NCBI GenBank assembly: GCA_977020255.1
Contig: CDROCS010002105.1
Span: 372,001 to 436,000, forward strand
DNA length: 64,000 nucleotides
Reading direction: 5' to 3'
From: Obrimoposthia wandeli
Taxonomy: Eukaryota
Under the pieces are notes generated by a model. It saw only the letters and a list, made by a program, of their open reading frames with translations. It did not search any database and was not told where the DNA came from. The translations under genes were made by a program, and so were the position numbers. Positions 1-64,000 of the stretch are shown piece after piece (within the stretch, counting starts at the first letter, position 1; each line of letters opens with the position of its first letter).

Positions 1-311
1 GCCGACGTTGCCAAATTCATTAATCAATACTGCCCATTTTTCATTTTCAGGTTTGCGAGCAAGTAAAGATAAAATAGAGGTCGTTTTACCAGCACCCAAA
101 AAGCCCGTGATGATATTAGTAGGAATGCGTTTCATGCTGTAACAGATCTCCTTGGGAATGACGGGGTAACCGTCTTCAATACATCCATGTTACTCAAAAA
201 GAGCCGTGGGTAGAAGAGAGGTATTTTTTGCATGACACAAGCGGTCGGAAAATATCCGAATTTCCATGAAAGAGCACCTAATTAGCAATATTCCCCTGTT
301 TGTCTTAATGC

Positions 312-2318
312 TTATTTTAATTCTTTACGGCCTTTATACTGTTCTAATGCTGCTGGGTTTGCCAAGGCTCCCATATTTGTTACTGGCAAATTATGCACGA
401 TATTACGCACGGCAAGTTCCACCAACTTACCAGATTTGGTTCTAGGTATATCTGTAACTGGCAGAATAACGGCAGGTATATGACGGGGAGAACAATGGTG
501 TTTAATGCGCTGGCATATCGTGGCTTTGAGTGCGTCGTCTAACAGGTAACCATCGGCAAGCTGAACAAATAACACCACCCGCACATCGTTCTTCCAGTTT
601 TGTCCTATTACCACTGAATCGGTAATTTCGTGTAATGGATTCACTTGGCGGTAAATTTCTGCTGAACCTATACGTACTCCACCAGGGTTTAATACGGCAT
701 CAGAACGGCCAAAAAAAGTCATGCCCCCTGTACTGCTTAATGCTACAAAATCGCCGTGATGCCATGTATTGGGGTAGGTATTCCAATACGCATTATGATA
801 GCGCTTTCCATCAGGATCATTCCAAAAACCAATAGGCTGGTTTGGGAAACTATTGCAGCAAACGAGCTCACCTTGTTGAGTTAATTCTGTTTGACCTTGT
901 TCATTGAAAACACGCACATCCATTCCTAATGCTTGGCTTTGGCATTCACCCTTATAAACAGGGTTCAATGGATTACCAATAGCAAAGCAACCACAAATAT
1001 CGGTACCACCAGAAATAGAAGCAAGCTGTAGATCAGATTTGATCTGGCTGTATACATAGTCAAATTGCTCGGGGGCAAGTACAGAACCTGTTGAACATAA
1101 TGTTTGTAGGTATGGTAAAGAATGGAACTGGTTTGGGCTGTAATTTTGTTTTTCGAGTGCTTCTAAATATTTAGCTGATGTACCAAACAATGAAAGCTGT
1201 TCTTGCTCTGCCATATCCCATAATACGCTGGCATTTGGATAAAAGGGGGAACCGTCATACAGTACGACGGTAGCCCCAGAGGCTAACCCGCTGACTAACC
1301 AATTCCACATCATCCAGCCGCATGTTGTGAAATAGAAAATGCGATCACCCTGCTTTACGTCACAGTGTAACTTATGTTCTTTCAGGTGATTGAGTAATAA
1401 TCCGCCCGTGCTGTGAATAATGCATTTGGGTTTGCCAGTTGTGCCTGATGAATACAAGATATACAGCGGATGGTTAAAAGGCACTGGTGTAAATTGAATA
1501 TTTGTTGGCTCGTATTGGTCTAATGCATTTTGCCAAAGGGTTAGGGGGGTGGTTGTAGCAATAGAGGCTGTCAATTCACGCATATCTATCTGGGTATACG
1601 GAATAACAATCAATTGTTCGACGCTGGGAAGCTGAGCCAGCATTTGCGTAATATTGTCTAGGCTGCTGTTTGATTTTCCGTTATAAAAATAGCCGTCTGC
1701 CGTTAATAATACTTTGGGCTTGGTTTGACCAAATCGCTCTACAACACTATCTGCACCAAAGTCGGGTGACGTCGATGTCCAAATTGCGCCCAATGCCGAC
1801 GTAGCCAACATGGCAATAATAGCTTGAGGTATGTTGGGTATGTATCCTGCGACTACATCACCTTGTTTAACCCCTTTAGCAGCGAGAAATTGGGTAAGTT
1901 GTGATGTTTGACGATAGAGCTGTTGCCAACTTATACGTTGCTGCTGCTCTTTTTGCCCTTCACAATGAAATACGATGGCATCTGCGGCTGCGTGTCGATT
2001 CCAGTTTTTGAGTAGATTCTCTGCAAAGTTCAGCGTTGCATTAGGAAACCACTGCGTCTCTTTAGCTGGCAGTGTTGATTGTGGGGGTGTTAAGCTAGTG
2101 GGCTCGCCTTTATGACCTATCACATCAGAAAAATCCCAAACTTGATCCCAGAAGCTGTCGCTATGGGCAATAGACCAATGATGTAACTGGTGGTAATCAT
2201 GAAACAGCGTATTTTGTTGCTCACTCAATTGAACCATAAATTGAGTGAGCAAACTGGATTGAATACGATCCCGTGAAGGGCGCCACAGCATGTGTGGATC
2301 GTCGGTGTTTACTGTCAT
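312..2318 (-). CDS. Acetoacetate--CoA ligase (acetoacetyl-CoA synthetase), AMP-binding family
   Basis: 668 aa; adenylate-forming motifs YILYSSGTTGKPKCI, SISGGTD, WHHGD, GRSD, PRTKSGK; lies downstream of hmgA-fahA-maiA, whose end product is acetoacetate. Confidence 0.92.
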   Translation of the reverse strand: MTVNTDDPHMLWRPSRDRIQSSLLTQFMVQLSEQQNTLFHDYHQLHHWSIAHSDSFWDQVWDFSDVIGHKGEPTSLTPPQSTLPAKETQWFPNATLNFAENLLKNWNRHAAADAIVFHCEGQKEQQQRISWQQLYRQTSQLTQFLAAKGVKQGDVVAGYIPNIPQAIIAMLATSALGAIWTSTSPDFGADSVVERFGQTKPKVLLTADGYFYNGKSNSSLDNITQMLAQLPSVEQLIVIPYTQIDMRELTASIATTTPLTLWQNALDQYEPTNIQFTPVPFNHPLYILYSSGTTGKPKCIIHSTGGLLLNHLKEHKLHCDVKQGDRIFYFTTCGWMMWNWLVSGLASGATVVLYDGSPFYPNASVLWDMAEQEQLSLFGTSAKYLEALEKQNYSPNQFHSLPYLQTLCSTGSVLAPEQFDYVYSQIKSDLQLASISGGTDICGCFAIGNPLNPVYKGECQSQALGMDVRVFNEQGQTELTQQGELVCCNSFPNQPIGFWNDPDGKRYHNAYWNTYPNTWHHGDFVALSSTGGMTFFGRSDAVLNPGGVRIGSAEIYRQVNPLHEITDSVVIGQNWKNDVRVVLFVQLADGYLLDDALKATICQRIKHHCSPRHIPAVILPVTDIPRTKSGKLVELAVRNIVHNLPVTNMGALANPAALEQYKGRKELK

Positions 2319-2416
2319 TGGTTAAACCCTCCGTGTGTAACGTCTTCATATTTATGATTGTTTTGCGCTGCTTTGCTTATCTTGCTCGTTTACTGTTGCT
2401 TATTGCTGCTACTTTT

Positions 2417-3076
2417 TTACTGCTGATCAGGGTGTGCATGTTTGAATGCGTCTATTTGTTGGCAATGCTGATCAACGAGCGAGAGATTGGGGTATTTAGT
2501 CATATCAAAATCAAAACGCTTCGCGTTGTAAATTTGTGGAATTAAGCAAATATCAGCCAACGTTGCGTGCTTGCCGAAACAGAAAGTGTGTTTAAATGAT
2601 GGGCTACGACTCAACATCACTTCCAATGCCTGAAACCCTCGTTCAAGCCAATGAAAATACCAAACCATTTTTTCGTTCTGGTTTGCCCCTAAATCGCTGT
2701 TTAAGTAGTTCAGTACGCGAAGGTTATTTAAAGGGTGAATATCGCAGGCAATCAACAAGGCAAAAGAGCGACACTGTGCTTTTTTCCAAGGGTCGTTAGG
2801 TAGCAAAGGAATATCTGGATACGTTTCATCGAGGTATTCAATGATCGCTAAAGATTGACTCAATATTCCGTGGTCGGTTTTCAAGCACGGCACTAAGCCG
2901 TTAGGGTTTACCGTGGCATAATCACTGCTGTTTTGTTCATTATCAATCAGTGAAATCGGGAACTGCTCGTAGCTTTTATCTTTAGTTAGCCCTTTTAAAT
3001 TTAATGCAATACGAACACGGTATGAGGCAGAAGAACGATAATAGTCGTATAGCGTTATTGCAATTGCGTCATCCAT
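2417..3076 (-). CDS. maiA: Maleylacetoacetate isomerase (GST zeta class)
   Basis: N-terminal LYDYYRSSASYRVRIALNLKG, NPNGLVP, SQSLAIIEYLDE, DIHPLNNLRVL; pathway context. Confidence 0.93.
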   Translation of the reverse strand: MDDAIAITLYDYYRSSASYRVRIALNLKGLTKDKSYEQFPISLIDNEQNSSDYATVNPNGLVPCLKTDHGILSQSLAIIEYLDETYPDIPLLPNDPWKKAQCRSFALLIACDIHPLNNLRVLNYLNSDLGANQNEKMVWYFHWLERGFQALEVMLSRSPSFKHTFCFGKHATLADICLIPQIYNAKRFDFDMTKYPNLSLVDQHCQQIDAFKHAHPDQQ

Positions 3077-3114
3077 TGTGATTCCAGCCCTTTTTATTTA
3101 ACCAGCTTTTTTAT

Positions 3115-4137
3115 TTAAACGGGTTTATGGTGTTCTAAATCTTGTTTATCATAGACGTTAGTGTATTTAACGACCTTCTGCTCTATTGCACCGAAAATAG
3201 AATCCCCATTGTCATCAAACATTTCTATTTTTACGGTATCGCCAAACTTCATGAAGGGGGTGATAGGCATGCCATGTTCAATCATTTCTAGCATACGTCG
3301 CTCGGCTAGGCAGCAAGAACCACTTGTTCGATCGAGGTTAGAAACCGTGCCTGATCCTATGATTGTTCCTGCCCCAACATGGCGGCTTTTCGCGATATGC
3401 TGCACCAATTCAGCGAAGTTAAAGGTCATGTCTGTACCGGCATGAGGCTGCCCAAATAATTCATTGTTTAAGTGAACCGTTAAACGGTGATGCACTTTAA
3501 AGTCGTGCCAGCTGTCATTCAATTCATCGGGGGTTACTGCTACTGGTGAAAAGGCTGATGCGGGTTTTGATTGGAAGAACCCAAAGCCTTTGCCAAGCTC
3601 ATTAGGTATAAGGTTACGTAACGACACATCATTCACTAACATTAGTAATTTAATGTGGTTGTGTAGTTGTTCTGTGCGTGTTCCCATCGGAATATCGTCG
3701 GTAATAACCGCAATTTCACCTTCAAAATCGATTCCCCACGCTTCATCGGCTGCTTGAATATCTTGGTAAGGGTCAAGAAAACCATCAGACATACCTTGGT
3801 ACATTAAAGGATCGGTCCAGAAGCTTTCAGGCATTGCTGCCCCACGGGCTTTTCGAACCAATTCAACGTGGTTAACATAAGCGCTGCCATCTGCCCATTG
3901 ATATGCACGAGGAAGCGGCGAAGCACATCCGTGCGGGTTAAAAAGAAAGACATTATGAGCAATACCATCATTAAGGTTGCGGTAGAGGTGTTGTAAATAA
4001 GGTTCGACTTGTTCCCAGTTATCTAACGCAAACTGTAGGGTTGGGGCAATGTCGTGTGCGTGAACGGCTTGTGTTAAATCTCTTGATACAACAATGAGTT
4101 GACCATCACGACCTTGATGTAAAGACGCTAATTTCAC
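3115..4137 (-). CDS. fahA: Fumarylacetoacetate hydrolase family protein
   Basis: KLASL..GRDGQLIVVSRDL, DFEGEIAV, LMLVNDVSLRNL, GFGFFQSKP, IIGSGTVSN; start moved to GTG 4137 (GGAG RBS upstream); ORF track starts at 4170. Confidence 0.88.
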   Translation of the reverse strand: MKLASLHQGRDGQLIVVSRDLTQAVHAHDIAPTLQFALDNWEQVEPYLQHLYRNLNDGIAHNVFLFNPHGCASPLPRAYQWADGSAYVNHVELVRKARGAAMPESFWTDPLMYQGMSDGFLDPYQDIQAADEAWGIDFEGEIAVITDDIPMGTRTEQLHNHIKLLMLVNDVSLRNLIPNELGKGFGFFQSKPASAFSPVAVTPDELNDSWHDFKVHHRLTVHLNNELFGQPHAGTDMTFNFAELVQHIAKSRHVGAGTIIGSGTVSNLDRTSGSCCLAERRMLEMIEHGMPITPFMKFGDTVKIEMFDDNGDSIFGAIEQKVVKYTNVYDKQDLEHHKPV

Positions 4138-4228
4138 GGTGTGCTCCTTATTTACAATGTAAATCCACATACTCGAATGAATAAATAATAACCAATATAA
4201 TGAATGGTTTACGTGTTATTGCTTATGA

Positions 4229-5410
4229 CTATTTACGGCTCAACCAAGAATAAACATAGTCTTTATTTTCAACGCCTTCAGGCAAGTCTGCTATTTCTAA
4301 TGGGAAGCGTGTATCGATCATCACAGCCACTTCATCGGTTTCTTTTTTCTGATTAGTTTGACTCGCCGCAAGTGCCTTAGGGTGGGGGCCATGAGAGAAA
4401 CCACAAGGGTGATGAGTGATCATTCCGGCTTCAATATTATCTCGGCTGAAAAAATTACCACGGTGATAAAACAGCACTTCATCGTAGTCATCATTGTTAT
4501 GGAAAAAGGGTACTTTAAGCGCATTTGGGTCGCTTTCGATCGGGCGAGGTACAAAAGTACAGATAACAAAACCATCTGCGATAAAGGTGGTGTGTGCCGA
4601 CGGTGGTAAGTGGTAGCGGTGGCTCATTAGTGGGCGAATATCACGCCAATTAAGTTTGAAAACGGTGAGGTTACCTTTCCAACCTTGTGCATCTAATGGA
4701 TTGTAAGGGTAGGTAATGGTATTCATTTGGTTTCGCGCTTTTAATAGCACTTTCCACGTTTGTTGAACGCTCTGTTTATTATTTTGCAGATCACTTTGTT
4801 GATCGTCTTGTAAATCGCTTTGCTGAGCCAAAAACGCATCATCAATGCGAGCATATTCTAATATCGCGGGGTCATACACGGCGTGTTGTCCAACTATCCC
4901 TCTATCGGGTGTTTTATAGCCGCTATTTGTTGCTTCAATCAGCAACAGTGATACAGGTTCATCCATTTCAATACGCCAGCTGGTGGCACGGGGTATAACA
5001 ATGTAATCACCGTCTATAAAACTTAAATGACCGTAGTCGCAATAAAAATGACCGTTGCCGCTATGAACAAATAGCACTTCATCACCATCACCGTTACGTA
5101 CAAGGTGATCCATACTTTGTTGACTATTCCAAACACGTATTTTTACATTGTCATTGTGAAGCAGCAGTGAAGCATCCCACGGGGTAATACCTGATTGCTC
5201 AAGTTTGGTGGTGTCTATTGCGCGTGGTCGAAGCGGGCCTTCCCATTGTATCCACCCTGTTGGGGCATGCTTATGATACATATGGCTAGCAGGGCCAAAG
5301 AACCCTTCTTTTCCGCATTCGCGCTCGAAAGTACCTTCTGGAAGGTCACAATGTGCCTGCCGAGAAGCTTTCCCTTCAATGATTGGAAACTGAAACCATT
5401 GCTGCATCAT
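4229..5410 (-). CDS. hmgA: Homogentisate 1,2-dioxygenase
   Basis: EGFFGP, RNGDGDE, PFFHNNDDYDEVLFYH and HPCGFSHGPHP iron-ligand motifs, VMIDT. Confidence 0.92.
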   Translation of the reverse strand: MMQQWFQFPIIEGKASRQAHCDLPEGTFERECGKEGFFGPASHMYHKHAPTGWIQWEGPLRPRAIDTTKLEQSGITPWDASLLLHNDNVKIRVWNSQQSMDHLVRNGDGDEVLFVHSGNGHFYCDYGHLSFIDGDYIVIPRATSWRIEMDEPVSLLLIEATNSGYKTPDRGIVGQHAVYDPAILEYARIDDAFLAQQSDLQDDQQSDLQNNKQSVQQTWKVLLKARNQMNTITYPYNPLDAQGWKGNLTVFKLNWRDIRPLMSHRYHLPPSAHTTFIADGFVICTFVPRPIESDPNALKVPFFHNNDDYDEVLFYHRGNFFSRDNIEAGMITHHPCGFSHGPHPKALAASQTNQKKETDEVAVMIDTRFPLEIADLPEGVENKDYVYSWLSRK

Positions 5411-5723
5411 TAACTCCCTCTTTCGTCAGCCTTTTCAACATTGATTAACCAAAAACATGAACTAAGTAAGGTTAATTAAATGTTAAATAACAATTTAATT
5501 TTGGCGGAGTTACAGTAAACAATCAACTAAATGGCAGTAATAGAAATACCGATAGTGTGTTGAATATTTTACATATATGTATTTATAATTATTTTTTATC
5601 TGTAACGATAAGTCAGTATTTTCATGCGGTTAGTTTATATTAACGTTTACCTTTAGATACGGGTTAAAAGAGATGACGGGTTATCTTTGATTAATGCAGG
5701 TTAAGTGTCAGTACAAAAGTGGA

Positions 5724-5741
5724 TGTAAAATTTATGTTACA
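5724..5741. promoter_or_regulatory. TyrR/PhhR-type box in the divergent hmgA-phhA promoter region
   Basis: TGTAAA-ATTTAT-GTTACA, one mismatch to TGTAAA-N6-TTTACA; a half-matching site TGTGTT-N6-TTTACA lies at 5556-5573. Confidence 0.6.
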
Positions 5742-5916
5742 CCTTGGTTTTGCTTGATTCTTATTTGTGGGTTCCAATTCACCCCATAAAACACCTAATC
5801 TTTATAAAAAGGGCTGGTATTGGTTATCTGCGTTCATTGAGCTAAGTGATGATGGCGTTAATCGTTAACTTCCGATTAAAGCCATGGTTAGGCGTGAAAA
5901 TGAGAGGGCATTTTTT

Positions 5917-6729
5917 ATGGGGAAAGCGAGTAAATATGTCTCTAAAAAGTCAGATAAAAATGGCTTTATAGATTGGAGTGAAGATGAGAATCAAATCTGG
6001 CATGATTTGGTTGTAAGGCAGCTCACTTGCATCAAAGGGAAGGCCTGCGAAGAATACCTTGCAGGGCTAAAATTACTTAACTTACCTACCGACCATGTTC
6101 CGCAGTTAAAAAATATTAATCGAGTGTTGAAAGAAACGACGGGGTGGGAATGTGTAGAAGTACCTGCATTGATTAACTTTGATCGCTTTTTTCATTTGCT
6201 TGCTCATAAACAATTCCCAGTTGCGACCTTTCTACGAAATCGTGATGAATTTGATTATTTGCAAGAGCCTGATTTTTTCCATGAAGTATTTGGTCATTGC
6301 GCGATGCTGACAAACCCCGCTTTTGCTGAGTTTACCCACGCTTATGGGCGATTAGGCTATGAAGCCAGTAAAGAAGATCGCGTGTATTTAGCCCGATTGT
6401 ACTGGTTCACGGTTGAATTCGGTTTAATGAAAACATCTGATCAGCGTACTATTTATGGCGGTGGTATTTTATCTTCCCCTGGCGAGACAGAGTATGTTTA
6501 TAAAGGAATAAAGGCACGCTATAAGCCTTTTGCACCTGTTGATGTAATGCGGACACCTTACCGAATCGATATTATGCAGCCAGTGTATTTTGTTATTAAA
6601 AGTATTGATCAGCTGTATGAACTGGCACAAAAAGACATCATGAGTATGGTGCAAGAAGCCAAAGCTTTGGGGCTACACAAACCGTTATTTCCACCCAAGA
6701 AAAAGGAGCATTTAGGGGAATATGTCTAA
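5917..6729 (+). CDS. phhA: Phenylalanine 4-monooxygenase
   Basis: [39 protein letters not shown]; likely start ATG 5917 (ORF track 5884). Confidence 0.95.
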
Positions 6730-7060
6730 TTTACATGAATTGAAATGCGAAGCTTGCCAAATTGATGCACCAACAGTAACAGATCTTGAATTAGAAGAAA
6801 TGTTACAGGGTATCTCGCAGTGGAGCGTAATAGAGCGTGACGGAATTAAACAACTGGAACGTGAGTTTACATTTAAGAACTTTAAACTGGCTTGGGCTTT
6901 CAGTAATAAAATTGCTGAGTTAGCCGAGGAAGAGTTTCACCACCCAACCATAACGTTAGAGTGGGGGAAAGTGACCGTTTGCTGGTGGAGTCACTCAGTA
7001 AAAGGGCTACATAAGAATGATTTTATTTGCGCAGCAAAGACTGATCAGTGCCTAGAATAG
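6722..7060 (+). CDS. phhB: Pterin-4-alpha-carbinolamine dehydratase
   Basis: [37 protein letters not shown]; overlaps the phhA stop. Confidence 0.95.
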
Positions 7061-7113
7061 TACGTTATTTACAATGAACGCGATGAAATTAACAACACGC
7101 TTTTCAAGCTAAG

Positions 7114-7142
7114 GCCACAGTATTCTTTGCTGTGGCTTTTTT
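7114..7142 (+). terminator. Intrinsic terminator after phhAB
   Basis: GCCACAG-loop-CTGTGGC followed by TTTTTT. Confidence 0.75.
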
Positions 7143-7428
7143 ATTGAAATCAGTTTTGTAGATTTGGTTTCAATTTGAAATACGATTTTTCACATTCCTC
7201 ATATTATAGAATGCTATCCTTATTATTAAAACACTGTTCACTTCTTGATTAAGTATTGTAAACTCTGCATTTTAAGAAAATGTAACGATACATCTGTGTA
7301 TATAATTATTACAAGGCATAGCATTGTGTGCTTGGGCGCATGATAATGTATATCTTCTTGTATTTATTGGCTTTACTTTTCTTGTTATTGAAACTTATGC
7401 TCTGTTCTTACCTATACTGAGGTGATAT

Positions 7429-8841
7429 GTGTCAAATGAGTCAAATTTACCCATGACAGAACACAAAGCACCTGAAGTAATGATTGCGTGTGAAGAGTGC
7501 GGGTTAGTTGTTGATATGCCAAAGCTCAAAGAAGGGCAAAAGGCAGGATGTCCACGTTGCCATCATACGTTAACTAAGCAAATTATCATGCCGTTTCAGC
7601 GCCCGTTAGCGTACGGTATTGCTTGTATGATCATGCTTGTTTTGAGTATTAGTTTTCCGTTTATGTCTTTTAGTGTTCAAGGGATCTCTCAAGAAATAAC
7701 CTTGTTACACGCAGCGGAAATGCTGCAGCATTTTGAAAATAGCTTATTGGCGCTATTGCTGCTGATGACAGTTATTGTACTGCCTGCGGGCTATATTAGC
7801 GTTGTGATGTATCTGTATTATAAAGCTTCGAAAATTAAGCAAGTGGGGCGTAAAAATGTAAATCTACGAGTGATAAAGCGTTTATGTCGTGGCATTTTCC
7901 GTGTTGAAGCTTGGTTGATGGTGGATGTTTTTTTTATTGGGGTACTGGTTAGCTTAATAAAAATTGCATCGTTAGCGGATGTTGGGCTAGGTATCTCTTT
8001 TGGTGCTTTCTGCGTTTACACGGTGCTGGTTGTTAAGTGTGTTTCGATGGTTGATAGAACGTGGCTATGGGGTCAGTTCATTCCTATGGAGCCGCTTAGT
8101 GATGTGAAACCGGGCGATACGCATATGTCGAATAACCATGTTAACTGTCATATGTGCTCTCAATTAAACCCAATGCCAGAAAAGGCACACACAAAATGTT
8201 TACGTTGTGACAGCCAATTACATCAGTACGCCCCTAACTTGAGCCTTCAAAAGTCGTGGGCATTACTGCTTGCTTCATTCATTTTTTATATTCCCGCAAA
8301 CCTCTACCCAATGATGTACACCGTGAGTTTGGGGAAAGAGGAGGGTTCTACAATTATGGGGGGCGTTGTTTTACTGTGGAATATGGGCTCATATCCCATC
8401 GCGCTGGTGATTTTTTTAGCGAGTGTAGTCATTCCATTAGCTAAAATGTTTTCATTGGTCTGGTTGTTTATCAGCGCGCGTAAAACTGCGGATTCATCAA
8501 CCAAACGTGCGATTCAACATTTAGGTTTGTATCGAATGACTGAGCTTATCGGGCGTTGGTCTATGATTGATATTTTTGTTGTCGCTATTTTAGTTGCGTT
8601 GGTGCAGTTACAGAACTTAATGGCCATTTTCCCAGGCCCCGCGGCTTTGTCTTTCGCGATTGTGGTTATTTGCACAATGCTGTCAGCCATGCAGTTTGAT
8701 CCTCGTGTATTTTGGTCGCAATCAAGTGGTAGTGATGAACTAAGCTCGCATTTAGATGGAATAAAAGAATTCGATACTGCTGAGCCTTCCGTTCAATCGA
8801 CAGTAATTTCTAACTTTAATAAGAAGCCTGATTATGAGTGA
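7429..8841 (+). CDS. pqiA: Intermembrane transport protein PqiA (paraquat-inducible A)
   Basis: Two CxxC...CxRC zinc-finger-like modules, PANLYPMM, IGRWSMIDIFVVAILVALV; first gene of the pqiABC operon. Confidence 0.9.
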   Translation: MSNESNLPMTEHKAPEVMIACEECGLVVDMPKLKEGQKAGCPRCHHTLTKQIIMPFQRPLAYGIACMIMLVLSISFPFMSFSVQGISQEITLLHAAEMLQHFENSLLALLLLMTVIVLPAGYISVVMYLYYKASKIKQVGRKNVNLRVIKRLCRGIFRVEAWLMVDVFFIGVLVSLIKIASLADVGLGISFGAFCVYTVLVVKCVSMVDRTWLWGQFIPMEPLSDVKPGDTHMSNNHVNCHMCSQLNPMPEKAHTKCLRCDSQLHQYAPNLSLQKSWALLLASFIFYIPANLYPMMYTVSLGKEEGSTIMGGVVLLWNMGSYPIALVIFLASVVIPLAKMFSLVWLFISARKTADSSTKRAIQHLGLYRMTELIGRWSMIDIFVVAILVALVQLQNLMAIFPGPAALSFAIVVICTMLSAMQFDPRVFWSQSSGSDELSSHLDGIKEFDTAEPSVQSTVISNFNKKPDYE

Positions 8842-10480
8842 TAACAAGCCAGCTAAGGCTGACGTTCAAGATTTAAAACAGATATCGACGATATGGCTAG
8901 TACCTATTGTCGCATTGGTAATTGGTATCTGGATGCTGGTGCAATTTGTTGGAAGTAAAGGCCCTGAAATAACGCTGACGCTGAAAACGGCTGAAGGTAT
9001 TGAAGTGGGGAAAACCGAGATTAAATCGCTGAATGTAAAAGTGGGTGTCGTGACTGAAATCAAGCTGAGTGATGATTACACATATATCACCGCAAAAGTG
9101 CAGATGGATAAAGACGCTGAAAGAATGCTGAAAGAAGATACTCGGTTTTGGGTAGTAAAGCCCCGAATTGGTAAAGAAGGTATTTCGGGTTTAGATACCT
9201 TGCTATCAGGATCGTATATTGAGTTGCAACCGGGTGTTAAAACCGACGAAAAACGTGAGTTTACAGTGCTAGACATACCGCCCGTTGCACCCGCTGATGC
9301 TAAAGGCTTACGACTGATATTAACGCACCGTGAAGCCGGTAAATTGAGTGTTGGCGACCCCGTTTTATATGAAGGGTTTACAGTTGGTCGAGTTGAGAAA
9401 GTGAGCTTTGATACTGTCACTAAAAAAGCCAACTACCAGCTATTTATCTTTCAGCCTTATGATAGTTTGATCCGTAGTCGTACTAAATTTTGGTTAACGT
9501 CGGGTATTGATTTACAGATGTCGGCACAGGGTTTCAACTTGAAAATAGGTTCAATGGAATCATTAATTACAGGGGGAGTCAGCTTTAGAGTGCCTAATGG
9601 TTCTGAAGAAGGCACGCCGATCACCAAGCAGATGAGTCTGTTTAAACTGTATAACAACTTTAATACGGTACGTGAGCGTATTTTCGATGAGTATATTGAA
9701 TATGTCATGCTATTTGATGAATCAGTTCGTGGCTTAAATGAAGGCGCTCCTATTGAATATCGTGGTATTCGTATTGGTACGGTGAAGAAAGTCCCCCTAC
9801 GTTTACCAACCGGTGAAGAAGGTTTTTCTAGTAAGCAGATTCCTGTTCTTATTCGGATAGAGCTTGGCCGAGTCTATGGGAAAAATGGTATTAATTCTCT
9901 TGACGGTTTGAAACACAATTTAGAAAGTGAATTTGAAGGTGGGCTTCGCGGTAGCCTTAAAACTGGTAATTTATTAACTGGTGCATTATTTGTCGATATA
10001 GAAGTATATAAAGATGAAAAAATGCCACCCATCAATAGCTATGATGACTATCCGTTGTTTCCAACCAAAGCGGGTGGTTTTGCTGAAATTCAGAAGCAGA
10101 TTAGCGGTGTACTGAAGAAGTTTAATGATTTACCCGTTGAAGATACGTTAACGTCTTTAACGAAGACATTAGATACCTCGCAAAAAACGTTGCTAGCCGC
10201 AGAGAAGGTAGCGAAAAGCTTAGACAAATTGTTAGCACAAAAAGATACCCAAGCATTACCAAGTGGTATGCGTAAAAGTTTACAAGAAATTCAAACTACC
10301 TTGAATGGCTTTGGACCTGATGCAGCACCTTATAGAAATCTTGAGGGAGCATTGGCACGTTTTGAGCAAGTAATGAAAGAGCTACAACCCGTTTTACGAC
10401 AATTAAATGAAAAGCCTAATTCATTGGTTTTCGGTGACGATAAAGTACAAGATCCTATTCCGGCTGGAGGCCGCCAATAA
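8834..10480 (+). CDS. pqiB: Intermembrane transport protein PqiB (three MCE domains)
   Basis: IWLVPIVAL, AEGIEVGKT, FWVVKPRIG..GISGLDTLLSGSYIEL, SVRGL..GAPIEYRGIRIG. Confidence 0.93.
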   Translation: MSDNKPAKADVQDLKQISTIWLVPIVALVIGIWMLVQFVGSKGPEITLTLKTAEGIEVGKTEIKSLNVKVGVVTEIKLSDDYTYITAKVQMDKDAERMLKEDTRFWVVKPRIGKEGISGLDTLLSGSYIELQPGVKTDEKREFTVLDIPPVAPADAKGLRLILTHREAGKLSVGDPVLYEGFTVGRVEKVSFDTVTKKANYQLFIFQPYDSLIRSRTKFWLTSGIDLQMSAQGFNLKIGSMESLITGGVSFRVPNGSEEGTPITKQMSLFKLYNNFNTVRERIFDEYIEYVMLFDESVRGLNEGAPIEYRGIRIGTVKKVPLRLPTGEEGFSSKQIPVLIRIELGRVYGKNGINSLDGLKHNLESEFEGGLRGSLKTGNLLTGALFVDIEVYKDEKMPPINSYDDYPLFPTKAGGFAEIQKQISGVLKKFNDLPVEDTLTSLTKTLDTSQKTLLAAEKVAKSLDKLLAQKDTQALPSGMRKSLQEIQTTLNGFGPDAAPYRNLEGALARFEQVMKELQPVLRQLNEKPNSLVFGDDKVQDPIPAGGRQ

Positions 10481-11073
10481 TGAAAAAACACCTATTATTT
10501 ATGGTCGTCGCAACTGCATTTTTAGCTGGCTGTAGTAGTCAGCCTAATGCCGTGAATAGTTATCTATTGCCTACTGGTGCACAAAGTACCGTCTCTCAAA
10601 TTGGGTCGAATCAACCCTTGCTTGTTATTCGCCCAGTCGAGATGGCTGAACATTTAGCAGGTACGGGCCTTGTCTACCAAGTGAGTGATACCGAAGTTGT
10701 ACAAGCACAGCAAAACCTATGGGCTGAAAGTATTGGTAAGCAACTTACACGACGAATTAATCAAGATTTACGCAGTAAGCAAAGTCAATTTTGGACAACA
10801 GAACTGACGCCAGCCTTGAGCACGTATAATTCACCGCGGTTACAGGTGAAAATCGATGAGTTCAATGGACACTATTCCGGCATGGCTAAAATTAGCGGCG
10901 AGTGGATGCTAGTAAAAAGTGATGGCGATTTGAATGGCGTATATCCATTTCAGTTCCAAGTGCCTTTACAAGAAGAGGGGTACGACGCGCAGGTTAAAGC
11001 CTTGTCTGAAGGTGTAAACCGTTTAACGACTCAAATTGCACAACGATTAAACGTGGCGCCAGCTTCTTTGTAA
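10480..11073 (+). CDS. pqiC: Outer-membrane lipoprotein PqiC
   Basis: Lipobox FLAGC, YLLP, WAESIGKQL; coupled to pqiB. Confidence 0.85.
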   Translation: MKKHLLFMVVATAFLAGCSSQPNAVNSYLLPTGAQSTVSQIGSNQPLLVIRPVEMAEHLAGTGLVYQVSDTEVVQAQQNLWAESIGKQLTRRINQDLRSKQSQFWTTELTPALSTYNSPRLQVKIDEFNGHYSGMAKISGEWMLVKSDGDLNGVYPFQFQVPLQEEGYDAQVKALSEGVNRLTTQIAQRLNVAPASL

Positions 11074-11101
11074 TCAAAGAACGATATACCGTACATCATC
11101 G

Positions 11102-11131
11102 AAAAAAAAGGAGCCCTTAGGCTCCTTTTTT
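11102..11131. terminator. Bidirectional intrinsic terminator between pqiC and the oxidoreductase
   Basis: A8-GGAGCC-CTTA-GGCTCC-T6. Confidence 0.85.
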
Positions 11132-11164
11132 ATTCTGCGTCAAGTTAATTGGGATATAACAGGC

Positions 11165-12160
11165 TTACAGTTTAACCAGCATTTTTCCTTTGTTCTTACC
11201 TTCAAACAGTCCGATAAATGCATTAGGCGCTTCAGCTAAGCCTTCGTAGACAGTTTCTTCCCATTTGATTTTACCTTCAGCAATCCATTGACCCATTTGC
11301 TGTGCGAATTCACCGTAGTGCGCCCAGTGGTCGAATACAATGAAGCCTTCAACTTTTAATTTTTTGATAATAAGCATGGCAAGGTTAGTAGGACCAGCCT
11401 GAGGTTCGGTCGCATTGTATTGAGAAATCATGCCACATACCGCTATACGGCCGTAGTCACTCATGTTTGCCAATGCAGCTTCAAGGTGCTCACCACCTAC
11501 ATTCTCAAAGTACACATCGATACCTTGCGGTGCCGCTTTTGCTAATGCTTCAGTTAGGTTTGATTCTTTCTTATAGTTAATAACAACATCGACACCTAGG
11601 CTTTTAAGCAGTGCTACTTTATCGTCAGAACCTGTTGAACCAACAACGGTACAGCCGTGCATTTTGGCTATCTGACAAGCAACGCTACCCACTGCGCCAG
11701 AAGCTGCAGAAATGAAAACAGTATCTGTTGGTTTCAAGTTTGCGATACGGAACAGGCCTGTCCATGCTGTCATACCGGGCATGCCCATAATGCCTAAGAA
11801 ACTTTGATCGGGTAGTGGTGTAACAGGGAGTGCGGTTAAACCGTTTCCGTTACTGATGTAATGGCTGCGCCAACCTTGCATGCTGTTTACTTTGGTGCCA
11901 ACAGGGAATTCAGTATTTTTCGATTCAATGACTTCACCAATTGCACCACCTTCTAATGCTTCACCTATCTGGAAAGGGGCAATGTAACTAGCGCGATCCA
12001 TCATGCGACCACGCATGTAAGGGTCAACAGACATCCAAAGGTTCTTTACTAATACTTCACCATCTTGTATTTCAGGGAGCGTATTTTGAGCTAATGCAAA
12101 GTTTTCAGCTGAAGGAATGCCTGTAGGGCGAGAAGCTAATTGAATTTCTTGAATGTTCAT
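11165..12160 (-). CDS. NADP-dependent oxidoreductase (CurA/prostaglandin reductase-like, MDR family)
   Basis: LASRPTG.P, SVDPYMRGRM, GMPGMTAW, VFISAASGAVGS, GIDVYFENVGG, GRIAVCGMISQYN. Confidence 0.9.
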   Translation of the reverse strand: MNIQEIQLASRPTGIPSAENFALAQNTLPEIQDGEVLVKNLWMSVDPYMRGRMMDRASYIAPFQIGEALEGGAIGEVIESKNTEFPVGTKVNSMQGWRSHYISNGNGLTALPVTPLPDQSFLGIMGMPGMTAWTGLFRIANLKPTDTVFISAASGAVGSVACQIAKMHGCTVVGSTGSDDKVALLKSLGVDVVINYKKESNLTEALAKAAPQGIDVYFENVGGEHLEAALANMSDYGRIAVCGMISQYNATEPQAGPTNLAMLIIKKLKVEGFIVFDHWAHYGEFAQQMGQWIAEGKIKWEETVYEGLAEAPNAFIGLFEGKNKGKMLVKL

Positions 12161-12288
12161 TATGTCTTCCTTTGAAGGATTTTAAGTAACAGTAGCAGCT
12201 TCTTTTCATTTTGTTCAAAAGCTTACTGTTTGTTTAAACGTTACGGTTTGTTCAAAAAGTAAGGGGTAATTACTTTCTCCGCAAATAC

Positions 12289-12379
12289 TTTGCGCGCTAA
12301 CTAAATCTGTTTTTTAAGTTACACCCACTTTTAATTTTGTGCAATAGTTTTGTGTAAAAATATTTTGCGCACTAAGTAA
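12289..12379. promoter_or_regulatory. Two candidate OhrR/MarR operator sites
   Basis: TTTGCGCGCTAACTAA (12289-12304) and TTTGCGCACTAAGTAA (12364-12379), 14/16 identical, between the divergent oxidoreductase and MarR genes. Confidence 0.55.
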
Positions 12380-12512
12380 TTTTGTGCTCACTATATTACT
12401 GTGATGCAATACGCGTTATTATGCGGAATATAAGAAGCAGAGTAGATACAACCAGTATCGCTGAGATGAAAATGATCACTTATCAAGTGATTGTATGCCG
12501 GAGAGGGAAAGA

Positions 12513-12935
12513 ATGTCTCAACAGTTATCAGATAATGTGTGCTTTGCACTCTATACGGCGACCAATGCATTAGTTCGCGCATATCGCCCGTTGTTAGATG
12601 AGTTTGATCTCACTTACCCACAGTACATCGTTATGCAATCTTTGTGGTATAACAATGATGTAAGCCTGACAGAGCTGTCTCATGATACTCATCTCGATCC
12701 AGGTACATTAACCCCGATTGTGAAGCGTTTAGAAGGCAAAAAAATGCTTACTCGGCAAGTATCACCCGTTGATGAGCGTAAAAAAGTGATCTCATTAACT
12801 TTGACTGGGCGAGAGTTACAAGAAAAAGCGAAAGATTTGAAACAACAGCTTCGTCAGAAATCGAGTATGGATGCATCTCGAGTAGAAGAACTTCGATTAC
12901 ATTGTTTAGAGTTGGCTAAAAACCTTCAAAAGTAA
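12513..12935 (+). CDS. MarR family transcriptional regulator (OhrR-like)
   Basis: CFALY.ATNA..RAYRPLL..FDLTYPQY.VM..LW, LDPGTLTPIVKRLE, DER; start MSQQ at 12513 (ORF track 12495). Confidence 0.9.
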   Translation: MSQQLSDNVCFALYTATNALVRAYRPLLDEFDLTYPQYIVMQSLWYNNDVSLTELSHDTHLDPGTLTPIVKRLEGKKMLTRQVSPVDERKKVISLTLTGRELQEKAKDLKQQLRQKSSMDASRVEELRLHCLELAKNLQK

Positions 12936-12958
12936 CTTGGGTATAGTTATTTATAGTC

Positions 12959-13006
12959 ACTCGCCATCGGTAATAACCAGTATTAAGCAGTTATGAGATG
13001 GCGAGT
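12959..13006. terminator. Long hairpin between convergent genes
   Basis: ACTCGCCATC...GATGGCGAGT with an inner ATAAC/GTTAT pairing. Confidence 0.55.
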
Positions 13007-13043
13007 AAAAGAGTTGATTTATCATTAAGCTTTATCTAACCCA

Positions 13044-13259
13044 TTATCTTTGTTTAAAACGATAATAGCCGTTTATCCAGCATTCTGGTAATTGCTCGCC
13101 AGATGGAAAAGCCAAATTCTGTTTGTCTATCGCAACAGGATCGGCCAAATCTTCCCCTGATTGGTATTGAACATCTACTTGTTGAGTGAAAGGGTTTATT
13201 AAAGACCCCATATCAATTACATCTACTAGATCACCAGTACGAGTCTCTTTAAGAAACAT
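13044..13259 (-). CDS. Small conserved hypothetical protein (family often auto-annotated 'acetyltransferase')
   Basis: 71 aa; AGGAG RBS; pattern MFLK...GDLV.V.D...L.NPF...GE.L.DP....K..L.FPSGE.LP.CW is recognisable as a conserved small-protein family. Confidence 0.7.
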   Translation of the reverse strand: MFLKETRTGDLVDVIDMGSLINPFTQQVDVQYQSGEDLADPVAIDKQNLAFPSGEQLPECWINGYYRFKQR

Positions 13260-13590
13260 AGCGGGATTCTCCTTGACGACATTTGTCTAAAATTCGATAA
13301 GCCAAAGTCATGACCATTGTTAAGTAATTATGGCTGATTTTAATGATTAGGCGATATTGTCGTTAAAATTGATAACGTGAGTGATCTGGCATTTGGGGTA
13401 ATCGTTACCTGTTTAAACTAGAGCGATATCACGAATTGGTACTTTTTCCGTTAGCTTTGTTGTACGTATTGCTCTTACCCCTTAATTATTCAGTATATTA
13501 TATCTAAGTTACCTTACGGTGCTGAATTCTCGCTTAAGCGATCATTATGAGGTAACGATGGTATATAACGATAAAACTTCTGGAGTAGCA

Positions 13591-14496
13591 ATGAGTCAGT
13601 ATTATTGGGGCGTTGATCTAGGTGGAACGAAGATTGAGTGTGCCGTGATGTCACGAAAAGATGATCAGTGTGTGTTGCGTAAGCGAGTCGCCACTGAAGG
13701 AAGTAAAGGTTATGCCCATATTCTACAACGTATCAAGTCTCTTATTGATACGTGTGCCGAATCTGTCGGTGAATACCCTGATGCTATTGGGTTTGGTACA
13801 CCTGGCGCGTTAGATCCTCAAACAGGTGTAATGAAAAACTGCAATTCCACAGCACTGAATGGCCAGCCTTTTGATAAAGATCTCTCAGAAATGCTGGGGA
13901 CTAAAGTTGTACTTGCAAATGATGCCAATTGTTTTGCGTTAGCGGAAGCCCGCTTAGGTGTTGTGAAACGCTTAAAGCCTGATGCTGAGGTCGTATTCGG
14001 TATCATTATGGGTACAGGTGTTGGTTCTGGTGTTGTTGTTAATGGCAAGCTGATAAACGGGCGACACGGCATTGCAGGCGAGTGGGGGCATAATGTATTA
14101 GAACCTAATGGTGCACTATGTTACTGCGGTAAAGAAGGCTGTTTAGAAACAGTGATTTCAGGAAAGGGCTTAGAAGCGCACTACAAAAGTCTTGCCAAAG
14201 AAGAGCATTCTTTACCTGAAATCGTGAAATTGGCAGAAACTGGTAATAGTTTTGCTCAGCATACATTAACGCGATTAATCGATAAATTTGGCTTGGCTGT
14301 TGCGCAAATTATTAACGTTATTGACCCCGATGTGATTGTAGTGGGCGGTGGTGTGGGTAATATCGAGGCACTTTATGAACACGCCCCACAAGCGATTAAA
14401 CGCCATTTGTTTAACCCAATATTAGATACACTTATCGTTAAACCAGATTTGGGTGATAGCGCAGGTGTGTTTGGTGCTGCAATGTTGGTGAAATAA
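13591..14496 (+). CDS. ROK family sugar kinase (Mak/fructokinase-like)
   Basis: GVDLGGTKIE, ANDANCFALAE, GTGVGSG, GEWGH, CYCGKEGCLE; start MSQY at 13591 with GGAG RBS. Confidence 0.9.
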   Translation: MSQYYWGVDLGGTKIECAVMSRKDDQCVLRKRVATEGSKGYAHILQRIKSLIDTCAESVGEYPDAIGFGTPGALDPQTGVMKNCNSTALNGQPFDKDLSEMLGTKVVLANDANCFALAEARLGVVKRLKPDAEVVFGIIMGTGVGSGVVVNGKLINGRHGIAGEWGHNVLEPNGALCYCGKEGCLETVISGKGLEAHYKSLAKEEHSLPEIVKLAETGNSFAQHTLTRLIDKFGLAVAQIINVIDPDVIVVGGGVGNIEALYEHAPQAIKRHLFNPILDTLIVKPDLGDSAGVFGAAMLVK

Positions 14497-14522
14497 GCGC
14501 TTTGCCCAGAGTCCAACAAATT

Positions 14523-14560
14523 CTCGCTGAAACGAGCATCTTGAGGTAACTTGGGTCTAG
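14523..14560. repeat. Isolated terminus of a short MITE/ERIC-like repeat
   Basis: CTCGCTGAAACGAGCATCTTGAGGTAACTTGGGTCTAG; the last 15 nt match 12932-12946 (GTAACTTGGGTATAG) at 14/15; resembles repeat ends I recall from Vibrionaceae. Confidence 0.4.
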
Positions 14561-14632
14561 AAGGGAGTAATTATTGCTGATCATCAGCATGTCATTACTC
14601 CCTTACATTTAAGTGTCGATTTAGGTTTCAGT

Positions 14633-15679
14633 TTAGAATACGAAATTCAGCATAACAGTGTACAACTGAGCATCTTTGTCTTCACCGTAAGCGATTGGTG
14701 GTGTAACGAATTGCCCTGAATTCATCGCGTTGTAATCTTCACTATCCATAAAAATGTTCTGCCATTCAGCATTAATAGAGATTGTGTGCGTGATATCGTA
14801 TCTTACGCCTGTCGTAATGCTATTGCTTTTTCGGCGTTGGTGGCTCTCTCCATACACTACATAAGGGGTAAACTTATCGATATTATAAGAAGCGCTTGTA
14901 TACCAATTCGTTTGAATATCGTCTGTTTCTACTTCTGCCATAAAATTCCACTGATCAAGTGAATATTCAGCCCCTAACGTATAGATGTTTAATATTTCAT
15001 AGGTTGGTGATGGAATTATTCGATATTTTGCATTCATATAGCTCATATGAATACGATAATTAAAGCCACTCATATCGAATGAAATACCTGCCACTCGCTC
15101 TGTATCAAATTCTAGCGTTACACTATCGTAATCCGTTTTATTGGTATTCGAAAAACCATAATATGGCATTGCAGTTAGCACTATTTCATCGGAGAATTCA
15201 TATTCCCAACTCACCGAAAGGCCATCAAAGTAATTGAACCCTAAAATACTATCGTAGACCTCTTGAGGTGGTCGTGCCCATGTGTAAGCCTGCCCTACAT
15301 AGTAATATTCAGACGCAAGAAAGAGAGGCAGTCGTAGACGCCCGGCTTTAAATGATAAGCTGTTATAATGGTAAGCGAGATAAGCCCATTCTACTTCTGG
15401 CTCAGACCAATTATCTTGAGGGCGTTTAACGACTTGAACAGAGGCGCTTAATTCATCCCATATTGCCCAGTCAGCTTGCAAACCAAATGTTGTATCACAA
15501 TCGTAGCAAGTGTCATCAGTAATTTCTCGGTTTACAAAAAGTGGTGTTTTGTTATCTGACTGAGTAATAGATGTTGAGCCAAAACCACTGATTGAAAAGT
15601 TATCAGTTACATCGATTGCAGCTTGCGAGCTGAACGGAAGCGCAGTGATCATAGCGATTGATAAAAGTGTTTTATTCAT
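14633..15679 (-). CDS. Outer-membrane beta-barrel/porin-like protein
   Basis: Signal peptide, SISGFGS, EVEWAYLAY, AGRLRLPLFLASEY..VG.AY.WARPP.EVY, C-terminal ...LNFVF with terminal Phe. Confidence 0.8.
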   Translation of the reverse strand: MNKTLLSIAMITALPFSSQAAIDVTDNFSISGFGSTSITQSDNKTPLFVNREITDDTCYDCDTTFGLQADWAIWDELSASVQVVKRPQDNWSEPEVEWAYLAYHYNSLSFKAGRLRLPLFLASEYYYVGQAYTWARPPQEVYDSILGFNYFDGLSVSWEYEFSDEIVLTAMPYYGFSNTNKTDYDSVTLEFDTERVAGISFDMSGFNYRIHMSYMNAKYRIIPSPTYEILNIYTLGAEYSLDQWNFMAEVETDDIQTNWYTSASYNIDKFTPYVVYGESHQRRKSNSITTGVRYDITHTISINAEWQNIFMDSEDYNAMNSGQFVTPPIAYGEDKDAQLYTVMLNFVF

Positions 15680-15683
15680 TGTC

Positions 15684-16169
15684 TTACTCTCCTTGTAAGA
15701 TAGTGATTAAAATATTGGCGTTTTCCGGCACTGATTCGATGGGAGCGTACGCAATACCATTTGGATTATTATTCAACCATTCAATAATACTTTTAATATC
15801 ATCACTATTAAGCTCTTCTGGTGCTTTACCTTTACCTGAAAATGATAAACTTGCCCAATATCCATTCATCTGGGATATGGATTTACCCAATAACATAGAA
15901 TAAAAATCTTCTCTATGAATAGAGGTTTCAGGCAAATCAACTAATATAATTTTTAAACTACCATTTATTTTTTTTGTTTTTCCTTTATAGATCATTCTCG
16001 CTTTGCTTTTACTTAAAGCGGGAATATCACTATTCATCGAAAATACGGCAAACTCTACTTCCTTATTGGTAGAACTACTTTTTGCATTAATATAGGATGA
16101 AAATAATGTGATGAACATTCCAAATAAGAATGTTATAAAAACTTGTTTACCAAGAAAATCCTTCTTCAT
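15684..16169 (-). CDS. Small periplasmic protein, phosphate-binding-protein-like fold (family often annotated as 'phosphate ABC transporter substrate-binding')
   Basis: Signal-like N-terminus, R.DFY..LLGKS..QM..YWA.L.FSGKG..P, NPNGIAY. Confidence 0.7.
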   Translation of the reverse strand: MKKDFLGKQVFITFLFGMFITLFSSYINAKSSSTNKEVEFAVFSMNSDIPALSKSKARMIYKGKTKKINGSLKIILVDLPETSIHREDFYSMLLGKSISQMNGYWASLSFSGKGKAPEELNSDDIKSIIEWLNNNPNGIAYAPIESVPENANILITILQGE

Positions 16170-16273
16170 TGATTTTTTCCATATCAGTGACTACTAAACC
16201 TACTATACATAATAGTAGACATTATTGTGACTACAAACAGACATTGGTCTGAGTTCACATTCAAGGAGAGAAT

Positions 16274-19000
16274 ATGGGCTTTTTGAACAAAATATCCATT
16301 AAATCAAGACTTTTTCTGTTAGTAGGGTTACCGCTACTGTTCATGAGTGTATTTTCTGGATTGGAAATAAAAAAATTGTACGGTGATGTACAATCGTTAA
16401 ATCTGCTGAGTAGCAGAATTGAGCTACTGAAAGAGCAATATATAATTTCGTCACAGGTTCACATACTCAAAACAAAAAGATTAATGGGTGATACTGAACC
16501 CTATGAATTCAATGCTCTATCTGAGGCGATTGATCGTGCTTTTTTGTTATTACCCCAAGCATTCACAGAAAGTGAGAAAAAAGGGGCAGAGAATATATTA
16601 AAAGAGATGGATGAAGCGAAACTTGAGCTACAGTCTACAAAGAAAGAAGATTTAAATGATTGGTCTGTATGGTTTGACGATCTTGTTAGTCAATTTTTAA
16701 CGACTTTTGAAAAAAATAGAGTGGATGCCGGAAGCATAGATATAGCTAAAAATACCGAAGTACTTTATCAATTGCAGTGGTTGTTTTTTTGGGCACAAGA
16801 AGAAAATTGGTTCATTCATCAATATAAAGAAACGAACAATGATGAGTTTAAACAGTTATTATTGACGGTGATTGAACGTCAGCAGCTTTTTATTGATCGA
16901 TTTATCGCAATTAGTGCCAGCCCGAAACAAATTGATCTATTACTTAAAACGTTTGCAAACCCTGCTTTTGCTGACAGTTATAAATTGCGAGAGGGAATCT
17001 TAACGGGAAAAATGGAAGAGAGTGAGATAACGACAGGGCTGCAAGCTTTTAATGACAGATTTTCCTTAATTCAACATGTTGTACAAGCCGTGAGTATCTC
17101 GCTAGTTGATGATATTCAAACAACCACGACAGACATCAAAACGTTAATGAATGCGTATCTTGCTGCAATCTTATTATCGATGATAATAATGTGTTACCTA
17201 GGAACCAATTTATCGCGACGCATTCTCTTTTACTTGAGCCGTGTTATCCAAACGATGTCAAAAATAGAAGAAGATCATAATGCAGCTTTGAAAGTGAAGT
17301 CTGATGGTAATGATGAATTCACAGTATTTACGTCTAAGTTAAATCAATTACTTGAAGATCGTCATTTCAGCCAAGCGAATATTATAAAGGCGAAAGAAGA
17401 AGCAGAGAAGGCTAACGTAGCTAAAAGCTCTTTCTTAGCCAATATGTCTCACGAAATACGTACACCATTGAATGGTATTATAGGGATGTCAGGCATTCTT
17501 TCCGATACTGAGCTTAACCCTTCTCAGGCGGAATATTTGCAAACCATCGAAACCTCTTCGCAAACATTGTTGTTGCTGATTAATGACATTCTTGATTTAT
17601 CTAAAATAGAATCAGGAAACTTGGTGCTTTCACCTCATGAGTCAAATATTGCTGAAGTTGTTTACGACACGGTTACTATTGTTCAAGCAAAAGCATCGGA
17701 ACAAGAGCTTAACCTTCAAATTCAATTAGACCCTGATTTACCGACGTCTGTTATGTTGGATGAGCACAGATTACGACAAGTACTGATGAATTTGATGTCT
17801 AATGCTGTGAAGTTCACCTTACAAGGTTCTGTGACATTATCGATAACGTATACAGATATTGGTGATAAAAAAGCGTCGTTGCTCTTTTCTATAAAAGATA
17901 CGGGAATTGGCATCGAAAAAGATAAACAACAGCAAGTCTTTGCACCGTTTACGCAAGAAGATGGTTCGATCACTCGCCAGTTTGGTGGTACAGGGTTAGG
18001 GTTGGCAATTTGTCGTCAGCTAGTTGAGTTGCTGGGTGGTTCGATTGAATTGAAATCAGAAAAGGGGCTGGGTAGTGATTTTTACTTCAGTTTAGACGTT
18101 GATGTCGTTAAATATCAGCCTAAACTTGTCCCTAATTTTGAGAATAAGAAATGTCTGCTTTTATCAAATCAAACGTCAAATGCCGATCTCATCGAGGTTG
18201 AATGTAAAAAATGGGGATTAAATGTCACTGTCTCTGATATAGATACGGCAGCCGTATCGGGTATATCACAACAATATGATTTGATTTTATATTGTCAAAA
18301 GACTTTAAATCGTACGATTAAAGATATTGAACTATTTAATCGTATTCAAGGTAGACCAGCACTCGTTATTTGTTCTCAACTTCAAGATGAGCAATTTGAT
18401 TTTGGTAGTACGATTGATGGTTTAACGATTTTACCGTTGCTTGGTAAGCGATTCGTAAAAGCGATTAATAACGCGTTTATAAATGTAGTTAAGAATAGAA
18501 GTATACAAGCCAACGCTGCGTTGAATCCTGATAGTAGTTTGGTTGGCATAAAATCTGAGAGCATAAATACGACTTCTATCATTACAGAGAATCAAATATT
18601 AGAGCAAACAGATGCAGATATTATTTTGATCGTTGAAGATAACATTGTTAACCAGAAGGTTGCTTCGCTCTTGTTAAAAAAAGCGGGTTATCAAATTGTT
18701 ATCGCTAATAATGGACAAGAAGCCGTTGATCTTATTACCCAGAAAAACCCCACTATGTTTAAGGCGATTTTAATGGATTGCATGATGCCAATCATGGATG
18801 GCTTTGCGGCAACTAAAGCGATTAGGGGGTGGGAAAAAGAACAGCAAGCAGATCGGTTACCGATTATTGCATTAACAGCAAGTGTTCTAGATGAAGATAT
18901 CAGTAAATGTTACGAAGCAGGAATGGATGATTATGTTGCTAAGCCATTTCGTAAAGAACATTTATTAGACAAGTTAGAAAGTTTAAATGAAGTGGCATAA
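16274..19000 (+). CDS. Hybrid sensor histidine kinase/response regulator with periplasmic helical (NIT-like) sensor domain
   Basis: Two TM segments, HAMP-like linker, H-box FLANMSHEIRTPLNG, N-box SNAVKFT, DTGIGI, GGTGLGL, receiver ILMDCMMPIMDG; no HPt domain seen. Confidence 0.92.
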   Translation: MGFLNKISIKSRLFLLVGLPLLFMSVFSGLEIKKLYGDVQSLNLLSSRIELLKEQYIISSQVHILKTKRLMGDTEPYEFNALSEAIDRAFLLLPQAFTESEKKGAENILKEMDEAKLELQSTKKEDLNDWSVWFDDLVSQFLTTFEKNRVDAGSIDIAKNTEVLYQLQWLFFWAQEENWFIHQYKETNNDEFKQLLLTVIERQQLFIDRFIAISASPKQIDLLLKTFANPAFADSYKLREGILTGKMEESEITTGLQAFNDRFSLIQHVVQAVSISLVDDIQTTTTDIKTLMNAYLAAILLSMIIMCYLGTNLSRRILFYLSRVIQTMSKIEEDHNAALKVKSDGNDEFTVFTSKLNQLLEDRHFSQANIIKAKEEAEKANVAKSSFLANMSHEIRTPLNGIIGMSGILSDTELNPSQAEYLQTIETSSQTLLLLINDILDLSKIESGNLVLSPHESNIAEVVYDTVTIVQAKASEQELNLQIQLDPDLPTSVMLDEHRLRQVLMNLMSNAVKFTLQGSVTLSITYTDIGDKKASLLFSIKDTGIGIEKDKQQQVFAPFTQEDGSITRQFGGTGLGLAICRQLVELLGGSIELKSEKGLGSDFYFSLDVDVVKYQPKLVPNFENKKCLLLSNQTSNADLIEVECKKWGLNVTVSDIDTAAVSGISQQYDLILYCQKTLNRTIKDIELFNRIQGRPALVICSQLQDEQFDFGSTIDGLTILPLLGKRFVKAINNAFINVVKNRSIQANAALNPDSSLVGIKSESINTTSIITENQILEQTDADIILIVEDNIVNQKVASLLLKKAGYQIVIANNGQEAVDLITQKNPTMFKAILMDCMMPIMDGFAATKAIRGWEKEQQADRLPIIALTASVLDEDISKCYEAGMDDYVAKPFRKEHLLDKLESLNEVA

Positions 19001-19082
19001 TCAATTAATCAGGAAAAATTGGTTAATTTAATAAGAAAAAGAGACTTTAATGTCTCTTTTTTATTTTATATAAGAACTTTTT

Positions 19083-19100
19083 TGTGCGAGATCTCTTACA
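19083..19100. promoter_or_regulatory. UvrY/VarA/GacA upstream activating box
   Basis: TGTGCGAGATCTCTTACA, an 18-bp near-palindrome matching the csrB/rsmZ activation box, ~150 nt upstream of the sRNA. Confidence 0.8.
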
Positions 19101-19252
19101 AAACTGCAAGAAATACAATATATTTTATAAATCGAATTAAAATGATTTAATTCAGTAGCTTATGTTGATTGATGTATTTACATACTTATGTTCGGTGAGA
19201 AGTGTGATCTCTGTTCGTTGATTAGATTTATAAAACCCGTATTCTTTACTGC

Positions 19253-19642
19253 GTCGGAAGGAACTGACGGAACGGAACAGGAAATTAGCCAGGGAGTTTG
19301 GCAGCCTCAGGATGAGGGCGGTGAATCAGGATGATTTATCGAACATGGATAGTGAAGGGACAATCAAACGGAAGTGATGCAGTAGGTAGGATACTTACTC
19401 GTTAGGAAGACGAAAATGGACCGCTTCAGGATGAAGCAAAGGACACCTCCAGGATGGAGAGAGAGTCGAAACAGGATGATTCGGCGGATCAAGGTAAGAT
19501 CAAAGGACATCTCTAGGATAGAGAAAAAGGACAATGCTGACGGATTACAGCAGTCAATGGAATGATGCAGGGAGCACCATAGTAGCCGGATTGCTGCAAG
19601 TAAGACCTAAGGGCGCGACGAATGTCGCGCCCGCTCTTTTTT
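19253..19642 (+). ncRNA. csrB: CsrB/RsmB family sRNA (CsrA-sequestering)
   Basis: About 27 GGA motifs in ~350 nt, many in AGGAT hairpin loops (cctcAGGATgagg, gcttcAGGATgaagc, ctccAGGATggag, tctctAGGATagaga); sigma70-like TTGATT-16-TATTCT promoter; terminator GGGCGCGAC-GAAT-GTCGCGCCC plus T-tract; no ORF. Confidence 0.92.
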
Positions 19643-20816
19643 AGCTCGCCAATACTTGAGGCTTTTTCTTCAAGCTTGCAAATAGCATATAAATCGCCGT
19701 GCTTAATAATACGATAAAGAAAAAATCCATTAACCCATTCGCTTTAACCAAAAATTTATTGGCTAATAACGGCCCTGTTGCCGAACCAACGCTATAGCTA
19801 AACAACATGATTTGTGTTGCCGCTACAATAAAGTTAGAACCTAGTTCATCACAGGCCAAAGTAATGGCTATCGGATACAAAGCAAATGCAGACATGCCTA
19901 ACAGTGCTAATGCAATTACTGTTGTTAGGTAATCGCTAGTTAAGTGTGTAATCCCCATAGCAAACACGCCGAGTAACGACATCATCGCCAACAGTAGTGT
20001 TTTGCTCATTTTTAATGATAGTGCGCTTACAATAGGTTGAATCATCATGCCACCTAAAATAATCGCAGCCATTAGCACCCCAATTTTATCATTACTCATA
20101 TCGGCCTTACGCAGTGCTAAGGGCATTAAGCCATAAATTGTACCCATAATAACGCCAGAAACTAAGCAACCAATAATAGCTGGTTTGCTTAACCGTGAGA
20201 TTTGCTTAAACCCCATCGTATGGTGTTCTTCACAATTTGGTTGCCCTTGCTTAATAAACAAAGGTGGCAAAATCGCAAATAAAATTAGAGCTAAAATTGC
20301 AATAAATGGTTCAAACCCATTAATACCGAATATGTTGATGCCAAATTGCCCTATAGTCGTACCACCATATAGCGATGTCATATAAATGCCGAGTCGCTTC
20401 GCACGCTCTTTCTTATCGTCACCAATTAATAGCCATGATTCAATCACAACAAATATGCCAGCGACAGCCATACCTGCAAGTAAACGGGCAAATAGCCATA
20501 CTTCTTTATTTGGAAATAAAGGCATAACAGCAACAGTGATCGCTAAGGCCGCAAGGAACATGATAAACGCGATTCGGTGTCCAACTTTGGCAATGATTGG
20601 CTCAATCATCATAGAGCCGATTAATAAGCCAAAATAAAAAATACTGGCTAACCAACTAGCAAAACTTGAGTCTATCTTAAATGATCCCATTGATAGTGGG
20701 ATTAAACTCATTAAATAGCCTGAAGCTATTGCGAAAACAGTTAGTCCGGCAACAGGCACAAAAATACCTTCGCCTTTGCGACAAGTAGTGTTCTGAATCA
20801 CTACCGTGTACTCCAA
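19641..20816 (-). CDS. MFS transporter (YcaD-like)
   Basis: About 12 hydrophobic segments, GYLMSLIPL, GIFVVIESWL, R...LG.YM..LYGG..IGQ, FALYPIAI; true start may be a few codons downstream. Confidence 0.88.
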   Translation of the reverse strand: MEYTVVIQNTTCRKGEGIFVPVAGLTVFAIASGYLMSLIPLSMGSFKIDSSFASWLASIFYFGLLIGSMMIEPIIAKVGHRIAFIMFLAALAITVAVMPLFPNKEVWLFARLLAGMAVAGIFVVIESWLLIGDDKKERAKRLGIYMTSLYGGTTIGQFGINIFGINGFEPFIAILALILFAILPPLFIKQGQPNCEEHHTMGFKQISRLSKPAIIGCLVSGVIMGTIYGLMPLALRKADMSNDKIGVLMAAIILGGMMIQPIVSALSLKMSKTLLLAMMSLLGVFAMGITHLTSDYLTTVIALALLGMSAFALYPIAITLACDELGSNFIVAATQIMLFSYSVGSATGPLLANKFLVKANGLMDFFFIVLLSTAIYMLFASLKKKPQVLAS

Positions 20817-21454
20817 TATTAAATACGTAAATGGGATATCTGCCTAAGAAAAGACAGTGTCTGATGTTATTTCGAGAGGAATATGAACCCAAAGATGGCT
20901 TTCGTAAAGTGAGAAAAACTAATGCGAATGGCCATAAAGGATTATGTTGTATTATGAGGTTTTGGTTCGTTTAGAGCTGATTACAATGAATGTGAAGATA
21001 ATTACATTCAATAGGTAATAAGCTTTTGTTTTTAAATGCTTTGTGTTTTCAATTTAATACGTATTTAGTCGAGGTTTTACGCATAATGTTTAGTGCTATA
21101 AATGATTTTTAGTATGCATATTTTCTTATTCATGAAAAAAACCTCCCATGAAAAGTTACTTCTTAGATAGGCCGTTGCAGGAGGGTAAGTGCATTATTTT
21201 GGTGCACTATACCTTTATATTTGTGCAATGTTTTCCAGTTGTTATATTTAAGCTATTGAATTTTAATTAATTATATAATGGTATGAAGTTTGCTTTGATA
21301 TCTGTGTGTTATGTATGGAGTTTGAAGAGCTAAATAGCAGTGAGGGCTGTTTGGTTTTTTAAGTATTAAGCACATCAGAATACACCTTCTACTTGTCATG
21401 TTTGACACAGGCACTGCTCTTTTGTAGCGGGAGAACAGTGCCTTTTCTTTTTAA

Positions 21455-22402
21455 TTAGCGTTTGTTTTTAAGGTAACGCTTACGACGTTCTTCTTTCTTT
21501 TTAATTTGTTGTTCTTTCTTTAATTCTGTTTGAATAGCGACATTGATCAGCTCTTCAGTGATCATTTCTGGGCGTTCCATTGTGATCTTGCCCAATGTGC
21601 CGTTACGAAGTTCATAGATTAGTATTTCTGACGCTTTGTGGATATCAATACGACCACCAGGGCGTAAACAACCACGTTTACGACCAATTTCTTCCATTAA
21701 CTCGATATCTGTTTCTGGTAATTCATCATCAAGATCGTAGCGTGCTTTGATTAAATCAGGATAAGCCGCTGCTAAATACTCAATAGTGAAGAAAGCCACA
21801 TCGGTATAATCCATTGCAGTATCTTTAACCGCACCAGTTGCCGCTAAACGAAAACCACTGTGCGGGTTTTCTACTTTTGGCCACAAAATTCCAGGGGTGT
21901 CAGATAATACAATACCGTTTTGTAGGTTAATGCGCTGCTGTTGACGAGTAACGGCTGGCTGGTTACCTGTAACAGCAATAGCGCGACCTGCAATTACGTT
22001 AATGATTGTAGATTTACCCACGTTAGGTATGCCCATAATCATAGTACGAATATTTTTACCCATTGCTTCACGACCAGGTGCTAGCTTGCGGCATAGCTCC
22101 ATGATTTGATTTACTTCAGCAATATTCTCTGTCGTGATTGCGATAGCTTTAACACCTTGTTCTTTCTCAAGGTGTGCAATCCACATTTCAGTCATTTCAG
22201 GATCGGCTAAGTCACGTTTGTTCAAAACCTTAACAACAGGCTTGTCACCACGAAGTGAAGAAATCATTGGGTTTTCACTACTGAACGGAATACGTGCATC
22301 TAGCACTTCAATAATGACATCAACTTTAGGAATTGCTTCTTCAATTTCTTTACGTGCTTTGTGCATGTGGCCTGGGAACCACTGAATCATTTGACTACTC
22401 AT
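21455..22402 (-). CDS. ylqF: Ribosome biogenesis GTPase YlqF/RbgA
   Basis: IQWFPGHMHKA, EVLDARIP.SS.NP, NKRDLAD, GIPNVGKSTIIN, DTPGILWPK; start could be 22450. Confidence 0.95.
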   Translation of the reverse strand: MSSQMIQWFPGHMHKARKEIEEAIPKVDVIIEVLDARIPFSSENPMISSLRGDKPVVKVLNKRDLADPEMTEMWIAHLEKEQGVKAIAITTENIAEVNQIMELCRKLAPGREAMGKNIRTMIMGIPNVGKSTIINVIAGRAIAVTGNQPAVTRQQQRINLQNGIVLSDTPGILWPKVENPHSGFRLAATGAVKDTAMDYTDVAFFTIEYLAAAYPDLIKARYDLDDELPETDIELMEEIGRKRGCLRPGGRIDIHKASEILIYELRNGTLGKITMERPEMITEELINVAIQTELKKEQQIKKKEERRKRYLKNKR

Positions 22403-22716
22403 TTGAAAATTTGAACCTTTTTTAAAATCATGCTGTGCATTTTGGGACATGCTGGGGTACTAAAAGTTAAAGCGTCAAAATCTGAAAAACCAAAACAGAA
22501 GTCGATTTGAGTAATAGAATGTTGTCGGTAACTCATCTGACTTTTCTTTAAAGCATGTACGAATGCATAGATTCTAGCATTTTAGTGAATAGATCGGAAA
22601 ATAAGTCAGTATCAAACACTATACATGGCTTTGATTTGTACAAATTCATTAAGCCACAACAAGTCGGACAGGATTTTTTAAATTTCACAAGAGGGAGCGC
22701 AACGAATCAGAGGTAG

Positions 22717-22934
22717 TCCGCTTGTCAGCTTCTTCACCTTCGTATTTATATCCGTATTTACTTCGGATGCGTTGGTCACCATCGGAAGAAAACGACCTTT
22801 GACCTTTCTTCGACGAACCATTACCTGTTAGTAGTACACCGCCGACTATTGGCGAGCATGGGTAAGGGCAGTGAAAAGCACATCTACGGTTTTTGGACAA
22901 AATGTATTCAAACAATCAGAGTGGCTTATTGCAA
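22717..22934 (-). pseudogene. menB: Decayed internal fragment of menB (direct repeat of 41868-42093)
   Basis: Aligns by eye to intact menB with substitutions and about 3 indels; translates to VLLTGNGSSKKGQRSFSSDGDQRIRSKYGYKYEG versus VLLTGNGPSKKGQWSFSSGGDQRIRGKDGYKYEG. Confidence 0.9.
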
Positions 22935-23053
22935 GTCGTTATTTGTTATATCTGCCTGAAAATAAGACATGTTTTTCCTTACAGTCTATACATACTCACT
23001 TAATTACATATCATGTATGTGGTTGGGTATGGTTATATACAAAAGGAATGTGT

Positions 23054-26000
23054 GTGTTTTATCTAAATAGAATAATTGCGATCGATTCGTTTGCTGCTGG
23101 AAAAGAGAACGTTGTTTATCTAAATGGTCATGTAAATCTAAATGGCGATAATGGCGCAGGTAAAACGACCTTTTTACAACTCATTCCCCCTTTTTTTGGG
23201 GCCTATCCAAGCCAACTTGTTCGACGAAAGAAAACCAAACTTCCCTTTGTTGAATATTTTCTTCCCAATAAAACCAGTTACATCATTTATGAATATATTC
23301 GTGGCGATCAAACTTGCATGGCTGTTATGCGAAGTTCAACAGGGAATCAAAGCTCTCAGGCTCAATTCTTATTGATTGAGCATGGCTATGAACGAAGTTT
23401 GTTTATGCTGCAAACCCAGCAAGGTTTTGAAGCTTTACCTTCATCTGATTTGGCTCGACGAGTAACCGATAAAGGGTGGGTACGAACAAGCCAGTGGCTC
23501 AGTTTGAATGAATACCGCAATGTGATTCAATCCAACATTAATGAACGTAATCTGGCAGATAAAAAGCAACAACATAGAAGAAATGAGAATCGGCGCCGGT
23601 TTGCGTTTTGCCGTCATGGCACCTCTATTCACCATATCGAAAAAGTGGTGATGGGCATTTTTGGTCGCGAACCCTCTTTTGAAACCTTCAAAGCAATCAT
23701 TGTTTCAATCATTCAAAGTGACGTATTTGAAAGTGAGAGTGAAACCACGGAGTTGCATAGTACTTTTATAAACAAAGCCTCGTTAGAGCACTGGGCGAAA
23801 GAATATCGCCAGCTTAAACAGGTTCTTAATAAACAGCCGCAAGCGGATAGTTTAGGCAAGATGGCTAGTGAGTGTCTGTTACTGCGCCAGGAGCGATCGC
23901 GGGTCGCAAGCCTGGTTGTACAGCTGATGAATGAAGTCGAAAGCGTGCTGGCTGAAAAAGTACAGTATGGTGATCAATTGTATAAACAGTCGCAAGATCA
24001 TAATGACCATGCTGTTCAGTGCCAACGGGAATGGACATCAAAGGTGATTGAGCTTGAGGCAGAAGTTACAGCCATTGAGAAAACAATCACAGCACTTGAG
24101 TCAGATCACAAGAGCTATCAAAGCATCAATATTGAGTATTTGAAGCAACTGGTTTCTCGAATTCCCCAGCGCAGTACGCGTATTGAAGAACTCAATCAGC
24201 AGATTAGCCATTTAAAATCGGGAGCCGAGGCAATAGAGCTTCAATATAGCGAGTTAAGGCATGATATTGATAGAACATTTGAAAGCCGAATCCGTGATCG
24301 GGAAGATACCTTCAATCATGATTCTAAGCAGCTTACCCAACGTAAAGATATATTAACTCAGCAGTATAGAGAACAACAAAGCCAGATCCGTGTAGAGGCT
24401 AATCAGAAACGGGAAACACAAGAAGCATTAAAAATCCCGTTGGTTGGAAAGATTGCAGCGTTAAAAGTAATGGCGGAAACCCCACCACTTACCGATGAAC
24501 AGAAAAGCGAATTAGCAGCCAAGCAGCGAGCGGTAAAAGAACTCATTGAGCAGAAGCAACGCTATGATCAACAACATGTTAGCGAGTCGGAAAAGATCCG
24601 ACATTTAGATGCGCAAGTATCAGAGCTAGAAAGCCAGCTCCAAGGGGAAAAGACGCGTCATCAGGGAGTCGAAGCGCGTTATCAAGAATTACTACATTAT
24701 CAAACGCCGAACGAGCATAGCTTACTCTACTTTTTACGCACCTCACAGCCGGATTGGATAACAACTATTGGCAAGGTTATCCAACCTGAATTATTGTTGC
24801 GTACCGATCTGCAACCGCAGCAGCTTTCTTCGACCGATGCGTTATACGGCGTTGAAATAAATCTAGATGCGATCAGCACGTTAGAGCTGGTCGATGAAGA
24901 AAAGTTACAGAATTTGCTGTCAGAAAATCGTGACCAAGCTAAAGCCTTTCAACAGGCAATATCAGGTTATAAAGCCAAACAGGAGAAACTTGCTAGGCAA
25001 TGTATAAAACAACGAAAACTTGTGCAGCAAGTACAATATGAGCTCAAAACTTGTGACAGTAAACTCACACAAGCTAATCAAGCAACGCAAGAGTTAGAGC
25101 ACAAACACCAAGAATATCAATCATCATTAAGTGAGCGCTTTTACCATCAAGCAGCCGAGAAGCAGCAACAACTGCAAAGTTTAGAGAAAGACAATCAAGC
25201 AATTATCGTGCAGTGCGACCAAGACTATCGAGCTTCACAGCAGCAAGAACAAGACGCGTTAAGTAAATTAGCGACCCAAGAAAGAAACTTATTTTCACGT
25301 AAAACGCAGGAAATTAGTGACCTCAGATCTAAGCAAGAAAAAAGGCTAGCAGAAAATGATCAAGAGCGGATGCGAGCTCTCAAGCAAGGAGGCGTTGATA
25401 CGCAAACGCTTCAGAAGCAAGAGCAAGAACGTGAGCGTTTAAAGGCAGAAAATAAACAAGCATTTGAAGCGCGAGAGGTGGTTGAAAAATACCAACGTTG
25501 GTCAACCGATGAATGGCCGCGACATCCAAAATATCAACAAAAGCGTGGTCGCCTAGACAGCCAGCTGACTGAGTATAAGCGCAATGTTGAATTGCAGACA
25601 GTCAAGTTAGAAGATCAAACGAAACAATTTAAGCAACAGTTAACCAAGGTGGAAAATCAACTTAGGCAAATCAAGGAAGATCAGCTAGCTTGTCGAAGCT
25701 TGCAGCAACAGACTTCATCGTATTTCCAGCCGCATATCATTGAAGAAAAAAGCGAAGCAGATACCTTAGCGTTGATTCAGCATCAATGGCAAACCGTGCA
25801 GAAACGTTTAGATGAGGTGAATAAAAACGCAGGGAAATTATTCTATACCCTGAAGAAAGTGTTTCTGCAGGAAATGGATACCAATATCTACCGGTTGTGG
25901 CAACAGTTGGAACAAGAGCATGGCAGTAATGATGATTGGTTAGTGATGGCGGAGCCGCTAAACTTATCTTTCCAGACTGAATTAAAGCAGGTTCAAGCCA

Positions 26001-26749
26001 GCCTATTTATTGAACTGTCAAATACTGCCGAAATAATTCGCACTTTTTATCAATATTTGAGCCAATTTGAACAGAGTATTCAACATAAATCTCAGCAACT
26101 GAGTAAGCAGTTAGCGAATGTGCGCGCATTTGAAGCCATTGAAAAAATTCAGATTCGTCTTGCATCTAAAGTGAAAGAGGAGGCCTACTGGCCTTTACTA
26201 CGAAGTTTTCTTACTGATTATGATAATTGGCAAATTCAAAATCAGTCACTACCTCCGCAGGCTCTGGTCGATAACCTACTAGAGCTCGCGCAACTCTTTT
26301 CTCAACGTAGTAAAACCCATGTTGATCTCACCTTGCTGTTTAATTTAGAGGTGGATGTGGTGGAAAATGGCCATGCAAAAAAAGCAGTGACAGGCGCTGA
26401 GCTGGTTGATATTTCAAGTACCGGGCTCTCATACCTAATATTGATTCAAATATTCATTGCCTTAACCAATTTACTGCGTGGTAAATCTAACACAATGATT
26501 AACTGGCCAGTTGATGAACTCGGTAATTTCTCACGGTATAACAGTGCCAAATTACTGGTGACTTTAACTGAAAATGATATAGCCATTACCAGTGCCTTTC
26601 CCGATCCAGACCCTGAATTGCTAGGGGAATACAAGCACACCTATTACATAGAAAAACCAGGTCGTGACATTGTCACTTTTGTGGCTGGTCATCAAGGGTT
26701 ATCAGCAAGCATTGAAGCCATACTCAATGAGGAGGAAGCCCATGTTTGA
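23054..26749 (+). CDS. SMC/MukB-like ATPase (DUF3584-type; MksB/JetC-like)
   Basis: Walker A GDNGAGKTT, long coiled coil, signature-like ISSTGLSY, Walker B NWPVDELG, SAFPDPD; start moved to GTG 23054 (AAGGA RBS) because the ORF-track start at 22871 lies in the menB scar. Confidence 0.88.
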   Translation: MFYLNRIIAIDSFAAGKENVVYLNGHVNLNGDNGAGKTTFLQLIPPFFGAYPSQLVRRKKTKLPFVEYFLPNKTSYIIYEYIRGDQTCMAVMRSSTGNQSSQAQFLLIEHGYERSLFMLQTQQGFEALPSSDLARRVTDKGWVRTSQWLSLNEYRNVIQSNINERNLADKKQQHRRNENRRRFAFCRHGTSIHHIEKVVMGIFGREPSFETFKAIIVSIIQSDVFESESETTELHSTFINKASLEHWAKEYRQLKQVLNKQPQADSLGKMASECLLLRQERSRVASLVVQLMNEVESVLAEKVQYGDQLYKQSQDHNDHAVQCQREWTSKVIELEAEVTAIEKTITALESDHKSYQSINIEYLKQLVSRIPQRSTRIEELNQQISHLKSGAEAIELQYSELRHDIDRTFESRIRDREDTFNHDSKQLTQRKDILTQQYREQQSQIRVEANQKRETQEALKIPLVGKIAALKVMAETPPLTDEQKSELAAKQRAVKELIEQKQRYDQQHVSESEKIRHLDAQVSELESQLQGEKTRHQGVEARYQELLHYQTPNEHSLLYFLRTSQPDWITTIGKVIQPELLLRTDLQPQQLSSTDALYGVEINLDAISTLELVDEEKLQNLLSENRDQAKAFQQAISGYKAKQEKLARQCIKQRKLVQQVQYELKTCDSKLTQANQATQELEHKHQEYQSSLSERFYHQAAEKQQQLQSLEKDNQAIIVQCDQDYRASQQQEQDALSKLATQERNLFSRKTQEISDLRSKQEKRLAENDQERMRALKQGGVDTQTLQKQEQERERLKAENKQAFEAREVVEKYQRWSTDEWPRHPKYQQKRGRLDSQLTEYKRNVELQTVKLEDQTKQFKQQLTKVENQLRQIKEDQLACRSLQQQTSSYFQPHIIEEKSEADTLALIQHQWQTVQKRLDEVNKNAGKLFYTLKKVFLQEMDTNIYRLWQQLEQEHGSNDDWLVMAEPLNLSFQTELKQVQASLFIELSNTAEIIRTFYQYLSQFEQSIQHKSQQLSKQLANVRAFEAIEKIQIRLASKVKEEAYWPLLRSFLTDYDNWQIQNQSLPPQALVDNLLELAQLFSQRSKTHVDLTLLFNLEVDVVENGHAKKAVTGAELVDISSTGLSYLILIQIFIALTNLLRGKSNTMINWPVDELGNFSRYNSAKLLVTLTENDIAITSAFPDPDPELLGEYKHTYYIEKPGRDIVTFVAGHQGLSASIEAILNEEEAHV

Positions 26750-27356
26750 GCAACTAGCGTGGCAATTATTAGCGGGGGAGTTTATTTGCCAGTACCGGAC
26801 TCCGGAATGCTATCGCTATTTAGCGAGTGATGATAATCAGCAGCGGATGCGTGCGTGGCTGAAGCTGATTAATTTGGAATTGGTATCTACACCGCAGGGC
26901 AGTGCTTGGTATGCGGCTTGGATTGATTTGAATGATAAACCCAATGAAATTGATAAAGTATTTCGTGAGGTGGTACAAGATATCAAGCCACTTATTCATT
27001 TTTTGAGCTTGCTGATGAGTGCAAATCATCACGACGTGGCATTATCATCCGGTGATGTTATCCGTTTTCATGAATTATTGGCATCCATTAATGAACAGCC
27101 TGCGTTACGAGAAGAGTTGAAAGGGATCGCGATATTCTGGAAAAGTAATAAAGACAGCGTGGATGGTCAGCTTGGGGTGATTTTGTCGCGCATGGTAGAG
27201 ACGGGATTAATTTTTGAATCGAATCGCGATCAGAAAATCTATAAAGCGAGCGGAAAATTAGAATGGTTTTATGAGTTACTCGATTTCTATGCTGAACAGC
27301 ATCAAATTGTGGAATTAGAACCGGAATTTGAGCCAGAGAATGGGGATCTGTTCTGA
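26742..27356 (+). CDS. MksE/JetB-like kite subunit
   Basis: About 204 aa, LLAGEFIC, winged-helix-like C-terminal half (ILSRMVETGLI...IYKASGK); ATG 26742 follows GAGGAGG and overlaps the SMC stop. Confidence 0.7.
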   Translation: MFEQLAWQLLAGEFICQYRTPECYRYLASDDNQQRMRAWLKLINLELVSTPQGSAWYAAWIDLNDKPNEIDKVFREVVQDIKPLIHFLSLLMSANHHDVALSSGDVIRFHELLASINEQPALREELKGIAIFWKSNKDSVDGQLGVILSRMVETGLIFESNRDQKIYKASGKLEWFYELLDFYAEQHQIVELEPEFEPENGDLF

Positions 27357-28567
27357 TGTCACAGTCTGTAATTTCTGAGGTCATTAAAGCACTGCATGCT
27401 CAGCAGGGTAATATTGAGGATGCATATCATCAACGAGAAGTACAAGTTGAGCGTTCTCGCAGTTGGCAAACACTCGCAAATCAAGGGTTAGTGAGTGGCA
27501 CTTATGAACAGGGATTTCGACTATCCAGTGCCTTGCGTGACATGTTTGATGTGGCGGTACAAAAAGAGCAACGTCGAATTCGGGCCGTTGACATAGCGGC
27601 TTGGCAAGAGCAGATGTTGCATGCGGTAGAACAATACACTCATGCTAAGAACGAGCAACGTAACGACGATGCCGACCATCACCTCGAAGCCATTCGCAAC
27701 GATGTATACAGTTTAACGGATAGCGTAAAAGATAATACCGCGTTACTGGATCTCAAACTCGATAACCACTTTGGGTATGTCAGCACCCTTGAAGAGAAAA
27801 AACGGGAAAATCAGCAAGTGATCCAACAAGTCACACGGCTTTCTGATTCGTTGGCTTTGCTAGACCGAGATGAGTTAGATCGGCTGGCCAGCCAGCATAT
27901 TCCCCTGCGGCGAGTTTTTTACAACGATTTGCTCACCCAGGCACAAAGAACACGAGAAAAGCTCCAGCACTTGTTACCTAAGCTAAGACATAAACTATTT
28001 GGTTATCATCGTCCCGAACACCATGCACAACGGCTTAAACAGTGGCGTACTTATCTCTATCGCCATGCGGAGTTTGAATTTAGCTGCGAGACCGAGCCTG
28101 AAAAAGCGCTCTATAATCGGTTGCCTAGAAAAACAGGTGCGATCCAGCCTCGAATTCACTTGGGTATTGCCAAAGTCAATCAACAAGTTGCAGAGCGTTT
28201 GGCAAATAAAGTCTTCACTGAACGCTCCCAAACTACTGATCCGAAGGTGAAATCTGAAAAATGCCAGTTAACCCTTTCGCAGCAGTCGGAACGTGAGTTG
28301 AATCCCTCTCAGTTTCAAACTCTGGTTGTCAGCTTTATACGGTCTTTGCCACCTAATAAACCGGTTTCTGCATTACTATTTTTGCAACAGGCAGATCAGG
28401 CATTACCGAGCAATTTATGGCTGTTTGCATTACATGTCTGGGTAAGACAAGATCTGGATAAGTCACCATTAAAACAGCGTATCTCTGCTGAGCCGATTCT
28501 TAGTGCTCAGCCTTCTGGAGTTGGAAATATGATCATTCACGACTATAAATTTACACGCTATGCTTAA
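27356..28567 (+). CDS. MksF/JetA-like kleisin subunit
   Basis: 403 aa; N-terminal wHTH-like segment (LANQGLV...GFRLSSALRDMFD), helical middle (LLD.KLDN.FGYVSTLEEK.REN); coupled to both neighbours. Confidence 0.68.
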   Translation: MSQSVISEVIKALHAQQGNIEDAYHQREVQVERSRSWQTLANQGLVSGTYEQGFRLSSALRDMFDVAVQKEQRRIRAVDIAAWQEQMLHAVEQYTHAKNEQRNDDADHHLEAIRNDVYSLTDSVKDNTALLDLKLDNHFGYVSTLEEKKRENQQVIQQVTRLSDSLALLDRDELDRLASQHIPLRRVFYNDLLTQAQRTREKLQHLLPKLRHKLFGYHRPEHHAQRLKQWRTYLYRHAEFEFSCETEPEKALYNRLPRKTGAIQPRIHLGIAKVNQQVAERLANKVFTERSQTTDPKVKSEKCQLTLSQQSERELNPSQFQTLVVSFIRSLPPNKPVSALLFLQQADQALPSNLWLFALHVWVRQDLDKSPLKQRISAEPILSAQPSGVGNMIIHDYKFTRYA

Positions 28568-29441
28568 AATTAAACAGCTTCAGACACTGGCTAATATCAT
28601 CCTACAAAAGAAAGTCAAAGTTACTTTAAGTAAATGGCTTGCTGAATTAAGGGATACTTATGGCTTTGGTATACTTGATATCAAAGGCAAGCACCTGTTG
28701 CTGTCTGAGCAAGACTACCAAACATTGGAATGGATCATTCGGCAATATGTCGCTCCTTCCATTGAACTAGACCAACTGCTTAAACCTAATGCGAAAGAAC
28801 GTATCCAAACCTCAGCGATATTTAACGATGATAAAGCTGGGGCTGCAAAGGCGGGAGAAGAATGGCTACTTGTACGTTCAATTCTCGGGCCGTTGAAGCT
28901 TGAGCAAGCAATAGTAAATAATCCCGTTAGTGCTATCTGTGTAATGGATAAAGAGACACTCGTAAATCATCAACATCAAGCGTTGCTGGTGGTGGAAAAT
29001 AAAGCATTAATGAAAAGCATTCATCAGGCTAAATTACCAGAAGAGGTGATTCGTATGGATCCCTTGGTGATTTACCGCGGCGATGAGTATTTTTCAACTC
29101 GCACCAGTCTGGATTTTATTAAGAACCAATTAAAAGAACATCCTGAGAAACCGCTTTATTTGTTTACAGACTTCGATCCAAAAGGTTTAGTAATAGCGAT
29201 GGCCTATCCAAGTATTAAAGGATTTATTGTGCCAACTCAGGAGATAGTCTGGCAAAAACATACTAATTTTGACAACTTTATTAAACAAACTGAAAGCATG
29301 CGTACACTAGAGTTGAATGCAATGTTATGGAATACCAATATTCAACATATGATTAGCTTGATGGATAAAAAGCAAACGGCTATCACTCAAGAAATAATGG
29401 TTGCCAGATCGTTACCACTAACAACCATTAACATAAGTTAA
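28560..29441 (+). CDS. MksG/JetD-like Toprim nuclease (DUF2220-like)
   Basis: Toprim motifs LLVVENK, VIYRGD and YLFTDFDPKGLVIA; last gene of the SMC operon. Confidence 0.78.
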   Translation: MLKIKQLQTLANIILQKKVKVTLSKWLAELRDTYGFGILDIKGKHLLLSEQDYQTLEWIIRQYVAPSIELDQLLKPNAKERIQTSAIFNDDKAGAAKAGEEWLLVRSILGPLKLEQAIVNNPVSAICVMDKETLVNHQHQALLVVENKALMKSIHQAKLPEEVIRMDPLVIYRGDEYFSTRTSLDFIKNQLKEHPEKPLYLFTDFDPKGLVIAMAYPSIKGFIVPTQEIVWQKHTNFDNFIKQTESMRTLELNAMLWNTNIQHMISLMDKKQTAITQEIMVARSLPLTTINIS

Positions 29442-30292
29442 AACAGATAAGGCTGTAATTCCGCTAAATTTTCAATCACTAATTGCTGTGCTTCCGGTTT
29501 AGGCTCAAGTTTAGTTGGGTCGATATTGAATGCCTGTAAGGTATACCGTACTAAAGGACCTCGGGTAATTAGCTCCAGTCTGCCATCTTCCATACCGTAA
29601 TCTTTCTCAATGACTTTCTTTTGTGCATCGCTTAATCGTTGGTCGGGGATAAGGCTAATTGTGGTATTTGTATTCCATGGAAGATCCCCATCGGCTTTGT
29701 TTGGGGATTCGTCCATGATCTCTGGCTCACCGCTAAAGCGACTAAGAACAAAGTCACGATACTCTTTTCGCTTTTCACAGTAGGCGCGTACATGCCATCG
29801 TAAAGGTGTACAAACGAGTGTATGCGGCGCAATTACTCGGTATTCCGGCTCCGGATTTTCTAATGATATGTAGCATATCTCAACACGTTTCTTCTCGCGG
29901 GCTGCGCGAACCAGTACGCGCAAGATTTCTGGCTGGATATGACGCACTGGTGAATGCAGCATTTCTGTATTAGCAAAACCGAGATCTAGGCTATCAAATG
30001 TATGGCTAATATCCTTATTTCTGCTGATAACGTGCAGATACTCGTCTGCTGTGCCCGTTGTTAGTTTAGGTGAAAAAATCGGCGTAGGTTTATAGCCTTT
30101 TAAGTGTTTATCGTACTCAATGTTGCCTGGTGCGATATCTTTAGCGTAATTGTTGATGTCTTTAGACGCTTGCTGACGGCCAATGCCAAAGCTATTGCAT
30201 AAGTGGTTTGTGGTTAGTCTGCCTTCCCATTGAACAATAATCTCAATCAAACGGTAGCGGGTAAGTAAATCCCATCGTAGTGGCCAGCTCAT
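29438..30292 (-). CDS. WYL-domain transcriptional regulator (BrxR/CapW-like)
   Basis: N-terminal wHTH RYRLIEII..WEGRLTTNHL...FGIGRQQASKDI..Y; WYL core Y.SL..P....R.I.PH.LV....RWHVRAYCE...YRDFVLSR; start ATG 30292 with GAGG RBS. Confidence 0.9.
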   Translation of the reverse strand: MSWPLRWDLLTRYRLIEIIVQWEGRLTTNHLCNSFGIGRQQASKDINNYAKDIAPGNIEYDKHLKGYKPTPIFSPKLTTGTADEYLHVISRNKDISHTFDSLDLGFANTEMLHSPVRHIQPEILRVLVRAAREKKRVEICYISLENPEPEYRVIAPHTLVCTPLRWHVRAYCEKRKEYRDFVLSRFSGEPEIMDESPNKADGDLPWNTNTTISLIPDQRLSDAQKKVIEKDYGMEDGRLELITRGPLVRYTLQAFNIDPTKLEPKPEAQQLVIENLAELQPYLF

Positions 30293-30431
30293 AATCATCC
30301 TCTGAGTATAGAAATAGATGTGCGCGAAAAAGTTACATGTAAGTGTAAACAGTATAGACAGGTAGTCAACGGCTACATATATTGAATGGGTATTAAGGCA
30401 CGGAATATACATTTTAGGTGAGGATTTGGCC

Positions 30432-32027
30432 ATGACTGTAATAGCTCAAACGTTCAACGATGAAATTGAAGTACTCAAGCAAACCAATAATTTTGATTTT
30501 ATAGAGTGTAGTTTTTCTGCGTTGTATAAATTGAGTCAGCAGGCAGAGCAGTATTATCCAACCGATCAAGCGTGTTGCTTATTGAAAGTCAGACTATTTG
30601 TTGAATTATGGTGTAATGAAGTGGCCAGCCAACTGTTTATCACACACCCCAAAAATAGTGACTTATTTACCAAAATCAGTGGGGTCTCTGCACATCAGAA
30701 AATTCCTCATTACATTTCGGATGTTCTGAATCAGCTGCGTGTTGAAGGTAATCGTCAAGTACATATTGTGCAGGATATGTACGGCCAATGGAAAAGCGAT
30801 CATTGGCTGTCGAGCCTGAAAATGAAGCAAATTATGCAAGGTGTCCATGAACTGGCGTATTTTCTTGAATACAGTATGAAAGAAAAATCCTATGAACACT
30901 TTGTCGAATGGAAAGAACCCCAACGCAATCAAATGTCAGAATATGTTTATGAGGCGATGTCTGGAAACGCTGAGGCAACCTTTAAAATAGCTAAACATTA
31001 TTCAGTGTTACTCGAGCAACTTGAAAAGCAACCGCACACTCGAGAAGACCAATACCTGTTACAACGTGACTTAGGTTATTGGTTACGAAAAGCGGATGAT
31101 CAGCAGCACCCTGAAACATGGCTATTATATGCAACATCTTATGTGAACAAGCATTTAGTGGTGCCTAGTAACTGTTCTGTTAATGATTACTTTTTAAAAG
31201 CGATAGAGTGCGATAGTGATGGTGAAGCTGAATACCAGTTTGGCCTCTATTTAGACCGAAAAAATGAGCAAAAGCGAGCCATTGGTTATATCGAGGCTGC
31301 GGCAGCGAAAAGGCACCATCAGGCACTTCGAAAATTACAGGAACATTATTGGCACAAAGATAACGATAAATATGAGTTCTATGTCTCCTCTGGTGTCGAG
31401 GCGAAAGAATCAAGATCGTTTCTATTGATGGCTTTTGTCGAGATTGATAAATGGCTTAAGTATCCAGAGGATGAATTACAAGCGAGAAAATCACGTTCAG
31501 CTTTATTATGTTCATTGCATCGTAATGTCGTGGGAAGTGGATTTTTGCTGGGTTACTGTCATGTGTTTGGTTACTTAGGTTACAAGCAAGATCAGTCTAT
31601 GGGGTTAAAAATGATGGCCGAACATCATGGAAATGTCTCGATTTTTATTCAAAGTACTAAGTTGGCCTTTGATGCATTTAGTCTTGATGTTGACTATGCC
31701 ACGAAAGCGATCAAAGTCGCGCCTTTAGCGCTAAAGTATCTGCCAGAGGAACAAAAACCGACTCTGAAGTTTGACCTAGCAATGCTTGCTTTAGAGGAAA
31801 TGAGAGCCGGTAAAACCGTAAAAATACCGCTCGATGTAAAAAGCTTAATAAGAGAATCAGCCGAGGATGGATATGTTCCCGCTATGGAATTTACGTCTTC
31901 AAAAGAAGGAAAGGCATTGTTGGAAGATACCAGTATAAGAATGAAGCGCCGAACAAATAAAGTGGTTGATCGTTCTAAACAAAAGAAAGCGAAAAAACAG
32001 GCTCGAAAAGCAAAACGTAATAAATAA
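30432..32027 (+). CDS. DUF4145 (HEPN-like) N-terminal domain + Sel1-like repeats + basic tail
   Basis: N-terminus NFDFI...LY.L...AE..YP.D....LLK.RLF.E ... LNQLRVEGNRQVH resembles the DUF4145 domain of type I HsdR; Sel1-like AEYQFGLYL...AIGYIEAAA and LLGYCHVFGYLGYKQDQSMGL; tail KQKKAKKQARKAKRNK. Confidence 0.65.
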   Translation: MTVIAQTFNDEIEVLKQTNNFDFIECSFSALYKLSQQAEQYYPTDQACCLLKVRLFVELWCNEVASQLFITHPKNSDLFTKISGVSAHQKIPHYISDVLNQLRVEGNRQVHIVQDMYGQWKSDHWLSSLKMKQIMQGVHELAYFLEYSMKEKSYEHFVEWKEPQRNQMSEYVYEAMSGNAEATFKIAKHYSVLLEQLEKQPHTREDQYLLQRDLGYWLRKADDQQHPETWLLYATSYVNKHLVVPSNCSVNDYFLKAIECDSDGEAEYQFGLYLDRKNEQKRAIGYIEAAAAKRHHQALRKLQEHYWHKDNDKYEFYVSSGVEAKESRSFLLMAFVEIDKWLKYPEDELQARKSRSALLCSLHRNVVGSGFLLGYCHVFGYLGYKQDQSMGLKMMAEHHGNVSIFIQSTKLAFDAFSLDVDYATKAIKVAPLALKYLPEEQKPTLKFDLAMLALEEMRAGKTVKIPLDVKSLIRESAEDGYVPAMEFTSSKEGKALLEDTSIRMKRRTNKVVDRSKQKKAKKQARKAKRNK

Positions 32028-32186
32028 CTGAGTTGAAGCCATATTTACTACTGGGTGCCTAGCTAGCGCTTTTAAGTGTCCAGCAGCAAGTCGTCTATAA
32101 ACCTGAGATTAATCTACTAACTTAATAGCAAACAGTGTGTATTGTTATTTGAATGTTGAGTATGAATGTTATGTGTAATAAATGTA

Positions 32187-33203
32187 CCTGATTACCACTT
32201 AAATTCCGCCAATTGACTACACTTAAAATGAAATAAAAAGTGAGGCGGTGATCATGGCTAAAAATAAAGTCCAATTCCAAAAAAGTATTTCAATACATGC
32301 TTTTATTTCACAACTAGGTACTGAAGAGCAATGTCGAAAACGACTGTTTGATATGCGATGGCCTACTGGTTACCTATGTGAACATTGTGGCTGTGATAAG
32401 TATTGTGAATTGAAATCAAGAAAACTTTATCAATGTAACCAGTGCCATCATCAAGGATCAGTTACGTCTGGCACCTTATTTTCCGCTTCAAAATTGCCAT
32501 TAAACATATGGTTTTTAGCTATTTACCTCATAACTCAAGAGAAAAATGGTATTTCTGCATTAGAGCTGTCTCGCCAGCTTGGCATTTCCTATAACGCGGC
32601 ATGGCGTATGAAGCATAAATTGATGCAAACAATGAAAGAGCGAGATGATGAAACACCATTGAATGGTTACATTCAACTGGACGATGTTTATTGGGGAGGA
32701 GTCCACCGTGGCACCCGAGGGCGTGGAGCCAAAGGAAAACGTCCTTTCGTTGCCGCAGTATCAATGAACGAAGATGGTCACCCAATTAACATGCGATTTA
32801 GTGTTGTAACAGGTTTTAAAACCAAAGAATTAACGCGTTGGGCGAAAGCGAATCTTGTACCTAAATCTCTCGTTATTTCTGATGGTTTGGCTTGCTTTAA
32901 GGGGGTTAAAAAAGCGGATGTTTTTCACCTAGCTATCGTCACTGGCGGCGGTGCTGATTGCGTAGAATTGCCTTACTTTCAATGGGTCAACACAATGATT
33001 AGTAATGTGAAAAATTCAATGCACGGTACTTACCATGCAATAAACAAAAAACATTTACCTCGTTATCTCGGAGAATTCTGTTTTAAGTTCAATAGGCGCT
33101 TCAATCTTGAAAAAATGCTCGAACAGCTCATTTACTCAAGTATCCAGACAGCACCGATGCCTGAGCGGTTACTTAAACTGGCTGAGGCTCGGTGGTAATC
33201 AGG
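32187..33203 (+). mobile_element. Intact IS1595-family insertion sequence (1017 bp)
   Basis: Terminal inverted repeats CCTGATTACCAC / GTGGTAATCAGG; 8-bp target duplication TAAATGTA at 32179-32186 and 33204-33211. Confidence 0.95.
32254..33198 (+). CDS. IS1595-family DDE transposase
   Basis: Zinc ribbon CEHC...YQCNQCHHQ.SVTSGTLF, GISALELSRQLGISYNAAW, IQLDDVYWGG, VISDG, KHLPRYLGEF.FKFNRR. Confidence 0.95.
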   Translation: MAKNKVQFQKSISIHAFISQLGTEEQCRKRLFDMRWPTGYLCEHCGCDKYCELKSRKLYQCNQCHHQGSVTSGTLFSASKLPLNIWFLAIYLITQEKNGISALELSRQLGISYNAAWRMKHKLMQTMKERDDETPLNGYIQLDDVYWGGVHRGTRGRGAKGKRPFVAAVSMNEDGHPINMRFSVVTGFKTKELTRWAKANLVPKSLVISDGLACFKGVKKADVFHLAIVTGGGADCVELPYFQWVNTMISNVKNSMHGTYHAINKKHLPRYLGEFCFKFNRRFNLEKMLEQLIYSSIQTAPMPERLLKLAEARW

Positions 33204-33684
33204 TAAATGTAAGTGCAAATGTAAACATGAACATGTTACAAAAATTAAAAGAAATGTTTGGCAGCGTATTTTTTATAAATCAATATTCAAGTGTAAGGGT
33301 TGTGGTGAATTAATTAAATTATAAATGTCATCATAATAAAGTTTAAAATGAAGTTATATTCTAGGTTGGCTTGCTGATAAACATGCTAGTAACTTATTTC
33401 CTTTACATGTTTAGGTTTCAATCTGACAAGTGAAACAGACTGAAAACAGGCAGTTAGAAGTTTGCTTAGTGTACTGAAAGTTGGGTTTTATTAATTGATA
33501 TCATAAAGTTGTGATGTAAATGACTTGTTTTCATAAAATTAATTGATTTTATTATTGAGTGTTATTGGAATTGATTGTCACAATGTATATTATTCATCAG
33601 TGTATAATAGTGACTAATTTATCTGAGTCTTAGCTTGATATAAGTTCTTATATTTTTTGCTGAAATTAAATATTGGGTGTAAAG

Positions 33685-35334
33685 ATGGAATTAAAAAAAT
33701 ACATTAGTAATGAAGGGAACCTTCTTAAAAAATTAAGTCAAAAATATGACGTCACCACAGATGTTTTAGATCACATTTTAGTCGATAACTTCAAGTTTCA
33801 GGTTCGCTTACCGTTGATTGGTGCATTTAGTTCTGGAAAATCAAGTTTGGTAAATTCGTTGCTGAAAGACCGTATTTTCCCTGTGGAGGTAAACCCTGAA
33901 ACATGTTTGCCTGCAGAAGTGCATTACGGCCTAGAGGAAAATTTAAGTCTTTGTGAGTTATCAGGAGAGAGTAGACCGATAACTCGGCCTCAAATTAAAG
34001 CGCAGGATTATGGGTTAGCGGAAGATGGCAATGTAACAAGGTGGTTGGACGTCGCACTACCAAACCCTATTTTAGCGCAATGTCCGGAATTAGTATTAGT
34101 GGATATGCCTGGCTGGGAGTCAGGAATTGCTCAGCATAGTCATGCTATTGATAATTATGTTCACCGTAGTGGTGCTTATTGTCTGGTTGTTAGTGTAGAT
34201 GATGGTAACTTGCGCGAAAGCCTAAAGCGGGTTTTAGCCGAGCTAAAACTTTTTAATAAGCCAATCATGGTGGTATTGACCAAATGCGATAAGCGCCCTG
34301 AAGAAGATACAGAAGCGGTTGCTAGGCAAATTGTTGCTGAGGTCGAGAGTGTGATTGGGTCGGCACCGTTAGCTGTAGTTAAAGTATCACGCAAGAAAAA
34401 TATAGAAGCTTTTATTTCTGCCGTTCATCAGGTCAACCAATTGTCGAGTGATATTCACCATCAGGCAATCATCAAACCGCTGAAAGCATATATTTCACAG
34501 TTAGAATCCACGTTGAGAGTATTACTCAATGATGACAATATTGAAGTGGAACAAATTGCCGTCGAGCAACAGCAACGCCAGCATGAATTAGAAGTGCTAA
34601 AAGTACAGCTTAATGAAGCAGGGGAACTACTCGACAGTATTGTGCCAACCACTGTTGATCGTGTGCTTGAGTTATTCAGTAATCGCCTAACCGCTCAAGT
34701 CGATAGCTTGGCTCGTGCTGCGATTCACCAAGGTGATATCGAGGGTATTATTGGTTCAACTCAGCGTCTAGCATTTACTGAAGGGCTGGAATTAGAGTTC
34801 AAGCCTCGTATTCGCCAGCAGATCCAATCGATAAGCCCAATCAATGCCGAGGATCCTCAAGGGTTTTCTGTCGAAATGAATTTTAAATCAAGTGGCGAGA
34901 ACAGTATAACCAAAGACATTCTCAGTGATGTTCTTCCGATGCTTATTGGTGTTTTAACCCGTACTCCCATTTTAATCCCCCTTGCTCCTTTGATTACTCG
35001 CCTGATTAAAGGGGTATTTGCAAACAAAGAGAAAGAATTTCAAGCTCGTCAGCACTTGGAAGATGCGAAGCAGTATGTGTTGAGCTCGTTAATCCCAGAT
35101 ATTTGTGCACGATCTCGAAATACGGTTGAAGAAGCACTCTTAAAATCAGTGGCAGAAATTAAGCAACAATTGATGAGCGATACGGAATTACGTGGTGAAC
35201 AGCACCTCGAAGCATTGCGTAAGCTGGCCGTGAACCTTGAACAAAGTCAGCAGCAGCAACGTCAGCTGAAAGATGAGTATCTGGCAGATTTAGATACGTT
35301 ATTAACATTCACAGCTGGGCTGGAGGTTAAATAA
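33685..35334 (+). CDS. Dynamin-like GTPase 1
   Basis: G1 GAFSSGKSS, G2 region PET, G3 DMPG, G4 TKCD, helical C-terminus with hydrophobic paddle (VLPMLIGVLTRTPILIPLAPLI). Confidence 0.85.
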   Translation: MELKKYISNEGNLLKKLSQKYDVTTDVLDHILVDNFKFQVRLPLIGAFSSGKSSLVNSLLKDRIFPVEVNPETCLPAEVHYGLEENLSLCELSGESRPITRPQIKAQDYGLAEDGNVTRWLDVALPNPILAQCPELVLVDMPGWESGIAQHSHAIDNYVHRSGAYCLVVSVDDGNLRESLKRVLAELKLFNKPIMVVLTKCDKRPEEDTEAVARQIVAEVESVIGSAPLAVVKVSRKKNIEAFISAVHQVNQLSSDIHHQAIIKPLKAYISQLESTLRVLLNDDNIEVEQIAVEQQQRQHELEVLKVQLNEAGELLDSIVPTTVDRVLELFSNRLTAQVDSLARAAIHQGDIEGIIGSTQRLAFTEGLELEFKPRIRQQIQSISPINAEDPQGFSVEMNFKSSGENSITKDILSDVLPMLIGVLTRTPILIPLAPLITRLIKGVFANKEKEFQARQHLEDAKQYVLSSLIPDICARSRNTVEEALLKSVAEIKQQLMSDTELRGEQHLEALRKLAVNLEQSQQQQRQLKDEYLADLDTLLTFTAGLEVK

Positions 35335-36887
35335 TGCACCATCAAGATGAGCCTACGGCACTAACTCCTGAGCTATTAGCCCAACGCTATTCGTTACTCT
35401 GTCGGGCGTGTGATGCTGAAGTAAGCCCAAATAGAAATTTGGATATTGCTTTAACGCAGTTGGAAAAGATTATTAGGGAGGATCTGCCAGAATTGGCTCG
35501 GCAAGGTAGTCCAGCGAATGTGGCTGATATTCTGCGGGCATTTGAAGCCGAGCTGGCACGCTTCCGTGATTTCTGCGAATTTCCACTGCTGGCAAGTAAA
35601 TCGGTCGTTGCTGTTGGCGGAGCGTTCAGTGCGGGTAAATCAAGCTTTATTAATCGGTTGATTAAGACTAAATGCCTAGCAACAGAAGTGGATCCAACCA
35701 CATCGTTACCGACTTATGTATTGCGTGGCAAACCGGGGATCATGGCATTAAATACCTACAATCGTGCAGTTTCAATTACTCCAGAAGAGTTTGCAACTCT
35801 GACGCACGATGAAAAGCAGTTGTATGGCAGTCAAGTGAGTTGTCTTTTACAGTCGGCATTTGTCACTTTACCTGAATTTTCTTGGCAAAACCTGACATTG
35901 CTGGACACCCCTGGCTATACAAAGTCCGAAGATGAAGGCCGTGGTACTCGTACCGATGCGAACTTGGCTAAAGCTCAGCTCAATAGTGCTAATTATATTA
36001 TTTGGGCGATGTCAGCGGAGTCGGGCACGATATCGGAAGAAGACTTAACCTTTCTGGCGTCATTGAAACGTGATATTCCCAAGTTGGTTATAGTGACTCG
36101 TGCGGATAAGCGTGATCAGGAAGATATCGACAATGTCGTAGCTTTAGTTTGCTATACCTTGGCAAACCGTGGGATTGAGGTACTGGATGTGGTGCCTTAC
36201 TCCAACCGAAAGAAGCGCTTGTATCCTATAGAATCTGTGACTGACTATATGGATAGCTGGAATTTATCGCAGCATCCTTTGCAGTTTGCTCAAGAGTTTA
36301 AACGGCAATTCTTGCACTATCAGCGCTATATTGATGAGCAAAACCGGATTGCGAACCTGCGCTTGCATCGGTTAAACCGCATTTTAGCCTTGAGTGAAGA
36401 CTCCGATTTGACCAAAGAAGCCGATGCGCTTAAAAACTTGGCACAAAAAGAGTTACACCAGCTTGAACGGCTAGGGGAAAAGCTTACTGGCAACAGTGTA
36501 CAGTTCTTTTCTCAGCTTAAGTATATCGGTGATATGGCAGGTGTTGCCTTGCCGGAACCGAGTGCCGTTGAATTGATGGATTTCGAGGAGAGTAATCTGC
36601 TTGATATGCTGCGAAGCCTTCGTGAGCAGCTGGAATTGGATGAACCCGCTGAGCCTCAATTGGAAACGTTATTATCAGCTCCGATAACAGAATCCGCCTT
36701 AGCTAAAATATTACGACGTGATTTTCAAACAGTTCCGATCTTGGAGACGCTGTTAGATGAGCCTTGTTTAGTAAGCCTCCCAGCGATATTACGTGAAAAA
36801 CGTCCGGTTCAAGATGTATTGGATTTGTTGGCTCTTGGCAATCCAACCAATGTGGATGTTGATGAAGTTGAAGGAGTACGGTTATGA
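35334..36887 (+). CDS. Dynamin-like GTPase 2
   Basis: G1 GAFSAGKSS, PTT, G3 DTPG, G4 TRAD, VVPYS; C-terminal tail with a 28-aa internal repeat. Confidence 0.85.
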   Translation: MHHQDEPTALTPELLAQRYSLLCRACDAEVSPNRNLDIALTQLEKIIREDLPELARQGSPANVADILRAFEAELARFRDFCEFPLLASKSVVAVGGAFSAGKSSFINRLIKTKCLATEVDPTTSLPTYVLRGKPGIMALNTYNRAVSITPEEFATLTHDEKQLYGSQVSCLLQSAFVTLPEFSWQNLTLLDTPGYTKSEDEGRGTRTDANLAKAQLNSANYIIWAMSAESGTISEEDLTFLASLKRDIPKLVIVTRADKRDQEDIDNVVALVCYTLANRGIEVLDVVPYSNRKKRLYPIESVTDYMDSWNLSQHPLQFAQEFKRQFLHYQRYIDEQNRIANLRLHRLNRILALSEDSDLTKEADALKNLAQKELHQLERLGEKLTGNSVQFFSQLKYIGDMAGVALPEPSAVELMDFEESNLLDMLRSLREQLELDEPAEPQLETLLSAPITESALAKILRRDFQTVPILETLLDEPCLVSLPAILREKRPVQDVLDLLALGNPTNVDVDEVEGVRL

Positions 36888-37675
36888 AAATAAACACATT
36901 GCATCAGTTAATTGATGAAGCCAAATTAGAATTGTATCCGCTAGATGCACACATATTATCCGGTCAATCTGAGTGGGATCGTGAACAATACGCAATTTTG
37001 CTTGCTGCAGTTTTGATCGGTGATGGCACTGTATCTGAAGCACAATGCCGGGTGTTTGGATTATTACTGGCCGCATTACATTTACCTACTGAGCCAGCAA
37101 GATATTTTGCTCAGGTGGGCCAAGTTGATAAGTCGACAGTTATTGAATTTGTTAATAGATATAAAAGTCAGGATGTCGCCAAGGCATTTGTATTTGATGC
37201 GGCGGTTTTAGAAAAATTATCAGAAAACAGTTCGTCTGAATCAAAACAGTTCCTTTTCGAAATTATCCAGTTGTTAGATGTTAATTTTAATGAACTGGTC
37301 GTTTTTTACAAACTACTTATCACGGAGGAAATGGAAATAAATCATAGTGATAAGTTTGTAATTAAATCAGATGTTTATGAAGTAATAGAGAGGGTTAATA
37401 AAAGGGGGGGTATTTTTACAAATGCATTTTTTTTTGCATTAAATGATATGGCCAATCAAACTTGCAAAATAAATAAAGATATGAGGCTGCTATATGAGAT
37501 CGAAGATAATACCCTTGTTTACCACTCAACTGTTGAAAACATTGGAACTGTTCAATGGGGTGAAAGTACGTACCAATCGCAGCGAGTGAAGGTCTGTTAT
37601 GGCATTTCATATTTACCTTCGCTTCATCACTGGAAGCCAGTATTTCAAGATATCATAGAAGGAAGTTGCGCATGA
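36884..37675 (+). CDS. Hypothetical protein with TerB-like N-terminal domain
   Basis: YAILLAAVLIGDGTVSEAQ..VFGLLL resembles the TerB (A)DG.vs..E motif; ATGA overlap with the upstream gene; AT-rich C-terminal half. Confidence 0.55.
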   Translation: MKINTLHQLIDEAKLELYPLDAHILSGQSEWDREQYAILLAAVLIGDGTVSEAQCRVFGLLLAALHLPTEPARYFAQVGQVDKSTVIEFVNRYKSQDVAKAFVFDAAVLEKLSENSSSESKQFLFEIIQLLDVNFNELVVFYKLLITEEMEINHSDKFVIKSDVYEVIERVNKRGGIFTNAFFFALNDMANQTCKINKDMRLLYEIEDNTLVYHSTVENIGTVQWGESTYQSQRVKVCYGISYLPSLHHWKPVFQDIIEGSCA

Positions 37676-39057
37676 TATCGTTACTAGGAGATTTTGATAG
37701 TCTGCGCCAAGAGCGAGAACCACTACAACCACATGCAGCCATCATGCTTGATGAACCAAAAAAGAAACAATATGCAGCCTTAGTCACTATGTTTATGCTT
37801 GCTGGTGGTCAAGTTAATGCAAAGCAGGAACGTCTGTTAGGGTTATGGCTTAAGGCGCTCTCTCTTAATACCTCGTTAGCTGATGTACTGGAAAGCGCAC
37901 AGCAAATGAATATTGATGCTTTACGCAATGCGATAGCCGTAATCGAGCAGCATGATTTGGTGGAACATTGCTTAGTTGATATTCTAGTCTTTATCCGTAT
38001 TGGCGGGGCGAGCTCAGACACCATCACAGCTTTACTCGCAGAGTGGGTGACTTTGCTTAAGATATCTAAAGAGAAAGTGTCTGATGCTGTAATTTTTGTA
38101 TCTCGTATACTCGGTGCTACCGACATCTTCGCTTTCAGCTTGGAATTCTGTCCAACTCAGTATGGCGTATGGTTAGAGTTCTTTGCCACACCGATAACTC
38201 AGGCTGATTTGGAAAATGGTATTGAGGGCGGTGCTTGGTTAGTGACTAGTGATATCACGGTCGAGAAAGAAGTGACTATCAATAATGCTGAACTCTGGTT
38301 TGTTGGCAATACCACTCTGGCCTTTAATGGGGCTGGTAATACTGTAATCAAAAAAACTTTATTGCGTAGGCCTCTGGTGACGGTCAGTCATCCGAATTTA
38401 GTTTTAATATTAGAAGACTCTTCGGTAGAAGGTGTTTACCAGCATAACATGCTTGTCACGGCAATGTTGGTAGAAGCGGCTGATCGTTTTGTGTCGCGAC
38501 GTTGTCATTACCAGACGGTAGATGCTCGTACATATTACTTTGGTGCAGAAGTGTCATTTGAATTTGAAGGTGGATCATTTTCATGCTGTGGTAATAAGGC
38601 GAAGAATGGCGGAGCGATCGCATCTCGTACGGGGACGAATATCACTAATAAATTGTCCGGCGTAAAGTTTAAAAACTGTGTGGCTAATATTGGTGCTGTT
38701 ATCTATATGCACTACGCGGCGGAAAAAACCTTCTATCAATGTGAAATAATCAATTGTCATTCTGATGTTGATTTTGGTAAATATAATGCTGGTTCAATTT
38801 ACCTTCTTGATGCAAATAGTGGTTTTATGATCGCTTCGACTGTTATTAATAGCAATATTTCATTACGTGATACATGGCATCATTCAGATTCTGTGTTTAT
38901 TGTTGATTCTTTTTTAAAAAGTTGCATGATAAATTTTTCAAGAGAAGATGGTAATAGAAATGAATTTTTATGTGATAAAACAAGAGACATTAGCGGTGCT
39001 ACCAATCAGCAAGTAAAAAAACATTCTTCATCCCTGCCAAATAGCTTGAGTTTTTAA
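37672..39057 (+). CDS. TerB-like N-terminal domain + right-handed beta-helix (pectin-lyase-like) C-terminal domain
   Basis: N-terminus paralogous to 36884-37675; C-terminal repeats such as NGGAIA, FKNCVANIGAVIY, IINCHS; ATGA overlap at 37672. Confidence 0.55.
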   Translation: MISLLGDFDSLRQEREPLQPHAAIMLDEPKKKQYAALVTMFMLAGGQVNAKQERLLGLWLKALSLNTSLADVLESAQQMNIDALRNAIAVIEQHDLVEHCLVDILVFIRIGGASSDTITALLAEWVTLLKISKEKVSDAVIFVSRILGATDIFAFSLEFCPTQYGVWLEFFATPITQADLENGIEGGAWLVTSDITVEKEVTINNAELWFVGNTTLAFNGAGNTVIKKTLLRRPLVTVSHPNLVLILEDSSVEGVYQHNMLVTAMLVEAADRFVSRRCHYQTVDARTYYFGAEVSFEFEGGSFSCCGNKAKNGGAIASRTGTNITNKLSGVKFKNCVANIGAVIYMHYAAEKTFYQCEIINCHSDVDFGKYNAGSIYLLDANSGFMIASTVINSNISLRDTWHHSDSVFIVDSFLKSCMINFSREDGNRNEFLCDKTRDISGATNQQVKKHSSSLPNSLSF

Positions 39058-39060
39058 ACT

Positions 39061-41193
39061 ATGACGATTTTATTTCTAGAAGATATTAGCCAGTTTAAGC
39101 CGTGGCAAAGTGAGTTGCCTGAAGTGAATGGGCTATTCGAAATTCAAAATGACTTTAAACAAAAGTTAGCACGCTGGAAAGAGCAAGAACAGTGCCTCAG
39201 CATCGGGGTGATGGGGCAAGTGAAGGCGGGGAAAAGTAGCTTTCTTAATGCCTTGTTGTTTGATGGTAAGCCCATTTTACCAGCAGCGGCAACGCCCAAA
39301 ACTGCGAATCTGACCCGAATTAGTTACGGTGAACAATTTGCGTTGCGGGTGGAATATTATAGTCAGAATGAATGGCAGCTGATTGTAAAAGAGGCACAGG
39401 GTAAGGGTGAGCATACCGAAGCGAAAGTGGCTCGAGAATTAGTAAAAATGGCCAGAAAGGTTGGCGATAAACTGGAACAATGCCTAAAGATAGGCGTTGA
39501 AAGATTCCAGGTTGACAATCTGGAATCTTTGCAAGGCGTGTTGAACCAGTACACAGGTAATGATGGCGAGTTCACTCCTTTAGTAAAATGTACCGAAATC
39601 ACACTACCGCTTGAAGAATTGCGTGGCTTGGAAGTGGTAGATACTCCAGGTATGAACGATCCAGTGCAAAGCCGTACCCAAAAAACCCGCGATTATATGG
39701 CAAATTGTGATGTGGTATTTTTCCTGTCTCACAGCAGTAAGTTTTTGGACCAGCCTGATGTTGATCTACTGGCCACACAGCTTCCCGGCAAAGGGGTAAA
39801 GCATATGGTGCTGGTTGCCGTACAGTTTGATTCTGCGATTCTGGATGATGGTTTTAATCGTGACTCACTGGCAGAAACAGAAGCTAACCTAAAGAAGCGT
39901 TTGGGGGGGAATGCTCAGAAACAATTGATGGAATTGGTAAAGCGAAAGCAGGATAGTGGTAATAAGGCTGCAGCAGATTTGTTGAACAACCTGACAGTAC
40001 CGATTTTTGCCAGTACTTTTGCCCACGGATTTGCCCATTGGCCGCAAAGTCGATGGTCAAAAAATATGAAACATGTACACGCTGAATTACTCGAACTGGC
40101 AGAAGATGAATGGGATGATACGATTACGCATGAAGACTGGCTTCGAATTGCCAACTTCAGTGAGTTAACACAAGCCTATAAATATGCTCGAGAAAATAGA
40201 ATAACGCTGCTGAAAGCCCAACATGACAGTGTGATTCCTGATGCGGTATTGCAATATGAACAACAGTTAACCTTGATAGCGAAGAGTGCACAAGCCCGCG
40301 TTAAACATTTGCAAACTGAGGATGTTGCTTCTCTTGAGCTGAAAAAAGCCAATTGCGAAAAGCATATTGCTGAATTATCTGTTCGGCTGTCTCGAGTTCT
40401 GAATGCTGCGCAGCGTCAGGCACAGCAGATGTCAGATGATCTGATGCAGCAGATTCGTCAGGATAAAGAGAGCTATAGCCACCTTAATGAAAAAACAGGC
40501 ACGACAACCCGTACCCGTTCACATGAAGTGAGTGATTCAACGTGGTATAAACCCTGGTCGTGGGGGAGTACACGTACTGTCTACTCTACTTATAGTGAGA
40601 ACTATCAGTATTTGAGCAGTGCAGATGCCGCAGAGCAGATACGCCTGTTTGGTAAAAATAGTGCACGACAAGTAACGGCGCGATTTGCAGAGTTGATCGC
40701 CCCGAAGCAGCTAAAACTGGAACTGAAAAAAGCACTGTTAGATGGGCTTGATACACGTAGCGAGCAGTTTGATCCTATGCAGTTTAGGACAACCCTTGAA
40801 CAGTCATTGGTAAGTTTGCAAATGCCACGTTTGGAAGTTGATCTGGGAGATACCACCTCTCTGATTGGCGGTAGTTTTAGTGGAGATGTACAAGGTGCTG
40901 ATGAGATGAAACGTCTGCGTAGTTCGTTAAATCAGGCTCTACGAGCAATAATGGAGCGTTTTGAAAGCTGTTTTCAAGAACAGTTCCAGGTTGTTATGCA
41001 GCAGCTAGAGTTAGTTGAGCAGACTTTAACAGAACGTCTTATCAAGGATGTAAAAGCTGAATTGAACACGCTTCAGCAGAAGGTGGAAAATAAAGAAGCT
41101 GAGTTAAAATACTATAATTCGTTATTAGTATTAACTTCTGAATCGTTATCATCGACTACAGAGATAAAGGGGAAAATAGCAGAAACAGCATAA
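39061..41193 (+). CDS. Dynamin-like GTPase 3
   Basis: G1 GQVKAGKSSFLN, LP.AATPKTANLT, G3 DTPGMND, long helical C-terminus with DSTWYKPWSWG. Confidence 0.85.
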   Translation: MTILFLEDISQFKPWQSELPEVNGLFEIQNDFKQKLARWKEQEQCLSIGVMGQVKAGKSSFLNALLFDGKPILPAAATPKTANLTRISYGEQFALRVEYYSQNEWQLIVKEAQGKGEHTEAKVARELVKMARKVGDKLEQCLKIGVERFQVDNLESLQGVLNQYTGNDGEFTPLVKCTEITLPLEELRGLEVVDTPGMNDPVQSRTQKTRDYMANCDVVFFLSHSSKFLDQPDVDLLATQLPGKGVKHMVLVAVQFDSAILDDGFNRDSLAETEANLKKRLGGNAQKQLMELVKRKQDSGNKAAADLLNNLTVPIFASTFAHGFAHWPQSRWSKNMKHVHAELLELAEDEWDDTITHEDWLRIANFSELTQAYKYARENRITLLKAQHDSVIPDAVLQYEQQLTLIAKSAQARVKHLQTEDVASLELKKANCEKHIAELSVRLSRVLNAAQRQAQQMSDDLMQQIRQDKESYSHLNEKTGTTTRTRSHEVSDSTWYKPWSWGSTRTVYSTYSENYQYLSSADAAEQIRLFGKNSARQVTARFAELIAPKQLKLELKKALLDGLDTRSEQFDPMQFRTTLEQSLVSLQMPRLEVDLGDTTSLIGGSFSGDVQGADEMKRLRSSLNQALRAIMERFESCFQEQFQVVMQQLELVEQTLTERLIKDVKAELNTLQQKVENKEAELKYYNSLLVLTSESLSSTTEIKGKIAETA

Positions 41194-41254
41194 CAACTGT
41201 TTCTTATTGAGTGGTAAGTATTGGGCGATAGTTATCTTCAGTGCTTATCATTTT

Positions 41255-41279
41255 AAAAAAGCCCTGCGAACAGGGCTTT
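41255..41279. terminator. Intrinsic terminator between the dynamin operon and menB
   Basis: AAAAAA-GCCCTG-CGAA-CAGGGC-TTT. Confidence 0.75.
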
Positions 41280-41302
41280 AAAGTCAATAAATCAGCCTGG
41301 TA

Positions 41303-42199
41303 TTAGTAATGCCAAGGAAAGCGGCTGAAGTCTTGATCTCGTTTTTCCAAAAAGGCATCGCGGCCTTCTTGTGCTTCTTCGGTGCCATAGGCTAGGCGAG
41401 TTGCTTCACCTGCAAATAGTTGCTGTCCAACTAAGCCATCGTCAGCCATGTTGAAACCGTATTTAAGCATACGCATCGCAGTGGGTGATTTGCTATTGAT
41501 CTCTTTAGCCCAAACAAGCGCTTCATTTTCAAGTTCAAAGTGGTCAATAACCTTATTGACCATACCCATGTCATAGGCTTCTTGCGCACTGTAGTTGAAA
41601 CCGCAGAAGAATATTTCACGGGCACGTTTTTGGCCAATCATCTTGGCAAGGTAAGCCGAGCCGTAGCCTGAATCAAATGATGCTACATCAGGATCTGTCT
41701 GCTTGAATACAGCGTGTTCTTTTGATGCAAGAGTCAAGTCACACACTACGTGCAAGCTATGACCGCCACCTACCGCCCAGCCTGGTACTACAGCAATGAC
41801 GACTTTCGGCATAAAGCGAATCATACGCTGAACTTCAAGGATATGTAGGCGACCCATGCGAGCAACATCCGCTTTGCCAGCTTCTGCACCTTCGTATTTA
41901 TATCCGTCTTTGCCTCGGATACGTTGGTCACCACCGGAAGAAAACGACCATTGGCCTTTCTTCGACGGACCATTACCGGTTAGCAGTACACAGCCAACAT
42001 CAGACGATTGGCGAGCATGATCAAGGGCATTGAAAAGCTCATCTACAGTTTTTGGACGAAATGCATTCAAACAATCAGGGCGGCTTATTGCAATACGAAC
42101 CGTACCGTGCGCTTTAGCGCGATGGTAGGTGATGTCTTCAAAATCAAAGCCAGGGACTTCATCCCACAATTCAGGATTAAAAATTTCTTTGCTGGTCAT
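41303..42199 (-). CDS. menB: 1,4-dihydroxy-2-naphthoyl-CoA synthase
   Basis: DITYHR, NAFRPKTVDEL, FSSGGDQ, RLHILEVQR.IRFMPK, AVGGGHSLHVVCDLT, SFDSGYGS, EGRDAFLEKR; start ATG 42199 (ORF track 42286). Confidence 0.95.
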   Translation of the reverse strand: MTSKEIFNPELWDEVPGFDFEDITYHRAKAHGTVRIAISRPDCLNAFRPKTVDELFNALDHARQSSDVGCVLLTGNGPSKKGQWSFSSGGDQRIRGKDGYKYEGAEAGKADVARMGRLHILEVQRMIRFMPKVVIAVVPGWAVGGGHSLHVVCDLTLASKEHAVFKQTDPDVASFDSGYGSAYLAKMIGQKRAREIFFCGFNYSAQEAYDMGMVNKVIDHFELENEALVWAKEINSKSPTAMRMLKYGFNMADDGLVGQQLFAGEATRLAYGTEEAQEGRDAFLEKRDQDFSRFPWHY

Positions 42200-42690
42200 G
42201 ATGACGGTTGCCTCATTGGTTAGATGAGCTAAGGCTATGGCGTTAGCGCTAAATGTCAATGATTTATGAAGAATTGTGACAATCATCGTAGGGATTATTT
42301 GGTGCTGGCTTATTAATCAAGCAGATCTCGCGAGTTCATTCGACCAAAAAGAAAGACTTTAATGTAGGTCCGTTCTCGATCATACACTGATGAATTTCCG
42401 ATTTAGCAGGCAACGGTGTGTATATATAAAGTACCAAGTCATTAATGGTGTACTTGATTATGACTTGGGGTAATTGACGAGGGTGTTTGTACCCACGTTT
42501 TTCTGTTTTATATACAGTCATATTATATTTTTTGAATTTTCGATATTCGATATCAACATTCCGCACGTTTTCACTTGGATGTTGACTGTTAAGTCTTTAG
42601 TATCAGTTGGTTGTATGAGATTGGTGAAATGTGATGGATATTATTAAATATGCGTACTATAGAAATGTTATGTGTGAAAAAAGGTGAATC

Positions 42691-43434
42691 ATGGAAGGCA
42701 CTATAAAAACATATTTGCCAGAGAAAAAATACGGCTTTATCAAAGGGGAAGATGGCAAAGATTATTTCTTTCATGAAAGCGAATTTCGAGATAAAAGCCA
42801 TTTACCGAATCTGTGTGAGGAAGCCTTCGTCAGCTTTGATCAGCAAGCAACGCCGAAGGGGTATAAGGCAAAGAGCTGTTCTCTTATCAATCCATCGGAA
42901 GTCGTTACTTATGTAACACCTGATGAGTTCATTACCTCTAGATCAAGTGGTGTTCGCGGCTGGGATGTCGTTGAGCGGGGAAACTGGGTTGTTCATGGAA
43001 AATCACGGAAATCACCTGATTTAGCGAAAAGGGATGTTATTGATAGCGCGACACGTACAAGCGCAAATGCACTAATAAACGTTGAGTATTATAAAACCAC
43101 CGGCTCAGAAGCAGGAACAGGGAATGGTACACATCATTATACCATCCATAATTTTCGTGGTCGTGCTGTGAACTTGGCAAAGAAAAATTCAAAAGGAAAT
43201 TATCGTGAAGATGATTTTTCGGGTTTAAATCAACGTACAGAAATGTTGAAGAAGAGGCTTGTTGACCAGACGCAGGCTAGTAAAAGAAAGAGAAACATTA
43301 TCTGGTTAGTTGTATTGATGCTTTCATTTTTCGGAGTAGTTACAGAGTCTGTCGTCATTATCATTGCCTCCCTAATCGTTGGCGTTATTTTTAGACGTTC
43401 AACTGATTACGACTCTTGGTTAGAAAGATCATAA
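42691..43434 (+). CDS. Cold-shock-domain protein with C-terminal membrane anchor
   Basis: MEGTIKTYLPEKKYGFIKGEDGKDYFFH (RNP1/RNP2); two C-terminal hydrophobic helices. Confidence 0.8.
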   Translation: MEGTIKTYLPEKKYGFIKGEDGKDYFFHESEFRDKSHLPNLCEEAFVSFDQQATPKGYKAKSCSLINPSEVVTYVTPDEFITSRSSGVRGWDVVERGNWVVHGKSRKSPDLAKRDVIDSATRTSANALINVEYYKTTGSEAGTGNGTHHYTIHNFRGRAVNLAKKNSKGNYREDDFSGLNQRTEMLKKRLVDQTQASKRKRNIIWLVVLMLSFFGVVTESVVIIIASLIVGVIFRRSTDYDSWLERS

Positions 43435-43450
43435 TAATTGTACTTACTCA

Positions 43451-43495
43451 GGCAGTAAAAAAATCAGCGAGTTCCTCGCCCTGTATTTTACTGCC
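43451..43495. terminator. Hairpin between convergent genes
   Basis: GGCAGTAAAA...GCGAG-TTC-CTCGC...TTTTACTGCC. Confidence 0.55.
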
Positions 43496-43620
43496 AGGTC
43501 ATGGTTATTAGCTATTTTAACCAATAAGAATGAACAGATACTTATTTAGCTTGGAAATAAACCATTGCTGGCTCATTTCCGTTAGTTCCAAAAGCTTGTG
43601 ACTACGATTTCGATCTTCAT

Positions 43621-44697
43621 TTATTGCTTAAGCTTGTAAAGGTTACCATTATCGGTACTGAAGAAGATCTCTCCTTCTGGTGATACTTCAATATCTCTGA
43701 TTCGTTCGCCGAGTTCTGAAAGGATCCGATTTTCAGCAATAGCGTCACCCTCGTTATTAAGGGTAACGATATTAATGTGGGTTAACTTGAGCGCACCCGA
43801 TAATAATTTCCCGTTTAACTCTGGAAATTTTTTGCCTCTATACAATACCAAACTGCCAGGAGCGATTGAGGGTATATAAACCTTAACTGGCGATTCGATG
43901 CCTTCTTTTTCTGTGGCTTCGCCTACACTGATTGGTCCCCAATATTCTTTACCGTGAGAAGTAATAGGCCAGCCATAGTTAGCTCCTTTTTTGATTAAGT
44001 TAATTTCATCACCTCCGCGCGGCCCGTGTTCAATTGACCAAAGCCTCTGCGTCTTATGATCAAAGAATAAGCCCTGAGGGTTCCGATGCCCGTAGCTCCA
44101 TATCTCATCCAATATGGCTTTGTTGTTTACATAGGGGTTGCCTGTAGGTGTGCTGCCGTCTGGATTCAAGCGTAAGATTGAGCCCGCATGATTCATGGTG
44201 TTCTGACCATTTTCTTGCTCGCCACGGTCACCTATCGAGAAGTAGAGGCTGTTATTATCAAACGTAATTCGACTGCCGAAATGCCTACTAGTATCGGTTT
44301 GGGAGATTGAAACAAATACGTCTTTCCAATCTGAGAGTACCTCGTTACGGTACGTTGCCGATGCAAGCGTTGTGGTGCCTTTACCATTGAGATTTTTACT
44401 GTAAGTAACGTATATTTTGTTTTCATCGAAAGGGGAGAGCGCAATATCAAGAAGCCCACCTTGTCCCTTAGCCCAAACGTTTGGAACCTCAGCCAGAGTC
44501 TGCTGTTTACCTGTTACTAGATTGATGTGTTTAATTGCTCCATTTCTCTCCGTGATGAGCATAGTGCTGTCGTTAATGTAGGCCAATCCCCATGGTATGT
44601 TTAACCCACTGCTCACTTTTACTGCTTCATATGCGTGAGCGGTATTCGCAGCTAAAAAGGTAAGTATCAATACACTTATTCGTTGGGGCATTTTCAT
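43621..44697 (-). CDS. PQQ-dependent sugar (glucose/sorbosone) dehydrogenase
   Basis: Signal peptide, GL.IPWGL, GQGGLLDI, HFGSRI.F, WSYGHRNPQG, EHGPRGGDEIN, GANYGWP, RIRDI; start about 44697. Confidence 0.9.
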   Translation of the reverse strand: MKMPQRISVLILTFLAANTAHAYEAVKVSSGLNIPWGLAYINDSTMLITERNGAIKHINLVTGKQQTLAEVPNVWAKGQGGLLDIALSPFDENKIYVTYSKNLNGKGTTTLASATYRNEVLSDWKDVFVSISQTDTSRHFGSRITFDNNSLYFSIGDRGEQENGQNTMNHAGSILRLNPDGSTPTGNPYVNNKAILDEIWSYGHRNPQGLFFDHKTQRLWSIEHGPRGGDEINLIKKGANYGWPITSHGKEYWGPISVGEATEKEGIESPVKVYIPSIAPGSLVLYRGKKFPELNGKLLSGALKLTHINIVTLNNEGDAIAENRILSELGERIRDIEVSPEGEIFFSTDNGNLYKLKQ

Positions 44698-44806
44698 CGA
44701 CTTAGCAGCCTTCTTGTATTGGTTTTCTAAACTGTAACGTAATTGACCACTAATTAAAAAGTGCACGAATAAACCTTAAGGTGAAATAAAAAACTGCTTT
44801 ACTGAA

Positions 44807-44821
44807 ACTGTACCGTACAGT
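44807..44821. promoter_or_regulatory. Candidate TetR operator upstream of the efflux operon
   Basis: Perfect inverted repeat ACTGTAC-C-GTACAGT. Confidence 0.75.
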
Positions 44822-44856
44822 ACAGTTACGGCAAGTCGTTAATTTGAGTTTTTAAA

Positions 44857-45879
44857 ATGAAGAAAAAAGTCAGTGCGTTGTTGCTCGTTATTGGTTCGTT
44901 GTTTGCTGTTGGTTGTACCCTGTACCAGCCTAATACGGTTTCAACCGACAATGCTTACGTTCACTCTGATGTCACCGCGATTTCTCCAGAAGTGGGCGGT
45001 CAGGTCAACCAACTTTTTGTTGAAGACAATCAGTGGGTAAGCAAAGGCGGAGCACTGTTTTCCATTGATGATGAAGACTTTATCGCCAACCAAGAAATTG
45101 CAAAGTCGGTGTTGGATGTGGCAAACGCAGCATTAAAAGCCAGCCAAACTAAGGCCGAAATGCAATTGGTGAAAATCGAACAAGCAAAGCAAACTATTCA
45201 TAGTGCAAGGGCTAATGCCGAACATCAAGCGGCGGAGCTCAAGCGTTTGTCGCGCCTCGTACAAAAGCAATTAGTGAGTAAAAATCAGTTTGAAGCGCAA
45301 AAGGCACGCTCTATTGAAGCGAGCAGTAAGCTAGAAACGGCTAAGCTGGCATTAGCGGCGGAGCAAAAACAGCACGACGTACTTCTGACGGAAAAGCAAC
45401 AACTGACGGCACAAAGAAAGCAAGCTGAAGCGAACCTTCATTTGGTTAACATTGCGCTAGAAAGAACCGTGGTGAGAGCGCCGTTTGATGGCTTTGTTGC
45501 GGATAGACAAGTTCAAGTGGGTAAGTTTGTTCAGCCGGGAATGGGGTTGATTGTGATGGTGCCAGACTACGTTTGGGTGGAAGCCAACTTCAAAGAAACA
45601 CAGTTGGAAAATGTCGCTCAAGGGCAAGATGTAGAAGTGGTGCTAGACATGTTTCCTAATCATCTGTTGCATGGCCGAGTAACGTCAATTACGCCAGCAA
45701 CAGGGGCGCAATTTAGCTTGCTTCCACCACAAAATGCGACAGGCAATTTTGTTAAAGTTGTTCAGCGTGTGCCTGTGCGTATTGATCTAGATATTCCGGC
45801 GGAGCTGAAACAACGCATCTACACGGGGCTATCTGCTGAAGTGACGATTGAGACGGAAAAGCAAGGTAATGGCCGATGA
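44857..45879 (+). CDS. HlyD/EmrA-family membrane fusion protein
   Basis: STDNAYV, ISPEVGGQV, VRAPFDG, WVEANFKETQL, TGAQFSLLPPQNATGNFVKVVQRVPVRI. Confidence 0.92.
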   Translation: MKKKVSALLLVIGSLFAVGCTLYQPNTVSTDNAYVHSDVTAISPEVGGQVNQLFVEDNQWVSKGGALFSIDDEDFIANQEIAKSVLDVANAALKASQTKAEMQLVKIEQAKQTIHSARANAEHQAAELKRLSRLVQKQLVSKNQFEAQKARSIEASSKLETAKLALAAEQKQHDVLLTEKQQLTAQRKQAEANLHLVNIALERTVVRAPFDGFVADRQVQVGKFVQPGMGLIVMVPDYVWVEANFKETQLENVAQGQDVEVVLDMFPNHLLHGRVTSITPATGAQFSLLPPQNATGNFVKVVQRVPVRIDLDIPAELKQRIYTGLSAEVTIETEKQGNGR

Positions 45880-47408
45880 AAACACGCATTCCTTTGTTAA
45901 TATTGGCGTTGTTTGCGATTGCCGCGTTTGGTATTAATTCGGTGATGTTTACGGAGCTATCTCATGAAATGGCAGCGACGACCGGACTTTCATTGGACGA
46001 AACTGAGCTGGTCAAAATCGGCTTTATGATCACCCAACTACTGGGCTTTATATTAACTCCGATGTTGGTACGTCAGTGCGGTGCATACCTGCCTTTAGTG
46101 ACGTCATTATTGGTTGGGCTTACCGTAAATATGGTGCTGTACTGGCAAGTGCCGAATCAGTGGTTGTTTGCCATCACTTGGCTTTGCTGTGGCTTTTTTA
46201 TGAGTATGTTGCTGGTGGTTGTGAACTTCTTCTTGCTCGATAAATTTGAGGAGCGTTGGCTACCTGCAATTATTGCCCTGACCTTAGTGTTTTCAACGTT
46301 GATCCCTATGGGGGCTTATCCTTGGCTGGTGGCAGAGTTATTGGAAGTGTTTGATTGGTCCGTGTTTTGTGTCGTGTCGGCATGGTTGTACTTTTCAGCA
46401 TTGGTTATGGTGAGCCTATTTAAACCAACGCCAATCCAAATTACAGCCAAACCAAAATCAAGTACTGTGGTTTACTTAGTGCTGGCAGTAACCATTAGTC
46501 TTGTTGTGTATCTCTTGATGCGCGGCAGCTTCTATAACTGGCTAGATTCGATTTGGTTCTCTCAACTTACGGTTGTAGCAGCAGCGCTCGTTTTGTGCGC
46601 AGTGTATCTCTTGACGAGAACGCGTAAGTTGAATACCGCATCTATGCAGCTGCACGGTAAGTTGAAAACCAACGTATTCATGTACAACGCTTTTTTGGCT
46701 GGTTTTGCCGTGCTGGCAAGTACAATGCTGTTTAGTAACTTCCTCAAAATGGCGATGCACTACAACAGCCTCAATGCTGGTTATGCGCAATTACCATCGT
46801 TTTACGCCATGTTAGTAGGCATGTTGATGAGTGTGTTGGTGTTCTATTTCCGGCGTCCACTCTCCGATGCTGTGGTGCCGTTTGGAGTATTGATGATCTT
46901 GCTATCGGTGTATGAATTCAGCCAGTTACCAAGTTTTGTTGGGCCGGAATCGTTGCCTTTACCAATGCTGCTGCGCGGCTTCGGTGTGGGTATGTTGAAC
47001 GTATCTGTAACCATCGCGGTATTGATGTATTTTAAGGCCGATGATCGCCTTGAGGGGATCGCCAATTTTTACCTATTCCGAACCATGGGGGGAGTGATCG
47101 GTGGTGCGTTTTTCTCTCGTGTGATTCAAAACCATAGTGCACAAGCTTCAGGAGAAATTGGCCGAACCTTAGATGGATCAAGCCACGCTTTTGCCGTTTA
47201 TGAACATGCCCTTGGCAACGCAATTTTGACTCATGGTCGTTTGCCAATCCCATCGTTGGGCATGAGCCAAATTAGCGGGGTAGTGAAAGAGCAAGCGACC
47301 ACGTTAGCACTAAGCAACTCGCTAATTATATTTATTTTCTCTATTTTTTTCCTCGCACCAATTCTATTGATTGGTAAGAAATTGGCAGCCAAACAGGAAG
47401 CAAATTAG
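45876..47408 (+). CDS. MFS efflux transporter (EmrB/DHA2-like)
   Basis: About 14 hydrophobic segments, LLRGFGVGML, FYLFRTMGG; overlaps the EmrA-like gene. Confidence 0.82.
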   Translation: MKTRIPLLILALFAIAAFGINSVMFTELSHEMAATTGLSLDETELVKIGFMITQLLGFILTPMLVRQCGAYLPLVTSLLVGLTVNMVLYWQVPNQWLFAITWLCCGFFMSMLLVVVNFFLLDKFEERWLPAIIALTLVFSTLIPMGAYPWLVAELLEVFDWSVFCVVSAWLYFSALVMVSLFKPTPIQITAKPKSSTVVYLVLAVTISLVVYLLMRGSFYNWLDSIWFSQLTVVAAALVLCAVYLLTRTRKLNTASMQLHGKLKTNVFMYNAFLAGFAVLASTMLFSNFLKMAMHYNSLNAGYAQLPSFYAMLVGMLMSVLVFYFRRPLSDAVVPFGVLMILLSVYEFSQLPSFVGPESLPLPMLLRGFGVGMLNVSVTIAVLMYFKADDRLEGIANFYLFRTMGGVIGGAFFSRVIQNHSAQASGEIGRTLDGSSHAFAVYEHALGNAILTHGRLPIPSLGMSQISGVVKEQATTLALSNSLIIFIFSIFFLAPILLIGKKLAAKQEAN

Positions 47409-47478
47409 ACGTGACAAGTAGTCTGACACAGGGGGAGATCTAAAAAGGGAGTGATAACACTCCCTTATTCGTTTCTGC

Positions 47479-48081
47479 TTATCGCTGATAGAGCGATAGA
47501 AAGGCACTTATGGCTTTATGCGTATGAGTGTCTAATTGTTCGTCACTGAGAAATTCAAAACCCATTAACGCCATGTTTTGGTAATCCAGTTTGATCAGCG
47601 CAAGAAGCTGTCCACAGGCGAGGTCGGGATCGTCAATCTTGAGTTGTTGGCTGACTTCATCAGTTTTTAGAAACTCAATCAAGTATTGATGAATACGCAT
47701 TGGCCCCGTTTGCCAGAATTGATTCGGAACCGAGTCATGTTTATTAAAATCTGCCGAAATGATGCGGTAGAGCGATAATATAGGGTTAGAGCAAATGCCA
47801 CGCAGGTACTTCTTTGCGAAGTCTTCAAGAGTATCTTGTAGTGATTCGTTTTGCCTTTCTGCGAGTTGGAAAACCGATTCCAAACTGGTTTTGGTGTTAT
47901 GCGCCAAGACTTCTACAAATAGACCTTCTTTATTGGAGAAGTAGCGGTATAAGGTTTGCTTCGAACCGCCACAAATAGCAACGATTTGGTCCAGTGAAGT
48001 ATCTTTGTAGCTTTGCTCAATAAAGAGCTCTGTAGCTACCTCGATGATTCGGGTCCTTTTCTTCTGAGTGGAAGCTCGCAT
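47479..48081 (-). CDS. TetR/AcrR family transcriptional regulator
   Basis: IIEVATELF.EQSY..TSLDQI...CGGSKQTLYRYF.NKEGLF; start ATG 48081 (ORF track 48123). Confidence 0.92.
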   Translation of the reverse strand: MRASTQKKRTRIIEVATELFIEQSYKDTSLDQIVAICGGSKQTLYRYFSNKEGLFVEVLAHNTKTSLESVFQLAERQNESLQDTLEDFAKKYLRGICSNPILSLYRIISADFNKHDSVPNQFWQTGPMRIHQYLIEFLKTDEVSQQLKIDDPDLACGQLLALIKLDYQNMALMGFEFLSDEQLDTHTHKAISAFLSLYQR

Positions 48082-48103
48082 AACAAAACCTAGCCTATAT
48101 AAA

Positions 48104-48118
48104 ACTGTACAGTACAGT
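48104..48118. promoter_or_regulatory. Candidate TetR autoregulatory operator
   Basis: ACTGTAC-A-GTACAGT, the same palindrome as at 44807. Confidence 0.75.
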
Positions 48119-48382
48119 ATCACTATTGGCGACTAGGCACACATGTTTTCCTAACGTAGATACAAAAAAGTGACTCAAGGTCGCATATATCGTTTTGCAT
48201 AAACTCAACTTATCCCAATATACCTGAAGTACTGTATTCGATGCACTTTAGTGTAGGCACATACTCGTGTGGTATCAGCAGATTATCGCATAATTGGTAG
48301 AGATGTTGTTTAGTTGACATGTACCCATATTTGGGGATTTAAGCAGTGCTATAGTTAAAATCCAATCACTAGGGAGGTGTTT

Positions 48383-48700
48383 ATGACTTTCATTCAGTCA
48401 TTTGGCGCCGCAGAGACGGTTACTGGTTCCTGCCATTTTTTACATCTTAAAAACGGGCCTAATATACTGGTCGATTGCGGTTATTTTCAAGGTGAAAATG
48501 AAGAGCAGACCTTTGCGCCTTTTGATTTCGATCCTAAAGATGTCGATATTGTTTTACTTACTCATGCTCACTTGGATCATGTAGGGCGCGTTCCGAAGCT
48601 TGTTAAAGAAGGATTTGACGGAAAAGTTGTCGCCTTGCGCGCGACAATGGACTTGGCTGAGGTTATCTTAATGGATAGCGCCAAAATTGCTAATGATTGA
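48383..48700 (+). pseudogene. Truncated MBL-fold (beta-CASP-type) metallo-hydrolase
   Basis: GAAETVTGSCH, LVDCG.FQG, LLTHAHLDHVGRVP, then stops at about 105 aa; full-length homologues are several hundred aa. Confidence 0.75.
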
Positions 48701-48760
48701 GCCAAAGATCCAATTCCAACATTAGTCCTAATTGAAGCGGGCAAAACGAAAGGCGTATCT

Positions 48761-50572
48761 ATGCAAGCTCAACCCTCGTCAAATGAGACAATTAAAATCA
48801 AAAGCTCTCAGCCTAATGAAAACGTCAAAAAACTGAGCATTTTATTTGAGTTAGTGAAGTTTGTTCGTCCTTATAAAAGGCGGGTCGCGGCTGCACTCGT
48901 CGCGCTAATCTTTACGGCTTCTCTTACTTTATCTATAGGCCATGGTATACGTATTCTGGTTGACGAAGGATTTACTCAACAATCAATACAAGATCTAGGC
49001 AGTGCTATTCAATTTATTCTTACGATAACAGTGCTTATTTCAATCGGGACATTCTTTAGGTTCTATTTAGTTTCTTCAGTGGGTGAGCGAGTCAGTGCCG
49101 ATATAAGGCTTGCGGTGTTTAATCACGTCATTACTTTGCATCCCAGCTATTTTGAAATCAATGGTAGTGGTGACATTATGTCGCGTATCACTACTGATAC
49201 CACCTTGCTACAGAGCATCATTGGTTCTTCATTTTCGATGGCGATGCGCAGTGCATTAATGTGTGTAGGTGCAATAATCATGTTATTTGCGACCAACATA
49301 AAACTAACATTAATTGTATTAGCATCGGTGCCATTCATCCTTGTACCGATACTGGTATATGGGCGTCGTGTAAGAGCGTTGTCACGCCAGAGCCAAGATT
49401 CGATGGCCGATGTTGGGAGTTATGCGGGTGAAGCTATCGAGCATATTAAGACCGTTCAAAGTTACAGTCACGAAGCGCAAGAAAGAGAGTCTTTTTCTAA
49501 TGAAGTAGAAAAGGCATTCGAAATTGGACGCCAGCGCGTTAAGCAGCGTGCCATTTTGATCTCAGGTGTGATTGTGATTGTTTTCAGTGCCATTGCAGGC
49601 ATGCTTTGGGTGGGTGGTAGCGATGTCATTAACGGTACTATGTCGGCTGGTGACTTAGGTGCTTTTGTCTTCTATGCGATCATCGTCGCTTCTTCATTGG
49701 CGACTATTTCAGAAGTTTTAGGTGAATTACAACGAGCCGCAGGCGCGACAGAAAGGTTAATTGAAATACTCCAAGTAGAAAGTCATATTGTGGCTCCTAG
49801 CCAAAACATCACATCTCCTCAAGCGCTTTCTGCTGAAGTGGCATTTGACGATGTCACTTTCCACTATCCCTCAAGGCCGGATCAAGCTGCCGCTGAACAT
49901 CTAACTCTGACTGCTGAAGAAGGCAAAGTTCTTGCGCTTGTTGGCCCCTCAGGTGCAGGAAAAACAACACTGTTTGAACTATTGCAGCGCTTTTATGACC
50001 CTCAATCAGGTAAAGTCACACTAGGTGGCGTCGATATTCGTCAGTTTGATCCGCATGAACTACGTAAACAAATGGCACTTGTACCACAACAGCCTGCGCT
50101 ATTTAGCCATGATGTTTTCCATAATATTCGTTATGGCAACCCACAAGCGACGGATGAACAAGTGATTGAAGCAGCTAAAAAGGCGCATGCACATGAGTTC
50201 ATCATGAGTTTACCGCAAGGGTACAACAGTTTCCTTGGTGAACGAGGGGTTAGGCTTTCTGGTGGTCAACGTCAGCGTATTGCCATCGCAAGAGCCATTT
50301 TAAAAGATCCGAATATATTATTACTTGATGAGGCCACTAGTGCATTAGACAGCGAGAGTGAACACCATGTTCAACAAGCATTGGAAGAGTTGATGCGCGG
50401 CAGAACGACGTTAATTATTGCTCACCGTCTTTCAACCATTCAACATGCCGACCAAATTGCAGTATTGGATCAAGGACGCTTGGTTGATATCGGAGATCAT
50501 CGTTCACTACTAAAAAGCTGTGACTTATACCAACGCTTGGTAGAACTACAATTCAAACGTATGAGTCGTTAA
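48761..50572 (+). CDS. ABC exporter, fused permease/ATP-binding protein (MsbA-related)
   Basis: Six TM segments, GPSGAGKTT, VPQ, LSGGQRQRIAIARA, LLLDEATSALD, IAHRL. Confidence 0.93.
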   Translation: MQAQPSSNETIKIKSSQPNENVKKLSILFELVKFVRPYKRRVAAALVALIFTASLTLSIGHGIRILVDEGFTQQSIQDLGSAIQFILTITVLISIGTFFRFYLVSSVGERVSADIRLAVFNHVITLHPSYFEINGSGDIMSRITTDTTLLQSIIGSSFSMAMRSALMCVGAIIMLFATNIKLTLIVLASVPFILVPILVYGRRVRALSRQSQDSMADVGSYAGEAIEHIKTVQSYSHEAQERESFSNEVEKAFEIGRQRVKQRAILISGVIVIVFSAIAGMLWVGGSDVINGTMSAGDLGAFVFYAIIVASSLATISEVLGELQRAAGATERLIEILQVESHIVAPSQNITSPQALSAEVAFDDVTFHYPSRPDQAAAEHLTLTAEEGKVLALVGPSGAGKTTLFELLQRFYDPQSGKVTLGGVDIRQFDPHELRKQMALVPQQPALFSHDVFHNIRYGNPQATDEQVIEAAKKAHAHEFIMSLPQGYNSFLGERGVRLSGGQRQRIAIARAILKDPNILLLDEATSALDSESEHHVQQALEELMRGRTTLIIAHRLSTIQHADQIAVLDQGRLVDIGDHRSLLKSCDLYQRLVELQFKRMSR

Positions 50573-50754
50573 CGCGGTAATACTTTAAAGGTATTTTATT
50601 GGTGAGTATTACGCCTTTACCGATAAGTATTACCCCCCAAAAGTGTTTGAAAGCTTCGCTTACTTTATACTTGGTTACTTTGTGTTTTAAGCCACATTTT
50701 TTTCAACAAATTACTTCTATACTAATGGGTAATCCGACAGAAGAGGGAATGCCG

Positions 50755-51012
50755 ATGCTAAATGAAAACCATGCCTTTATCTTAGATTTTCCTGAACTTA
50801 CAGCAGATATTGTTCAGCTCAACCACGATGATCCAACATTCAAAGCCAATCTTCAGCAGTATCATCAACTGGATTACGATATCCGTCAGCTGGAGATATC
50901 AGGTAGTCCGATTGATGATGACAACATGAACGATCTAAAGCTTAAGCGTGTAGAGTTAAAAGACATGTTATATAAGCAGCTAACCAAGCATCATGAGCAA
51001 GCAAGCAATTAA
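50755..51012 (+). CDS. YdcH/DUF465 family small protein
   Basis: H....DFPE....I..L...D..F......Y..LD..I...E......DD.....LK.KR..LKD.LY; start about 50755. Confidence 0.8.
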   Translation: MLNENHAFILDFPELTADIVQLNHDDPTFKANLQQYHQLDYDIRQLEISGSPIDDDNMNDLKLKRVELKDMLYKQLTKHHEQASN

Positions 51013-51260
51013 CCCATTTGAACATGCAAAGTGTTTGTGTCATCAAGGGTTGTTAGTCAGATTTTCACATGATGTATATGACAATCCCTTAATCCAGATT
51101 AAGGATTGTCATCTGTATTGTCGGTAATATATGCCATTGCTGATCGCACATAGCAATAATGGACAAAAAAAGAACAGCCATGCTTATTGTATGGCTGTTT
51201 TTTTTATTCCTTTATAACGCTGATGAATAAGACTAAACACGATTTTTAAGAGGATTAGAC

Positions 51261-52373
51261 TTGAGTACTTTGTTTACAGAAACCCGTATTGGCAACATGA
51301 CATTAAAGAACCGCTTTATTCGAAGTGCTACGTGGGAAAATATGGCGACAGAAGAGGGCCATATGACGGATAAGTTATATGCCATCTACGAAGAACTCGC
51401 GAAAGGGGAAGTTGGTCTAATTGTAACGGGCTATGCAAATATTGTAGAAGAAGAGAAGCCAAATGCCGGCATGATGGGAATGTACAATGATTCCTTTATC
51501 GGTGAATACAAAAAGCTGACCGAGTTGGTACACAGCAATGATTCTAAAATAGTGATGCAACTTGCCTACGGTGGCACAAAAACCACTCACAATGTCGGTG
51601 AAAGGGTGATCTATGCACCGAGTGAAGTGTGCGAAAAAGGCACACAAACATTAGGCAAAGCGATGACCAAGGACGAAATAGATTATATCGTTCAGGCATT
51701 TGCTCAAGCAAGCCGCAGAGCCCAAGAATCAGGATTTGATGGGGTCGAAATACACGCGGCACATACCTATTTAATCAATCAGTTCTTAAGCCCTTATTAC
51801 AATCGAAGAGAAGATCAATATGGTGGTAGCCTAGATAATCGAATGAGATTGTTATTAGAGATCTATGCTGAAATAAGAAAACTTGTCGGTGATGAGTATC
51901 CGATATTAGTTAAATTGACGGCATCTGAGTTTTTTGAGGGTGGCATAACCTTTGATGAAACACGCATTGTTTGTAAAAAACTAGAAGCGATTGGCGTGAA
52001 TGCAATCATCATCTCAGGCAATATCCATGGTAAGGCTAATACCATGATTGGCGAGTCTTTTGATGGATATACTATTCAACAAGAAGGCTATTTCCATGAA
52101 TATGGGCATGCTATTAGCGAAGAGGTGAAGGTTCCCGTTATTACCGTCGGCGGATTAACGGATATTGATGCGATAGAAGATATTGCGAATAAAACCAATA
52201 TTCAATACTTTGCTCTTTCAAGACCTTTGTTATCTGAACCGCATTTAATTAAGCGCTGGAAAGAAGGCAACAGAGCGCCAGTTGAATGTGAAAGGTGCTC
52301 AAAATGTCGCACAAGACGTGGCAATTTCTGTGTTGTTAATAAGGAAAGAAAATCGCTATTAGCTAGCTTGTAA
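51261..52373 (+). CDS. NADH:flavin oxidoreductase (Old Yellow Enzyme family)
   Basis: LKNRFIRSAT, GFDGVEIHAAHTYLINQFLSP..N.R.DQYGGSL.NR.R, LSRPLLSEP, C-terminal CxxCxxC. Confidence 0.92.
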   Translation: MSTLFTETRIGNMTLKNRFIRSATWENMATEEGHMTDKLYAIYEELAKGEVGLIVTGYANIVEEEKPNAGMMGMYNDSFIGEYKKLTELVHSNDSKIVMQLAYGGTKTTHNVGERVIYAPSEVCEKGTQTLGKAMTKDEIDYIVQAFAQASRRAQESGFDGVEIHAAHTYLINQFLSPYYNRREDQYGGSLDNRMRLLLEIYAEIRKLVGDEYPILVKLTASEFFEGGITFDETRIVCKKLEAIGVNAIIISGNIHGKANTMIGESFDGYTIQQEGYFHEYGHAISEEVKVPVITVGGLTDIDAIEDIANKTNIQYFALSRPLLSEPHLIKRWKEGNRAPVECERCSKCRTRRGNFCVVNKERKSLLASL

Positions 52374-52657
52374 AATAAGCAGCACTATATCTCTGCCCAG
52401 TACCGAGTCAGCAAATCATTGCTGACTCATTCTTGTCCCAAATACTTTCTGATAATGGGGGTTACGTGGATAAATATTCAATGGCGAAACTAATATTTAA
52501 TCCAAAAATTACTTTTATTTTTAGTGCTTTATTTTTTATGATGTATATTAATAATATGTTTAATATTACACAGCTTTAACCATATCGTATAATGTGACTG
52601 TTAAGCGCAATGGATACTTACCAATGAAATGGAATTTACTTTTAGAATGGATCTAAA

Positions 52658-54202
52658 ATGCTTGAGTTAGATATCCGCACTCTATACATTGTAATGGCTC
52701 TTATCGCTATTGGTTCTGCTGTCGCTTTGATTTCTCTGTGGCGATCGCAGTCTCGGCGTAACGGCGCTGGTTTCTGGGCTACGGGGATGTCCTGTATTGC
52801 CGTAGCCAGTGTCTTAATCTATGGGCGCGGAAGTATTTCAGACGTCCTTTCTATTGTTGTCGCTAATTCGCTTTATGTGGTTGGATTTCTGCTTATCTTA
52901 CGGGGAATTCGAGTTTTTTCTGGTCGTCCTCCATTATTGTTTTTTGATTTTAGTTTGCCTCCCATTACTGCTGTGCTCTTCTATTATTTCAGCCACGTCG
53001 AACAAAATATAACGATCAGAATAGCCGTTGCATCTATAAGCTATATGATCATTTGCTTTGCTATTGCTGTCACTTTGTTGCGTGATAAAAATGCACCTTG
53101 GCGAACCGCCGGATTCGCAGTGGTTACCGTGTTTAGCTTATTTGGTATTTTCCATGGCATTAGAGGCGTCGTAGCACTGCTATCTCCTTTTGATCATGGT
53201 TTGATGCAGACTAATATTTCTTCGTCATTAGTCGTTTTAGGTGGGCTCTTTATCCTTTGGGGGAGTGCTATCACGCTTATCTTACTGACTCGCGCAACCT
53301 TAGAATCCGAACTTCGAATTGCTTCTCTTGCCGTTAACCAATCAGCTTCATCGATAATTATTACCGATACTGCGGGATCCATTGAATATGTCAATCCGGC
53401 CTTTACGGAGAAAACAGGGTATTCCCTAGAAGAACTGCTTGGCAAAAACCCTCGAATTTTATGTTCTGGAAATACGGCCGCTGAAGAATACGCGGCTCTT
53501 TGGCGAGCGCTGTCTGCCGGGGATAGTTGGCGGGGAGAATTCCATAACCGTAAAAAAAATGGTGAGCTATTTTGGGAAATTGCATCGATAGCACCGGTTA
53601 AACAAAGAAATGGCAAAATTAATCATTATGTTGCGGTGAAGGAAGATATCACAGCGCTGAAAAATGCCGAGAAACGCATACTTCATATGGCTAATCATGA
53701 TGCTTTAACAGGGCTACCTACGCGGTTACTTTCTATGGATTATCTGGTGAACAACTTGGCAATCGCGAGACTGAACAACACAACGGCGGCAGTTTTGTTT
53801 GTTGATATTGATGGCTTTAAAATGGTGAATGATACTTTCGGGCATGATGCTGGTGATCATGTTCTAAAGGAAACTGCAGATCGGCTTTGTTCCTGTGTTC
53901 GGGAGGCTGATACGGTAGCCCGTGTTGGTGGTGATGAATTCTGGGTTCTACTAACGAACGCGCCTAACAAAAACTGCATTATAACTGTTGCAGAAACGCT
54001 GATTAAAGCGGTAGCAGAACCGTACAAATGGGAGAGCGAAGAGATAAAGATTAGTGCCAGCATTGGTATTGCTTTATACCCTGATCATGGAGTAAGTCCT
54101 CAGGCGTTAGTCAATTTGGCAGACCAAGCGATGTACGAAATAAAACGGCAAGGGAAAAATAATTATGCGTTCGCAGAAACAATTACCGAACTTGTTCAGT
54201 AG
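52658..54202 (+). CDS. Membrane-bound PAS-domain diguanylate cyclase
   Basis: About 7 TM segments, PAS (YVNPAF...TGY...ELLGKNPRIL..G, W.GEF.NRKK.GE.FW), HDALTGLP, I-site RxxD (READ) and intact GGDEF. Confidence 0.92.
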   Translation: MLELDIRTLYIVMALIAIGSAVALISLWRSQSRRNGAGFWATGMSCIAVASVLIYGRGSISDVLSIVVANSLYVVGFLLILRGIRVFSGRPPLLFFDFSLPPITAVLFYYFSHVEQNITIRIAVASISYMIICFAIAVTLLRDKNAPWRTAGFAVVTVFSLFGIFHGIRGVVALLSPFDHGLMQTNISSSLVVLGGLFILWGSAITLILLTRATLESELRIASLAVNQSASSIIITDTAGSIEYVNPAFTEKTGYSLEELLGKNPRILCSGNTAAEEYAALWRALSAGDSWRGEFHNRKKNGELFWEIASIAPVKQRNGKINHYVAVKEDITALKNAEKRILHMANHDALTGLPTRLLSMDYLVNNLAIARLNNTTAAVLFVDIDGFKMVNDTFGHDAGDHVLKETADRLCSCVREADTVARVGGDEFWVLLTNAPNKNCIITVAETLIKAVAEPYKWESEEIKISASIGIALYPDHGVSPQALVNLADQAMYEIKRQGKNNYAFAETITELVQ

Positions 54203-54388
54203 ACACTGAGTATTTTTCAGCTGCTTTGAAATAGTTGTGTTTTGCAGCTTTTCGTCATCATTTTACATGTAAAAATATATTCAACATCTTGTTTGTATGA
54301 GAGCAAATAGATATAGGCCGTTGAACATATCTTTAAACATTACAAGACACCGCTAGAGATCATTTATCAAAATATTGGCTTTTCTTAT

Positions 54389-54636
54389 ATAACCGATTTT
54401 CTAATCGGCAGATATCATTGGTTATCAGTTGGGAATTATAAAGAAGACTTATTATAAAGCTTGTTAAGGCATCTTTTGTTAAAAAGTATGAGCTCAGCAC
54501 CAGCTTTATTCTTGCGCTTGACGATAATGGGAAAGAAATAAAGTCTAAGCAGCAAGACATCATTATTTGGGATTCAAATGGTGATGCAGCAATTTTCCGC
54601 GATGGTGATGTTGTCATTTCTTGTTGTGCTGGTTAA
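54389..54636 (+). pseudogene. Frameshifted remnant of a DUF6602-like (putative nuclease) gene
   Basis: One frame gives LIGRYHWLSVGNYKEDLL*; a shifted frame gives KKYELSTSFIL...SKQQDIIIWDS...IFRDGDVVI; this matches the family pattern H...G.YKE.LL...Y....GF.....S.Q.DIII.D. Confidence 0.55.
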
Positions 54637-54902
54637 ATCGTATGGTTTTTCCGAGTTAGAGATTATTAATCTAACTCGGAAATATTCACTTTCATGTGGT
54701 CCCATTTTTAATGAGTTTTAACCGAGTGGAATAAGTATCATTGAAACTAATATCTACACCCAGCACGCATTAACAATATAAGGACATAGGCTATGTCTAA
54801 ATCAGCGACTCAAGCTATGCCGTGCCTACTAGAGACATGGCACTTATCAGAGTCATGGATTGGGTGTTTAATTTGCCATTCTGGCAGTTTTAGGAGAATA
54901 AA

Positions 54903-55139
54903 ATGAAAACATTTAAAGTCTTGGGTTCCGGTTGTGCAAACTGTGTGGACACCGTTAAATTGATCAAAAAAGTAGCCTCTAAACAAGGAATTGACGTCAG
55001 CGTTGAAAAAGTTACAGATTTGGAAACTATTATGAATTATGGCGTTATGTCGACGCGCGGAGTGGTCATGGACGAAAAGGTCGTGCATTCGGGAGGGATT
55101 CCGAAAACCGATGCAATCGTCGCATGGTTGAATGCATAG
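54903..55139 (+). CDS. Small thioredoxin-like redox protein (MTH895/ars-operon type)
   Basis: KVLGSGCANC, VEKVTD...IMNYGVMST..VV.DEKVVHSG.IP; GGAG RBS. Confidence 0.85.
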   Translation: MKTFKVLGSGCANCVDTVKLIKKVASKQGIDVSVEKVTDLETIMNYGVMSTRGVVMDEKVVHSGGIPKTDAIVAWLNA

Positions 55140-55149
55140 TTAAACGGGT

Positions 55150-55290
55150 TGCGATTAATGCAGCCCATTTTGCTACATCGGCCTGTTCGAGGCGAACCTT
55201 TATTCGCCAATTTCACAATGCTACGTCACTACGCATGCATTTTAAGAAACGGTTTAACGTCAGCCTAATGAATGGCGAAAAACATTTCAT
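55150..55290 (+). pseudogene. Internally deleted GlxA/FtrA-type AraC regulator remnant
   Basis: SRRTFIRQFHNAT joined directly to SLRMHFKKRFNVS; shares 32/35 nt with 61792-61826. Confidence 0.5.
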
Positions 55291-55500
55291 GGCTTCGGAA
55301 AAGAAAAGCCGCGATCCATGTGACGGTTTCACATGACTGAATATATTGCCAAACACCACAATATTCAGGCGATTTATCGCCAACGAAACGAATATCTGTA
55401 TTTAGTATTCTATTACTCTATAAAGCTCACCTATAACAGCGTAGGATCAAGCAACTTTAGATAAAAGCAGGTTTGCACTCAGGTGCACTAAGAGAAAATC

Positions 55501-56838
55501 ATGAAACTAACAGAAAAAGCATCACTTAATCATGCTTTACTTATTTCTATTTGCACACCGCAGTTTAAAGGCGATGAGGCAAAAGACTCACTTGCAGAAC
55601 TTGCTCGTTTAGTGACTACTCTAGGGTTTAAAGTCGTCGGTACGCAGTCGCAAAAGCAAACATCGACCCAAAGAGTGAATGTTCTGGGTTCAGGTAAATT
55701 GGTTGAAATAGCGCACCTCACTGGTAACAAAGGTTTGGTTGAAGAAGCAGATGAAAGCGATGTTATTGATGAGACGCCATTTGCTGATATCCCTTCAGAA
55801 GACCTGCCGTTTTCATGTGCTGATGTGGTGGTATTTGATTGCGATTTAAGTCCATCACAGCTGCGTAATGTAGAGAACCAATTAGGCGTACAAGTGTATG
55901 ACCGAACGGGCATTATCATTGAAATCTTTAGTCGTCATGCTCGTACCCGAACAGCACGATTACAAGTTGAAATGGCGCGCCTTAATTATGTAGCGCCGCG
56001 ACTTAGAGAGTCCACAATTGGTGATAATGAACGCCAAATGGGTAAAGGCGCAGGTGAAACAAACCTAGAGCTAGACCGCCGTAAAGTACGTGATCAATTA
56101 GCTGAACTAAAGCGCGAGTTGGCGAGTGTTCAAGATGAAATGAAAGGTCGCCGAACCCAGCGTTCTGAACTTTTTTGTGTCGCTTTGGTTGGTTATACCA
56201 ATGCGGGCAAGTCATCAATGATGCGAGCTATCACCGGTAGTGAAGTATTAGTAGAAGACAAGCTTTTTGCAACACTTGATACCACCGTACGTGCGTTGTA
56301 TCCAGCTACTCAGCCGCGAATATTAGTTTCAGATACAGTCGGTTTTATTAAAAAATTACCTCACGATTTAGTTGCCTCATTTCATTCAACCTTAGCAGAA
56401 GCCCATGATGCTTCATTGTTGTTGTATGTGGTTGATGCTTCAGATTCTTCTTTTCGTTCACAACTTGAGGTCGTACATGAGGTACTGAAAGAAGTGGGCG
56501 TTGAGGGGGCAAAAAAATTACTGGTACTGAATAAAGCAGATCAACTGAACATTGAGCAACGACAGGCACTGATGGAAGAGTTTCCTGATGCCATGATGAC
56601 TTCAACTCGTAACCCTTTTGATATTGCTAAATTGCATAAGTATATCGTTGGCGTTTCTGAGCATGAGATGATTGAAGATGAGATCATTATTCCTTATACC
56701 GCGAAAGGTATCATCGGTGAAATTCGCTCTAGCATGAGTGTCACTAAGGAAGAGTACGAGTATAGTCATATTAAATTTACCGTACGCTCAAACGCGATTG
56801 ATTTAGCAAGGTTAAAAAAGTTAATGCTGAATTTATAA
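55501..56838 (+). CDS. hflX: GTPase HflX (stand-alone copy)
   Basis: DRTGIIIEIF..HART..ARLQVE.ARL.Y..PRL, GAGET.LE.DRR, VALVGYTNAGKSS, LFATLD, DTVGFI..LPH.LV..F.STL.E, NKAD. Confidence 0.93.
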   Translation: MKLTEKASLNHALLISICTPQFKGDEAKDSLAELARLVTTLGFKVVGTQSQKQTSTQRVNVLGSGKLVEIAHLTGNKGLVEEADESDVIDETPFADIPSEDLPFSCADVVVFDCDLSPSQLRNVENQLGVQVYDRTGIIIEIFSRHARTRTARLQVEMARLNYVAPRLRESTIGDNERQMGKGAGETNLELDRRKVRDQLAELKRELASVQDEMKGRRTQRSELFCVALVGYTNAGKSSMMRAITGSEVLVEDKLFATLDTTVRALYPATQPRILVSDTVGFIKKLPHDLVASFHSTLAEAHDASLLLYVVDASDSSFRSQLEVVHEVLKEVGVEGAKKLLVLNKADQLNIEQRQALMEEFPDAMMTSTRNPFDIAKLHKYIVGVSEHEMIEDEIIIPYTAKGIIGEIRSSMSVTKEEYEYSHIKFTVRSNAIDLARLKKLMLNL

Positions 56839-57039
56839 AGAGGCAAGTGTGAACTGCCACCGCCATAATAGAAAACCTCTCACTTTAGGTTGTTATTTAG
56901 CCTTAGTCGAGAGGCTCTTGTTTATCAATTAACGGTGAGTTCTCTTATTAATTGAATCTATAATAACTCTCTCATAAATCACCATTAATTAAAGTTGATT
57001 AGAAAATAGACTCATTAACTTCTCAATTACATTTTATTT

Positions 57040-57417
57040 TTACCCTTTATTCAAATCTTCTTTCATTTGAATAAAGGGATTTATGCTGCTTAACCCAACT
57101 ATTTTTGTGTCATTAGCCATATGAACTGTCCATGTCGCACCGTTGCATTCCCAAGTAATGCCACCGACTTGATCTGCCATGACCTTTACATAATCTGATT
57201 TCAGAAAGCGAAATAAATACAGCGGCAAGTTGACCAGATTTGTTGGTCGGTTAAAAATTAATGGGACAAGATAACTTTCACGATCATTAGCGTGTACTGG
57301 TTTTAATTTTATAAGTTCGACGCCATGCCCGTCATATAATTTTTTAAATAATAATACGAGAATTACATAACAAGTGAACGTAGCTATAGCATTGAATATA
57401 CCTAATAATTCTTGCAT
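57040..57417 (-). CDS. Hypothetical protein with N-terminal hydrophobic helix
   Basis: 125-aa ORF with GAGGG RBS; no family recognised. Confidence 0.5.
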   Translation of the reverse strand: MQELLGIFNAIATFTCYVILVLLFKKLYDGHGVELIKLKPVHANDRESYLVPLIFNRPTNLVNLPLYLFRFLKSDYVKVMADQVGGITWECNGATWTVHMANDTKIVGLSSINPFIQMKEDLNKG

Positions 57418-57855
57418 CTTCCCTCGCTTAGAACCTAACTGTTTAATGAACTGTCATTCCCCTTACCTTGGTATTTTCCACTATCACAAAATTAAAAAAA
57501 CGCGTTGGTGTCTCATAATATAAAGAAAGTTGTTACCGCCACCAAACCAATCCCCAATATGTAAGCAAAAGATGCAATAGACTATGGCAATTGTAAACTC
57601 GCATCAGATTAACCAATGCGAGATAAACAGTAACTACGTTTATATTTTATAAAGCACATCACGAAAAATGGGTATTTCGTCTGCCGTTTTATCGACCTGT
57701 CTCACTTGGTGTCAGCCCACCATTATTTGATGGGTAACCCCTTAATATCGAATACCTCCTTTGCATACTCTTCTTCATGCAACCAGGATCGAGCAGTATC
57801 AGGTAGTCCATCTCTACGATTAACCCTGAAACTAACGCCATCAAACATGGAATTA

Positions 57856-58227
57856 CTAAATTTCTTTCATGGCTGAAATGACCGAAGGATCATTGATCAG
57901 ATTAAATAACAGGCTCTTTGCTGATGTTCTCTGGGCATCTGATAAGACCTTCTTTGGGTTCTCTCTGGATTGTGTAAGTATGCTTGTGATGAACTTGCTG
58001 TTAGTACCGGATAGTTCATACACAAACCTGAGAGTGTCTAGCAACTCACCCTGAGGCAAACTATAAACAGCCATCTCACAACTAAGGCCATCCATGGAAA
58101 GAAAGTTGTTTACTACCACCTTATGCTCAGCCTTGAACTTCTCTTTGGCTTTATAGGCATCAATCAAAGCCTGCACTCTATCGGCGATAGCTACAGGCAC
58201 TTCCATTGTTTTAGTTTCATGAGTCAT
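57856..58227 (-). CDS. Hypothetical protein, possibly with an RHH-like N-terminus (mobile-element type)
   Basis: 123 aa, AGGAG RBS, TKTMEVPVAIADRVQALI. Confidence 0.55.
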   Translation of the reverse strand: MTHETKTMEVPVAIADRVQALIDAYKAKEKFKAEHKVVVNNFLSMDGLSCEMAVYSLPQGELLDTLRFVYELSGTNSKFITSILTQSRENPKKVLSDAQRTSAKSLLFNLINDPSVISAMKEI

Positions 58228-58912
58228 TACTGATTCTCCTGCTTTAGCTGGGATTTACCTACAGCCTTGGCAATTTGGGTATGGTTCTTTCCTGACAATT
58301 AGCGCTTCTTTCACTTTTCTTCAAACAACCTACATTTTCAAGCCTCTGTTTATAAACAAATTATCTTTTAGGCGTTTGTAAGTATAGCCATTTAGATGTC
58401 TTTCTGCGCTTTCGATCGCTTTTCTGCTCTTATGCTTTTCTAGCAAAATTTGGCTAGGAGATCATTAATGCGGAAAACCGCCATTTATAAATCAAAACGT
58501 TATCGTAGAAAAACAGAAGCGAGGAAAAAAAGTTAAGCCAATAACGCGGAATTATGGCAAAAACAGAGAAGAGCGGAATTCTAAGCCTTAATGTCAAAAA
58601 AAACGGTTTAAAAGTTATATTAGTACTAATATAGACTGTTTTATCAAAATATCAACAGTAAATAAATTAACTTAAAATCAATTAGTTATATTGTTAAATA
58701 GACTGAAATCAAATGCAGAGGGTAGAAAAGACTTAAAGCAGTCATTCGACTGTTTTTTTACAGAAAGGTTTGTACTTCGTGCTTTTGTATGAGCTAAATA
58801 ATTCTGAATTGATGGCGATGCAATGCGTTCTCCCAAAGAAGCACAGTATCGTTCAAAATATTGAGATTCTCTAAGTTTGTCCAGTATTGTGGGTATCCGT
58901 AAATCAATACCA

Positions 58913-59245
58913 TCATTGGTCAAGATAAACAACTAATAAGTCGGTCTCAACGGCATTTGCCAATTTGGGCACAAATGAGAATAGACGACTCAAAAATTTA
59001 TGATGGTGGCCACAAACAACTAAATCGATATCCATCTCTTTAACTATTCCTGAGAGTTTTATATGGAGATCGCCTATGACGACCAAGGTGTCTGTAATCG
59101 GATAATCACTCTGATCTGCCAGCGTTTGTAACTCTTTCTGTAATGTCAGTTTTTCTTTTTGTGTCAAAACCACCTTATCAACATCCACAAAAACAAATGA
59201 AAGTTTGCAATTAGCGTCTTTAGCTAATGAGGCCGCTTTATCAAA
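58913..59245 (-). pseudogene. 5'-truncated universal stress protein (UspA family)
   Basis: DKAASLAKDANCKLSFVFVD...DIDLVVCGHHH...DLLVV; the first strand/helix (about 15-20 aa) is replaced by intron-derived sequence. Confidence 0.8.
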
Positions 59246-59770
59246 GGCGCTCCACAAGGAAAGTGGTAGGGTTGTTGAGTGAAAAGCGAAACGAACGATG
59301 GCCCTTTGGAAGTCAGATCAGCCCGTAGTAGTCTGAGCAGGGGAAAGCCTTGTACAAGGCGAAGCTGAAAGACAAAATCGAACGGTAAACAACGGCCTCT
59401 AGGCTTACCAACCGTTGATGACAAACTAGTGCAACAAAGTGTCAGCCAGATCTTACAAAGCATCTGGGAGCAAGACTTTCTGCGCAATAGCTACCGACCG
59501 AATAAAAGTGCTCATCAAGCGGTGCATAGCTTATACAAATGGTTGAACCGGCGCAGCGGAAGGCAAAGTTATAATTGGAGTAATTTCAATAAGATGCTAG
59601 GGTATTTCAATATTATGCAGCCAAAAGTTAGCAAAAGATTCTTGCTGGTTGACTGGTACTAGGGTCGTGTTTTCACTCGAGTGAATAGTTAACTGAAGAG
59701 CCAGATGCGGTAATTCCGCACGTCCGGATCTGTGTGGGGTCGGTCTGGTAACAGCCCGCTCTACAACGAT
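59246..59770 (+). mobile_element. Internally deleted group II intron remnant
   Basis: RT fragment KSNGKQRPLGLPTVDDKLVQ..V..IL..IWE.DF...SYRPNKSAHQA fused to maturase fragment KWLNRRSGRQSYNW; domain V GAGCCAGATGCGGTAATTCCGCACGTCCGGATCTG (AGC triad at 59699); domain VI ending CTCTACAACGAT. Confidence 0.88.
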
Positions 59771-60684
59771 TATCGAATGAGAATCAATTGTACAAATTTA
59801 AGTTAATAGTGCTTTCATTTAGCTCGGGTGCATTGGCTGATGCTTGGGGCGGGAAGGCAAAGATTGTTGGAATGTTTACAATCGGGGAAGACTGGGTTCT
59901 TGTTCGGTTGTCATCGTTTTCGAATCACTGGAAAGTGCTCAGTCGATGGAGGCCCGAATAAGCCTGGATACATAATTTTGAACCCCAGCCTGCAGAAAAC
60001 AAACTTGAGCTTGTTACTTACACTCGATTATGAGGTTTTTATGGCTTGACTTTTAAATGCGCAACCAAACAAAAGGTTCGTAAGCGAGAAAAATCAGAGA
60101 ACACTTGTTGAAAATTACAAGTTGTTGATATCTATTCGTTCATAAATATCAACAACAAAAAACTTCAGAATCGAGTGATTAGCAAATTACTCTCACCAGT
60201 TTTCGTGGGATGGGTTCATTACTATCAACTTAACGATTTGCGAAAGCTTACCCGATAGGAAAGGTGCATTTATTAATGAACCCGCGAGTAAATAATGTTG
60301 GATAAAATTGAATCAGCCTTCGATAAATTTAATGCATCAGCGACTGAAGCTAAAGCCGCTTCTTGCTAAGACGAGTGAAGGTCTTGTACTCATATATGTT
60401 CATCATTATTTATACAGTGAGCATGAGCTAAGAGTACCGGCAGGTTTCGAGTTAACATTTGTGATGCACGAGTACGGGCGTTACGTTAGCCAAAGTACGC
60501 TTATTACGCATTGGTATAGTTTCGATTGTTAGCTCTGACAATCGCCTTTACTCGAGGTGAAGACGCCAGCAATCAACGACAAAAAATCTGCTATTAGCAG
60601 ACTTTTTGTCATGGACTTAGAACGGATAAACGGTTAATTCAAGCTCGTCATTCAATATAACGTTGTAACCACTTTTTTACCCAT

Positions 60685-61347
60685 TTAATCGTTTAAATCT
60701 AACAACGATGGCTGATTGAATAATTCTTGTAAGATTTTAATAAATTGGCCGACATGAAGACCATCCATCATCCCGTGGTGTACTTCTATCGAAAGAGGCA
60801 TTCTCATACGATCACCATTTTGAGTTAATTTCCCTAACGCCATTTTGGGAATGCTGTCTAGATGTTTGGTGTCTCTTGCGTGCGTCATGCTGGTGAAATC
60901 AACCCAAGGTAGTACTGTCATATGAATCGTATTTTGACGTATTTCTTGGCCAATAAATTGCTCCACAATAAACGGCGAGTTCTTTATTCTTATTTCGGTT
61001 TCAGTAGCACTCTGGGTAAATTTTCTAAAAATAGACGCATAGGGCAGATCGCAAAATCTTACCGTATCGTCATTGGCGAGCAAGGCGACGCTGACACACA
61101 TAGGTGAATATATGCGCACTTCATCCTCGACAATGCGATATGCCATAGGCTCAAATTGGTTAAGGGCTTGTTGAGTTAGGAAAAGGTAAGCATGGAAAAA
61201 ACGATGACCGTGCTGCTTACAATAATGATATAGCTCAGTAACATCGATATTTGAACAGATGTTATACCAAGGATGAGTGAAGTTTTGGTAGAACTTGAAA
61301 TGTTCTGAGCGTAACCATTGGCTTGTATCCTGTACTTTATATGTCAT
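60685..61347 (-). CDS. cat: Type A chloramphenicol O-acetyltransferase-like protein
   Basis: W.RSEHF.FY, TVLPWVDFTS, PKMALGK, MPLSIEVHHGMMDGLHVG with the catalytic HHxxxDG motif. Confidence 0.85.
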   Translation of the reverse strand: MTYKVQDTSQWLRSEHFKFYQNFTHPWYNICSNIDVTELYHYCKQHGHRFFHAYLFLTQQALNQFEPMAYRIVEDEVRIYSPMCVSVALLANDDTVRFCDLPYASIFRKFTQSATETEIRIKNSPFIVEQFIGQEIRQNTIHMTVLPWVDFTSMTHARDTKHLDSIPKMALGKLTQNGDRMRMPLSIEVHHGMMDGLHVGQFIKILQELFNQPSLLDLND

Positions 61348-61639
61348 TGAATTTCATTTAAATCTATGATGATTGTGATGATGATATTGTTTATCAAAAA
61401 AAATGGAAACAAAAATTTCCATTTATAGGAACTGATGTCAAATAGCGAAACCATTGGTGGGGAGCTATATAGCCAAATGAACTCAGGATTTATTGCTTAG
61501 TATCCATTCAGCTTTGCCTGAATTGATTTTCTTGAATGCTGTTGGGGTCATTGTGGTTAATTATATTGCCAGAGCTACTGCCGCTGTTTAAATTTCGAGT
61601 ATGTGCTGGAGAACTAGGTACATTGCGTTCAAGTATCGG

Positions 61640-61905
61640 TCTGAGCATCGAGACCAATGCCGGTTTAGAAGGGCTTTGTTTAGGGACTTATATCCTTGCT
61701 TATGCGGGATTGCTTGAACACAAAAAGGCTGCCACGCATTTTGACCATGAACATAACTTGGATGCGCTTGCTGAGAGAGTGATGATGACGCGGCGAACCT
61801 TTACTCGCCAATTTCACAACGCGACGGGAATGTCTGTCGGGGACTGGTTGCTCTCAGAGAAACTACAGCGCAGTCAGGAGTGATTAGAATCGATAGAGCT
61901 ACCGA
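61640..61905 (+). pseudogene. Second GlxA/FtrA-type (DJ-1 + AraC) regulator remnant
   Basis: GLCLGTYILAYAGLL..KKAATH fused to LDALAERVMMTRRTFTRQFHNATGMSVGDWLLSEKLQRSQE*LES; middle deleted, in-frame stop. Confidence 0.75.
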
Positions 61906-62023
61906 TTAGTTTAGTTGTTGGTTATCGTTCTCTGTGCATATTTAAAGCGATAGCAATTATTAATATTTGTTGTGGCTTCATGGCAGCATTATATAGGTGA
62001 GAGATCATATTTGATCGGGATTA

Positions 62024-62056
62024 ATTTGGGCGCTACGTAATTCGTAGCGCCCAAAT
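62024..62056. terminator. Hairpin downstream of the DUF3103-like gene
   Basis: ATTTGGGCGCTACG-TAATT-CGTAGCGCCCAAAT, perfect 14-bp stem. Confidence 0.75.
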
Positions 62057-62064
62057 AAATGAAA

Positions 62065-63246
62065 TTACGGACGTGTCGGTGAGATAGTTAATGGCTCTAA
62101 CGTTACGACGGCATTACCAGATGCCGCCGGGTGGTCAACATAAGAAGTATCTTGCAATAGTGTATAGTAAACATCGACAAAATCATCATCGTTAACTAGC
62201 ACTCCATCAGGGATTGCTTCAATAATTTTTCCTGTAATTTGTGGAATCACAGCGTAAGCTTGAACTTCTGGATCCGGGATCATTTTCAACACTTCTTCTG
62301 CGACTTGTACTAAAAGTTTGGCCAGTTCTTTGTAATCAGTGCCGTCATCTTGTTCCATCAAGATCATATCGGCAGCCCCCCAGCGATAACGAGACCAATG
62401 AATAACAACCTGGTTAGGGTAGTAATCTTTATTATCATAATCTAGGTAGGGCATTGCTACTAAGTCGATAGTTGGTTCGTCTCGGCTCGGGTTAACTCCG
62501 GTTACGATTGCGTACACTTCGGCTTTACCAGAAATCCACGGCTCTTCATCATCAGATAAACGAATCTTCTTAATGACAGTGGTCGAGATAGGCTCTGCTG
62601 AAAGGCTGCGAGTACTGCTCTTCAATTGAGCTTGTTGTGTGTTTTCATTATAGCTATGCAATGCAGCAGGTTGCCCTAATTTTTTCATTTCAGCCTGCAT
62701 TGCTTGCAGTCCAGCTTTGAGCTCTTTAGCGCTATTGTTGTCAACTACAAACACTGGTACTTCTGGCATTTGGTCTACATCAAGTTGGTGAAGTTGACCA
62801 TAGACATCATAGGCTTCAATGTACTGCCATGACTCGTCATCCCCAGTAGGCTCAAAAGCAAACAAAGGACTTTGGCCTTCCTTCCATTCCTGTACCATAG
62901 ATGTGTCAGCAAGTCTCAGTTCAAGCAGTTCATTGGTGAAATTCGACACCCCTTTTACTGTTCGAATATTGGTGTCGGTTTTTTGCATTTGTTGCGTAAA
63001 TGGCGATTGTGGTTCTTCCGACAACAGCGTTGATAGTGAAATAGTTAATTTCTGATCGGATATTTGTGATTTGAGAGTTTGCTCAATATCCGTGTAATTT
63101 TCACTTAGCTGTTTGGCTAATTTTTGTTTTTGCTGTGTAATCGTATCGACATTTTGACTAGGTGATTGATGGGAGGTTGTGTCATCAGACTGACATCCAG
63201 CAAGCACTAAACTTAATAATAAGCATGTTGGTGTTATTTTATTCAT
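62065..63246 (-). CDS. Lipoprotein, DUF3103-like
   Basis: Lipobox VLAGC; TTVIKKIRL.DDEEPWISGKAEVYAIVTGV, WSRYRWGAADMILMEQDDGT; start about 63246 (ORF track 63264). Confidence 0.75.
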   Translation of the reverse strand: MNKITPTCLLLSLVLAGCQSDDTTSHQSPSQNVDTITQQKQKLAKQLSENYTDIEQTLKSQISDQKLTISLSTLLSEEPQSPFTQQMQKTDTNIRTVKGVSNFTNELLELRLADTSMVQEWKEGQSPLFAFEPTGDDESWQYIEAYDVYGQLHQLDVDQMPEVPVFVVDNNSAKELKAGLQAMQAEMKKLGQPAALHSYNENTQQAQLKSSTRSLSAEPISTTVIKKIRLSDDEEPWISGKAEVYAIVTGVNPSRDEPTIDLVAMPYLDYDNKDYYPNQVVIHWSRYRWGAADMILMEQDDGTDYKELAKLLVQVAEEVLKMIPDPEVQAYAVIPQITGKIIEAIPDGVLVNDDDFVDVYYTLLQDTSYVDHPAASGNAVVTLEPLTISPTRP

Positions 63247-63874
63247 TGTATACCCCTGAGGCATTTTAATAATATTAAAGTTAAAGCTCTAATGTCATTA
63301 GACTATCACGACATAAGTTATAATTTATATGAATACTTCCACGGAAATAAATATCGCAGGGGTATCAAATGAATACTATTCATTTAAAATGGGAGGAATA
63401 TCATAAACGCTTTTTGATGCGAATGAACCTATCGATTGTGAGCAGAAGAAAATTGAGCTACTTGGTAATAAATATATCTGTAAATATATATTCATATATG
63501 TTCATCGTTATTTCAGCACCATCAAGCAGGGTGGTATCAACAATCTTCTCTTACACAGGTATTACTTTTCATTCCGGCAGGTCTAAAATCTTCATCACCA
63601 AACTCAAAGTGAAGGTGCTTGGGTTTAGCCATGTTCCTTACCGTACAAATTCCCCAAGTCCAGCACTCGCTATAGTTTTAATCTTGCATCATATCGAGTT
63701 CGGCTTCTAACAGTTTAAATGCGAAGTGAAGCAAATATGAAATTTAAAGAGGCATTCTCATGCGATCACCATTTCGAGCCTTTTCTCGGCGAAATAAATA
63801 ATAATCAAAAAATTTGCATCCTTTTGGCACCTCATACGTGTTGATAGTAGTGAACACGTTTTAAGGATGCAGTA

Positions 63875-64000
63875 ATGTTTGAAGTTTTCACTCAGTTAGC
63901 GGATTGGCTAACATATACAATTATAGGGCTCGAGCCCAATACCTCTATGGGTATCGGTCTACATTTCTTTATTGAAGATACCAGTAAGATCTTAGTTTTA
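63875..64000 (+). CDS. Permease (ArsP/DUF318 type), 5' part, cut by the window end
   Basis: AAGGA RBS; MFEVFTQLADWLTY.IIGL.PNT.MG.GLHFFIEDTSKILVL matches the N-terminus of this permease family. Confidence 0.75.
   Translation, partial: MFEVFTQLADWLTYTIIGLEPNTSMGIGLHFFIEDTSKILVL

What the first reader, a model, noticed from the sequence alone, without database searches (positions are those of the whole stretch)
23054..29441. Wadjet/MksBEFG-like SMC system with rearranged gene order (SMC-kite-kleisin-Toprim)
Seen in sequence: four coupled genes, namely an SMC ATPase with Walker A/B motifs, ~204-aa and 403-aa partners, and a Toprim protein (VENK, DFDPKG). Established: Wadjet (JetABCD/MksBEFG) extrudes and cuts small circular DNA, with the non-SMC subunits normally encoded upstream of the SMC gene. 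Inference: here the SMC gene comes first (C-B-A-D) and is DUF3584-like with a divergent signature (SSTG), so this may be a distinct subtype that standard Wadjet models miss. The kite and kleisin assignments rest on size, order and remembered family patterns.
Basis: partly seen in the sequence, partly recalled or inferred. Interest (0 to 1): 0.72.

Follow-up and report, generated by a model that had tools for sequence, protein, structure and literature searches.

The report
Reversed-order Wadjet-like SMC nuclease operon
This is an intact four-gene DNA-looping motor plus DNA-cutting enzyme, a little-studied relative of the Wadjet anti-plasmid system with its genes in a different order, sitting in a horizontally acquired island; the lineage is already listed in a published data table but has never been tested.

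Summary
Four overlapping, co-directional genes encode an SMC ATPase (Pfam DUF3584, 569 bits, full length), a KITE subunit (Pfam MksE), a 403-aa protein with no family hit that folds like the MukF/JetA kleisin, and a 293-aa Toprim protein (Pfam DUF7281) that folds like Topo VI-A, JetD, Spo11 and MksG.

PADLOC Wadjet models give only weak partial hits and none for the kleisin.

The SMC-first order is not a local rearrangement. It was present in every proteobacterial relative I examined. Bürmann et al. 2025 (Cell, Data S1) already list it as operon structure "BEFG/BEF": 12 of 869 clusters, forming one clade with support 100 in their MksB tree. The paper's main text does not discuss that clade.

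The window copy is a deep branch. Its nearest distinct relative is 35-41% identical, and its nearest named relatives are plasmid-borne. It lies in a ~19-kb island bracketed by a menB duplication.

Most likely function: an SMC sensor that directs Toprim cleavage of invading circular DNA. This is inferred, not shown.

The main rival is a chromosome-maintenance or DNA-damage role. The SMC gene was found in 81/81 Shewanella species sampled, but the nuclease in only 35/81, and Shewanella mutants are cisplatin-sensitive.

The scan met this lineage before on another contig (s1-200874).

The parts
23054..26749 (+). MksB/JetC-like SMC ATPase (1231 aa; alternative start ATG 23048). Walker A at residues 31-38, a conserved central block at about 552-604 (presumed hinge), SSTGLSYL signature at 1121-1128, Walker B PVDE at 1152-1155.
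   Evidence: Pfam DUF3584 569 bits, full length; motif conservation across 35 homologues; 35% identity over the full length to the nearest distinct relative, L061.
26742..27356 (+). MksE/JetB-like KITE subunit (204 aa, single KITE, not the tandem KITE of type II Wadjet).
   Evidence: Pfam MksE PF21980 42.9 bits against a cut-off of 27; alignment with relatives; PADLOC JetB1 only 14 bits.
27356..28567 (+). MukF/JetA-type kleisin (403 aa): N-terminal winged helix (1-56), helical bundle (58-236), disordered linker (about 241-313), C-terminal winged helix (317-401).
   Evidence: No Pfam, NCBIfam or PADLOC hit. AF2 model from a 25-sequence alignment, pLDDT 68. Foldseek top 10 are all MukF or JetA. 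VIA Z 11.6-12.4 to MukF over 204-277 residues.
28560..29441 (+). MksG/JetD-like Toprim nuclease (293 aa): small N-terminal CAP-like winged helix with no conserved tyrosine, then a Toprim domain with E146 and D204-x-D206.
   Evidence: Pfam DUF7281 111 bits. AF2 pLDDT 83.6. Foldseek matches: Topo VI-A 1d3y/2zbk (probability 1.00), JetD 7til (0.97), Spo11 8urq (0.98) and, more weakly, MksG 8b7f (probability 0.44, E 0.049). Invariant acidic residues and no tyrosine column above 70% in residues 1-110.
22987..23014 (+). Promoter-like site (TATACA-16-TATCAT) about 35 bases upstream of the SMC start; weak evidence only.
   Evidence: The number of such sites in the region equals the shuffle expectation.
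22658..22938 (-). Degraded menB fragment with in-frame stops. It marks the left edge of the ~19-kb island that carries the operon. The matching part of the intact menB lies at 41868-42093.
   Evidence: tblastn and blastn: 86% DNA identity over 226 bp.

Best explanation
The locus encodes a complete SMC-kleisin-KITE complex plus a Toprim nuclease. It belongs to the proteobacterial 'BEFG' clade of the Wadjet/Mks group. By homology, two MksB-like ATPases, a MukF-like kleisin and a KITE dimer form a DNA loop-extruding sensor. That sensor is probably a dimer of motors joined through the kleisin N-terminal winged helix and bundle. The sensor licenses a dimeric JetD/MksG-like Toprim nuclease to cut DNA by metal-dependent hydrolysis, since no catalytic tyrosine is conserved. 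The most likely target is invading circular DNA such as plasmids. Shown here: gene content, order, coupling, motifs, folds, clade membership, and location in an island. Inferred: complex formation, loop extrusion, and the target and consequence of cleavage.
For: Four intact coupled genes. Family and fold assignments for all four subunits. Catalytic motifs are conserved. The same B-E-F-G order occurs in the complete loci among 27 from Moritella, Shewanella, Psychromonas, Colwellia, Ferrimonas and Oleiphilus, in five proteobacterial plasmids and in the nearest metagenomic relatives. Two of my loci (L031 Ferrimonas futtsuensis, L029 Paraferrimonas) are the very operons listed as BEFG in Bürmann et al. 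2025 Data S1, and the 12 B-first MksB proteins form one clade with support 100 inside their Wadjet-group tree. Mobile, conflict-like context: the island is bracketed by a menB duplication and also holds a WYL regulator, a DUF4145 protein, an IS1595 transposase and a dynamin-like operon. The SMC has homologues on 43 plasmids, 25 of them conjugative or mobilizable. The window SMC sits on a long branch next to plasmid copies. Across 401 Gammaproteobacteria species sampled the nuclease family was found in only 9-11.
Against: There is no functional data for any member as a defence system. The only experimental data on the family point to DNA-damage tolerance and motility: Shewanella transposon mutants of the SMC and the two downstream genes are cisplatin-sensitive (Price et al., bioRxiv 10.1101/072470). 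In Shewanella the SMC gene is core (81/81 species sampled) while the nuclease was found in 35/81. That pattern is unlike a typical defence system. An intact BEFG operon sits on a 40-kb Acinetobacter plasmid. This would be awkward if the system cut every small circle as type I Wadjet does. The sequence profiles of all four subunits find no solved Wadjet or MukBEF chain, so mechanistic transfer rests on fold and architecture alone.
Confidence: 0.6

Rival explanations
1. It is a chromosome-maintenance or DNA-damage-tolerance Mks complex. B-E-F acts on the host chromosome, for example at stalled or cross-linked replication forks, and the Toprim protein is an optional processing nuclease rather than an immune effector.
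For: Shewanella DUF3584 mutants and the two downstream genes are co-fit and specifically cisplatin-sensitive. The SMC gene was found in 81/81 Shewanella species sampled, while the nuclease was found in 35/81. The Shewanella genomes tested keep a separate Smc (3 of 3, TIGR02168) plus ScpB, so BEF is an extra, retained system. Two Moritella-like contigs of this same assembly differ by a clean 935-bp presence/absence of the nuclease gene, with B-E-F intact in both. Alteromonadales copies follow taxonomy in the SMC tree.
Against: The window copy is not of that vertically inherited kind. It is in an inserted island with an IS element and defence-like neighbours. It has the nuclease with all catalytic residues. 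It groups with plasmid-borne copies on long branches. The family is sparse across Gammaproteobacteria.
Confidence: 0.25
2. It is an inactive or decaying remnant carried along in the island.
For: Decaying copies exist elsewhere. The SMC and Toprim genes are each split in Psychromonas sp. KJ10-2 (L028). The SMC is interrupted by an IS256-like element on an Enterobacter plasmid, and only N-terminal stubs remain on several Enterobacterales plasmids.
Against: All four window ORFs are full length with conserved catalytic residues. An independent sample holds the same four-gene operon, with a Toprim protein 98% identical to the window's.
Confidence: 0.05
3. It is a non-kleisin SMC-like system such as Lamassu, Rad50/SbcCD or Gabija-type, mislabelled as Wadjet-like.
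For: One clade member's SMC head gives weak PADLOC hits to LmuB (22 bits) and AriA (21 bits). This is generic ABC-ATPase similarity.
Against: A KITE above the Pfam cut-off and a MukF-like kleisin are encoded between the SMC and the nuclease. The SMC is 1231 aa with a central conserved hinge-like block. The clade sits inside the MksB tree of Bürmann et al..
Confidence: 0.03

Closest known systems
'BEFG/BEF' operons of the Wadjet group listed in Data S1 of Bürmann et al., Cell 2025 (PMC7617805). Examples: Psychrobacter arcticus 273-4, Acinetobacter sp. CIP 64.2, an Acinetobacter indicus plasmid, Vibrio breoganii, Ferrimonas futtsuensis, Paraferrimonas.
   Same: Same four components, same B-E-F-G order, similar sizes (about 1230 / 205-210 / 405-425 / 285-305 aa). 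Two listed operons are my loci L031 and L029, which the family HMMs hit in the same order.
   Different: The window proteins are at most about 26% identical to those members, 35-41% to the nearest metagenomic relative. The published table holds only 12 clusters and omits the Shewanella, Colwellia and Moritella copies found here. The paper's text does not discuss the clade.
Wadjet types I-III (JetABCD / MksBEFG / EptABCD)
   Same: SMC + kleisin + KITE + Toprim nuclease lacking a catalytic tyrosine. The kleisin has an N-terminal winged helix plus bundle. The nuclease folds like JetD/MksG.
   Different: Gene order is B-E-F-G, not F-E-B-G or G-F-E-B (609 and 155 of 869 clusters). The nuclease is about 290 aa, shorter than the solved JetD and MksG chains (about 365-375 residues). 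The KITE is single, unlike the tandem KITE of type II. PADLOC type I-III HMMs barely register and the kleisin is not detected.
FEBG operons with a DUF3584-like SMC on Bacteroidota plasmids (Persicobacter psychrovividus pPP6, Phocaeicola massiliensis)
   Same: Homologous SMC (136-202 bits to the family HMM), a short Toprim protein of about 290-305 aa directly downstream, and a KITE of about 190 aa.
   Different: Canonical order, with the kleisin-sized and KITE genes upstream of the SMC. No profile-profile similarity was detected between their upstream ~400-aa protein and the BEFG kleisin (low power, only 2 sequences).
MukBEF / MksBEF chromosome condensins
   Same: MukF is the best structural match of the kleisin. 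The KITE matches Pfam MksE. Nuclease-free B-E-F versions of this clade exist.
   Different: Only the DUF3584 Pfam model hits the SMC; no MukB or other SMC model does. A nuclease gene is present here. The order is B-E-F rather than mukF-E-B.

Membership tests
Wadjet / Mks group (SMC-kleisin-KITE, with or without nuclease) | SMC-family ATPase with Walker A, signature and Walker B motifs, long arms and a hinge | tested here: met
   DUF3584 full-length match at 569 bits. Motifs and a central conserved block are conserved in 35 homologues. The arms and hinge were not modelled in 3D.
Wadjet / Mks group | KITE subunit (MksE/JetB/MukE-like) | tested here: met
   Pfam MksE 42.9 bits against a cut-off of 27.
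Wadjet / Mks group | MukF/JetA-type kleisin: N-terminal winged helix and bundle, flexible linker, C-terminal winged helix | tested here: met
   The AF2 model has that domain order. Foldseek top 10 are all MukF or JetA. VIA Z about 12 over 204-277 residues. There is no sequence-level support.
Wadjet / Mks group | JetD/MksG-type Toprim nuclease with conserved E and DxD and no catalytic tyrosine | tested here: met
   DUF7281 111 bits. Fold matches to Topo VI-A, JetD and Spo11 (probability 0.97-1.00) and a weaker one to MksG (0.44). E146, D204 and D206 are invariant and no tyrosine is conserved in the N-terminal domain.
Wadjet types I-III as defined by Doron et al. / PADLOC | Gene order jetA-jetB-jetC-jetD (F-E-B-G, or G-F-E-B) | tested here: not met
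   The order is B-E-F-G here and in all proteobacterial relatives examined.
Wadjet types I-III as defined by Doron et al. / PADLOC | Significant hits of all four proteins to type-specific HMMs | tested here: not met
   Best hits are JetC2 16 bits, JetB1 14 bits, JetD3 23 bits, and none for JetA. Two other clade members behave the same way. DefenseFinder could not be run.
Wadjet type II | Tandem KITE subunit | tested here: not met
   The KITE is 204 aa with a single MksE match. The tandem-KITE feature is taken from bioRxiv 10.1101/2025.03.10.642339.
BEFG clade of the Wadjet group (Bürmann et al. 2025, Data S1) | B-E-F-G order and homology of the SMC to listed members | tested here: met
   tblastn of the window SMC hits L031 and L029, which are listed operons, at E 3e-36 and 2e-31. 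The order is shared. The clade has support 100 in their tree. The window sequence itself was not placed in their alignment.
Wadjet (functional definition) | ATP-dependent cleavage or restriction of small circular DNA | not testable with these tools
   Needs transformation and cleavage assays.
MukBEF | MukB-type SMC, mukF-E-B order, no nuclease | tested here: not met
   Only DUF3584 hits the SMC in the Pfam scan; no MukB model does. A nuclease is present and the order differs.

The most novel reading that the evidence does not exclude
The BEFG clade is a functionally distinct branch of the Wadjet group, not just a re-ordered Wadjet. In this reading its B-E-F core acts on chromosomal DNA damage or replication problems, and is fixed in whole genera such as Shewanella. 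The short Toprim nuclease is a detachable module that converts the core into a mobile-element restriction system when the operon travels on plasmids and islands, as in this window. Its target rule would then differ from the size-limited circle cutting of type I, which would explain intact copies on a 40-kb plasmid.
Probability: 0.25. Interest if true: 0.75.

Novelty: new member of a known kind. Interest (0 to 1): 0.5.

Why it matters
SMC-based immunity is understood almost entirely from type I Wadjet. This clade offers a compact, very divergent four-subunit version that PADLOC's Wadjet models do not detect.

It also exists in two natural states. One is core and often nuclease-free in Alteromonadales. 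The other is mobile and nuclease-bearing on plasmids and islands. That contrast makes the open question of how chromosome-folding SMC complexes and plasmid-cutting ones interconvert directly testable.

Practically, defence-system annotation pipelines could add models for it. RefSeq currently labels the four proteins 'ATP-binding protein' plus three 'hypothetical protein'.

Tried and rejected
1. A word-based homologue search with the kleisin found only the window's own protein. Relatives came instead from the assembly itself and from a pattern scan with the SMC alignment.
2. Sequence profiles of all four subunits against PDB chains gave nothing meaningful. Only fold comparison linked them to MukF/JetA and to Topo VI-A/JetD.
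3. hhalign of the BEFG kleisin profile against the upstream ~400-aa protein of the Bacteroidota FEBG operons found no similarity. With only two sequences on one side this is uninformative.
4. The IQ-TREE run did not finish. The FastTree result has many long branches and the rooting is unreliable. I use it only for the window's nearest neighbours and for the taxonomy-like pattern in Alteromonadales.
5. I considered whether BEF is the sole condensin of Shewanella and rejected it: the three Shewanella genomes tested each have a canonical Smc and ScpB. The Pfam SMC_hinge model missed those Smc proteins, so that negative result was not used.
7. The WYL regulator as part of the system: it is convergent and overlaps the Toprim stop by 4 bases. 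WYL is absent from the plasmid loci and from the more distant metagenomic relative L061. The 98%-identical copy L062 does have a short unidentified convergent ORF at the same 4-base overlap, cut by the contig end. I treat WYL as a neighbour more likely tied to the divergent DUF4145 gene.
8. The long mechanical ORF start at 22871 is rejected. It overlaps the menB pseudo-fragment on the other strand and adds residues absent from all homologues.


Full report
**The locus**

Window 23054-29441 holds four co-directional genes whose ends overlap by 8, 1 and 8 bases.
- The first ORF opens mechanically at GTG 22871. All homologues begin at the residues encoded from ATG 23048 / GTG 23054, and an AAGGA lies 6 nt upstream of 23054.
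- The upstream extension also overlaps a degraded menB fragment on the other strand.
- The products are 1231, 204, 403 and 293 aa.

**Identity of the four proteins**

*SMC.* It matches Pfam DUF3584 end to end (569 bits, profile positions 2-1191 of 1191).
- Walker A (GDNGAGKT), the signature-like SSTGLSYL and Walker B (PVDELG) are each at least 80% conserved in 35 homologues.
- A central block (residues about 552-604) is also conserved and is presumably the hinge.

*KITE.* The 204-aa protein passes the Pfam MksE cut-off (42.9 against 27 bits).

*Kleisin.* The 403-aa protein has no hit in Pfam, NCBIfam or PADLOC.
- A word-based search found only the window's own protein.
- An AlphaFold2 model from a 25-sequence alignment (pLDDT 68) has an N-terminal winged helix, a long helical bundle, a disordered linker of about 70 residues and a C-terminal winged helix.
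- Its ten best Foldseek matches are all MukF or JetA chains.
- VIA-align gives Z 11.6-12.4 to MukF over 204-277 residues that include the N-terminal winged helix. Unrelated helical bundles reach similar Z but match only residues about 75-215.
- I accept it as a MukF/JetA-type kleisin on fold and architecture. There is no sequence-level support.

*Toprim protein.* The 293-aa protein matches Pfam DUF7281 (111 bits) and, just below cut-off, the Topo VI-A/Spo11 Toprim model.
- Its model (pLDDT 83.6) is matched best by Topo VI-A, JetD and Spo11, and more weakly by C. glutamicum MksG (probability 0.44, E 0.049).
- E146, D204 and D206 are invariant in 20 homologues.
- No tyrosine column reaches more than 70% in the N-terminal CAP-like domain, and the window has leucine at that column.
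- This points to a hydrolytic nuclease like JetD/MksG rather than a topoisomerase.

**Is it a canonical Wadjet?**

No.
- PADLOC's Wadjet HMMs give only marginal, partial hits: JetC2 16 bits over 47 residues, JetB1 14 bits, JetD3 23 bits, and nothing for JetA.
- Two other members of the lineage behave the same way.
- Profiles of all four subunits find no Wadjet or MukBEF chain in the PDB by sequence.
- The KITE is single, unlike the tandem KITE of type II.
- The nuclease is shorter than the solved JetD and MksG chains.

**Is the gene order a local rearrangement?**

No, it is the hallmark of a lineage.
- The 1.35-Gb assembly that holds the window contains three more such loci on other bacterial contigs.
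- A scan of species-representative genomes returned 27 loci in Moritella, Shewanella, Psychromonas, Colwellia, Ferrimonas and Oleiphilus. Every complete one has SMC-KITE-kleisin, usually followed by the Toprim gene.
- The same order is found on plasmids of Aromatoleum, Acinetobacter, Marinobacter, Pseudomonas and Vibrio breoganii.
- It is also found in the nearest metagenomic relatives.
- Bacteroidota plasmids carry a homologous SMC and short Toprim gene in the canonical F-E-B-G order. B-E-F-G is therefore a derived state of a DUF3584-type Wadjet lineage.

**Prior knowledge**

*Bürmann et al. (Cell 2025, PMC7617805).* They built a curated set of 'Wadjet group' operons by iterative profile search.
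- Their Data S1 lists operon structures FEBG 609, GFEB 155, FEB 93, BEFG 11 and BEF 1.
- The B-first entries include Ferrimonas futtsuensis NZ_AUGL01000008 and Paraferrimonas NZ_WINH01000005, which are my loci L031 and L029.
- In their MksB tree the 12 B-first proteins form one clade with support 100.
- Neither the main-text passages I searched nor the supplementary figure legends mention this clade.
- No paper in the library mentions DUF7281.

*Price et al. (bioRxiv 10.1101/072470).* They report that DUF3584 in three Shewanella species is specifically important for cisplatin resistance and for motility. It is co-fit with the two downstream hypothetical genes.

*Current annotation.* RefSeq names the four proteins 'ATP-binding protein' plus three 'hypothetical protein'.

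The lineage is therefore catalogued and has Pfam families, but it is uncharacterised and unnamed as a defence type.

**Two lifestyles within the clade**

*Core and vertical.*
- In a sample of 81 Shewanella species the SMC gene was found in all 81, as a single copy. The nuclease family was found in only 35, always about 2.3 kb downstream.
- The three Shewanella genomes tested also have a canonical Smc and ScpB, so this is an additional, retained system.
- Two Moritella-like contigs of this assembly are collinear at 88-90% DNA identity, except that 935 bp holding the nuclease gene in one are replaced by 37 bp in the other. An earlier scan note (s1-200874) reached the same reading.
- Alteromonadales copies roughly follow taxonomy in a FastTree of the SMC.

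*Mobile and sporadic.*
- The nuclease family was found in only 9-11 of 401 Gammaproteobacteria species sampled.
- SMC homologues occur on 43 plasmids, 25 of them conjugative or mobilizable.
- These copies sit on long branches.

**Where the window copy belongs**

It is of the mobile kind.
- Its nearest named relatives are plasmid-borne (Aromatoleum, Pseudomonas; SH-like support 97). No named relative exceeds about 26% identity.
- The nearest distinct relative is a metagenomic contig with 35% (SMC) and 41% (kleisin) identity.
- Another sample holds the same four-gene operon, with a Toprim protein 98% identical to the window's.
- The operon begins about 110 bp after a degraded menB fragment (22658-22938, minus strand). 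That fragment is 86% identical to part of the intact menB at 41868-42093. The ~19 kb in between is therefore an insertion.
- The island also carries a WYL regulator, a DUF4145 protein, an IS1595-family transposase and a dynamin-like operon.

**Mechanism**

The best-supported reading (confidence about 0.6) has three steps.
- The B-E-F proteins form a Wadjet-like loop-extruding DNA sensor.
- The sensor licenses the Toprim nuclease to cut foreign circular DNA.
- Cutting is hydrolytic, because no catalytic tyrosine is conserved.

Identity and clade membership are well supported. Complex formation, loop extrusion and the target are inferred from homologous systems.

The main rival (about 0.25) is a chromosome-maintenance or DNA-damage role like that suggested for the core Shewanella copies. 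Evidence against a plain type I-like rule is an intact operon on a 40-kb Acinetobacter plasmid.

Expression could not be examined.

**Verdict**

The 'rearranged' order is the norm of an already catalogued, uncharacterised clade, so this is a new, very divergent member of a known kind. It has moderate interest because the clade is untested and spans both core and mobile states.

Noticed in passing
window 22658-22938 (-) and 41868-42093 (-): A degraded menB fragment with in-frame stops is 86% identical over 226 bp to part of the intact menB gene (41303-42286). It brackets a ~19-kb insertion that contains the SMC operon, the WYL gene, the DUF4145 gene, an IS1595 transposase and a dynamin-like operon.
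   Followed up: partly
window 29438-30433 (-) and 30426-32027 (+): A WYL-domain regulator (PADLOC WYL 95 bits) is convergent with the Toprim gene, with a 4-base overlap. It is divergent from a 533-aa DUF4145 protein. It is not conserved next to the SMC operon in most relatives.
   Followed up: partly
window 32248-33198 (+): IS1595-family transposase (DDE_Tnp_IS1595 108 bits plus a zinc ribbon) inside the island.
   Followed up: no
L012 (G000:C1957) 5799-6733 versus L013 (G000:C410) 6156-6192: Two Moritella-like contigs of the same assembly are collinear at 88-90% identity. The 935 bp holding the Toprim gene in one are replaced by 37 bp in the other, while SMC, KITE and kleisin stay intact.
   Followed up: yes
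81 Shewanella species genomes (G001, G004-G083): The DUF3584 SMC was found in 81/81, as a single copy. The DUF7281 nuclease was found in only 35/81, always just downstream. This is a core SMC system with an optional nuclease, alongside a canonical Smc in the three genomes tested.
   Followed up: partly
G003 (Colwellia sp. 12G3, locus L019): No MukB, SMC_prok_B or ScpB match was found in this draft genome, although the BEFG operon is present. If this is real, the operon could be its only SMC complex. It rests on a single draft genome and first-look filters.
   Followed up: no
L042 (Acinetobacter sp. ACNIH1 plasmid pACI-b25a, 40,249 bp): An intact four-gene BEFG operon flanked by ISAba12, a recombinase and an IS3 element on a small circular plasmid. 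This is hard to reconcile with indiscriminate cutting of small circles.
   Followed up: partly
L028 (Psychromonas sp. KJ10-2 chromosome); plasmid hits H11 and H26-H30: Decaying copies. The SMC and Toprim genes are each split into two ORFs in L028. The SMC is interrupted by IS256-like ISSod4 on an Enterobacter plasmid. Only ~220-aa N-terminal stubs next to IS elements remain on Raoultella, Citrobacter, Leclercia and Enterobacter plasmids.
   Followed up: no
L061 1-3386 (+): In the nearest distinct relative, the operon is preceded by a 2091-aa helicase (DEAD, YjiV_N, Helicase_C, MZB) and a 207-aa unassigned protein. This may be another defence-type neighbour.
   Followed up: no
G000 as a whole: The assembly has 1.35 Gb in 6912 contigs and includes several large bacterial contigs (a Colwellia-like 4.68-Mb contig, Moritella-like contigs, and the window's contig). 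The window comes from a bacterium co-assembled with a much larger genome.
   Followed up: no

What the first reader, a model, noticed from the sequence alone, without database searches (positions are those of the whole stretch)
33685..41193. Five-gene operon with three dynamin-like GTPases enclosing two TerB-like paralogues: candidate undescribed defence or membrane-remodelling system
Seen in sequence: five genes joined by 1-nt and ATGA overlaps or a 3-nt gap; three distinct dynamin-type GTPases with G1/G3 motifs; two middle genes sharing an N-terminal domain; location in an island with other defence-like genes. Established: dynamin-like proteins act in anti-phage defence (Eleos/LeoABC, Bacillus DynA), and TerB-fold proteins occur in defence systems such as Shango and Bunzi. 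Inference: a DLP-DLP-TerB-TerB-DLP unit is not an architecture I know as described. The TerB-like pair may be sensors or adaptors that direct a heteromeric dynamin complex at membranes during infection.
Basis: partly seen in the sequence, partly recalled or inferred. Interest (0 to 1): 0.88.

Follow-up and report, generated by a model that had tools for sequence, protein, structure and literature searches.

The report
Three-dynamin operon with TerB-like adaptor genes
This is a real five-gene operon of three different dynamin-like GTPases and two related adaptor proteins; the same gene set recurs in many unrelated bacteria and plasmids, often beside phage-defence genes, and appears to be an undescribed, more elaborate relative of the dynamin-based "Eleos" defence system.

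Summary
Five co-directional genes (33685-41193) are joined by a 1-nt overlap, two ATGA overlaps and a 3-nt gap. Genes 1, 2 and 5 are dynamin-family GTPases. Genes 3 and 4 share an N-terminal domain of about 145 aa whose predicted fold is TerB-like.

The unit is conserved. A profile of the shared domain finds 333 protein clusters, in a short and a long size class. A search with gene 2 returned 78 metagenomic loci. All 20 with at least 5 kb on both sides hold all three dynamin types, which form three well-supported co-diverging clades.

The TerB-like domain lies next to, or fused to the C-terminus of, the gene-2-type dynamin. It carries variable C-terminal modules (beta-helix, Lcl_C, LRR, WD40). 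Between near-identical strains the gene-3 C-terminus has been swapped.

Neighbours elsewhere include WYL regulators, Qat, a true LeoA, a DRT-type reverse transcriptase, MoxR-vWA and Zorya-like genes. Some relatives carry a patatin fusion.

PADLOC, NCBIfam and the literature searched name no such system. It resembles Eleos only remotely.

Most likely it is a modular anti-phage or anti-mobile-element system in which TerB-like sensor-adaptors direct a three-dynamin membrane machine. That function is untested.

Other notes of this scan on the same stretch (s1-225587, s1-225603) agree. None concerns other DNA.

The parts
33204..33684 (+). Native AT-rich upstream region of the operon (presumed promoter region)
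   Evidence: 95.6% identical to the region upstream of g1 in relative L001. The IS1595-family element lies just upstream of it. The promoter scan found no more sites than chance, so the promoter is inferred, not shown.
33685..35334 (+). g1: dynamin-like GTPase, 549 aa, DLP2/LeoA-like type, with a hydrophobic segment at residues 419-447 (candidate membrane paddle)
   Evidence: Dynamin_N 6.7e-18. G1 at residue 46, G3 at 140, G4 TKCD at 199, and a Kyte-Doolittle 19-residue maximum of 1.78 at 419. PDB 5owv_C 4.9e-7. PADLOC LeoA only 38 bits. The g1 clade has 99% support.
35334..36887 (+). g2: dynamin-like GTPase, 517 aa, the best conserved subunit; in relatives its C-terminus carries the accessory or sensor domains
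   Evidence: Dynamin_N 4.3e-17. PDB 5owv_C 1.9e-9. Orthologues are 39-52% identical in Methylococcaceae, Neisseriales and Desulfobotulus. Fusions to the TerB-like domain and to other domains are seen. The g2 clade has 100% support.
36884..37675 (+). g3: short adaptor, 263 aa; TerB-like N-terminal domain (~1-146) plus an unassigned, strain-variable C-terminal domain
   Evidence: Paralogous to g4. The Foldseek-free PDB search puts 2ou3 (Z 8.0) and 2h5n (Z 7.9) first of 48,161 chains. Against L001 the C-terminal half is 40% identical with dS 1.7, while the dynamins are 96-99% identical.
37672..39057 (+). g4: long adaptor, 461 aa; TerB-like N-terminal domain (~1-150) plus a right-handed beta-helix-like C-terminal domain with Cys-rich GGAI-type repeats
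   Evidence: VIA-align gives 2ou3 Z 11.0 and 2h5n Z 7.8, next 5.1. AlphaFold DB clusters named TerB or DjlA N-terminal domain match at probability 1.0. ESM Atlas features score 0.92 with 196 shared features to Beta_helix clusters. Pfam Beta_helix matches 15 of 67 long-class homologues. The repeats are visible in alignment A6.
39061..41193 (+). g5: dynamin-like GTPase, 710 aa, DLP1/LeoBC-like type, with a deviant G4 (VQFD) and a Trp-rich loop
   Evidence: Dynamin_N 2.9e-20. PDB 5owv_A 1.3e-18 and BDLP 2j68 1.7e-10. Orthologues score 28-50 bits on PADLOC LeoBC. The g5 clade has 100% support.
41181..41204 (.). Inverted repeat spanning the g5 stop codon; possible terminator shared with the convergent downstream gene
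   Evidence: A 9-pair stem reported by the terminator scan on the - strand. Homology with relative L001 ends about 50 bp further on, near 41253. Function is inferred.

Best explanation
The locus is one member of a widespread, mobile, previously unnamed gene module.

SHOWN. The invariant core is three paralogous, co-evolving bacterial dynamin-like GTPases: a g1-type (LeoA/DLP2-like, with a hydrophobic paddle-like segment), a g2-type (DLP2-like) and a g5-type (LeoBC/DLP1-like). In this branch the core is joined by one to three accessory proteins. Each has a TerB-like N-terminal domain and a variable C-terminal module: a beta-helix in g4 and an unassigned, strain-swapped domain in g3.

INFERRED. 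It is an anti-phage or anti-mobile-element system. The TerB-like domain docks the accessory proteins onto the g2-type dynamin. Their variable C-terminal modules recognise an invader-derived protein or glycan, or a membrane cue. Recognition licenses GTP-dependent assembly of the hetero-oligomeric dynamin complex on the inner membrane. The complex then remodels, tethers or seals the membrane, as described for Bacillus DynA and proposed for Eleos. In patatin-fused relatives it may instead destroy the membrane as an abortive-infection response.
For: Operon and domains.

Conservation:
- The same five-gene order occurs with different flanks in L006/L007 and in a Methylococcaceae MAG (L009).
- Desulfobotulus alkaliphilus (L011) has a rearranged four-gene version.
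- A Photobacterium plasmid carries a g1-g2-adaptor-g5 version.
- All 20 of 20 metagenomic loci with at least 5 kb of flank hold all three dynamin types.
- The three types form three clades with 99-100% support and parallel branching.

The accessory domain belongs with the g2-type dynamin:
- It lies immediately beside g2-type genes.
- It is fused at about residue 466 of the g2-type protein in P0114, L029, L032 and L035, and weakly in L017.

Sensor-like variability:
- Homologues of the accessory proteins carry Beta_helix, WD40, Lcl_C, LRR or lipoyl domains.
- Alternative g2 fusions carry FGE-sulfatase, HEAT/LRV, Sel1-TPR-Lcl_C or a second IIGP/AIG1-like GTPase.
- The g3 C-terminus is 40% identical (dS 1.7) between strains whose dynamins are 96-99% identical.

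Defence context:
- In the window the operon follows a Wadjet-like cluster and a BrxR/WYL regulator.
- Roughly 15 of 63 neighbours in 18 other loci match PADLOC models at E<=1e-10 (five WYL, QatABC, a true LeoA at 1.5e-171, a DRT-type reverse transcriptase, PifA, Cas1/Cas3c). Pfam adds bpMoxR/vWA, KAP and patatin.
- In 27 non-island proteins of the window only 2 matched.
- A P. aeruginosa megaplasmid has WYL plus the triad beside Zorya-like genes.

A possible effector: giant g1-type proteins in a distant branch carry an N-terminal patatin phospholipase and a glycine zipper.

Precedents: Eleos needs the GTPase P-loops of both dynamins and acts on jumbo phages. TerB-like proteins occur in Shango, Bunzi and Dionysus.
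Against: - No experiment or expression data exist. The only sequencing run found is of unknown kind.
- The contrast with the baseline is modest (about 15/63 against 2/27), and the count is approximate because the table lists families, not proteins.
- Metagenomic loci are not independent; several are near-duplicates.
- The TerB-like assignment rests on medium-confidence models (pLDDT 60-85 in that domain). It has no HMM link to solved TerB structures, and Pfam TerB matches only 4 of 132 family members.
- The C-terminal domains of g3 and g4 were modelled poorly.
- No obvious toxic effector is encoded in this window's version.
- TerB-like genes are absent from 12 of 20 complete triad loci, so they are not essential to the core machine.
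- Docking on g2 is inferred from adjacency and fusions, not from a modelled or measured interaction.
Confidence: 0.55

Rival explanations
1. An accessory membrane-maintenance or envelope-stress module, for example repair of membrane lesions or vesicle formation, with no dedicated immune role. The TerB-like proteins would sense membrane or metal stress and recruit the dynamins.
For: Bacterial dynamins such as DynA also respond to pore-forming antibiotics (abstracts listed). TerB was first linked to stress responses. No toxic effector is encoded in this window's version. All five proteins lack signal peptides and transmembrane helices, and g1 has a paddle-like hydrophobic segment.
Against: The distribution is sporadic and mobile (plasmids and islands). 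The binding domains are variable and swapped. Some relatives carry patatin fusions. Neighbours are rich in defence genes. These features fit a conflict system better than a stress-repair system.
Confidence: 0.2
2. It is simply a divergent Eleos (LeoA/LeoBC) system, already known, and g2-g4 are passengers or lineage-specific extras with no new logic.
For: g1-type proteins weakly match PADLOC LeoA (27-60 bits) and g5-type proteins weakly match LeoBC (28-50 bits). Both systems use paired DLP1/DLP2-like dynamins.
Against: The scores are far below those of true members: a genuine LeoA in a neighbouring gene scores E 1.5e-171, and NCBIfam's LeoA model gives 13.8 bits against a cut-off of 325. This window's g5 has no LeoBC match at E<=0.1. 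The g2-type dynamin is present in 20 of 20 complete loci and forms its own clade. The accessory genes are translationally coupled and in some relatives fused to g2.
Confidence: 0.1
3. A GTPase-partner signalling system of the RdcA/RdcB (YjdA/YjcZ) kind. The dynamins and partner proteins would regulate another enzyme, such as a diguanylate cyclase, rather than act on membranes or invaders.
For: g2 gives a weak match to the NCBIfam CrfC/YjdA model (32.6 bits). Dynamin plus RdcB-like plus phospholipase operons exist on E. coli islands.
Against: The match is far below the cut-off of 1146 bits. No Pfam YjcZ family appears among the listed matches of g3, g4 or their 132 homologues. No candidate target enzyme is conserved next to the module.
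Confidence: 0.05

Closest known systems
Eleos (formerly 'Dynamins'; LeoA + LeoBC, LeoABC of ETEC H10407)
   Same: It is an operon of paired bacterial dynamin-like GTPases found in defence islands. The g1-type weakly resembles LeoA and the g5-type weakly resembles LeoBC. Eleos defence needs the P-loops of both dynamins.
   Different: Eleos has two genes, or three when one is split, and no non-dynamin partner. Here there are three full-length dynamins, including a separate g2-type clade, plus TerB-like accessory proteins. HMM scores are 10- to 30-fold lower than for true members.
Campylobacter jejuni DLP1/DLP2 pair (PDB 5OWV)
   Same: It is the closest solved structure by sequence. g5 matches the 732-residue chain A (1.3e-18). 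g1 and g2 match the 614-residue chain C (4.9e-7 and 1.9e-9). From my own knowledge, this pair forms a DLP1/DLP2 heterotetramer that tethers membranes.
   Different: That is a two-gene pair without accessory proteins. Similarity is limited mostly to the GTPase domain. No role in defence is known to me for that pair.
TerB-containing defence systems (Shango SngA, Bunzi BnzA, Dionysus DinB)
   Same: A TerB or TerB-like protein accompanies the executing proteins of a defence system. Membrane surveillance has been proposed for it. Dionysus acts on the early infection vesicles of jumbo phages.
   Different: The partners there are an ATPase and helicase (Shango, my own knowledge) or a pore-former (Dionysus), not dynamins. 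g3 and g4 match no PADLOC model. The domain here has its own conserved residues (His21, Tyr34, Asp103; near-invariant Asp9, Pro17, Arg54; g4 numbering).
Bacillus subtilis DynA
   Same: It is a dynamin-like protein with two GTPase heads that binds membranes and delays phage-induced lysis (papers listed).
   Different: DynA is a single fused housekeeping protein without sensor partners. NCBIfam's DynA model gives 24-28 bits against a cut-off of 1600.
RdcA/RdcB (YjdA/YjcZ) and the island-borne dynamin-RdcB-phospholipase operons of E. coli
   Same: It is a dynamin-like GTPase working with a small partner protein, and with a phospholipase in the island versions. The patatin fusions in distant relatives of the triad are a parallel.
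   Different: It has a single dynamin, and the partner family is not detectably related. The g2 match to the CrfC model is 32.6 bits against a cut-off of 1146.

Membership tests
Dynamin superfamily (bacterial dynamin-like proteins) | Dynamin_N GTPase domain above Pfam's gathering score | tested here: met
   g1 65.7 bits, g2 63.1 bits and g5 73.4 bits against a cut-off of 27.
Dynamin superfamily (bacterial dynamin-like proteins) | G1 P-loop, G3 DxxG and G4 (N/T)KxD motifs | tested here: met
   G1 GxxxxGKS and G3 DxPG are present in all three. G4 is TKCD in g1 and TRAD in g2, but deviant (VQFD) in g5.
Dynamin superfamily (bacterial dynamin-like proteins) | Helical stalk or trunk and a membrane-binding paddle | not tested
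The only indication is the hydrophobic segment at g1 residues 419-447.
Eleos (LeoA/LeoBC) | A LeoA-family protein recognised by the family models | tested here: not met
   PADLOC LeoA gives 38 bits on g1, with the best stretch covering only residues 28-61, and 24 bits on g2. NCBIfam's LeoA/HP0731 model gives 13.8 bits against a cut-off of 325. A true LeoA scores E 1.5e-171.
Eleos (LeoA/LeoBC) | A LeoBC-family partner | tested here: not met
   g5 has no match at E<=0.1. Its orthologues reach only 28-50 bits.
Eleos (LeoA/LeoBC) | A gene set made of the two dynamins only (one sometimes split) | tested here: not met
   The window has three full-length dynamins plus two non-dynamin genes. Eleos as described is a two-gene system.
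Eleos (LeoA/LeoBC) | Protection against phages that depends on the GTPase P-loops | not testable with these tools
   This needs cloning and phage challenge.
TerB-like fold superfamily | Match to the Pfam TerB model (PF05099) | tested here: not met
   g3 and g4 give no Pfam match at E<=0.1. Only 4 of 132 family members match TerB, at 8.8e-6 to 2.2e-4. Profiles of the domain find no solved TerB structure.
TerB-like fold superfamily | The TerB-like helical fold | tested here: met
   The g4 model matches 2ou3 at Z 11.0 and 2h5n at Z 7.8, with the next hit at 5.1. The g3 model puts the same two first of 48,161 chains, at Z 8.0 and 7.9. AlphaFold DB clusters named TerB or DjlA N-terminal domain match at probability 1.0, with TM by hit of 0.21-0.61. 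Caveat: the domain's pLDDT is only 60-85 and helical folds give middling Z scores easily.
Shango / Bunzi / Dionysus (TerB-containing defence systems) | Match to the systems' protein models or partner set | tested here: not met
   g3 and g4 give no PADLOC match. None of the five proteins matched an ATPase, helicase or pore-former family, and none has a transmembrane segment.
RdcA/RdcB (YjdA/YjcZ) | CrfC/YjdA equivalog and a YjcZ-family partner | tested here: not met
   g2 scores 32.6 bits against a cut-off of 1146. No YjcZ family appears among the listed Pfam matches of g3, g4 or their homologues.

The most novel reading that the evidence does not exclude
The triad and its accessory genes define a new, widespread family of modular bacterial immune systems. 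A hetero-oligomeric machine of three co-evolved dynamins would be aimed by exchangeable sensor proteins (beta-helix, lectin-like, LRR, WD40, FGE-sulfatase) that are anchored to one dynamin through a TerB-like docking domain. This would be a bacterial counterpart of pathogen-directed dynamin-family GTPases such as Mx and the GBPs, and the first case in which the sensing component of a dynamin-based defence can be pointed to in the sequence.
Probability: 0.4. Interest if true: 0.85.

Novelty: new variant of a known kind. Interest (0 to 1): 0.72.

Why it matters
How bacterial dynamins recognise infection and what they do to stop it is an open question. Eleos and DynA have no identified sensor.

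This module offers separable parts. There are three dynamin types with distinct roles. One of them serves as the attachment point for accessory domains. The accessory proteins have C-termini that vary between strains and can be swapped by experiment.

That makes specificity, assembly order and membrane action directly testable. The family is also broad: 333 clusters of the accessory domain, and triads on E. coli IncF plasmids and P. aeruginosa megaplasmids. Current defence-annotation models do not recognise it, so defence inventories probably miss it.

Tried and rejected
- Word-indexed homologue searches with g4 and g3 found only 2 and 3 near relatives. The full HMMER profile search was needed to reach the family.
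- Profiles of the shared domain against PDB sequences gave only chance-level hits.
- AlphaFold2 on shallow alignments gave unusable C-terminal domains for g3 and g4 (pLDDT below 40), so their folds rest on indirect evidence.
- Two alignments were too divergent for the genome-contig scan. The third found only 3 loci.
- The promoter and terminator scan found no more sites than in shuffled sequence.
- The only sequencing run found is of unknown kind and held as contigs. Read laying was therefore not used and co-transcription is not shown.
- No g2-type relative was found in phage genomes or viral contigs.
- A RelE/ParE-like reading of the g3 C-terminus rests on an ESM feature score of 0.74 and an NCBIfam hit at E 0.08. 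Both are below any reliable level, and PDB gave nothing. It is kept only as a lead.
- A relation to YjcZ/RdcB or CrfC was considered and not supported.
- Three 331-aa minus-strand ORFs in the window looked like repeated copies but are unrelated.
- Kaur et al. 2020 (PMC7159879), on NTP-dependent conflict systems, does not mention dynamins or TerB.


Full report
**Observation.** The ORF list shows five co-directional genes on the + strand.
- g1 33685-35334 (549 aa from the ATG)
- g2 35334-36887 (517 aa)
- g3 36884-37675 (263 aa)
- g4 37672-39057 (461 aa from the ATG)
- g5 39061-41193 (710 aa)

The junctions were read directly. They are TAATG (1-nt overlap), two ATGA overlaps and a 3-nt gap, with purine-rich stretches upstream of the g2, g3 and g4 starts.

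**The three GTPases.** Pfam Dynamin_N scores 63-73 bits in g1, g2 and g5 against a cut-off of 27. All three have a G1 P-loop and a G3 DxPG motif. G4 is canonical in g1 and g2 and deviant in g5.
- By sequence the nearest solved structure is the Campylobacter DLP1/DLP2 pair (5OWV). g5 matches the 732-residue chain A (1.3e-18). g1 and g2 match the 614-residue chain C (4.9e-7 and 1.9e-9).
- PADLOC's LeoA model touches g1 and g2 only weakly (38 and 24 bits). g5 matches no PADLOC model.
- NCBIfam's LeoA, DynA and CrfC models are all far below their cut-offs.
- g1 has a hydrophobic stretch at residues 419-447, a plausible membrane paddle. None of the five proteins has a signal peptide or a transmembrane helix.

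**The two middle genes.** g3 and g4 are paralogous over their first ~125 residues (26% identity, E 5e-9). Neither has a Pfam, PADLOC or significant NCBIfam match. AlphaFold2 models were poor overall but reached pLDDT 60-85 in the shared domain.
- For g4, VIA-align places the TerB-family structure 2ou3 (Z 11.0) and the TerB-like 2h5n (Z 7.8) clearly above the next hit at 5.1.
- For g3, a Foldseek-free search of 48,161 chains puts the same two first (Z 8.0 and 7.9).
- AlphaFold DB clusters annotated TerB or DjlA N-terminal domain match at probability 1.0.
- Pfam's TerB model matches 4 of 132 family members.
- Sequence profiles of the domain do not reach solved TerB structures.

I therefore call the domain TerB-like in fold rather than a member of the Pfam family. 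Across 64 members His21, Tyr34 and Asp103 (g4 numbering) are invariant.

The g4 C-terminal part is very likely a right-handed beta-helix.
- ESM Atlas features score 0.92 with 196 shared features.
- Pfam Beta_helix matches 15 of 67 homologues.
- Conserved Cys-rich GGAI-type repeats are visible in the alignment.

The g3 C-terminal part is unassigned.

**Conservation.** A profile of the shared domain searched against 1.84 billion representatives found 333 clusters at E<=1e-3. Their lengths fall into a short (about 250-350 aa) and a long (about 450-525 aa) class, like g3 and g4. Looking up distant members gave these contexts:
- the same g1-g2-short-long-g5 order with unrelated flanks (L006/L007);
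- a 792-aa protein in which a g2-type dynamin is fused to the domain;
- a Methylococcaceae MAG with the five-gene order, and Desulfobotulus alkaliphilus with g2-adaptor-g5-g1.

A metagenome scan with an alignment of g2 orthologues gave 78 loci. I annotated them with my own ORF and HMM pipeline.
- All 20 loci with at least 5 kb on both sides contain all three dynamin types. 8 of the 20 also carry the TerB-like domain.
- A tree of 174 dynamins splits into three clades with 99-100% support and parallel internal branching. The triplication is therefore old and the three genes travel together. The labels came from best hits, so some clustering is by construction.
- The accessory domain sits next to the g2-type gene, or is fused at about residue 466 of it.
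- Where it is absent, g2-type proteins carry other C-terminal modules: FGE-sulfatase, HEAT/LRV repeats, Sel1-TPR-Lcl_C, or a second IIGP/AIG1-like GTPase.
- A distant branch has giant g1-type proteins with an N-terminal patatin phospholipase and a glycine zipper.
- Homologues of g3 and g4 carry Lcl_C, LRR, lipoyl, WD40 or beta-helix C-termini.

**Context and mobility.** In the window the operon follows a Wadjet-like cluster, a BrxR-type WYL regulator, a DUF4145 protein and an IS1595-family element.
- The IS lies at about 32187-33203, between the DUF4145 gene and g1. It has an apparent 8-bp target duplication and leaves the proximal 480 bp upstream of g1 intact. Homology with the close relative L001 ends about 60 bp after g5.
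- Close relatives keep the whole island but lack the IS and differ on the right flank.
- In 18 other loci of the closer branch, roughly 15 of 63 flanking proteins match PADLOC models at E<=1e-10. These include five WYL regulators, QatABC, a genuine LeoA, a DRT-type reverse transcriptase, PifA and Cas1/Cas3c. Pfam adds bpMoxR/vWA, KAP and patatin. In 27 non-island proteins of this window only 2 matched. The contrast is suggestive, not decisive.
- On plasmids, the module sits inside the transfer region of a Photobacterium plasmid. A distant triad sits on E. coli IncF plasmids with a CFI-box-CTERM protein. WYL plus a triad lies beside Zorya-like genes on a P. aeruginosa megaplasmid.
- No relative was found in phage genomes or viral contigs.

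**Evolution between close strains.** Between the window and L001 the dynamins are 96-99% identical (dS 0.02-0.10). The g3 N-terminal domain is 92% identical. The g3 C-terminal half is only 40% identical with dS 1.7. The g4 beta-helix part is also the faster-evolving half of g4. High dS as well as high dN points to replacement of a cassette by recombination rather than point-wise positive selection.

**Mechanism.**
- Shown: a translationally coupled five-gene unit; a conserved, co-diverging dynamin triad; physical linkage (adjacency and fusion) of the TerB-like domain to the g2-type dynamin; variable and swappable C-terminal modules; frequent defence-gene neighbours.
- Inferred: the accessory proteins are sensor-adaptors that dock on g2 and license GTP-dependent assembly of a g1/g2/g5 complex on the inner membrane through the g1 paddle. 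The outcome would be membrane remodelling, tethering or sealing, as for DynA and as proposed for Eleos, or membrane destruction where a patatin domain is fused. Reports that Eleos acts on jumbo phages, and that the TerB-like Dionysus system disrupts jumbo-phage early infection vesicles, make membrane-bound phage compartments an attractive target. This is speculation.

**Comparison and novelty.** The nearest named system is Eleos. g1-type proteins weakly resemble LeoA and g5-type proteins weakly resemble LeoBC. The family models are not met, the gene set differs, and the g2-type dynamin with its accessory proteins has no counterpart there. PADLOC 2.0, NCBIfam and eight literature searches gave no description of a three-dynamin plus TerB-like module. 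Papers outside the searched library cannot be excluded. I rate it a new variant of a known kind (dynamin-based defence). The defence role has a probability of a little over one half. The existence of the conserved module is close to certain.

Noticed in passing
window 32187-33203: An IS1595-family element (transposase ORF 32248-33198) is inserted in the intergenic region between the DUF4145 gene and g1. The empty site is seen in relative L001 at about 5560-5567, with an apparent 8-bp target duplication.
   Followed up: partly
window 22871-29441: A Wadjet-like cluster in the order SMC-like DUF3584 (1292 aa), MksE-like, a 403-aa protein with no Pfam match, and a DUF7281/Toprim protein. It is kept in close relatives L001 and L005.
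   Followed up: partly
window 29438-32027: A BrxR-type WYL regulator (- strand) lies divergent from a 533-aa DUF4145 protein. WYL regulators also flank the dynamin module in other loci: 5 of 63 neighbours, and directly upstream of the triad on a P. aeruginosa megaplasmid.
   Followed up: partly
window 37316-37672 (g3 residues 145-263): There is a weak, unverified hint of a RelE/ParE-like fold. ESM feature score is 0.74 to RelE/ParE-like clusters, NCBIfam RelE_StbE gives E 0.08 at residues 193-213, and the predicted secondary structure is two helices then two long strands. PDB sequence search gave nothing.
   Followed up: partly
L053:6127-9840 (also L054-L057, L060, L063, L068): In a distant branch of the triad the g1-type protein is about 1,230 aa, with an N-terminal patatin-like phospholipase, the dynamin GTPase and a glycine zipper. 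It is accompanied by a fourth, g2-like dynamin of 529 aa.
   Followed up: partly
L091 (E. coli IncF plasmid NZ_CP148279.1, record 44300-51888): Three dynamin family genes in g1-g5-g2 order are followed by an 829-aa 'CFI-box-CTERM domain-containing protein' with no Pfam or PADLOC match. The same set is on about ten Escherichia plasmids.
   Followed up: partly
L090 (Photobacterium ganghwense plasmid pPGC22, record 22391-29164): A g1-g2-adaptor(252 aa)-g5 module is inserted between the TraU-family gene and traN of an F-type transfer region.
   Followed up: partly
window 41253 and downstream: Similarity to relative L001 stops about 60 bp after g5. The window continues with a convergent enoyl-CoA hydratase family gene (41303-42286), whereas L001 continues with DUF2913, MFS and SDR genes. 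The island's right flank therefore differs between strains.
   Followed up: partly

Follow-up and report, generated by a model that had tools for sequence, protein, structure and literature searches.

The earliest description of TerB was in the context of tellurite and stress resistance (cited by Millman et al. 2022; 10.1101/2022.05.11.491447). In the defence systems Shango and Bunzi, a TerB-type, non-enzymatic component stands beside NTPases in defence islands, the partners in Shango being an ATPase and a helicase. In Eleos/LeoABC, dynamin-like GTPases follow one another in a defence island; Eleos is a two-gene system without TerB-like genes (Millman et al. 2022), and its association with WYL has been noted (PMC13622015). 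DynA of B. subtilis is a housekeeping membrane-repair dynamin (PMC12998192).

Here, we describe an operon, in a 64,000-nucleotide stretch of assembled DNA (the window), that likewise places TerB-type components beside NTPases. It is of Photobacterium origin and consists of five translationally coupled genes in the order DLP1-DLP2-P3-P4-DLP3, in which three dynamin-like GTPases (DLP1 to DLP3) enclose two TerB-like proteins, one short (P3) and one long (P4). P3 and P4 are ancient paralogues with a head of a distinct TerB-fold subtype, and we propose that they are probably sensor or adaptor subunits of an undescribed dynamin-based defence system, a function that we infer. No description of a dynamin and TerB operon was found in the literature searched, and no curated family in Pfam, NCBIfam or PADLOC covers these proteins.

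Organisation of the operon and its relatives

The start of DLP2, a gene kept in related operons, overlaps the DLP1 stop, and an ATGA overlap joins the DLP2 stop to the P3 start (Table 1). The P4 start is most likely the ATG in a second ATGA overlap, with the P3 stop, rather than TTG 37666. DLP1 is distantly LeoA-like and has a hydrophobic paddle (aa 420-442, KD19 1.78), in contrast to P3 and P4, in which no transmembrane segment and no signal peptide is predicted.

The operon is not the two-gene module of Eleos/LeoABC (LeoA, LeoBC), since its three GTPases enclose TerB-like adaptors, of which there are one to three across such operons. PADLOC LeoA matches DLP1 (2.3e-10) and DLP2 (5.2e-6) partially, in the P-loop region only, and does not match DLP3; the DLP1 orthologue at locus L098 is the sole case of a nearly full-length match (6.1e-18), and most GTPases of these operons have no match in PADLOC. 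No PADLOC model, those of Shango and Bunzi included, matches P3, P4 or their relatives (E <= 1 or 1e-3), and the partners here are dynamin-like GTPases where Shango has its ATPase and helicase.

The surroundings are those of a defence island, with a WYL gene, a DUF4145 gene, an IS1595-family insertion and a Wadjet-like operon nearby; the neighbouring genes are the GTPases, IS1595 and menB. The insertion is missing from a near-identical operon (L104), the BLASTN alignment having a gap at exactly the coordinates of the element.

Table 1. Annotated features of the operon and its upstream flank, in window positions
Feature	Positions	Strand	Evidence
IS1595-family insertion, ~470 bp upstream of DLP1	32187..33203	+	Pfam DDE_Tnp_IS1595 4e-31
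DLP1, dynamin-like GTPase	33673..35334	+	Pfam Dynamin_N 6.9e-18
DLP2, second dynamin-like GTPase	35334..36887	+	Pfam Dynamin_N 4.3e-17
P3, short TerB-like paralogue, 263 aa	36884..37675	+	AF2 pLDDT 84.1
P3 N-terminal TerB-fold domain, aa 1-145	36884..37318	+	VIA-align to 2h5n, 2ou3
Hyperdivergent AT-rich block 1: P3 aa ~124-263 (core aa 150-200), into first P4 codons	37254..37703	+	Identity to L104, dS
P4, long TerB-like paralogue, 461 aa from ATG 37672	37672..39057	+	AF2 pLDDT 91.4, pTM 0.90
P4 N-terminal TerB-fold domain, aa 1-148	37672..38115	+	BLASTP to P3; Foldseek
P4 right-handed parallel beta-helix, aa 171-455, GGAI-type coils	38182..39036	+	VIA-align, homologue Pfam matches, ESM Atlas
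Hyperdivergent AT-rich block 2: P4 aa ~371-461, last beta-helix coils and C-terminal cap	38784..39053	+	Identity to L104, dS
DLP3, third dynamin-like GTPase, 710 aa, last operon gene	39061..41193	+	Pfam Dynamin_N 2.9e-20

We compared the gene context at eight other loci, mostly from Vibrionaceae and their relatives. One to three TerB-like genes lie between dynamin-like GTPases in seven of them (L097, L098, L099, L100, L103, L104 and L111), and the eighth, L112, is the one without dynamins, its homologue with TerB head and tail being found in a WYL/HerA-like ATPase locus. DLP3 homologues directly follow the TerB-like genes in L097-L100, L103 and L111, and L104 has a near-identical copy. A WYL regulator lies directly upstream in L098-L100. 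In L099 a patatin is fused to the dynamin-like protein, as it is in L111 judging by an identity of 58% over the full length. Few genomes have the system, and its distribution is patchy: it occurs in 4 of 401 genomes of Vibrionaceae, in 3 of 401 from an order sample and in 1 of 401 from a class sample, and it was absent from the closest Photobacterium species searched. Searching genome contigs with P4 alone gave no related locus, and tblastn with P4 and a sister TerB protein gave no match among plasmids and phages.

The TerB-fold heads and their Q/R-type site

The first-pass annotation of this DNA had taken the N-termini of P3 and P4 to be paralogous and TerB-like, and both points held. In BLASTP of one ORF against the other, the heads share 34 of 134 residues (25%; E 2e-9), ungapped from residue 1. 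Both have the helical bundle of the TerB fold with the same two-repeat layout: in VIA-align the P3 model matches 2h5n_A with Z 8.8 (118 residues, 3.6 Å) and 2ou3_B with Z 8.7 (134 residues, 3.9 Å), these being the sole chains with Z >= 5 (the next match has 4.8), and for the P4 head Foldseek gives a probability of 1.00 for 2ou3 and 0.99 for 2h5n. The same two entries are the best, albeit weak, matches of a nine-sequence head profile to PDB sequences; a two-sequence profile returned noise only. P3 and P4 lie below Pfam detection, with no match to TerB (PF05099, gathering cut-off 24.4 bits) even at E <= 1, whereas same-head homologues in L099, L100, L103 and L112, sister operons included, exceed it (31.6, 41.1, 33.5, 27.0 and 35.5 bits). 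Among wider relatives, TerB matches at E <= 0.1 occur in 3 of 68 long and 3 of 64 short forms. A profile of both heads, run against the 1.35-Gb assembly, found P3 and P4 and no further copies.

P3 and P4 do not carry the two acidic DG(x)5E-type motifs of the proposed metal or ligand site. In the first motif, P3 has D47-G48 but Q54 at the canonical Glu position, followed by R56, and P4 reads GG...Q...R; the second is degenerate in both. The Gln position was set by alignment to TerB proteins above the Pfam threshold and to PDB 2ou3. The earlier suggestion that Gln for Glu may signal lost metal binding was right about the altered acidic motif but probably not in reading it as a loss, as position 54 is Gln in 124 of 165 family members (Glu in 22) and the almost invariant Arg at 56 is found in 152 of 165. 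The signature residues in P3 numbering are H23, Y36, Q54, R56 and D105, in a head signature of PL..H, Y, SExQxRL, D and R, with the invariant H, Y and D being additional to what the TerB family has. Because Gln is a family signature alongside invariant H, Y, R and D, the Q/R-type site looks, from residue conservation, like an altered binding site rather than a decayed one.

The C-terminal domains and two hyperdivergent blocks

As had been claimed, the tails are unrelated, with no link between them by BLASTP or phmmer. That of P3 is a small alpha/beta domain in the AF2 model, with no recognisable relative and no match in the ESM Atlas. That of P4 is a beta-helix; in its model, short strands succeed one another regularly from aa 188 to 450, and its GGAI repeats are present in the family consensus. 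VIA-align gives Z 20-21 to 7chu, 5w6f, 4nk8, 7eea and 5gkd, among tailspikes, PL6 lyases and AlgG. No Pfam family matches P4 itself, PF13229 (Beta_helix) included; 14 of 68 homologues match Beta_helix (best E 4.7e-9), and in the ESM Atlas P4 scores 0.90-0.92 to Beta_helix clusters. Compared with right-handed beta-helix proteins at large (phage tailspikes, PL6 alginate lyases, AlgG, NosD), the fold is alike (Z ~20 over 237-270 aligned residues), as are the GGAI-type coil motifs, at a sequence identity of 6-15%. Unlike these proteins, P4 has a TerB-like head joined to the beta-helix, in which neither catalytic residues nor a ligand-binding site were identified, and it is predicted to be cytoplasmic because a signal peptide is absent.

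How are such tails distributed? The wider family comprises at least 327 clusters (E <= 1e-3) with bimodal lengths (250-350 and 450-525 aa) and two clades, long forms with a beta-helix and short forms with varied tails. The long forms occupy their own part of the head tree, and their tails are one homologous beta-helix family; head and beta-helix together form a conserved architecture common to ~87 distant representatives (20-29% identity), which contradicts the idea of a recently acquired tip. The short forms with mixed tails share one starred clade of the head tree, and their tails form over 20 clusters, Lcl_C (11 of 64), LRR, biotinyl-lipoyl-like and many unclassified ones among them. At family level, the proposed variation in C-termini is borne out for the short paralogue.

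Within the species, the comparison was with L104, the one near-identical operon from a metagenome scan (93-100% identity), against which exactly two AT-rich blocks stand out (Table 1). In block 1, nucleotide identity to L104 is down to 38-79%, from 93-98% in its flanks; dS is 1.9-3.4 and GC content 0.27-0.32, and four close orthologues carry four different alleles. Block 2 has 64-74% identity against 92-100% in its flanks, a dS of 1.15, a dN of 0.285 and a pLDDT of 49-67. Synonymous divergence is therefore above 1 and saturated in the blocks (1.15-3.4) against ~0.1 in flanks, with dN/dS below 1 in both (0.15-0.75), and the breakpoints are nested among 4-5 alleles. The tip of P4 has a GC3 of 0.19 against 0.38 in the remainder of the gene, both alleles being AT-rich (0.19-0.24), and all ten 180-nt windows of the operon with GC <= 0.30 lie inside the two blocks. 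The blocks are also the lowest-confidence regions of the P3 and P4 models and, therefore, possibly poorly structured.

The check that the first-pass annotation had proposed, of conserved N-termini against varying C-termini among orthologues, came out in its favour: conservation is not uniform, and divergence is concentrated in AT-rich C-terminal segments. Its hand-counted GC figures were reproduced over the same four intervals (0.461, 0.294, 0.411 and 0.294). AT-richness is real, but confined to sub-segments (P3 aa ~124-240 and the final ~90 aa of the beta-helix in P4), and what has been exchanged is smaller than a C-terminal module, namely cassettes within a domain.

HsdS target-recognition domains and phage tail-fibre tips are familiar examples of allelic specificity cassettes that recombination exchanges. 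The blocks resemble these as sharply bounded, deeply diverged segments of genes that are nearly identical elsewhere, with breakpoints that are nested and a composition that is atypical, and differ from them in that inverted repeats, an invertase, silent cassettes and a reverse transcriptase were found neither nearby nor elsewhere in the assembly. A diversity-generating retroelement or shufflon was rejected for want of repeats (none of 14 nt or more, direct or inverted, in 36800-39200), reverse transcriptase or invertase, and silent cassettes elsewhere in the genome for want of further head copies in the assembly. Because synonymous divergence is saturated in the blocks, the sequence comparison points to old alleles exchanged by recombination. 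With dS saturated and dN/dS below 1, recent positive selection was rejected as the source of the divergence; diversifying selection, as first suggested, is therefore not demonstrated.

Possible function of P3 and P4

In light of these results, what might P3 and P4 do? The reading that we favour, and to which we give about an even chance, is that they are accessory subunits with a constant head and a variable recognition tail, the cassettes of which are exchanged, and that they sense a cue and relay it to the GTPases. Docking, sensing and a role in defence are what we infer here; the homology, the folds and architecture, the conservation of the operon and the mosaic divergence with its saturated dS are results described above. 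The TerB-fold head would dock the protein to the GTPase machinery or bind a common small ligand. The tails would be C-terminal recognition domains, a beta-helix kept family-wide in P4 and a small alpha/beta domain in P3 in place of which other members have lectin-like Lcl_C, LRR, barrel-sandwich or other domains. Within the species, the AT-rich tip segments are deeply diverged alleles that recombination in the conserved flanks would move between near-identical operons. The tails may sense an invader-derived or envelope-derived cue, which the heads would relay to the three GTPases so that a membrane is remodelled, sealed or damaged, a proposed action like that of the Eleos/Leo and DynA dynamin defences; the patatin phospholipase of sister operons would be an overt effector. 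The phage range that the first-pass annotation wished to test is apt in this defence sense only, since P3 and P4 are soluble proteins of a bacterium, encoded in an operon of dynamin-like GTPases, and not receptor-binding proteins of a phage.

The blocks might instead be weakly constrained, partly disordered tails that arose by neutral import from lower-GC homologous operons in the course of ordinary recombination, with P3 and P4 as scaffolds of a GTPase complex without a role in specificity. We consider this unlikely, though it is the strongest competitor: pLDDT is lowest in exactly these blocks, dN/dS stays below 1 and reaches 0.4-0.75 in P3 aa 151-210, the low GC3 of the P4 tip is reminiscent of homologous operons in other Vibrionaceae, which have ~30% GC, and repeats and dedicated diversifying machinery are absent. 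However, every allele seen has an open frame and comparable length in both blocks, and the P4 tip aligns gap-free with a dN about a quarter of dS and is therefore still constrained. Moreover, the two blocks are independent and each occupies the equivalent position in its paralogue, the C-terminal tip, and the family-wide replacement of the short-paralogue tail by recognisable binding domains (Lcl_C, LRR) suggests function.

The constant position of P3- and P4-type genes between GTPase genes, with translational coupling, would also fit GTPase regulators (brakes, or antitoxin-like) whose variable segments co-evolve with cognate GTPase surfaces rather than with an invader. In keeping with this, copy number varies from 1 to 3 with GTPase type, and dS is raised in the first 90 P4 codons and, to a moderate degree, in DLP2 and DLP3 (~0.1, where DLP1 has 0.018). 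Yet the flanking GTPases have 96-99% protein identity between two strains in which the tips differ by 30-60%, with no matching change in the partner, and the homologue in L112 partners a non-dynamin ATPase; we consider regulation of this kind improbable. Least probable of all is a housekeeping or stress role in membrane repair (tellurite-type or envelope stress), the TerB-like domains sensing a metal or metabolite. The first-described role of TerB and the function of B. subtilis DynA speak for it; against it stand the rare and patchy distribution, the absence from the closest Photobacterium species searched, the location in a variable island with an IS and a Wadjet-like operon as neighbours, the WYL regulators and patatin fusion in relatives, and the replaced acidic TerB motif.

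Returning to the sensor and adaptor reading, a broader version of it is tentative: the Q/R-type head may define an undescribed modular sensor-adaptor family that couples interchangeable beta-helix, lectin-like, LRR, WD40 and other domains to NTPase effectors (dynamin-like GTPases, in some cases together with patatin, or a HerA-like ATPase), under WYL control and directed against invaders, with tip cassettes re-assorted by recombination within species.

If the TerB-like proteins are the sensing subunits, this operon family would offer a tractable handle on how bacterial dynamin-based defences, Eleos and DynA among them, recognise infection: the docking head stays constant, the tails differ in their domains across species, and the short cassettes differ even where strains are nearly identical. 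Allele pairs that could be used for specificity swaps already exist in nature. In addition, a TerB subtype with another conserved site (H, Y, Q, R, D) may illuminate the role of TerB in Shango, Bunzi and other systems.

Shared TerB-like heads in a dynamin operon

P3 and P4, the short (263 aa) and long (461 aa) paralogues encoded with three dynamin-like GTPases (DLP1, DLP2, and DLP3) in a compact five-gene operon on the plus strand, share a TerB-like N-terminal domain, here called the head. Their N-termini, which the first-pass annotation had aligned by eye, are homologous by BLASTP (25% identity over 134 ungapped residues, E 2e-9), and a head profile searched against the whole assembly recovered only the P3 and P4 ORFs. 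Pfam TerB does not match P3 or P4 themselves, and we assign the fold on three independent lines of evidence. The AlphaFold models are good (pLDDT 84.1 for P3 and 91.4 for P4); in an all-against-representatives structural search with the P3 model only two chains reached Z >= 5, 2h5n (8.8) and 2ou3 (8.7; annotated as a "tellurite resistance protein of COG3793"), the third-ranked chain being at 4.8, while Foldseek placed the same pair at the top for P3 and, with the head of P4, assigned both a probability of 0.99-1.00. This pair was also the best, albeit weak, match of a nine-sequence head profile among PDB sequences, and homologous heads from sister operons score 27.0-41.1 bits against a Pfam TerB gathering score of 24.4.

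Alignment to TerB relatives upheld the earlier remark that both copies carry Gln in place of the canonical Glu: the substitution lies at the Glu position of the DG(x)5E motif, and the second acidic motif is degenerate in both. Across 165 heads the conserved residues are H23 (163), Y36 (164), Q54 (124, with Glu in 22), R56 (152), D105 (164), and R111 (143), so the Gln marks the family and does not reflect decay. As read from these alignments, the TerB-type site of the head changed and was then conserved.

Features of the operon and its surroundings (window positions)
Feature	Position	Strand	Annotation
IS1595-family element	32187-33203		transposase 32248-33198; ~470 bp upstream of DLP1
DLP1	33673-35334	+	Dynamin_N, E 7e-18
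DLP1 hydrophobic segment	34930-35000		aa 420-442, VLPMLIGVLTRTPILIPLAPLIT
DLP2	35334-36887	+	Dynamin_N, E 4e-17
P3	36884-37675	+	no match in Pfam, NCBIfam, PADLOC
Block 1	37254-37703		38-79% nucleotide identity to L104
P4	37672-39057	+	no match in Pfam, NCBIfam, PADLOC
Block 2	38784-39053		64-74% nucleotide identity to L104
DLP3	39061-41193	+	Dynamin_N, E 3e-20
menB	41303-42286	-	

ATGA start/stop overlaps occur at the DLP2/P3 and P3/P4 junctions. A mechanical ORF call puts the P4 start at TTG 37666; we favour the ATG at 37672 because close P4 orthologues begin with MISL and because that codon overlaps the P3 stop as ATGA. P3 and P4 are soluble, having neither a TM segment nor a signal peptide. 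DLP1 holds a single strongly hydrophobic, proline-containing segment that is likely a membrane-insertion paddle, and nothing comparable was found in DLP2, DLP3, P3, or P4. PADLOC LeoA matches the window GTPases only around the P-loop, whereas DLP1 of a sister operon (L098) is a near full-length LeoA match (6e-18).

The assembly searched is eukaryote-sized (1.35 Gb, 6912 contigs). Since the window menB shares 96% identity with its Photobacterium indicum counterpart, the contig, C2105, on which the window occupies 372001-436000, is Photobacterium DNA and therefore comes from a symbiont or contaminant of the sequenced host.

Old tail families and exchanged tips

The C-terminal domains, or tails, of P3 and P4 have no sequence relation, as had been noted. 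By exhaustive profile search the family comprises 327 clusters (50% identity) at E <= 1e-3 and 174 at E <= 1e-10, with bimodal lengths of 250-350 and 450-525 aa. In the P4 model aa 171-455 form a right-handed parallel beta-helix (Z 20-21 to tailspikes, PL6 lyases, and AlgG). Long tails make up one homologous family of ~87 sequences, 20-29% identical to P4 (Pfam Beta_helix matches 14/68 long-tail relatives), so head and beta-helix are a long-standing, stable pairing; the proposal that the beta-helix was recently acquired is contradicted. Short tails divide into over 20 clusters by sequence, among them Lcl_C (11/64), LRR, and biotinyl-lipoyl-like domains, and a WD40 propeller occurs in one long-length member. 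In the head tree, a starred clade is common to short forms with mixed tails, and P4 lies within starred sets that are almost wholly beta-helix forms. On the tail families and this tree, P3 and P4 are ancient paralogues. The idea of a constant head with a variable tail holds for the short paralogue at this deep family level.

The falls in GC reported from 180-nt samples were exact on re-measurement (0.461 to 0.294 and 0.411 to 0.294), and every 180-nt window of the operon with GC <= 0.30 lies in block 1 or block 2. At the DNA level we compared the operon with one close orthologue, L104, on metagenomic contig SWCB01004366.1. Conservation is not uniform: identity is 93-100% outside two sharply bounded segments, the two blocks, which coincide with the AT-rich regions flagged earlier. 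These are not whole C-terminal modules, as had been supposed, for their limits do not match domain limits: block 1 starts within the head region's final helices and spans most of the P3 tail, and block 2 is confined to the final coils of the beta-helix and its cap.

By Nei-Gojobori estimates between window and L104, dS and dN are 0.12 and 0.036 in P3 aa 1-123 and 3.4 and 0.52 in aa 124-215; in P4 they are 0.12 and 0.026 (aa 1-370) and 1.15 and 0.285 (aa 371-461). In the blocks dS exceeds the flanking values by a factor of ten or more, and dN/dS stays below 1. These values identify the blocks as old alleles introduced by recombination, or as polymorphisms maintained over a long time, and rule out recent bursts of point mutation. 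When four or five close orthologues are aligned at the protein level, the variable segments show nested breakpoints, and the core allele (P3 aa 150-200, P4 aa 420-460) differs in every sequence aligned. At the level of sequence, these comparisons show tip cassettes exchanged by recombination. AT-richness is common to both alleles (P4 tip GC3 0.19-0.24 versus ~0.4 elsewhere in the gene), and the data are compatible with donors of the kind seen elsewhere in the Vibrionaceae, where operons have ~30% GC. Searches for repeats, a reverse transcriptase, an invertase, and silent copies were all negative.

The operon's surroundings also include a WYL gene and a DUF4145 gene. L104, otherwise 97-99% identical, lacks exactly the IS1595 stretch, so that insertion is recent; it may affect operon expression. 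Downstream of DLP3 the window passes directly into menB (compared stretch 41254-42268), and in L104 (13583-17929) ~4.2 kb of unrelated DNA comes first, and then 87 nt that are 86% identical to the menB 5' end. The island boundary is not the same in the two strains.

Sister operons and possible role

L104 has the same five genes in a near-identical copy, and L097 and L103 have the order DLP-DLP-short-long-DLP. Other loci vary: WYL-DLP-DLP-long-DLP (L098), WYL-DLP-patatin::DLP-TerB-DLP (L099), WYL-DLP-DLP(1207 aa)-TerB-TerB-TerB-DLP (L100), and DLP-patatin::DLP homologue-TerB-TerB-DLP (L111). The ~1200-aa L099 fusion (5565-9230) unites a patatin-like phospholipase (Pfam 3.3e-27) with a dynamin-like GTPase, and its full-length L111 homologue (11625-15248) is 58% identical; by domain content it is an explicit, predicted lipid-attacking effector within the same operon family. 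The system is rare (4/401 Vibrionaceae genomes, 3/401 in the order sample, 1/401 in the class sample) and was absent from the four closest Photobacterium species searched.

What might P3 and P4 do? Both sit at a fixed position between dynamin-like GTPases, with a common head and unrelated tails. The reading we favour, to which we give an even chance, is that they are adaptors: the tails would recognise an invader-derived or envelope-derived cue, the TerB-type heads would attach to the GTPase assembly or share a ligand, and the GTPases, of which DLP1 has a putative paddle, would then act on the membrane. Such a mechanism would parallel Eleos and DynA; in sister systems the patatin phospholipase would be an overt effector that damages the membrane. 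That the tails are instead neutral and weakly constrained seems unlikely, that P3 and P4 are brakes co-evolving with the GTPases rather more so, and that the operon is a stress or housekeeping module we consider improbable.

Beyond the dynamin operons, L112 (9042-15129) has the order WYL-TerB(417 aa)-263 aa-HerA-like ATPase, with no dynamin; its TerB protein with tail is 47% identical to that of the patatin-dynamin operon, its other genes are a WYL regulator, a 263-aa ORF, and a 1019-aa HerA-like (DUF87) ATPase, and a MoxR-vWA system adjoins it. No curated model in the three databases covers P3 or P4, and our literature searches turned up no dynamin operon described as carrying TerB-like genes, a mention in a 2012 paper on Ter systems being possible. 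The preprint of Millman et al. (10.1101/2022.05.11.491447) treats Eleos, which has two dynamins, separately from Shango and Bunzi, the TerB systems. The window operon is akin to candidates for dynamin-based defence and to accessory proteins of the TerB type, and the TerB-plus-tail adaptor appears, from sequence relationships, to be common to different NTPase systems.
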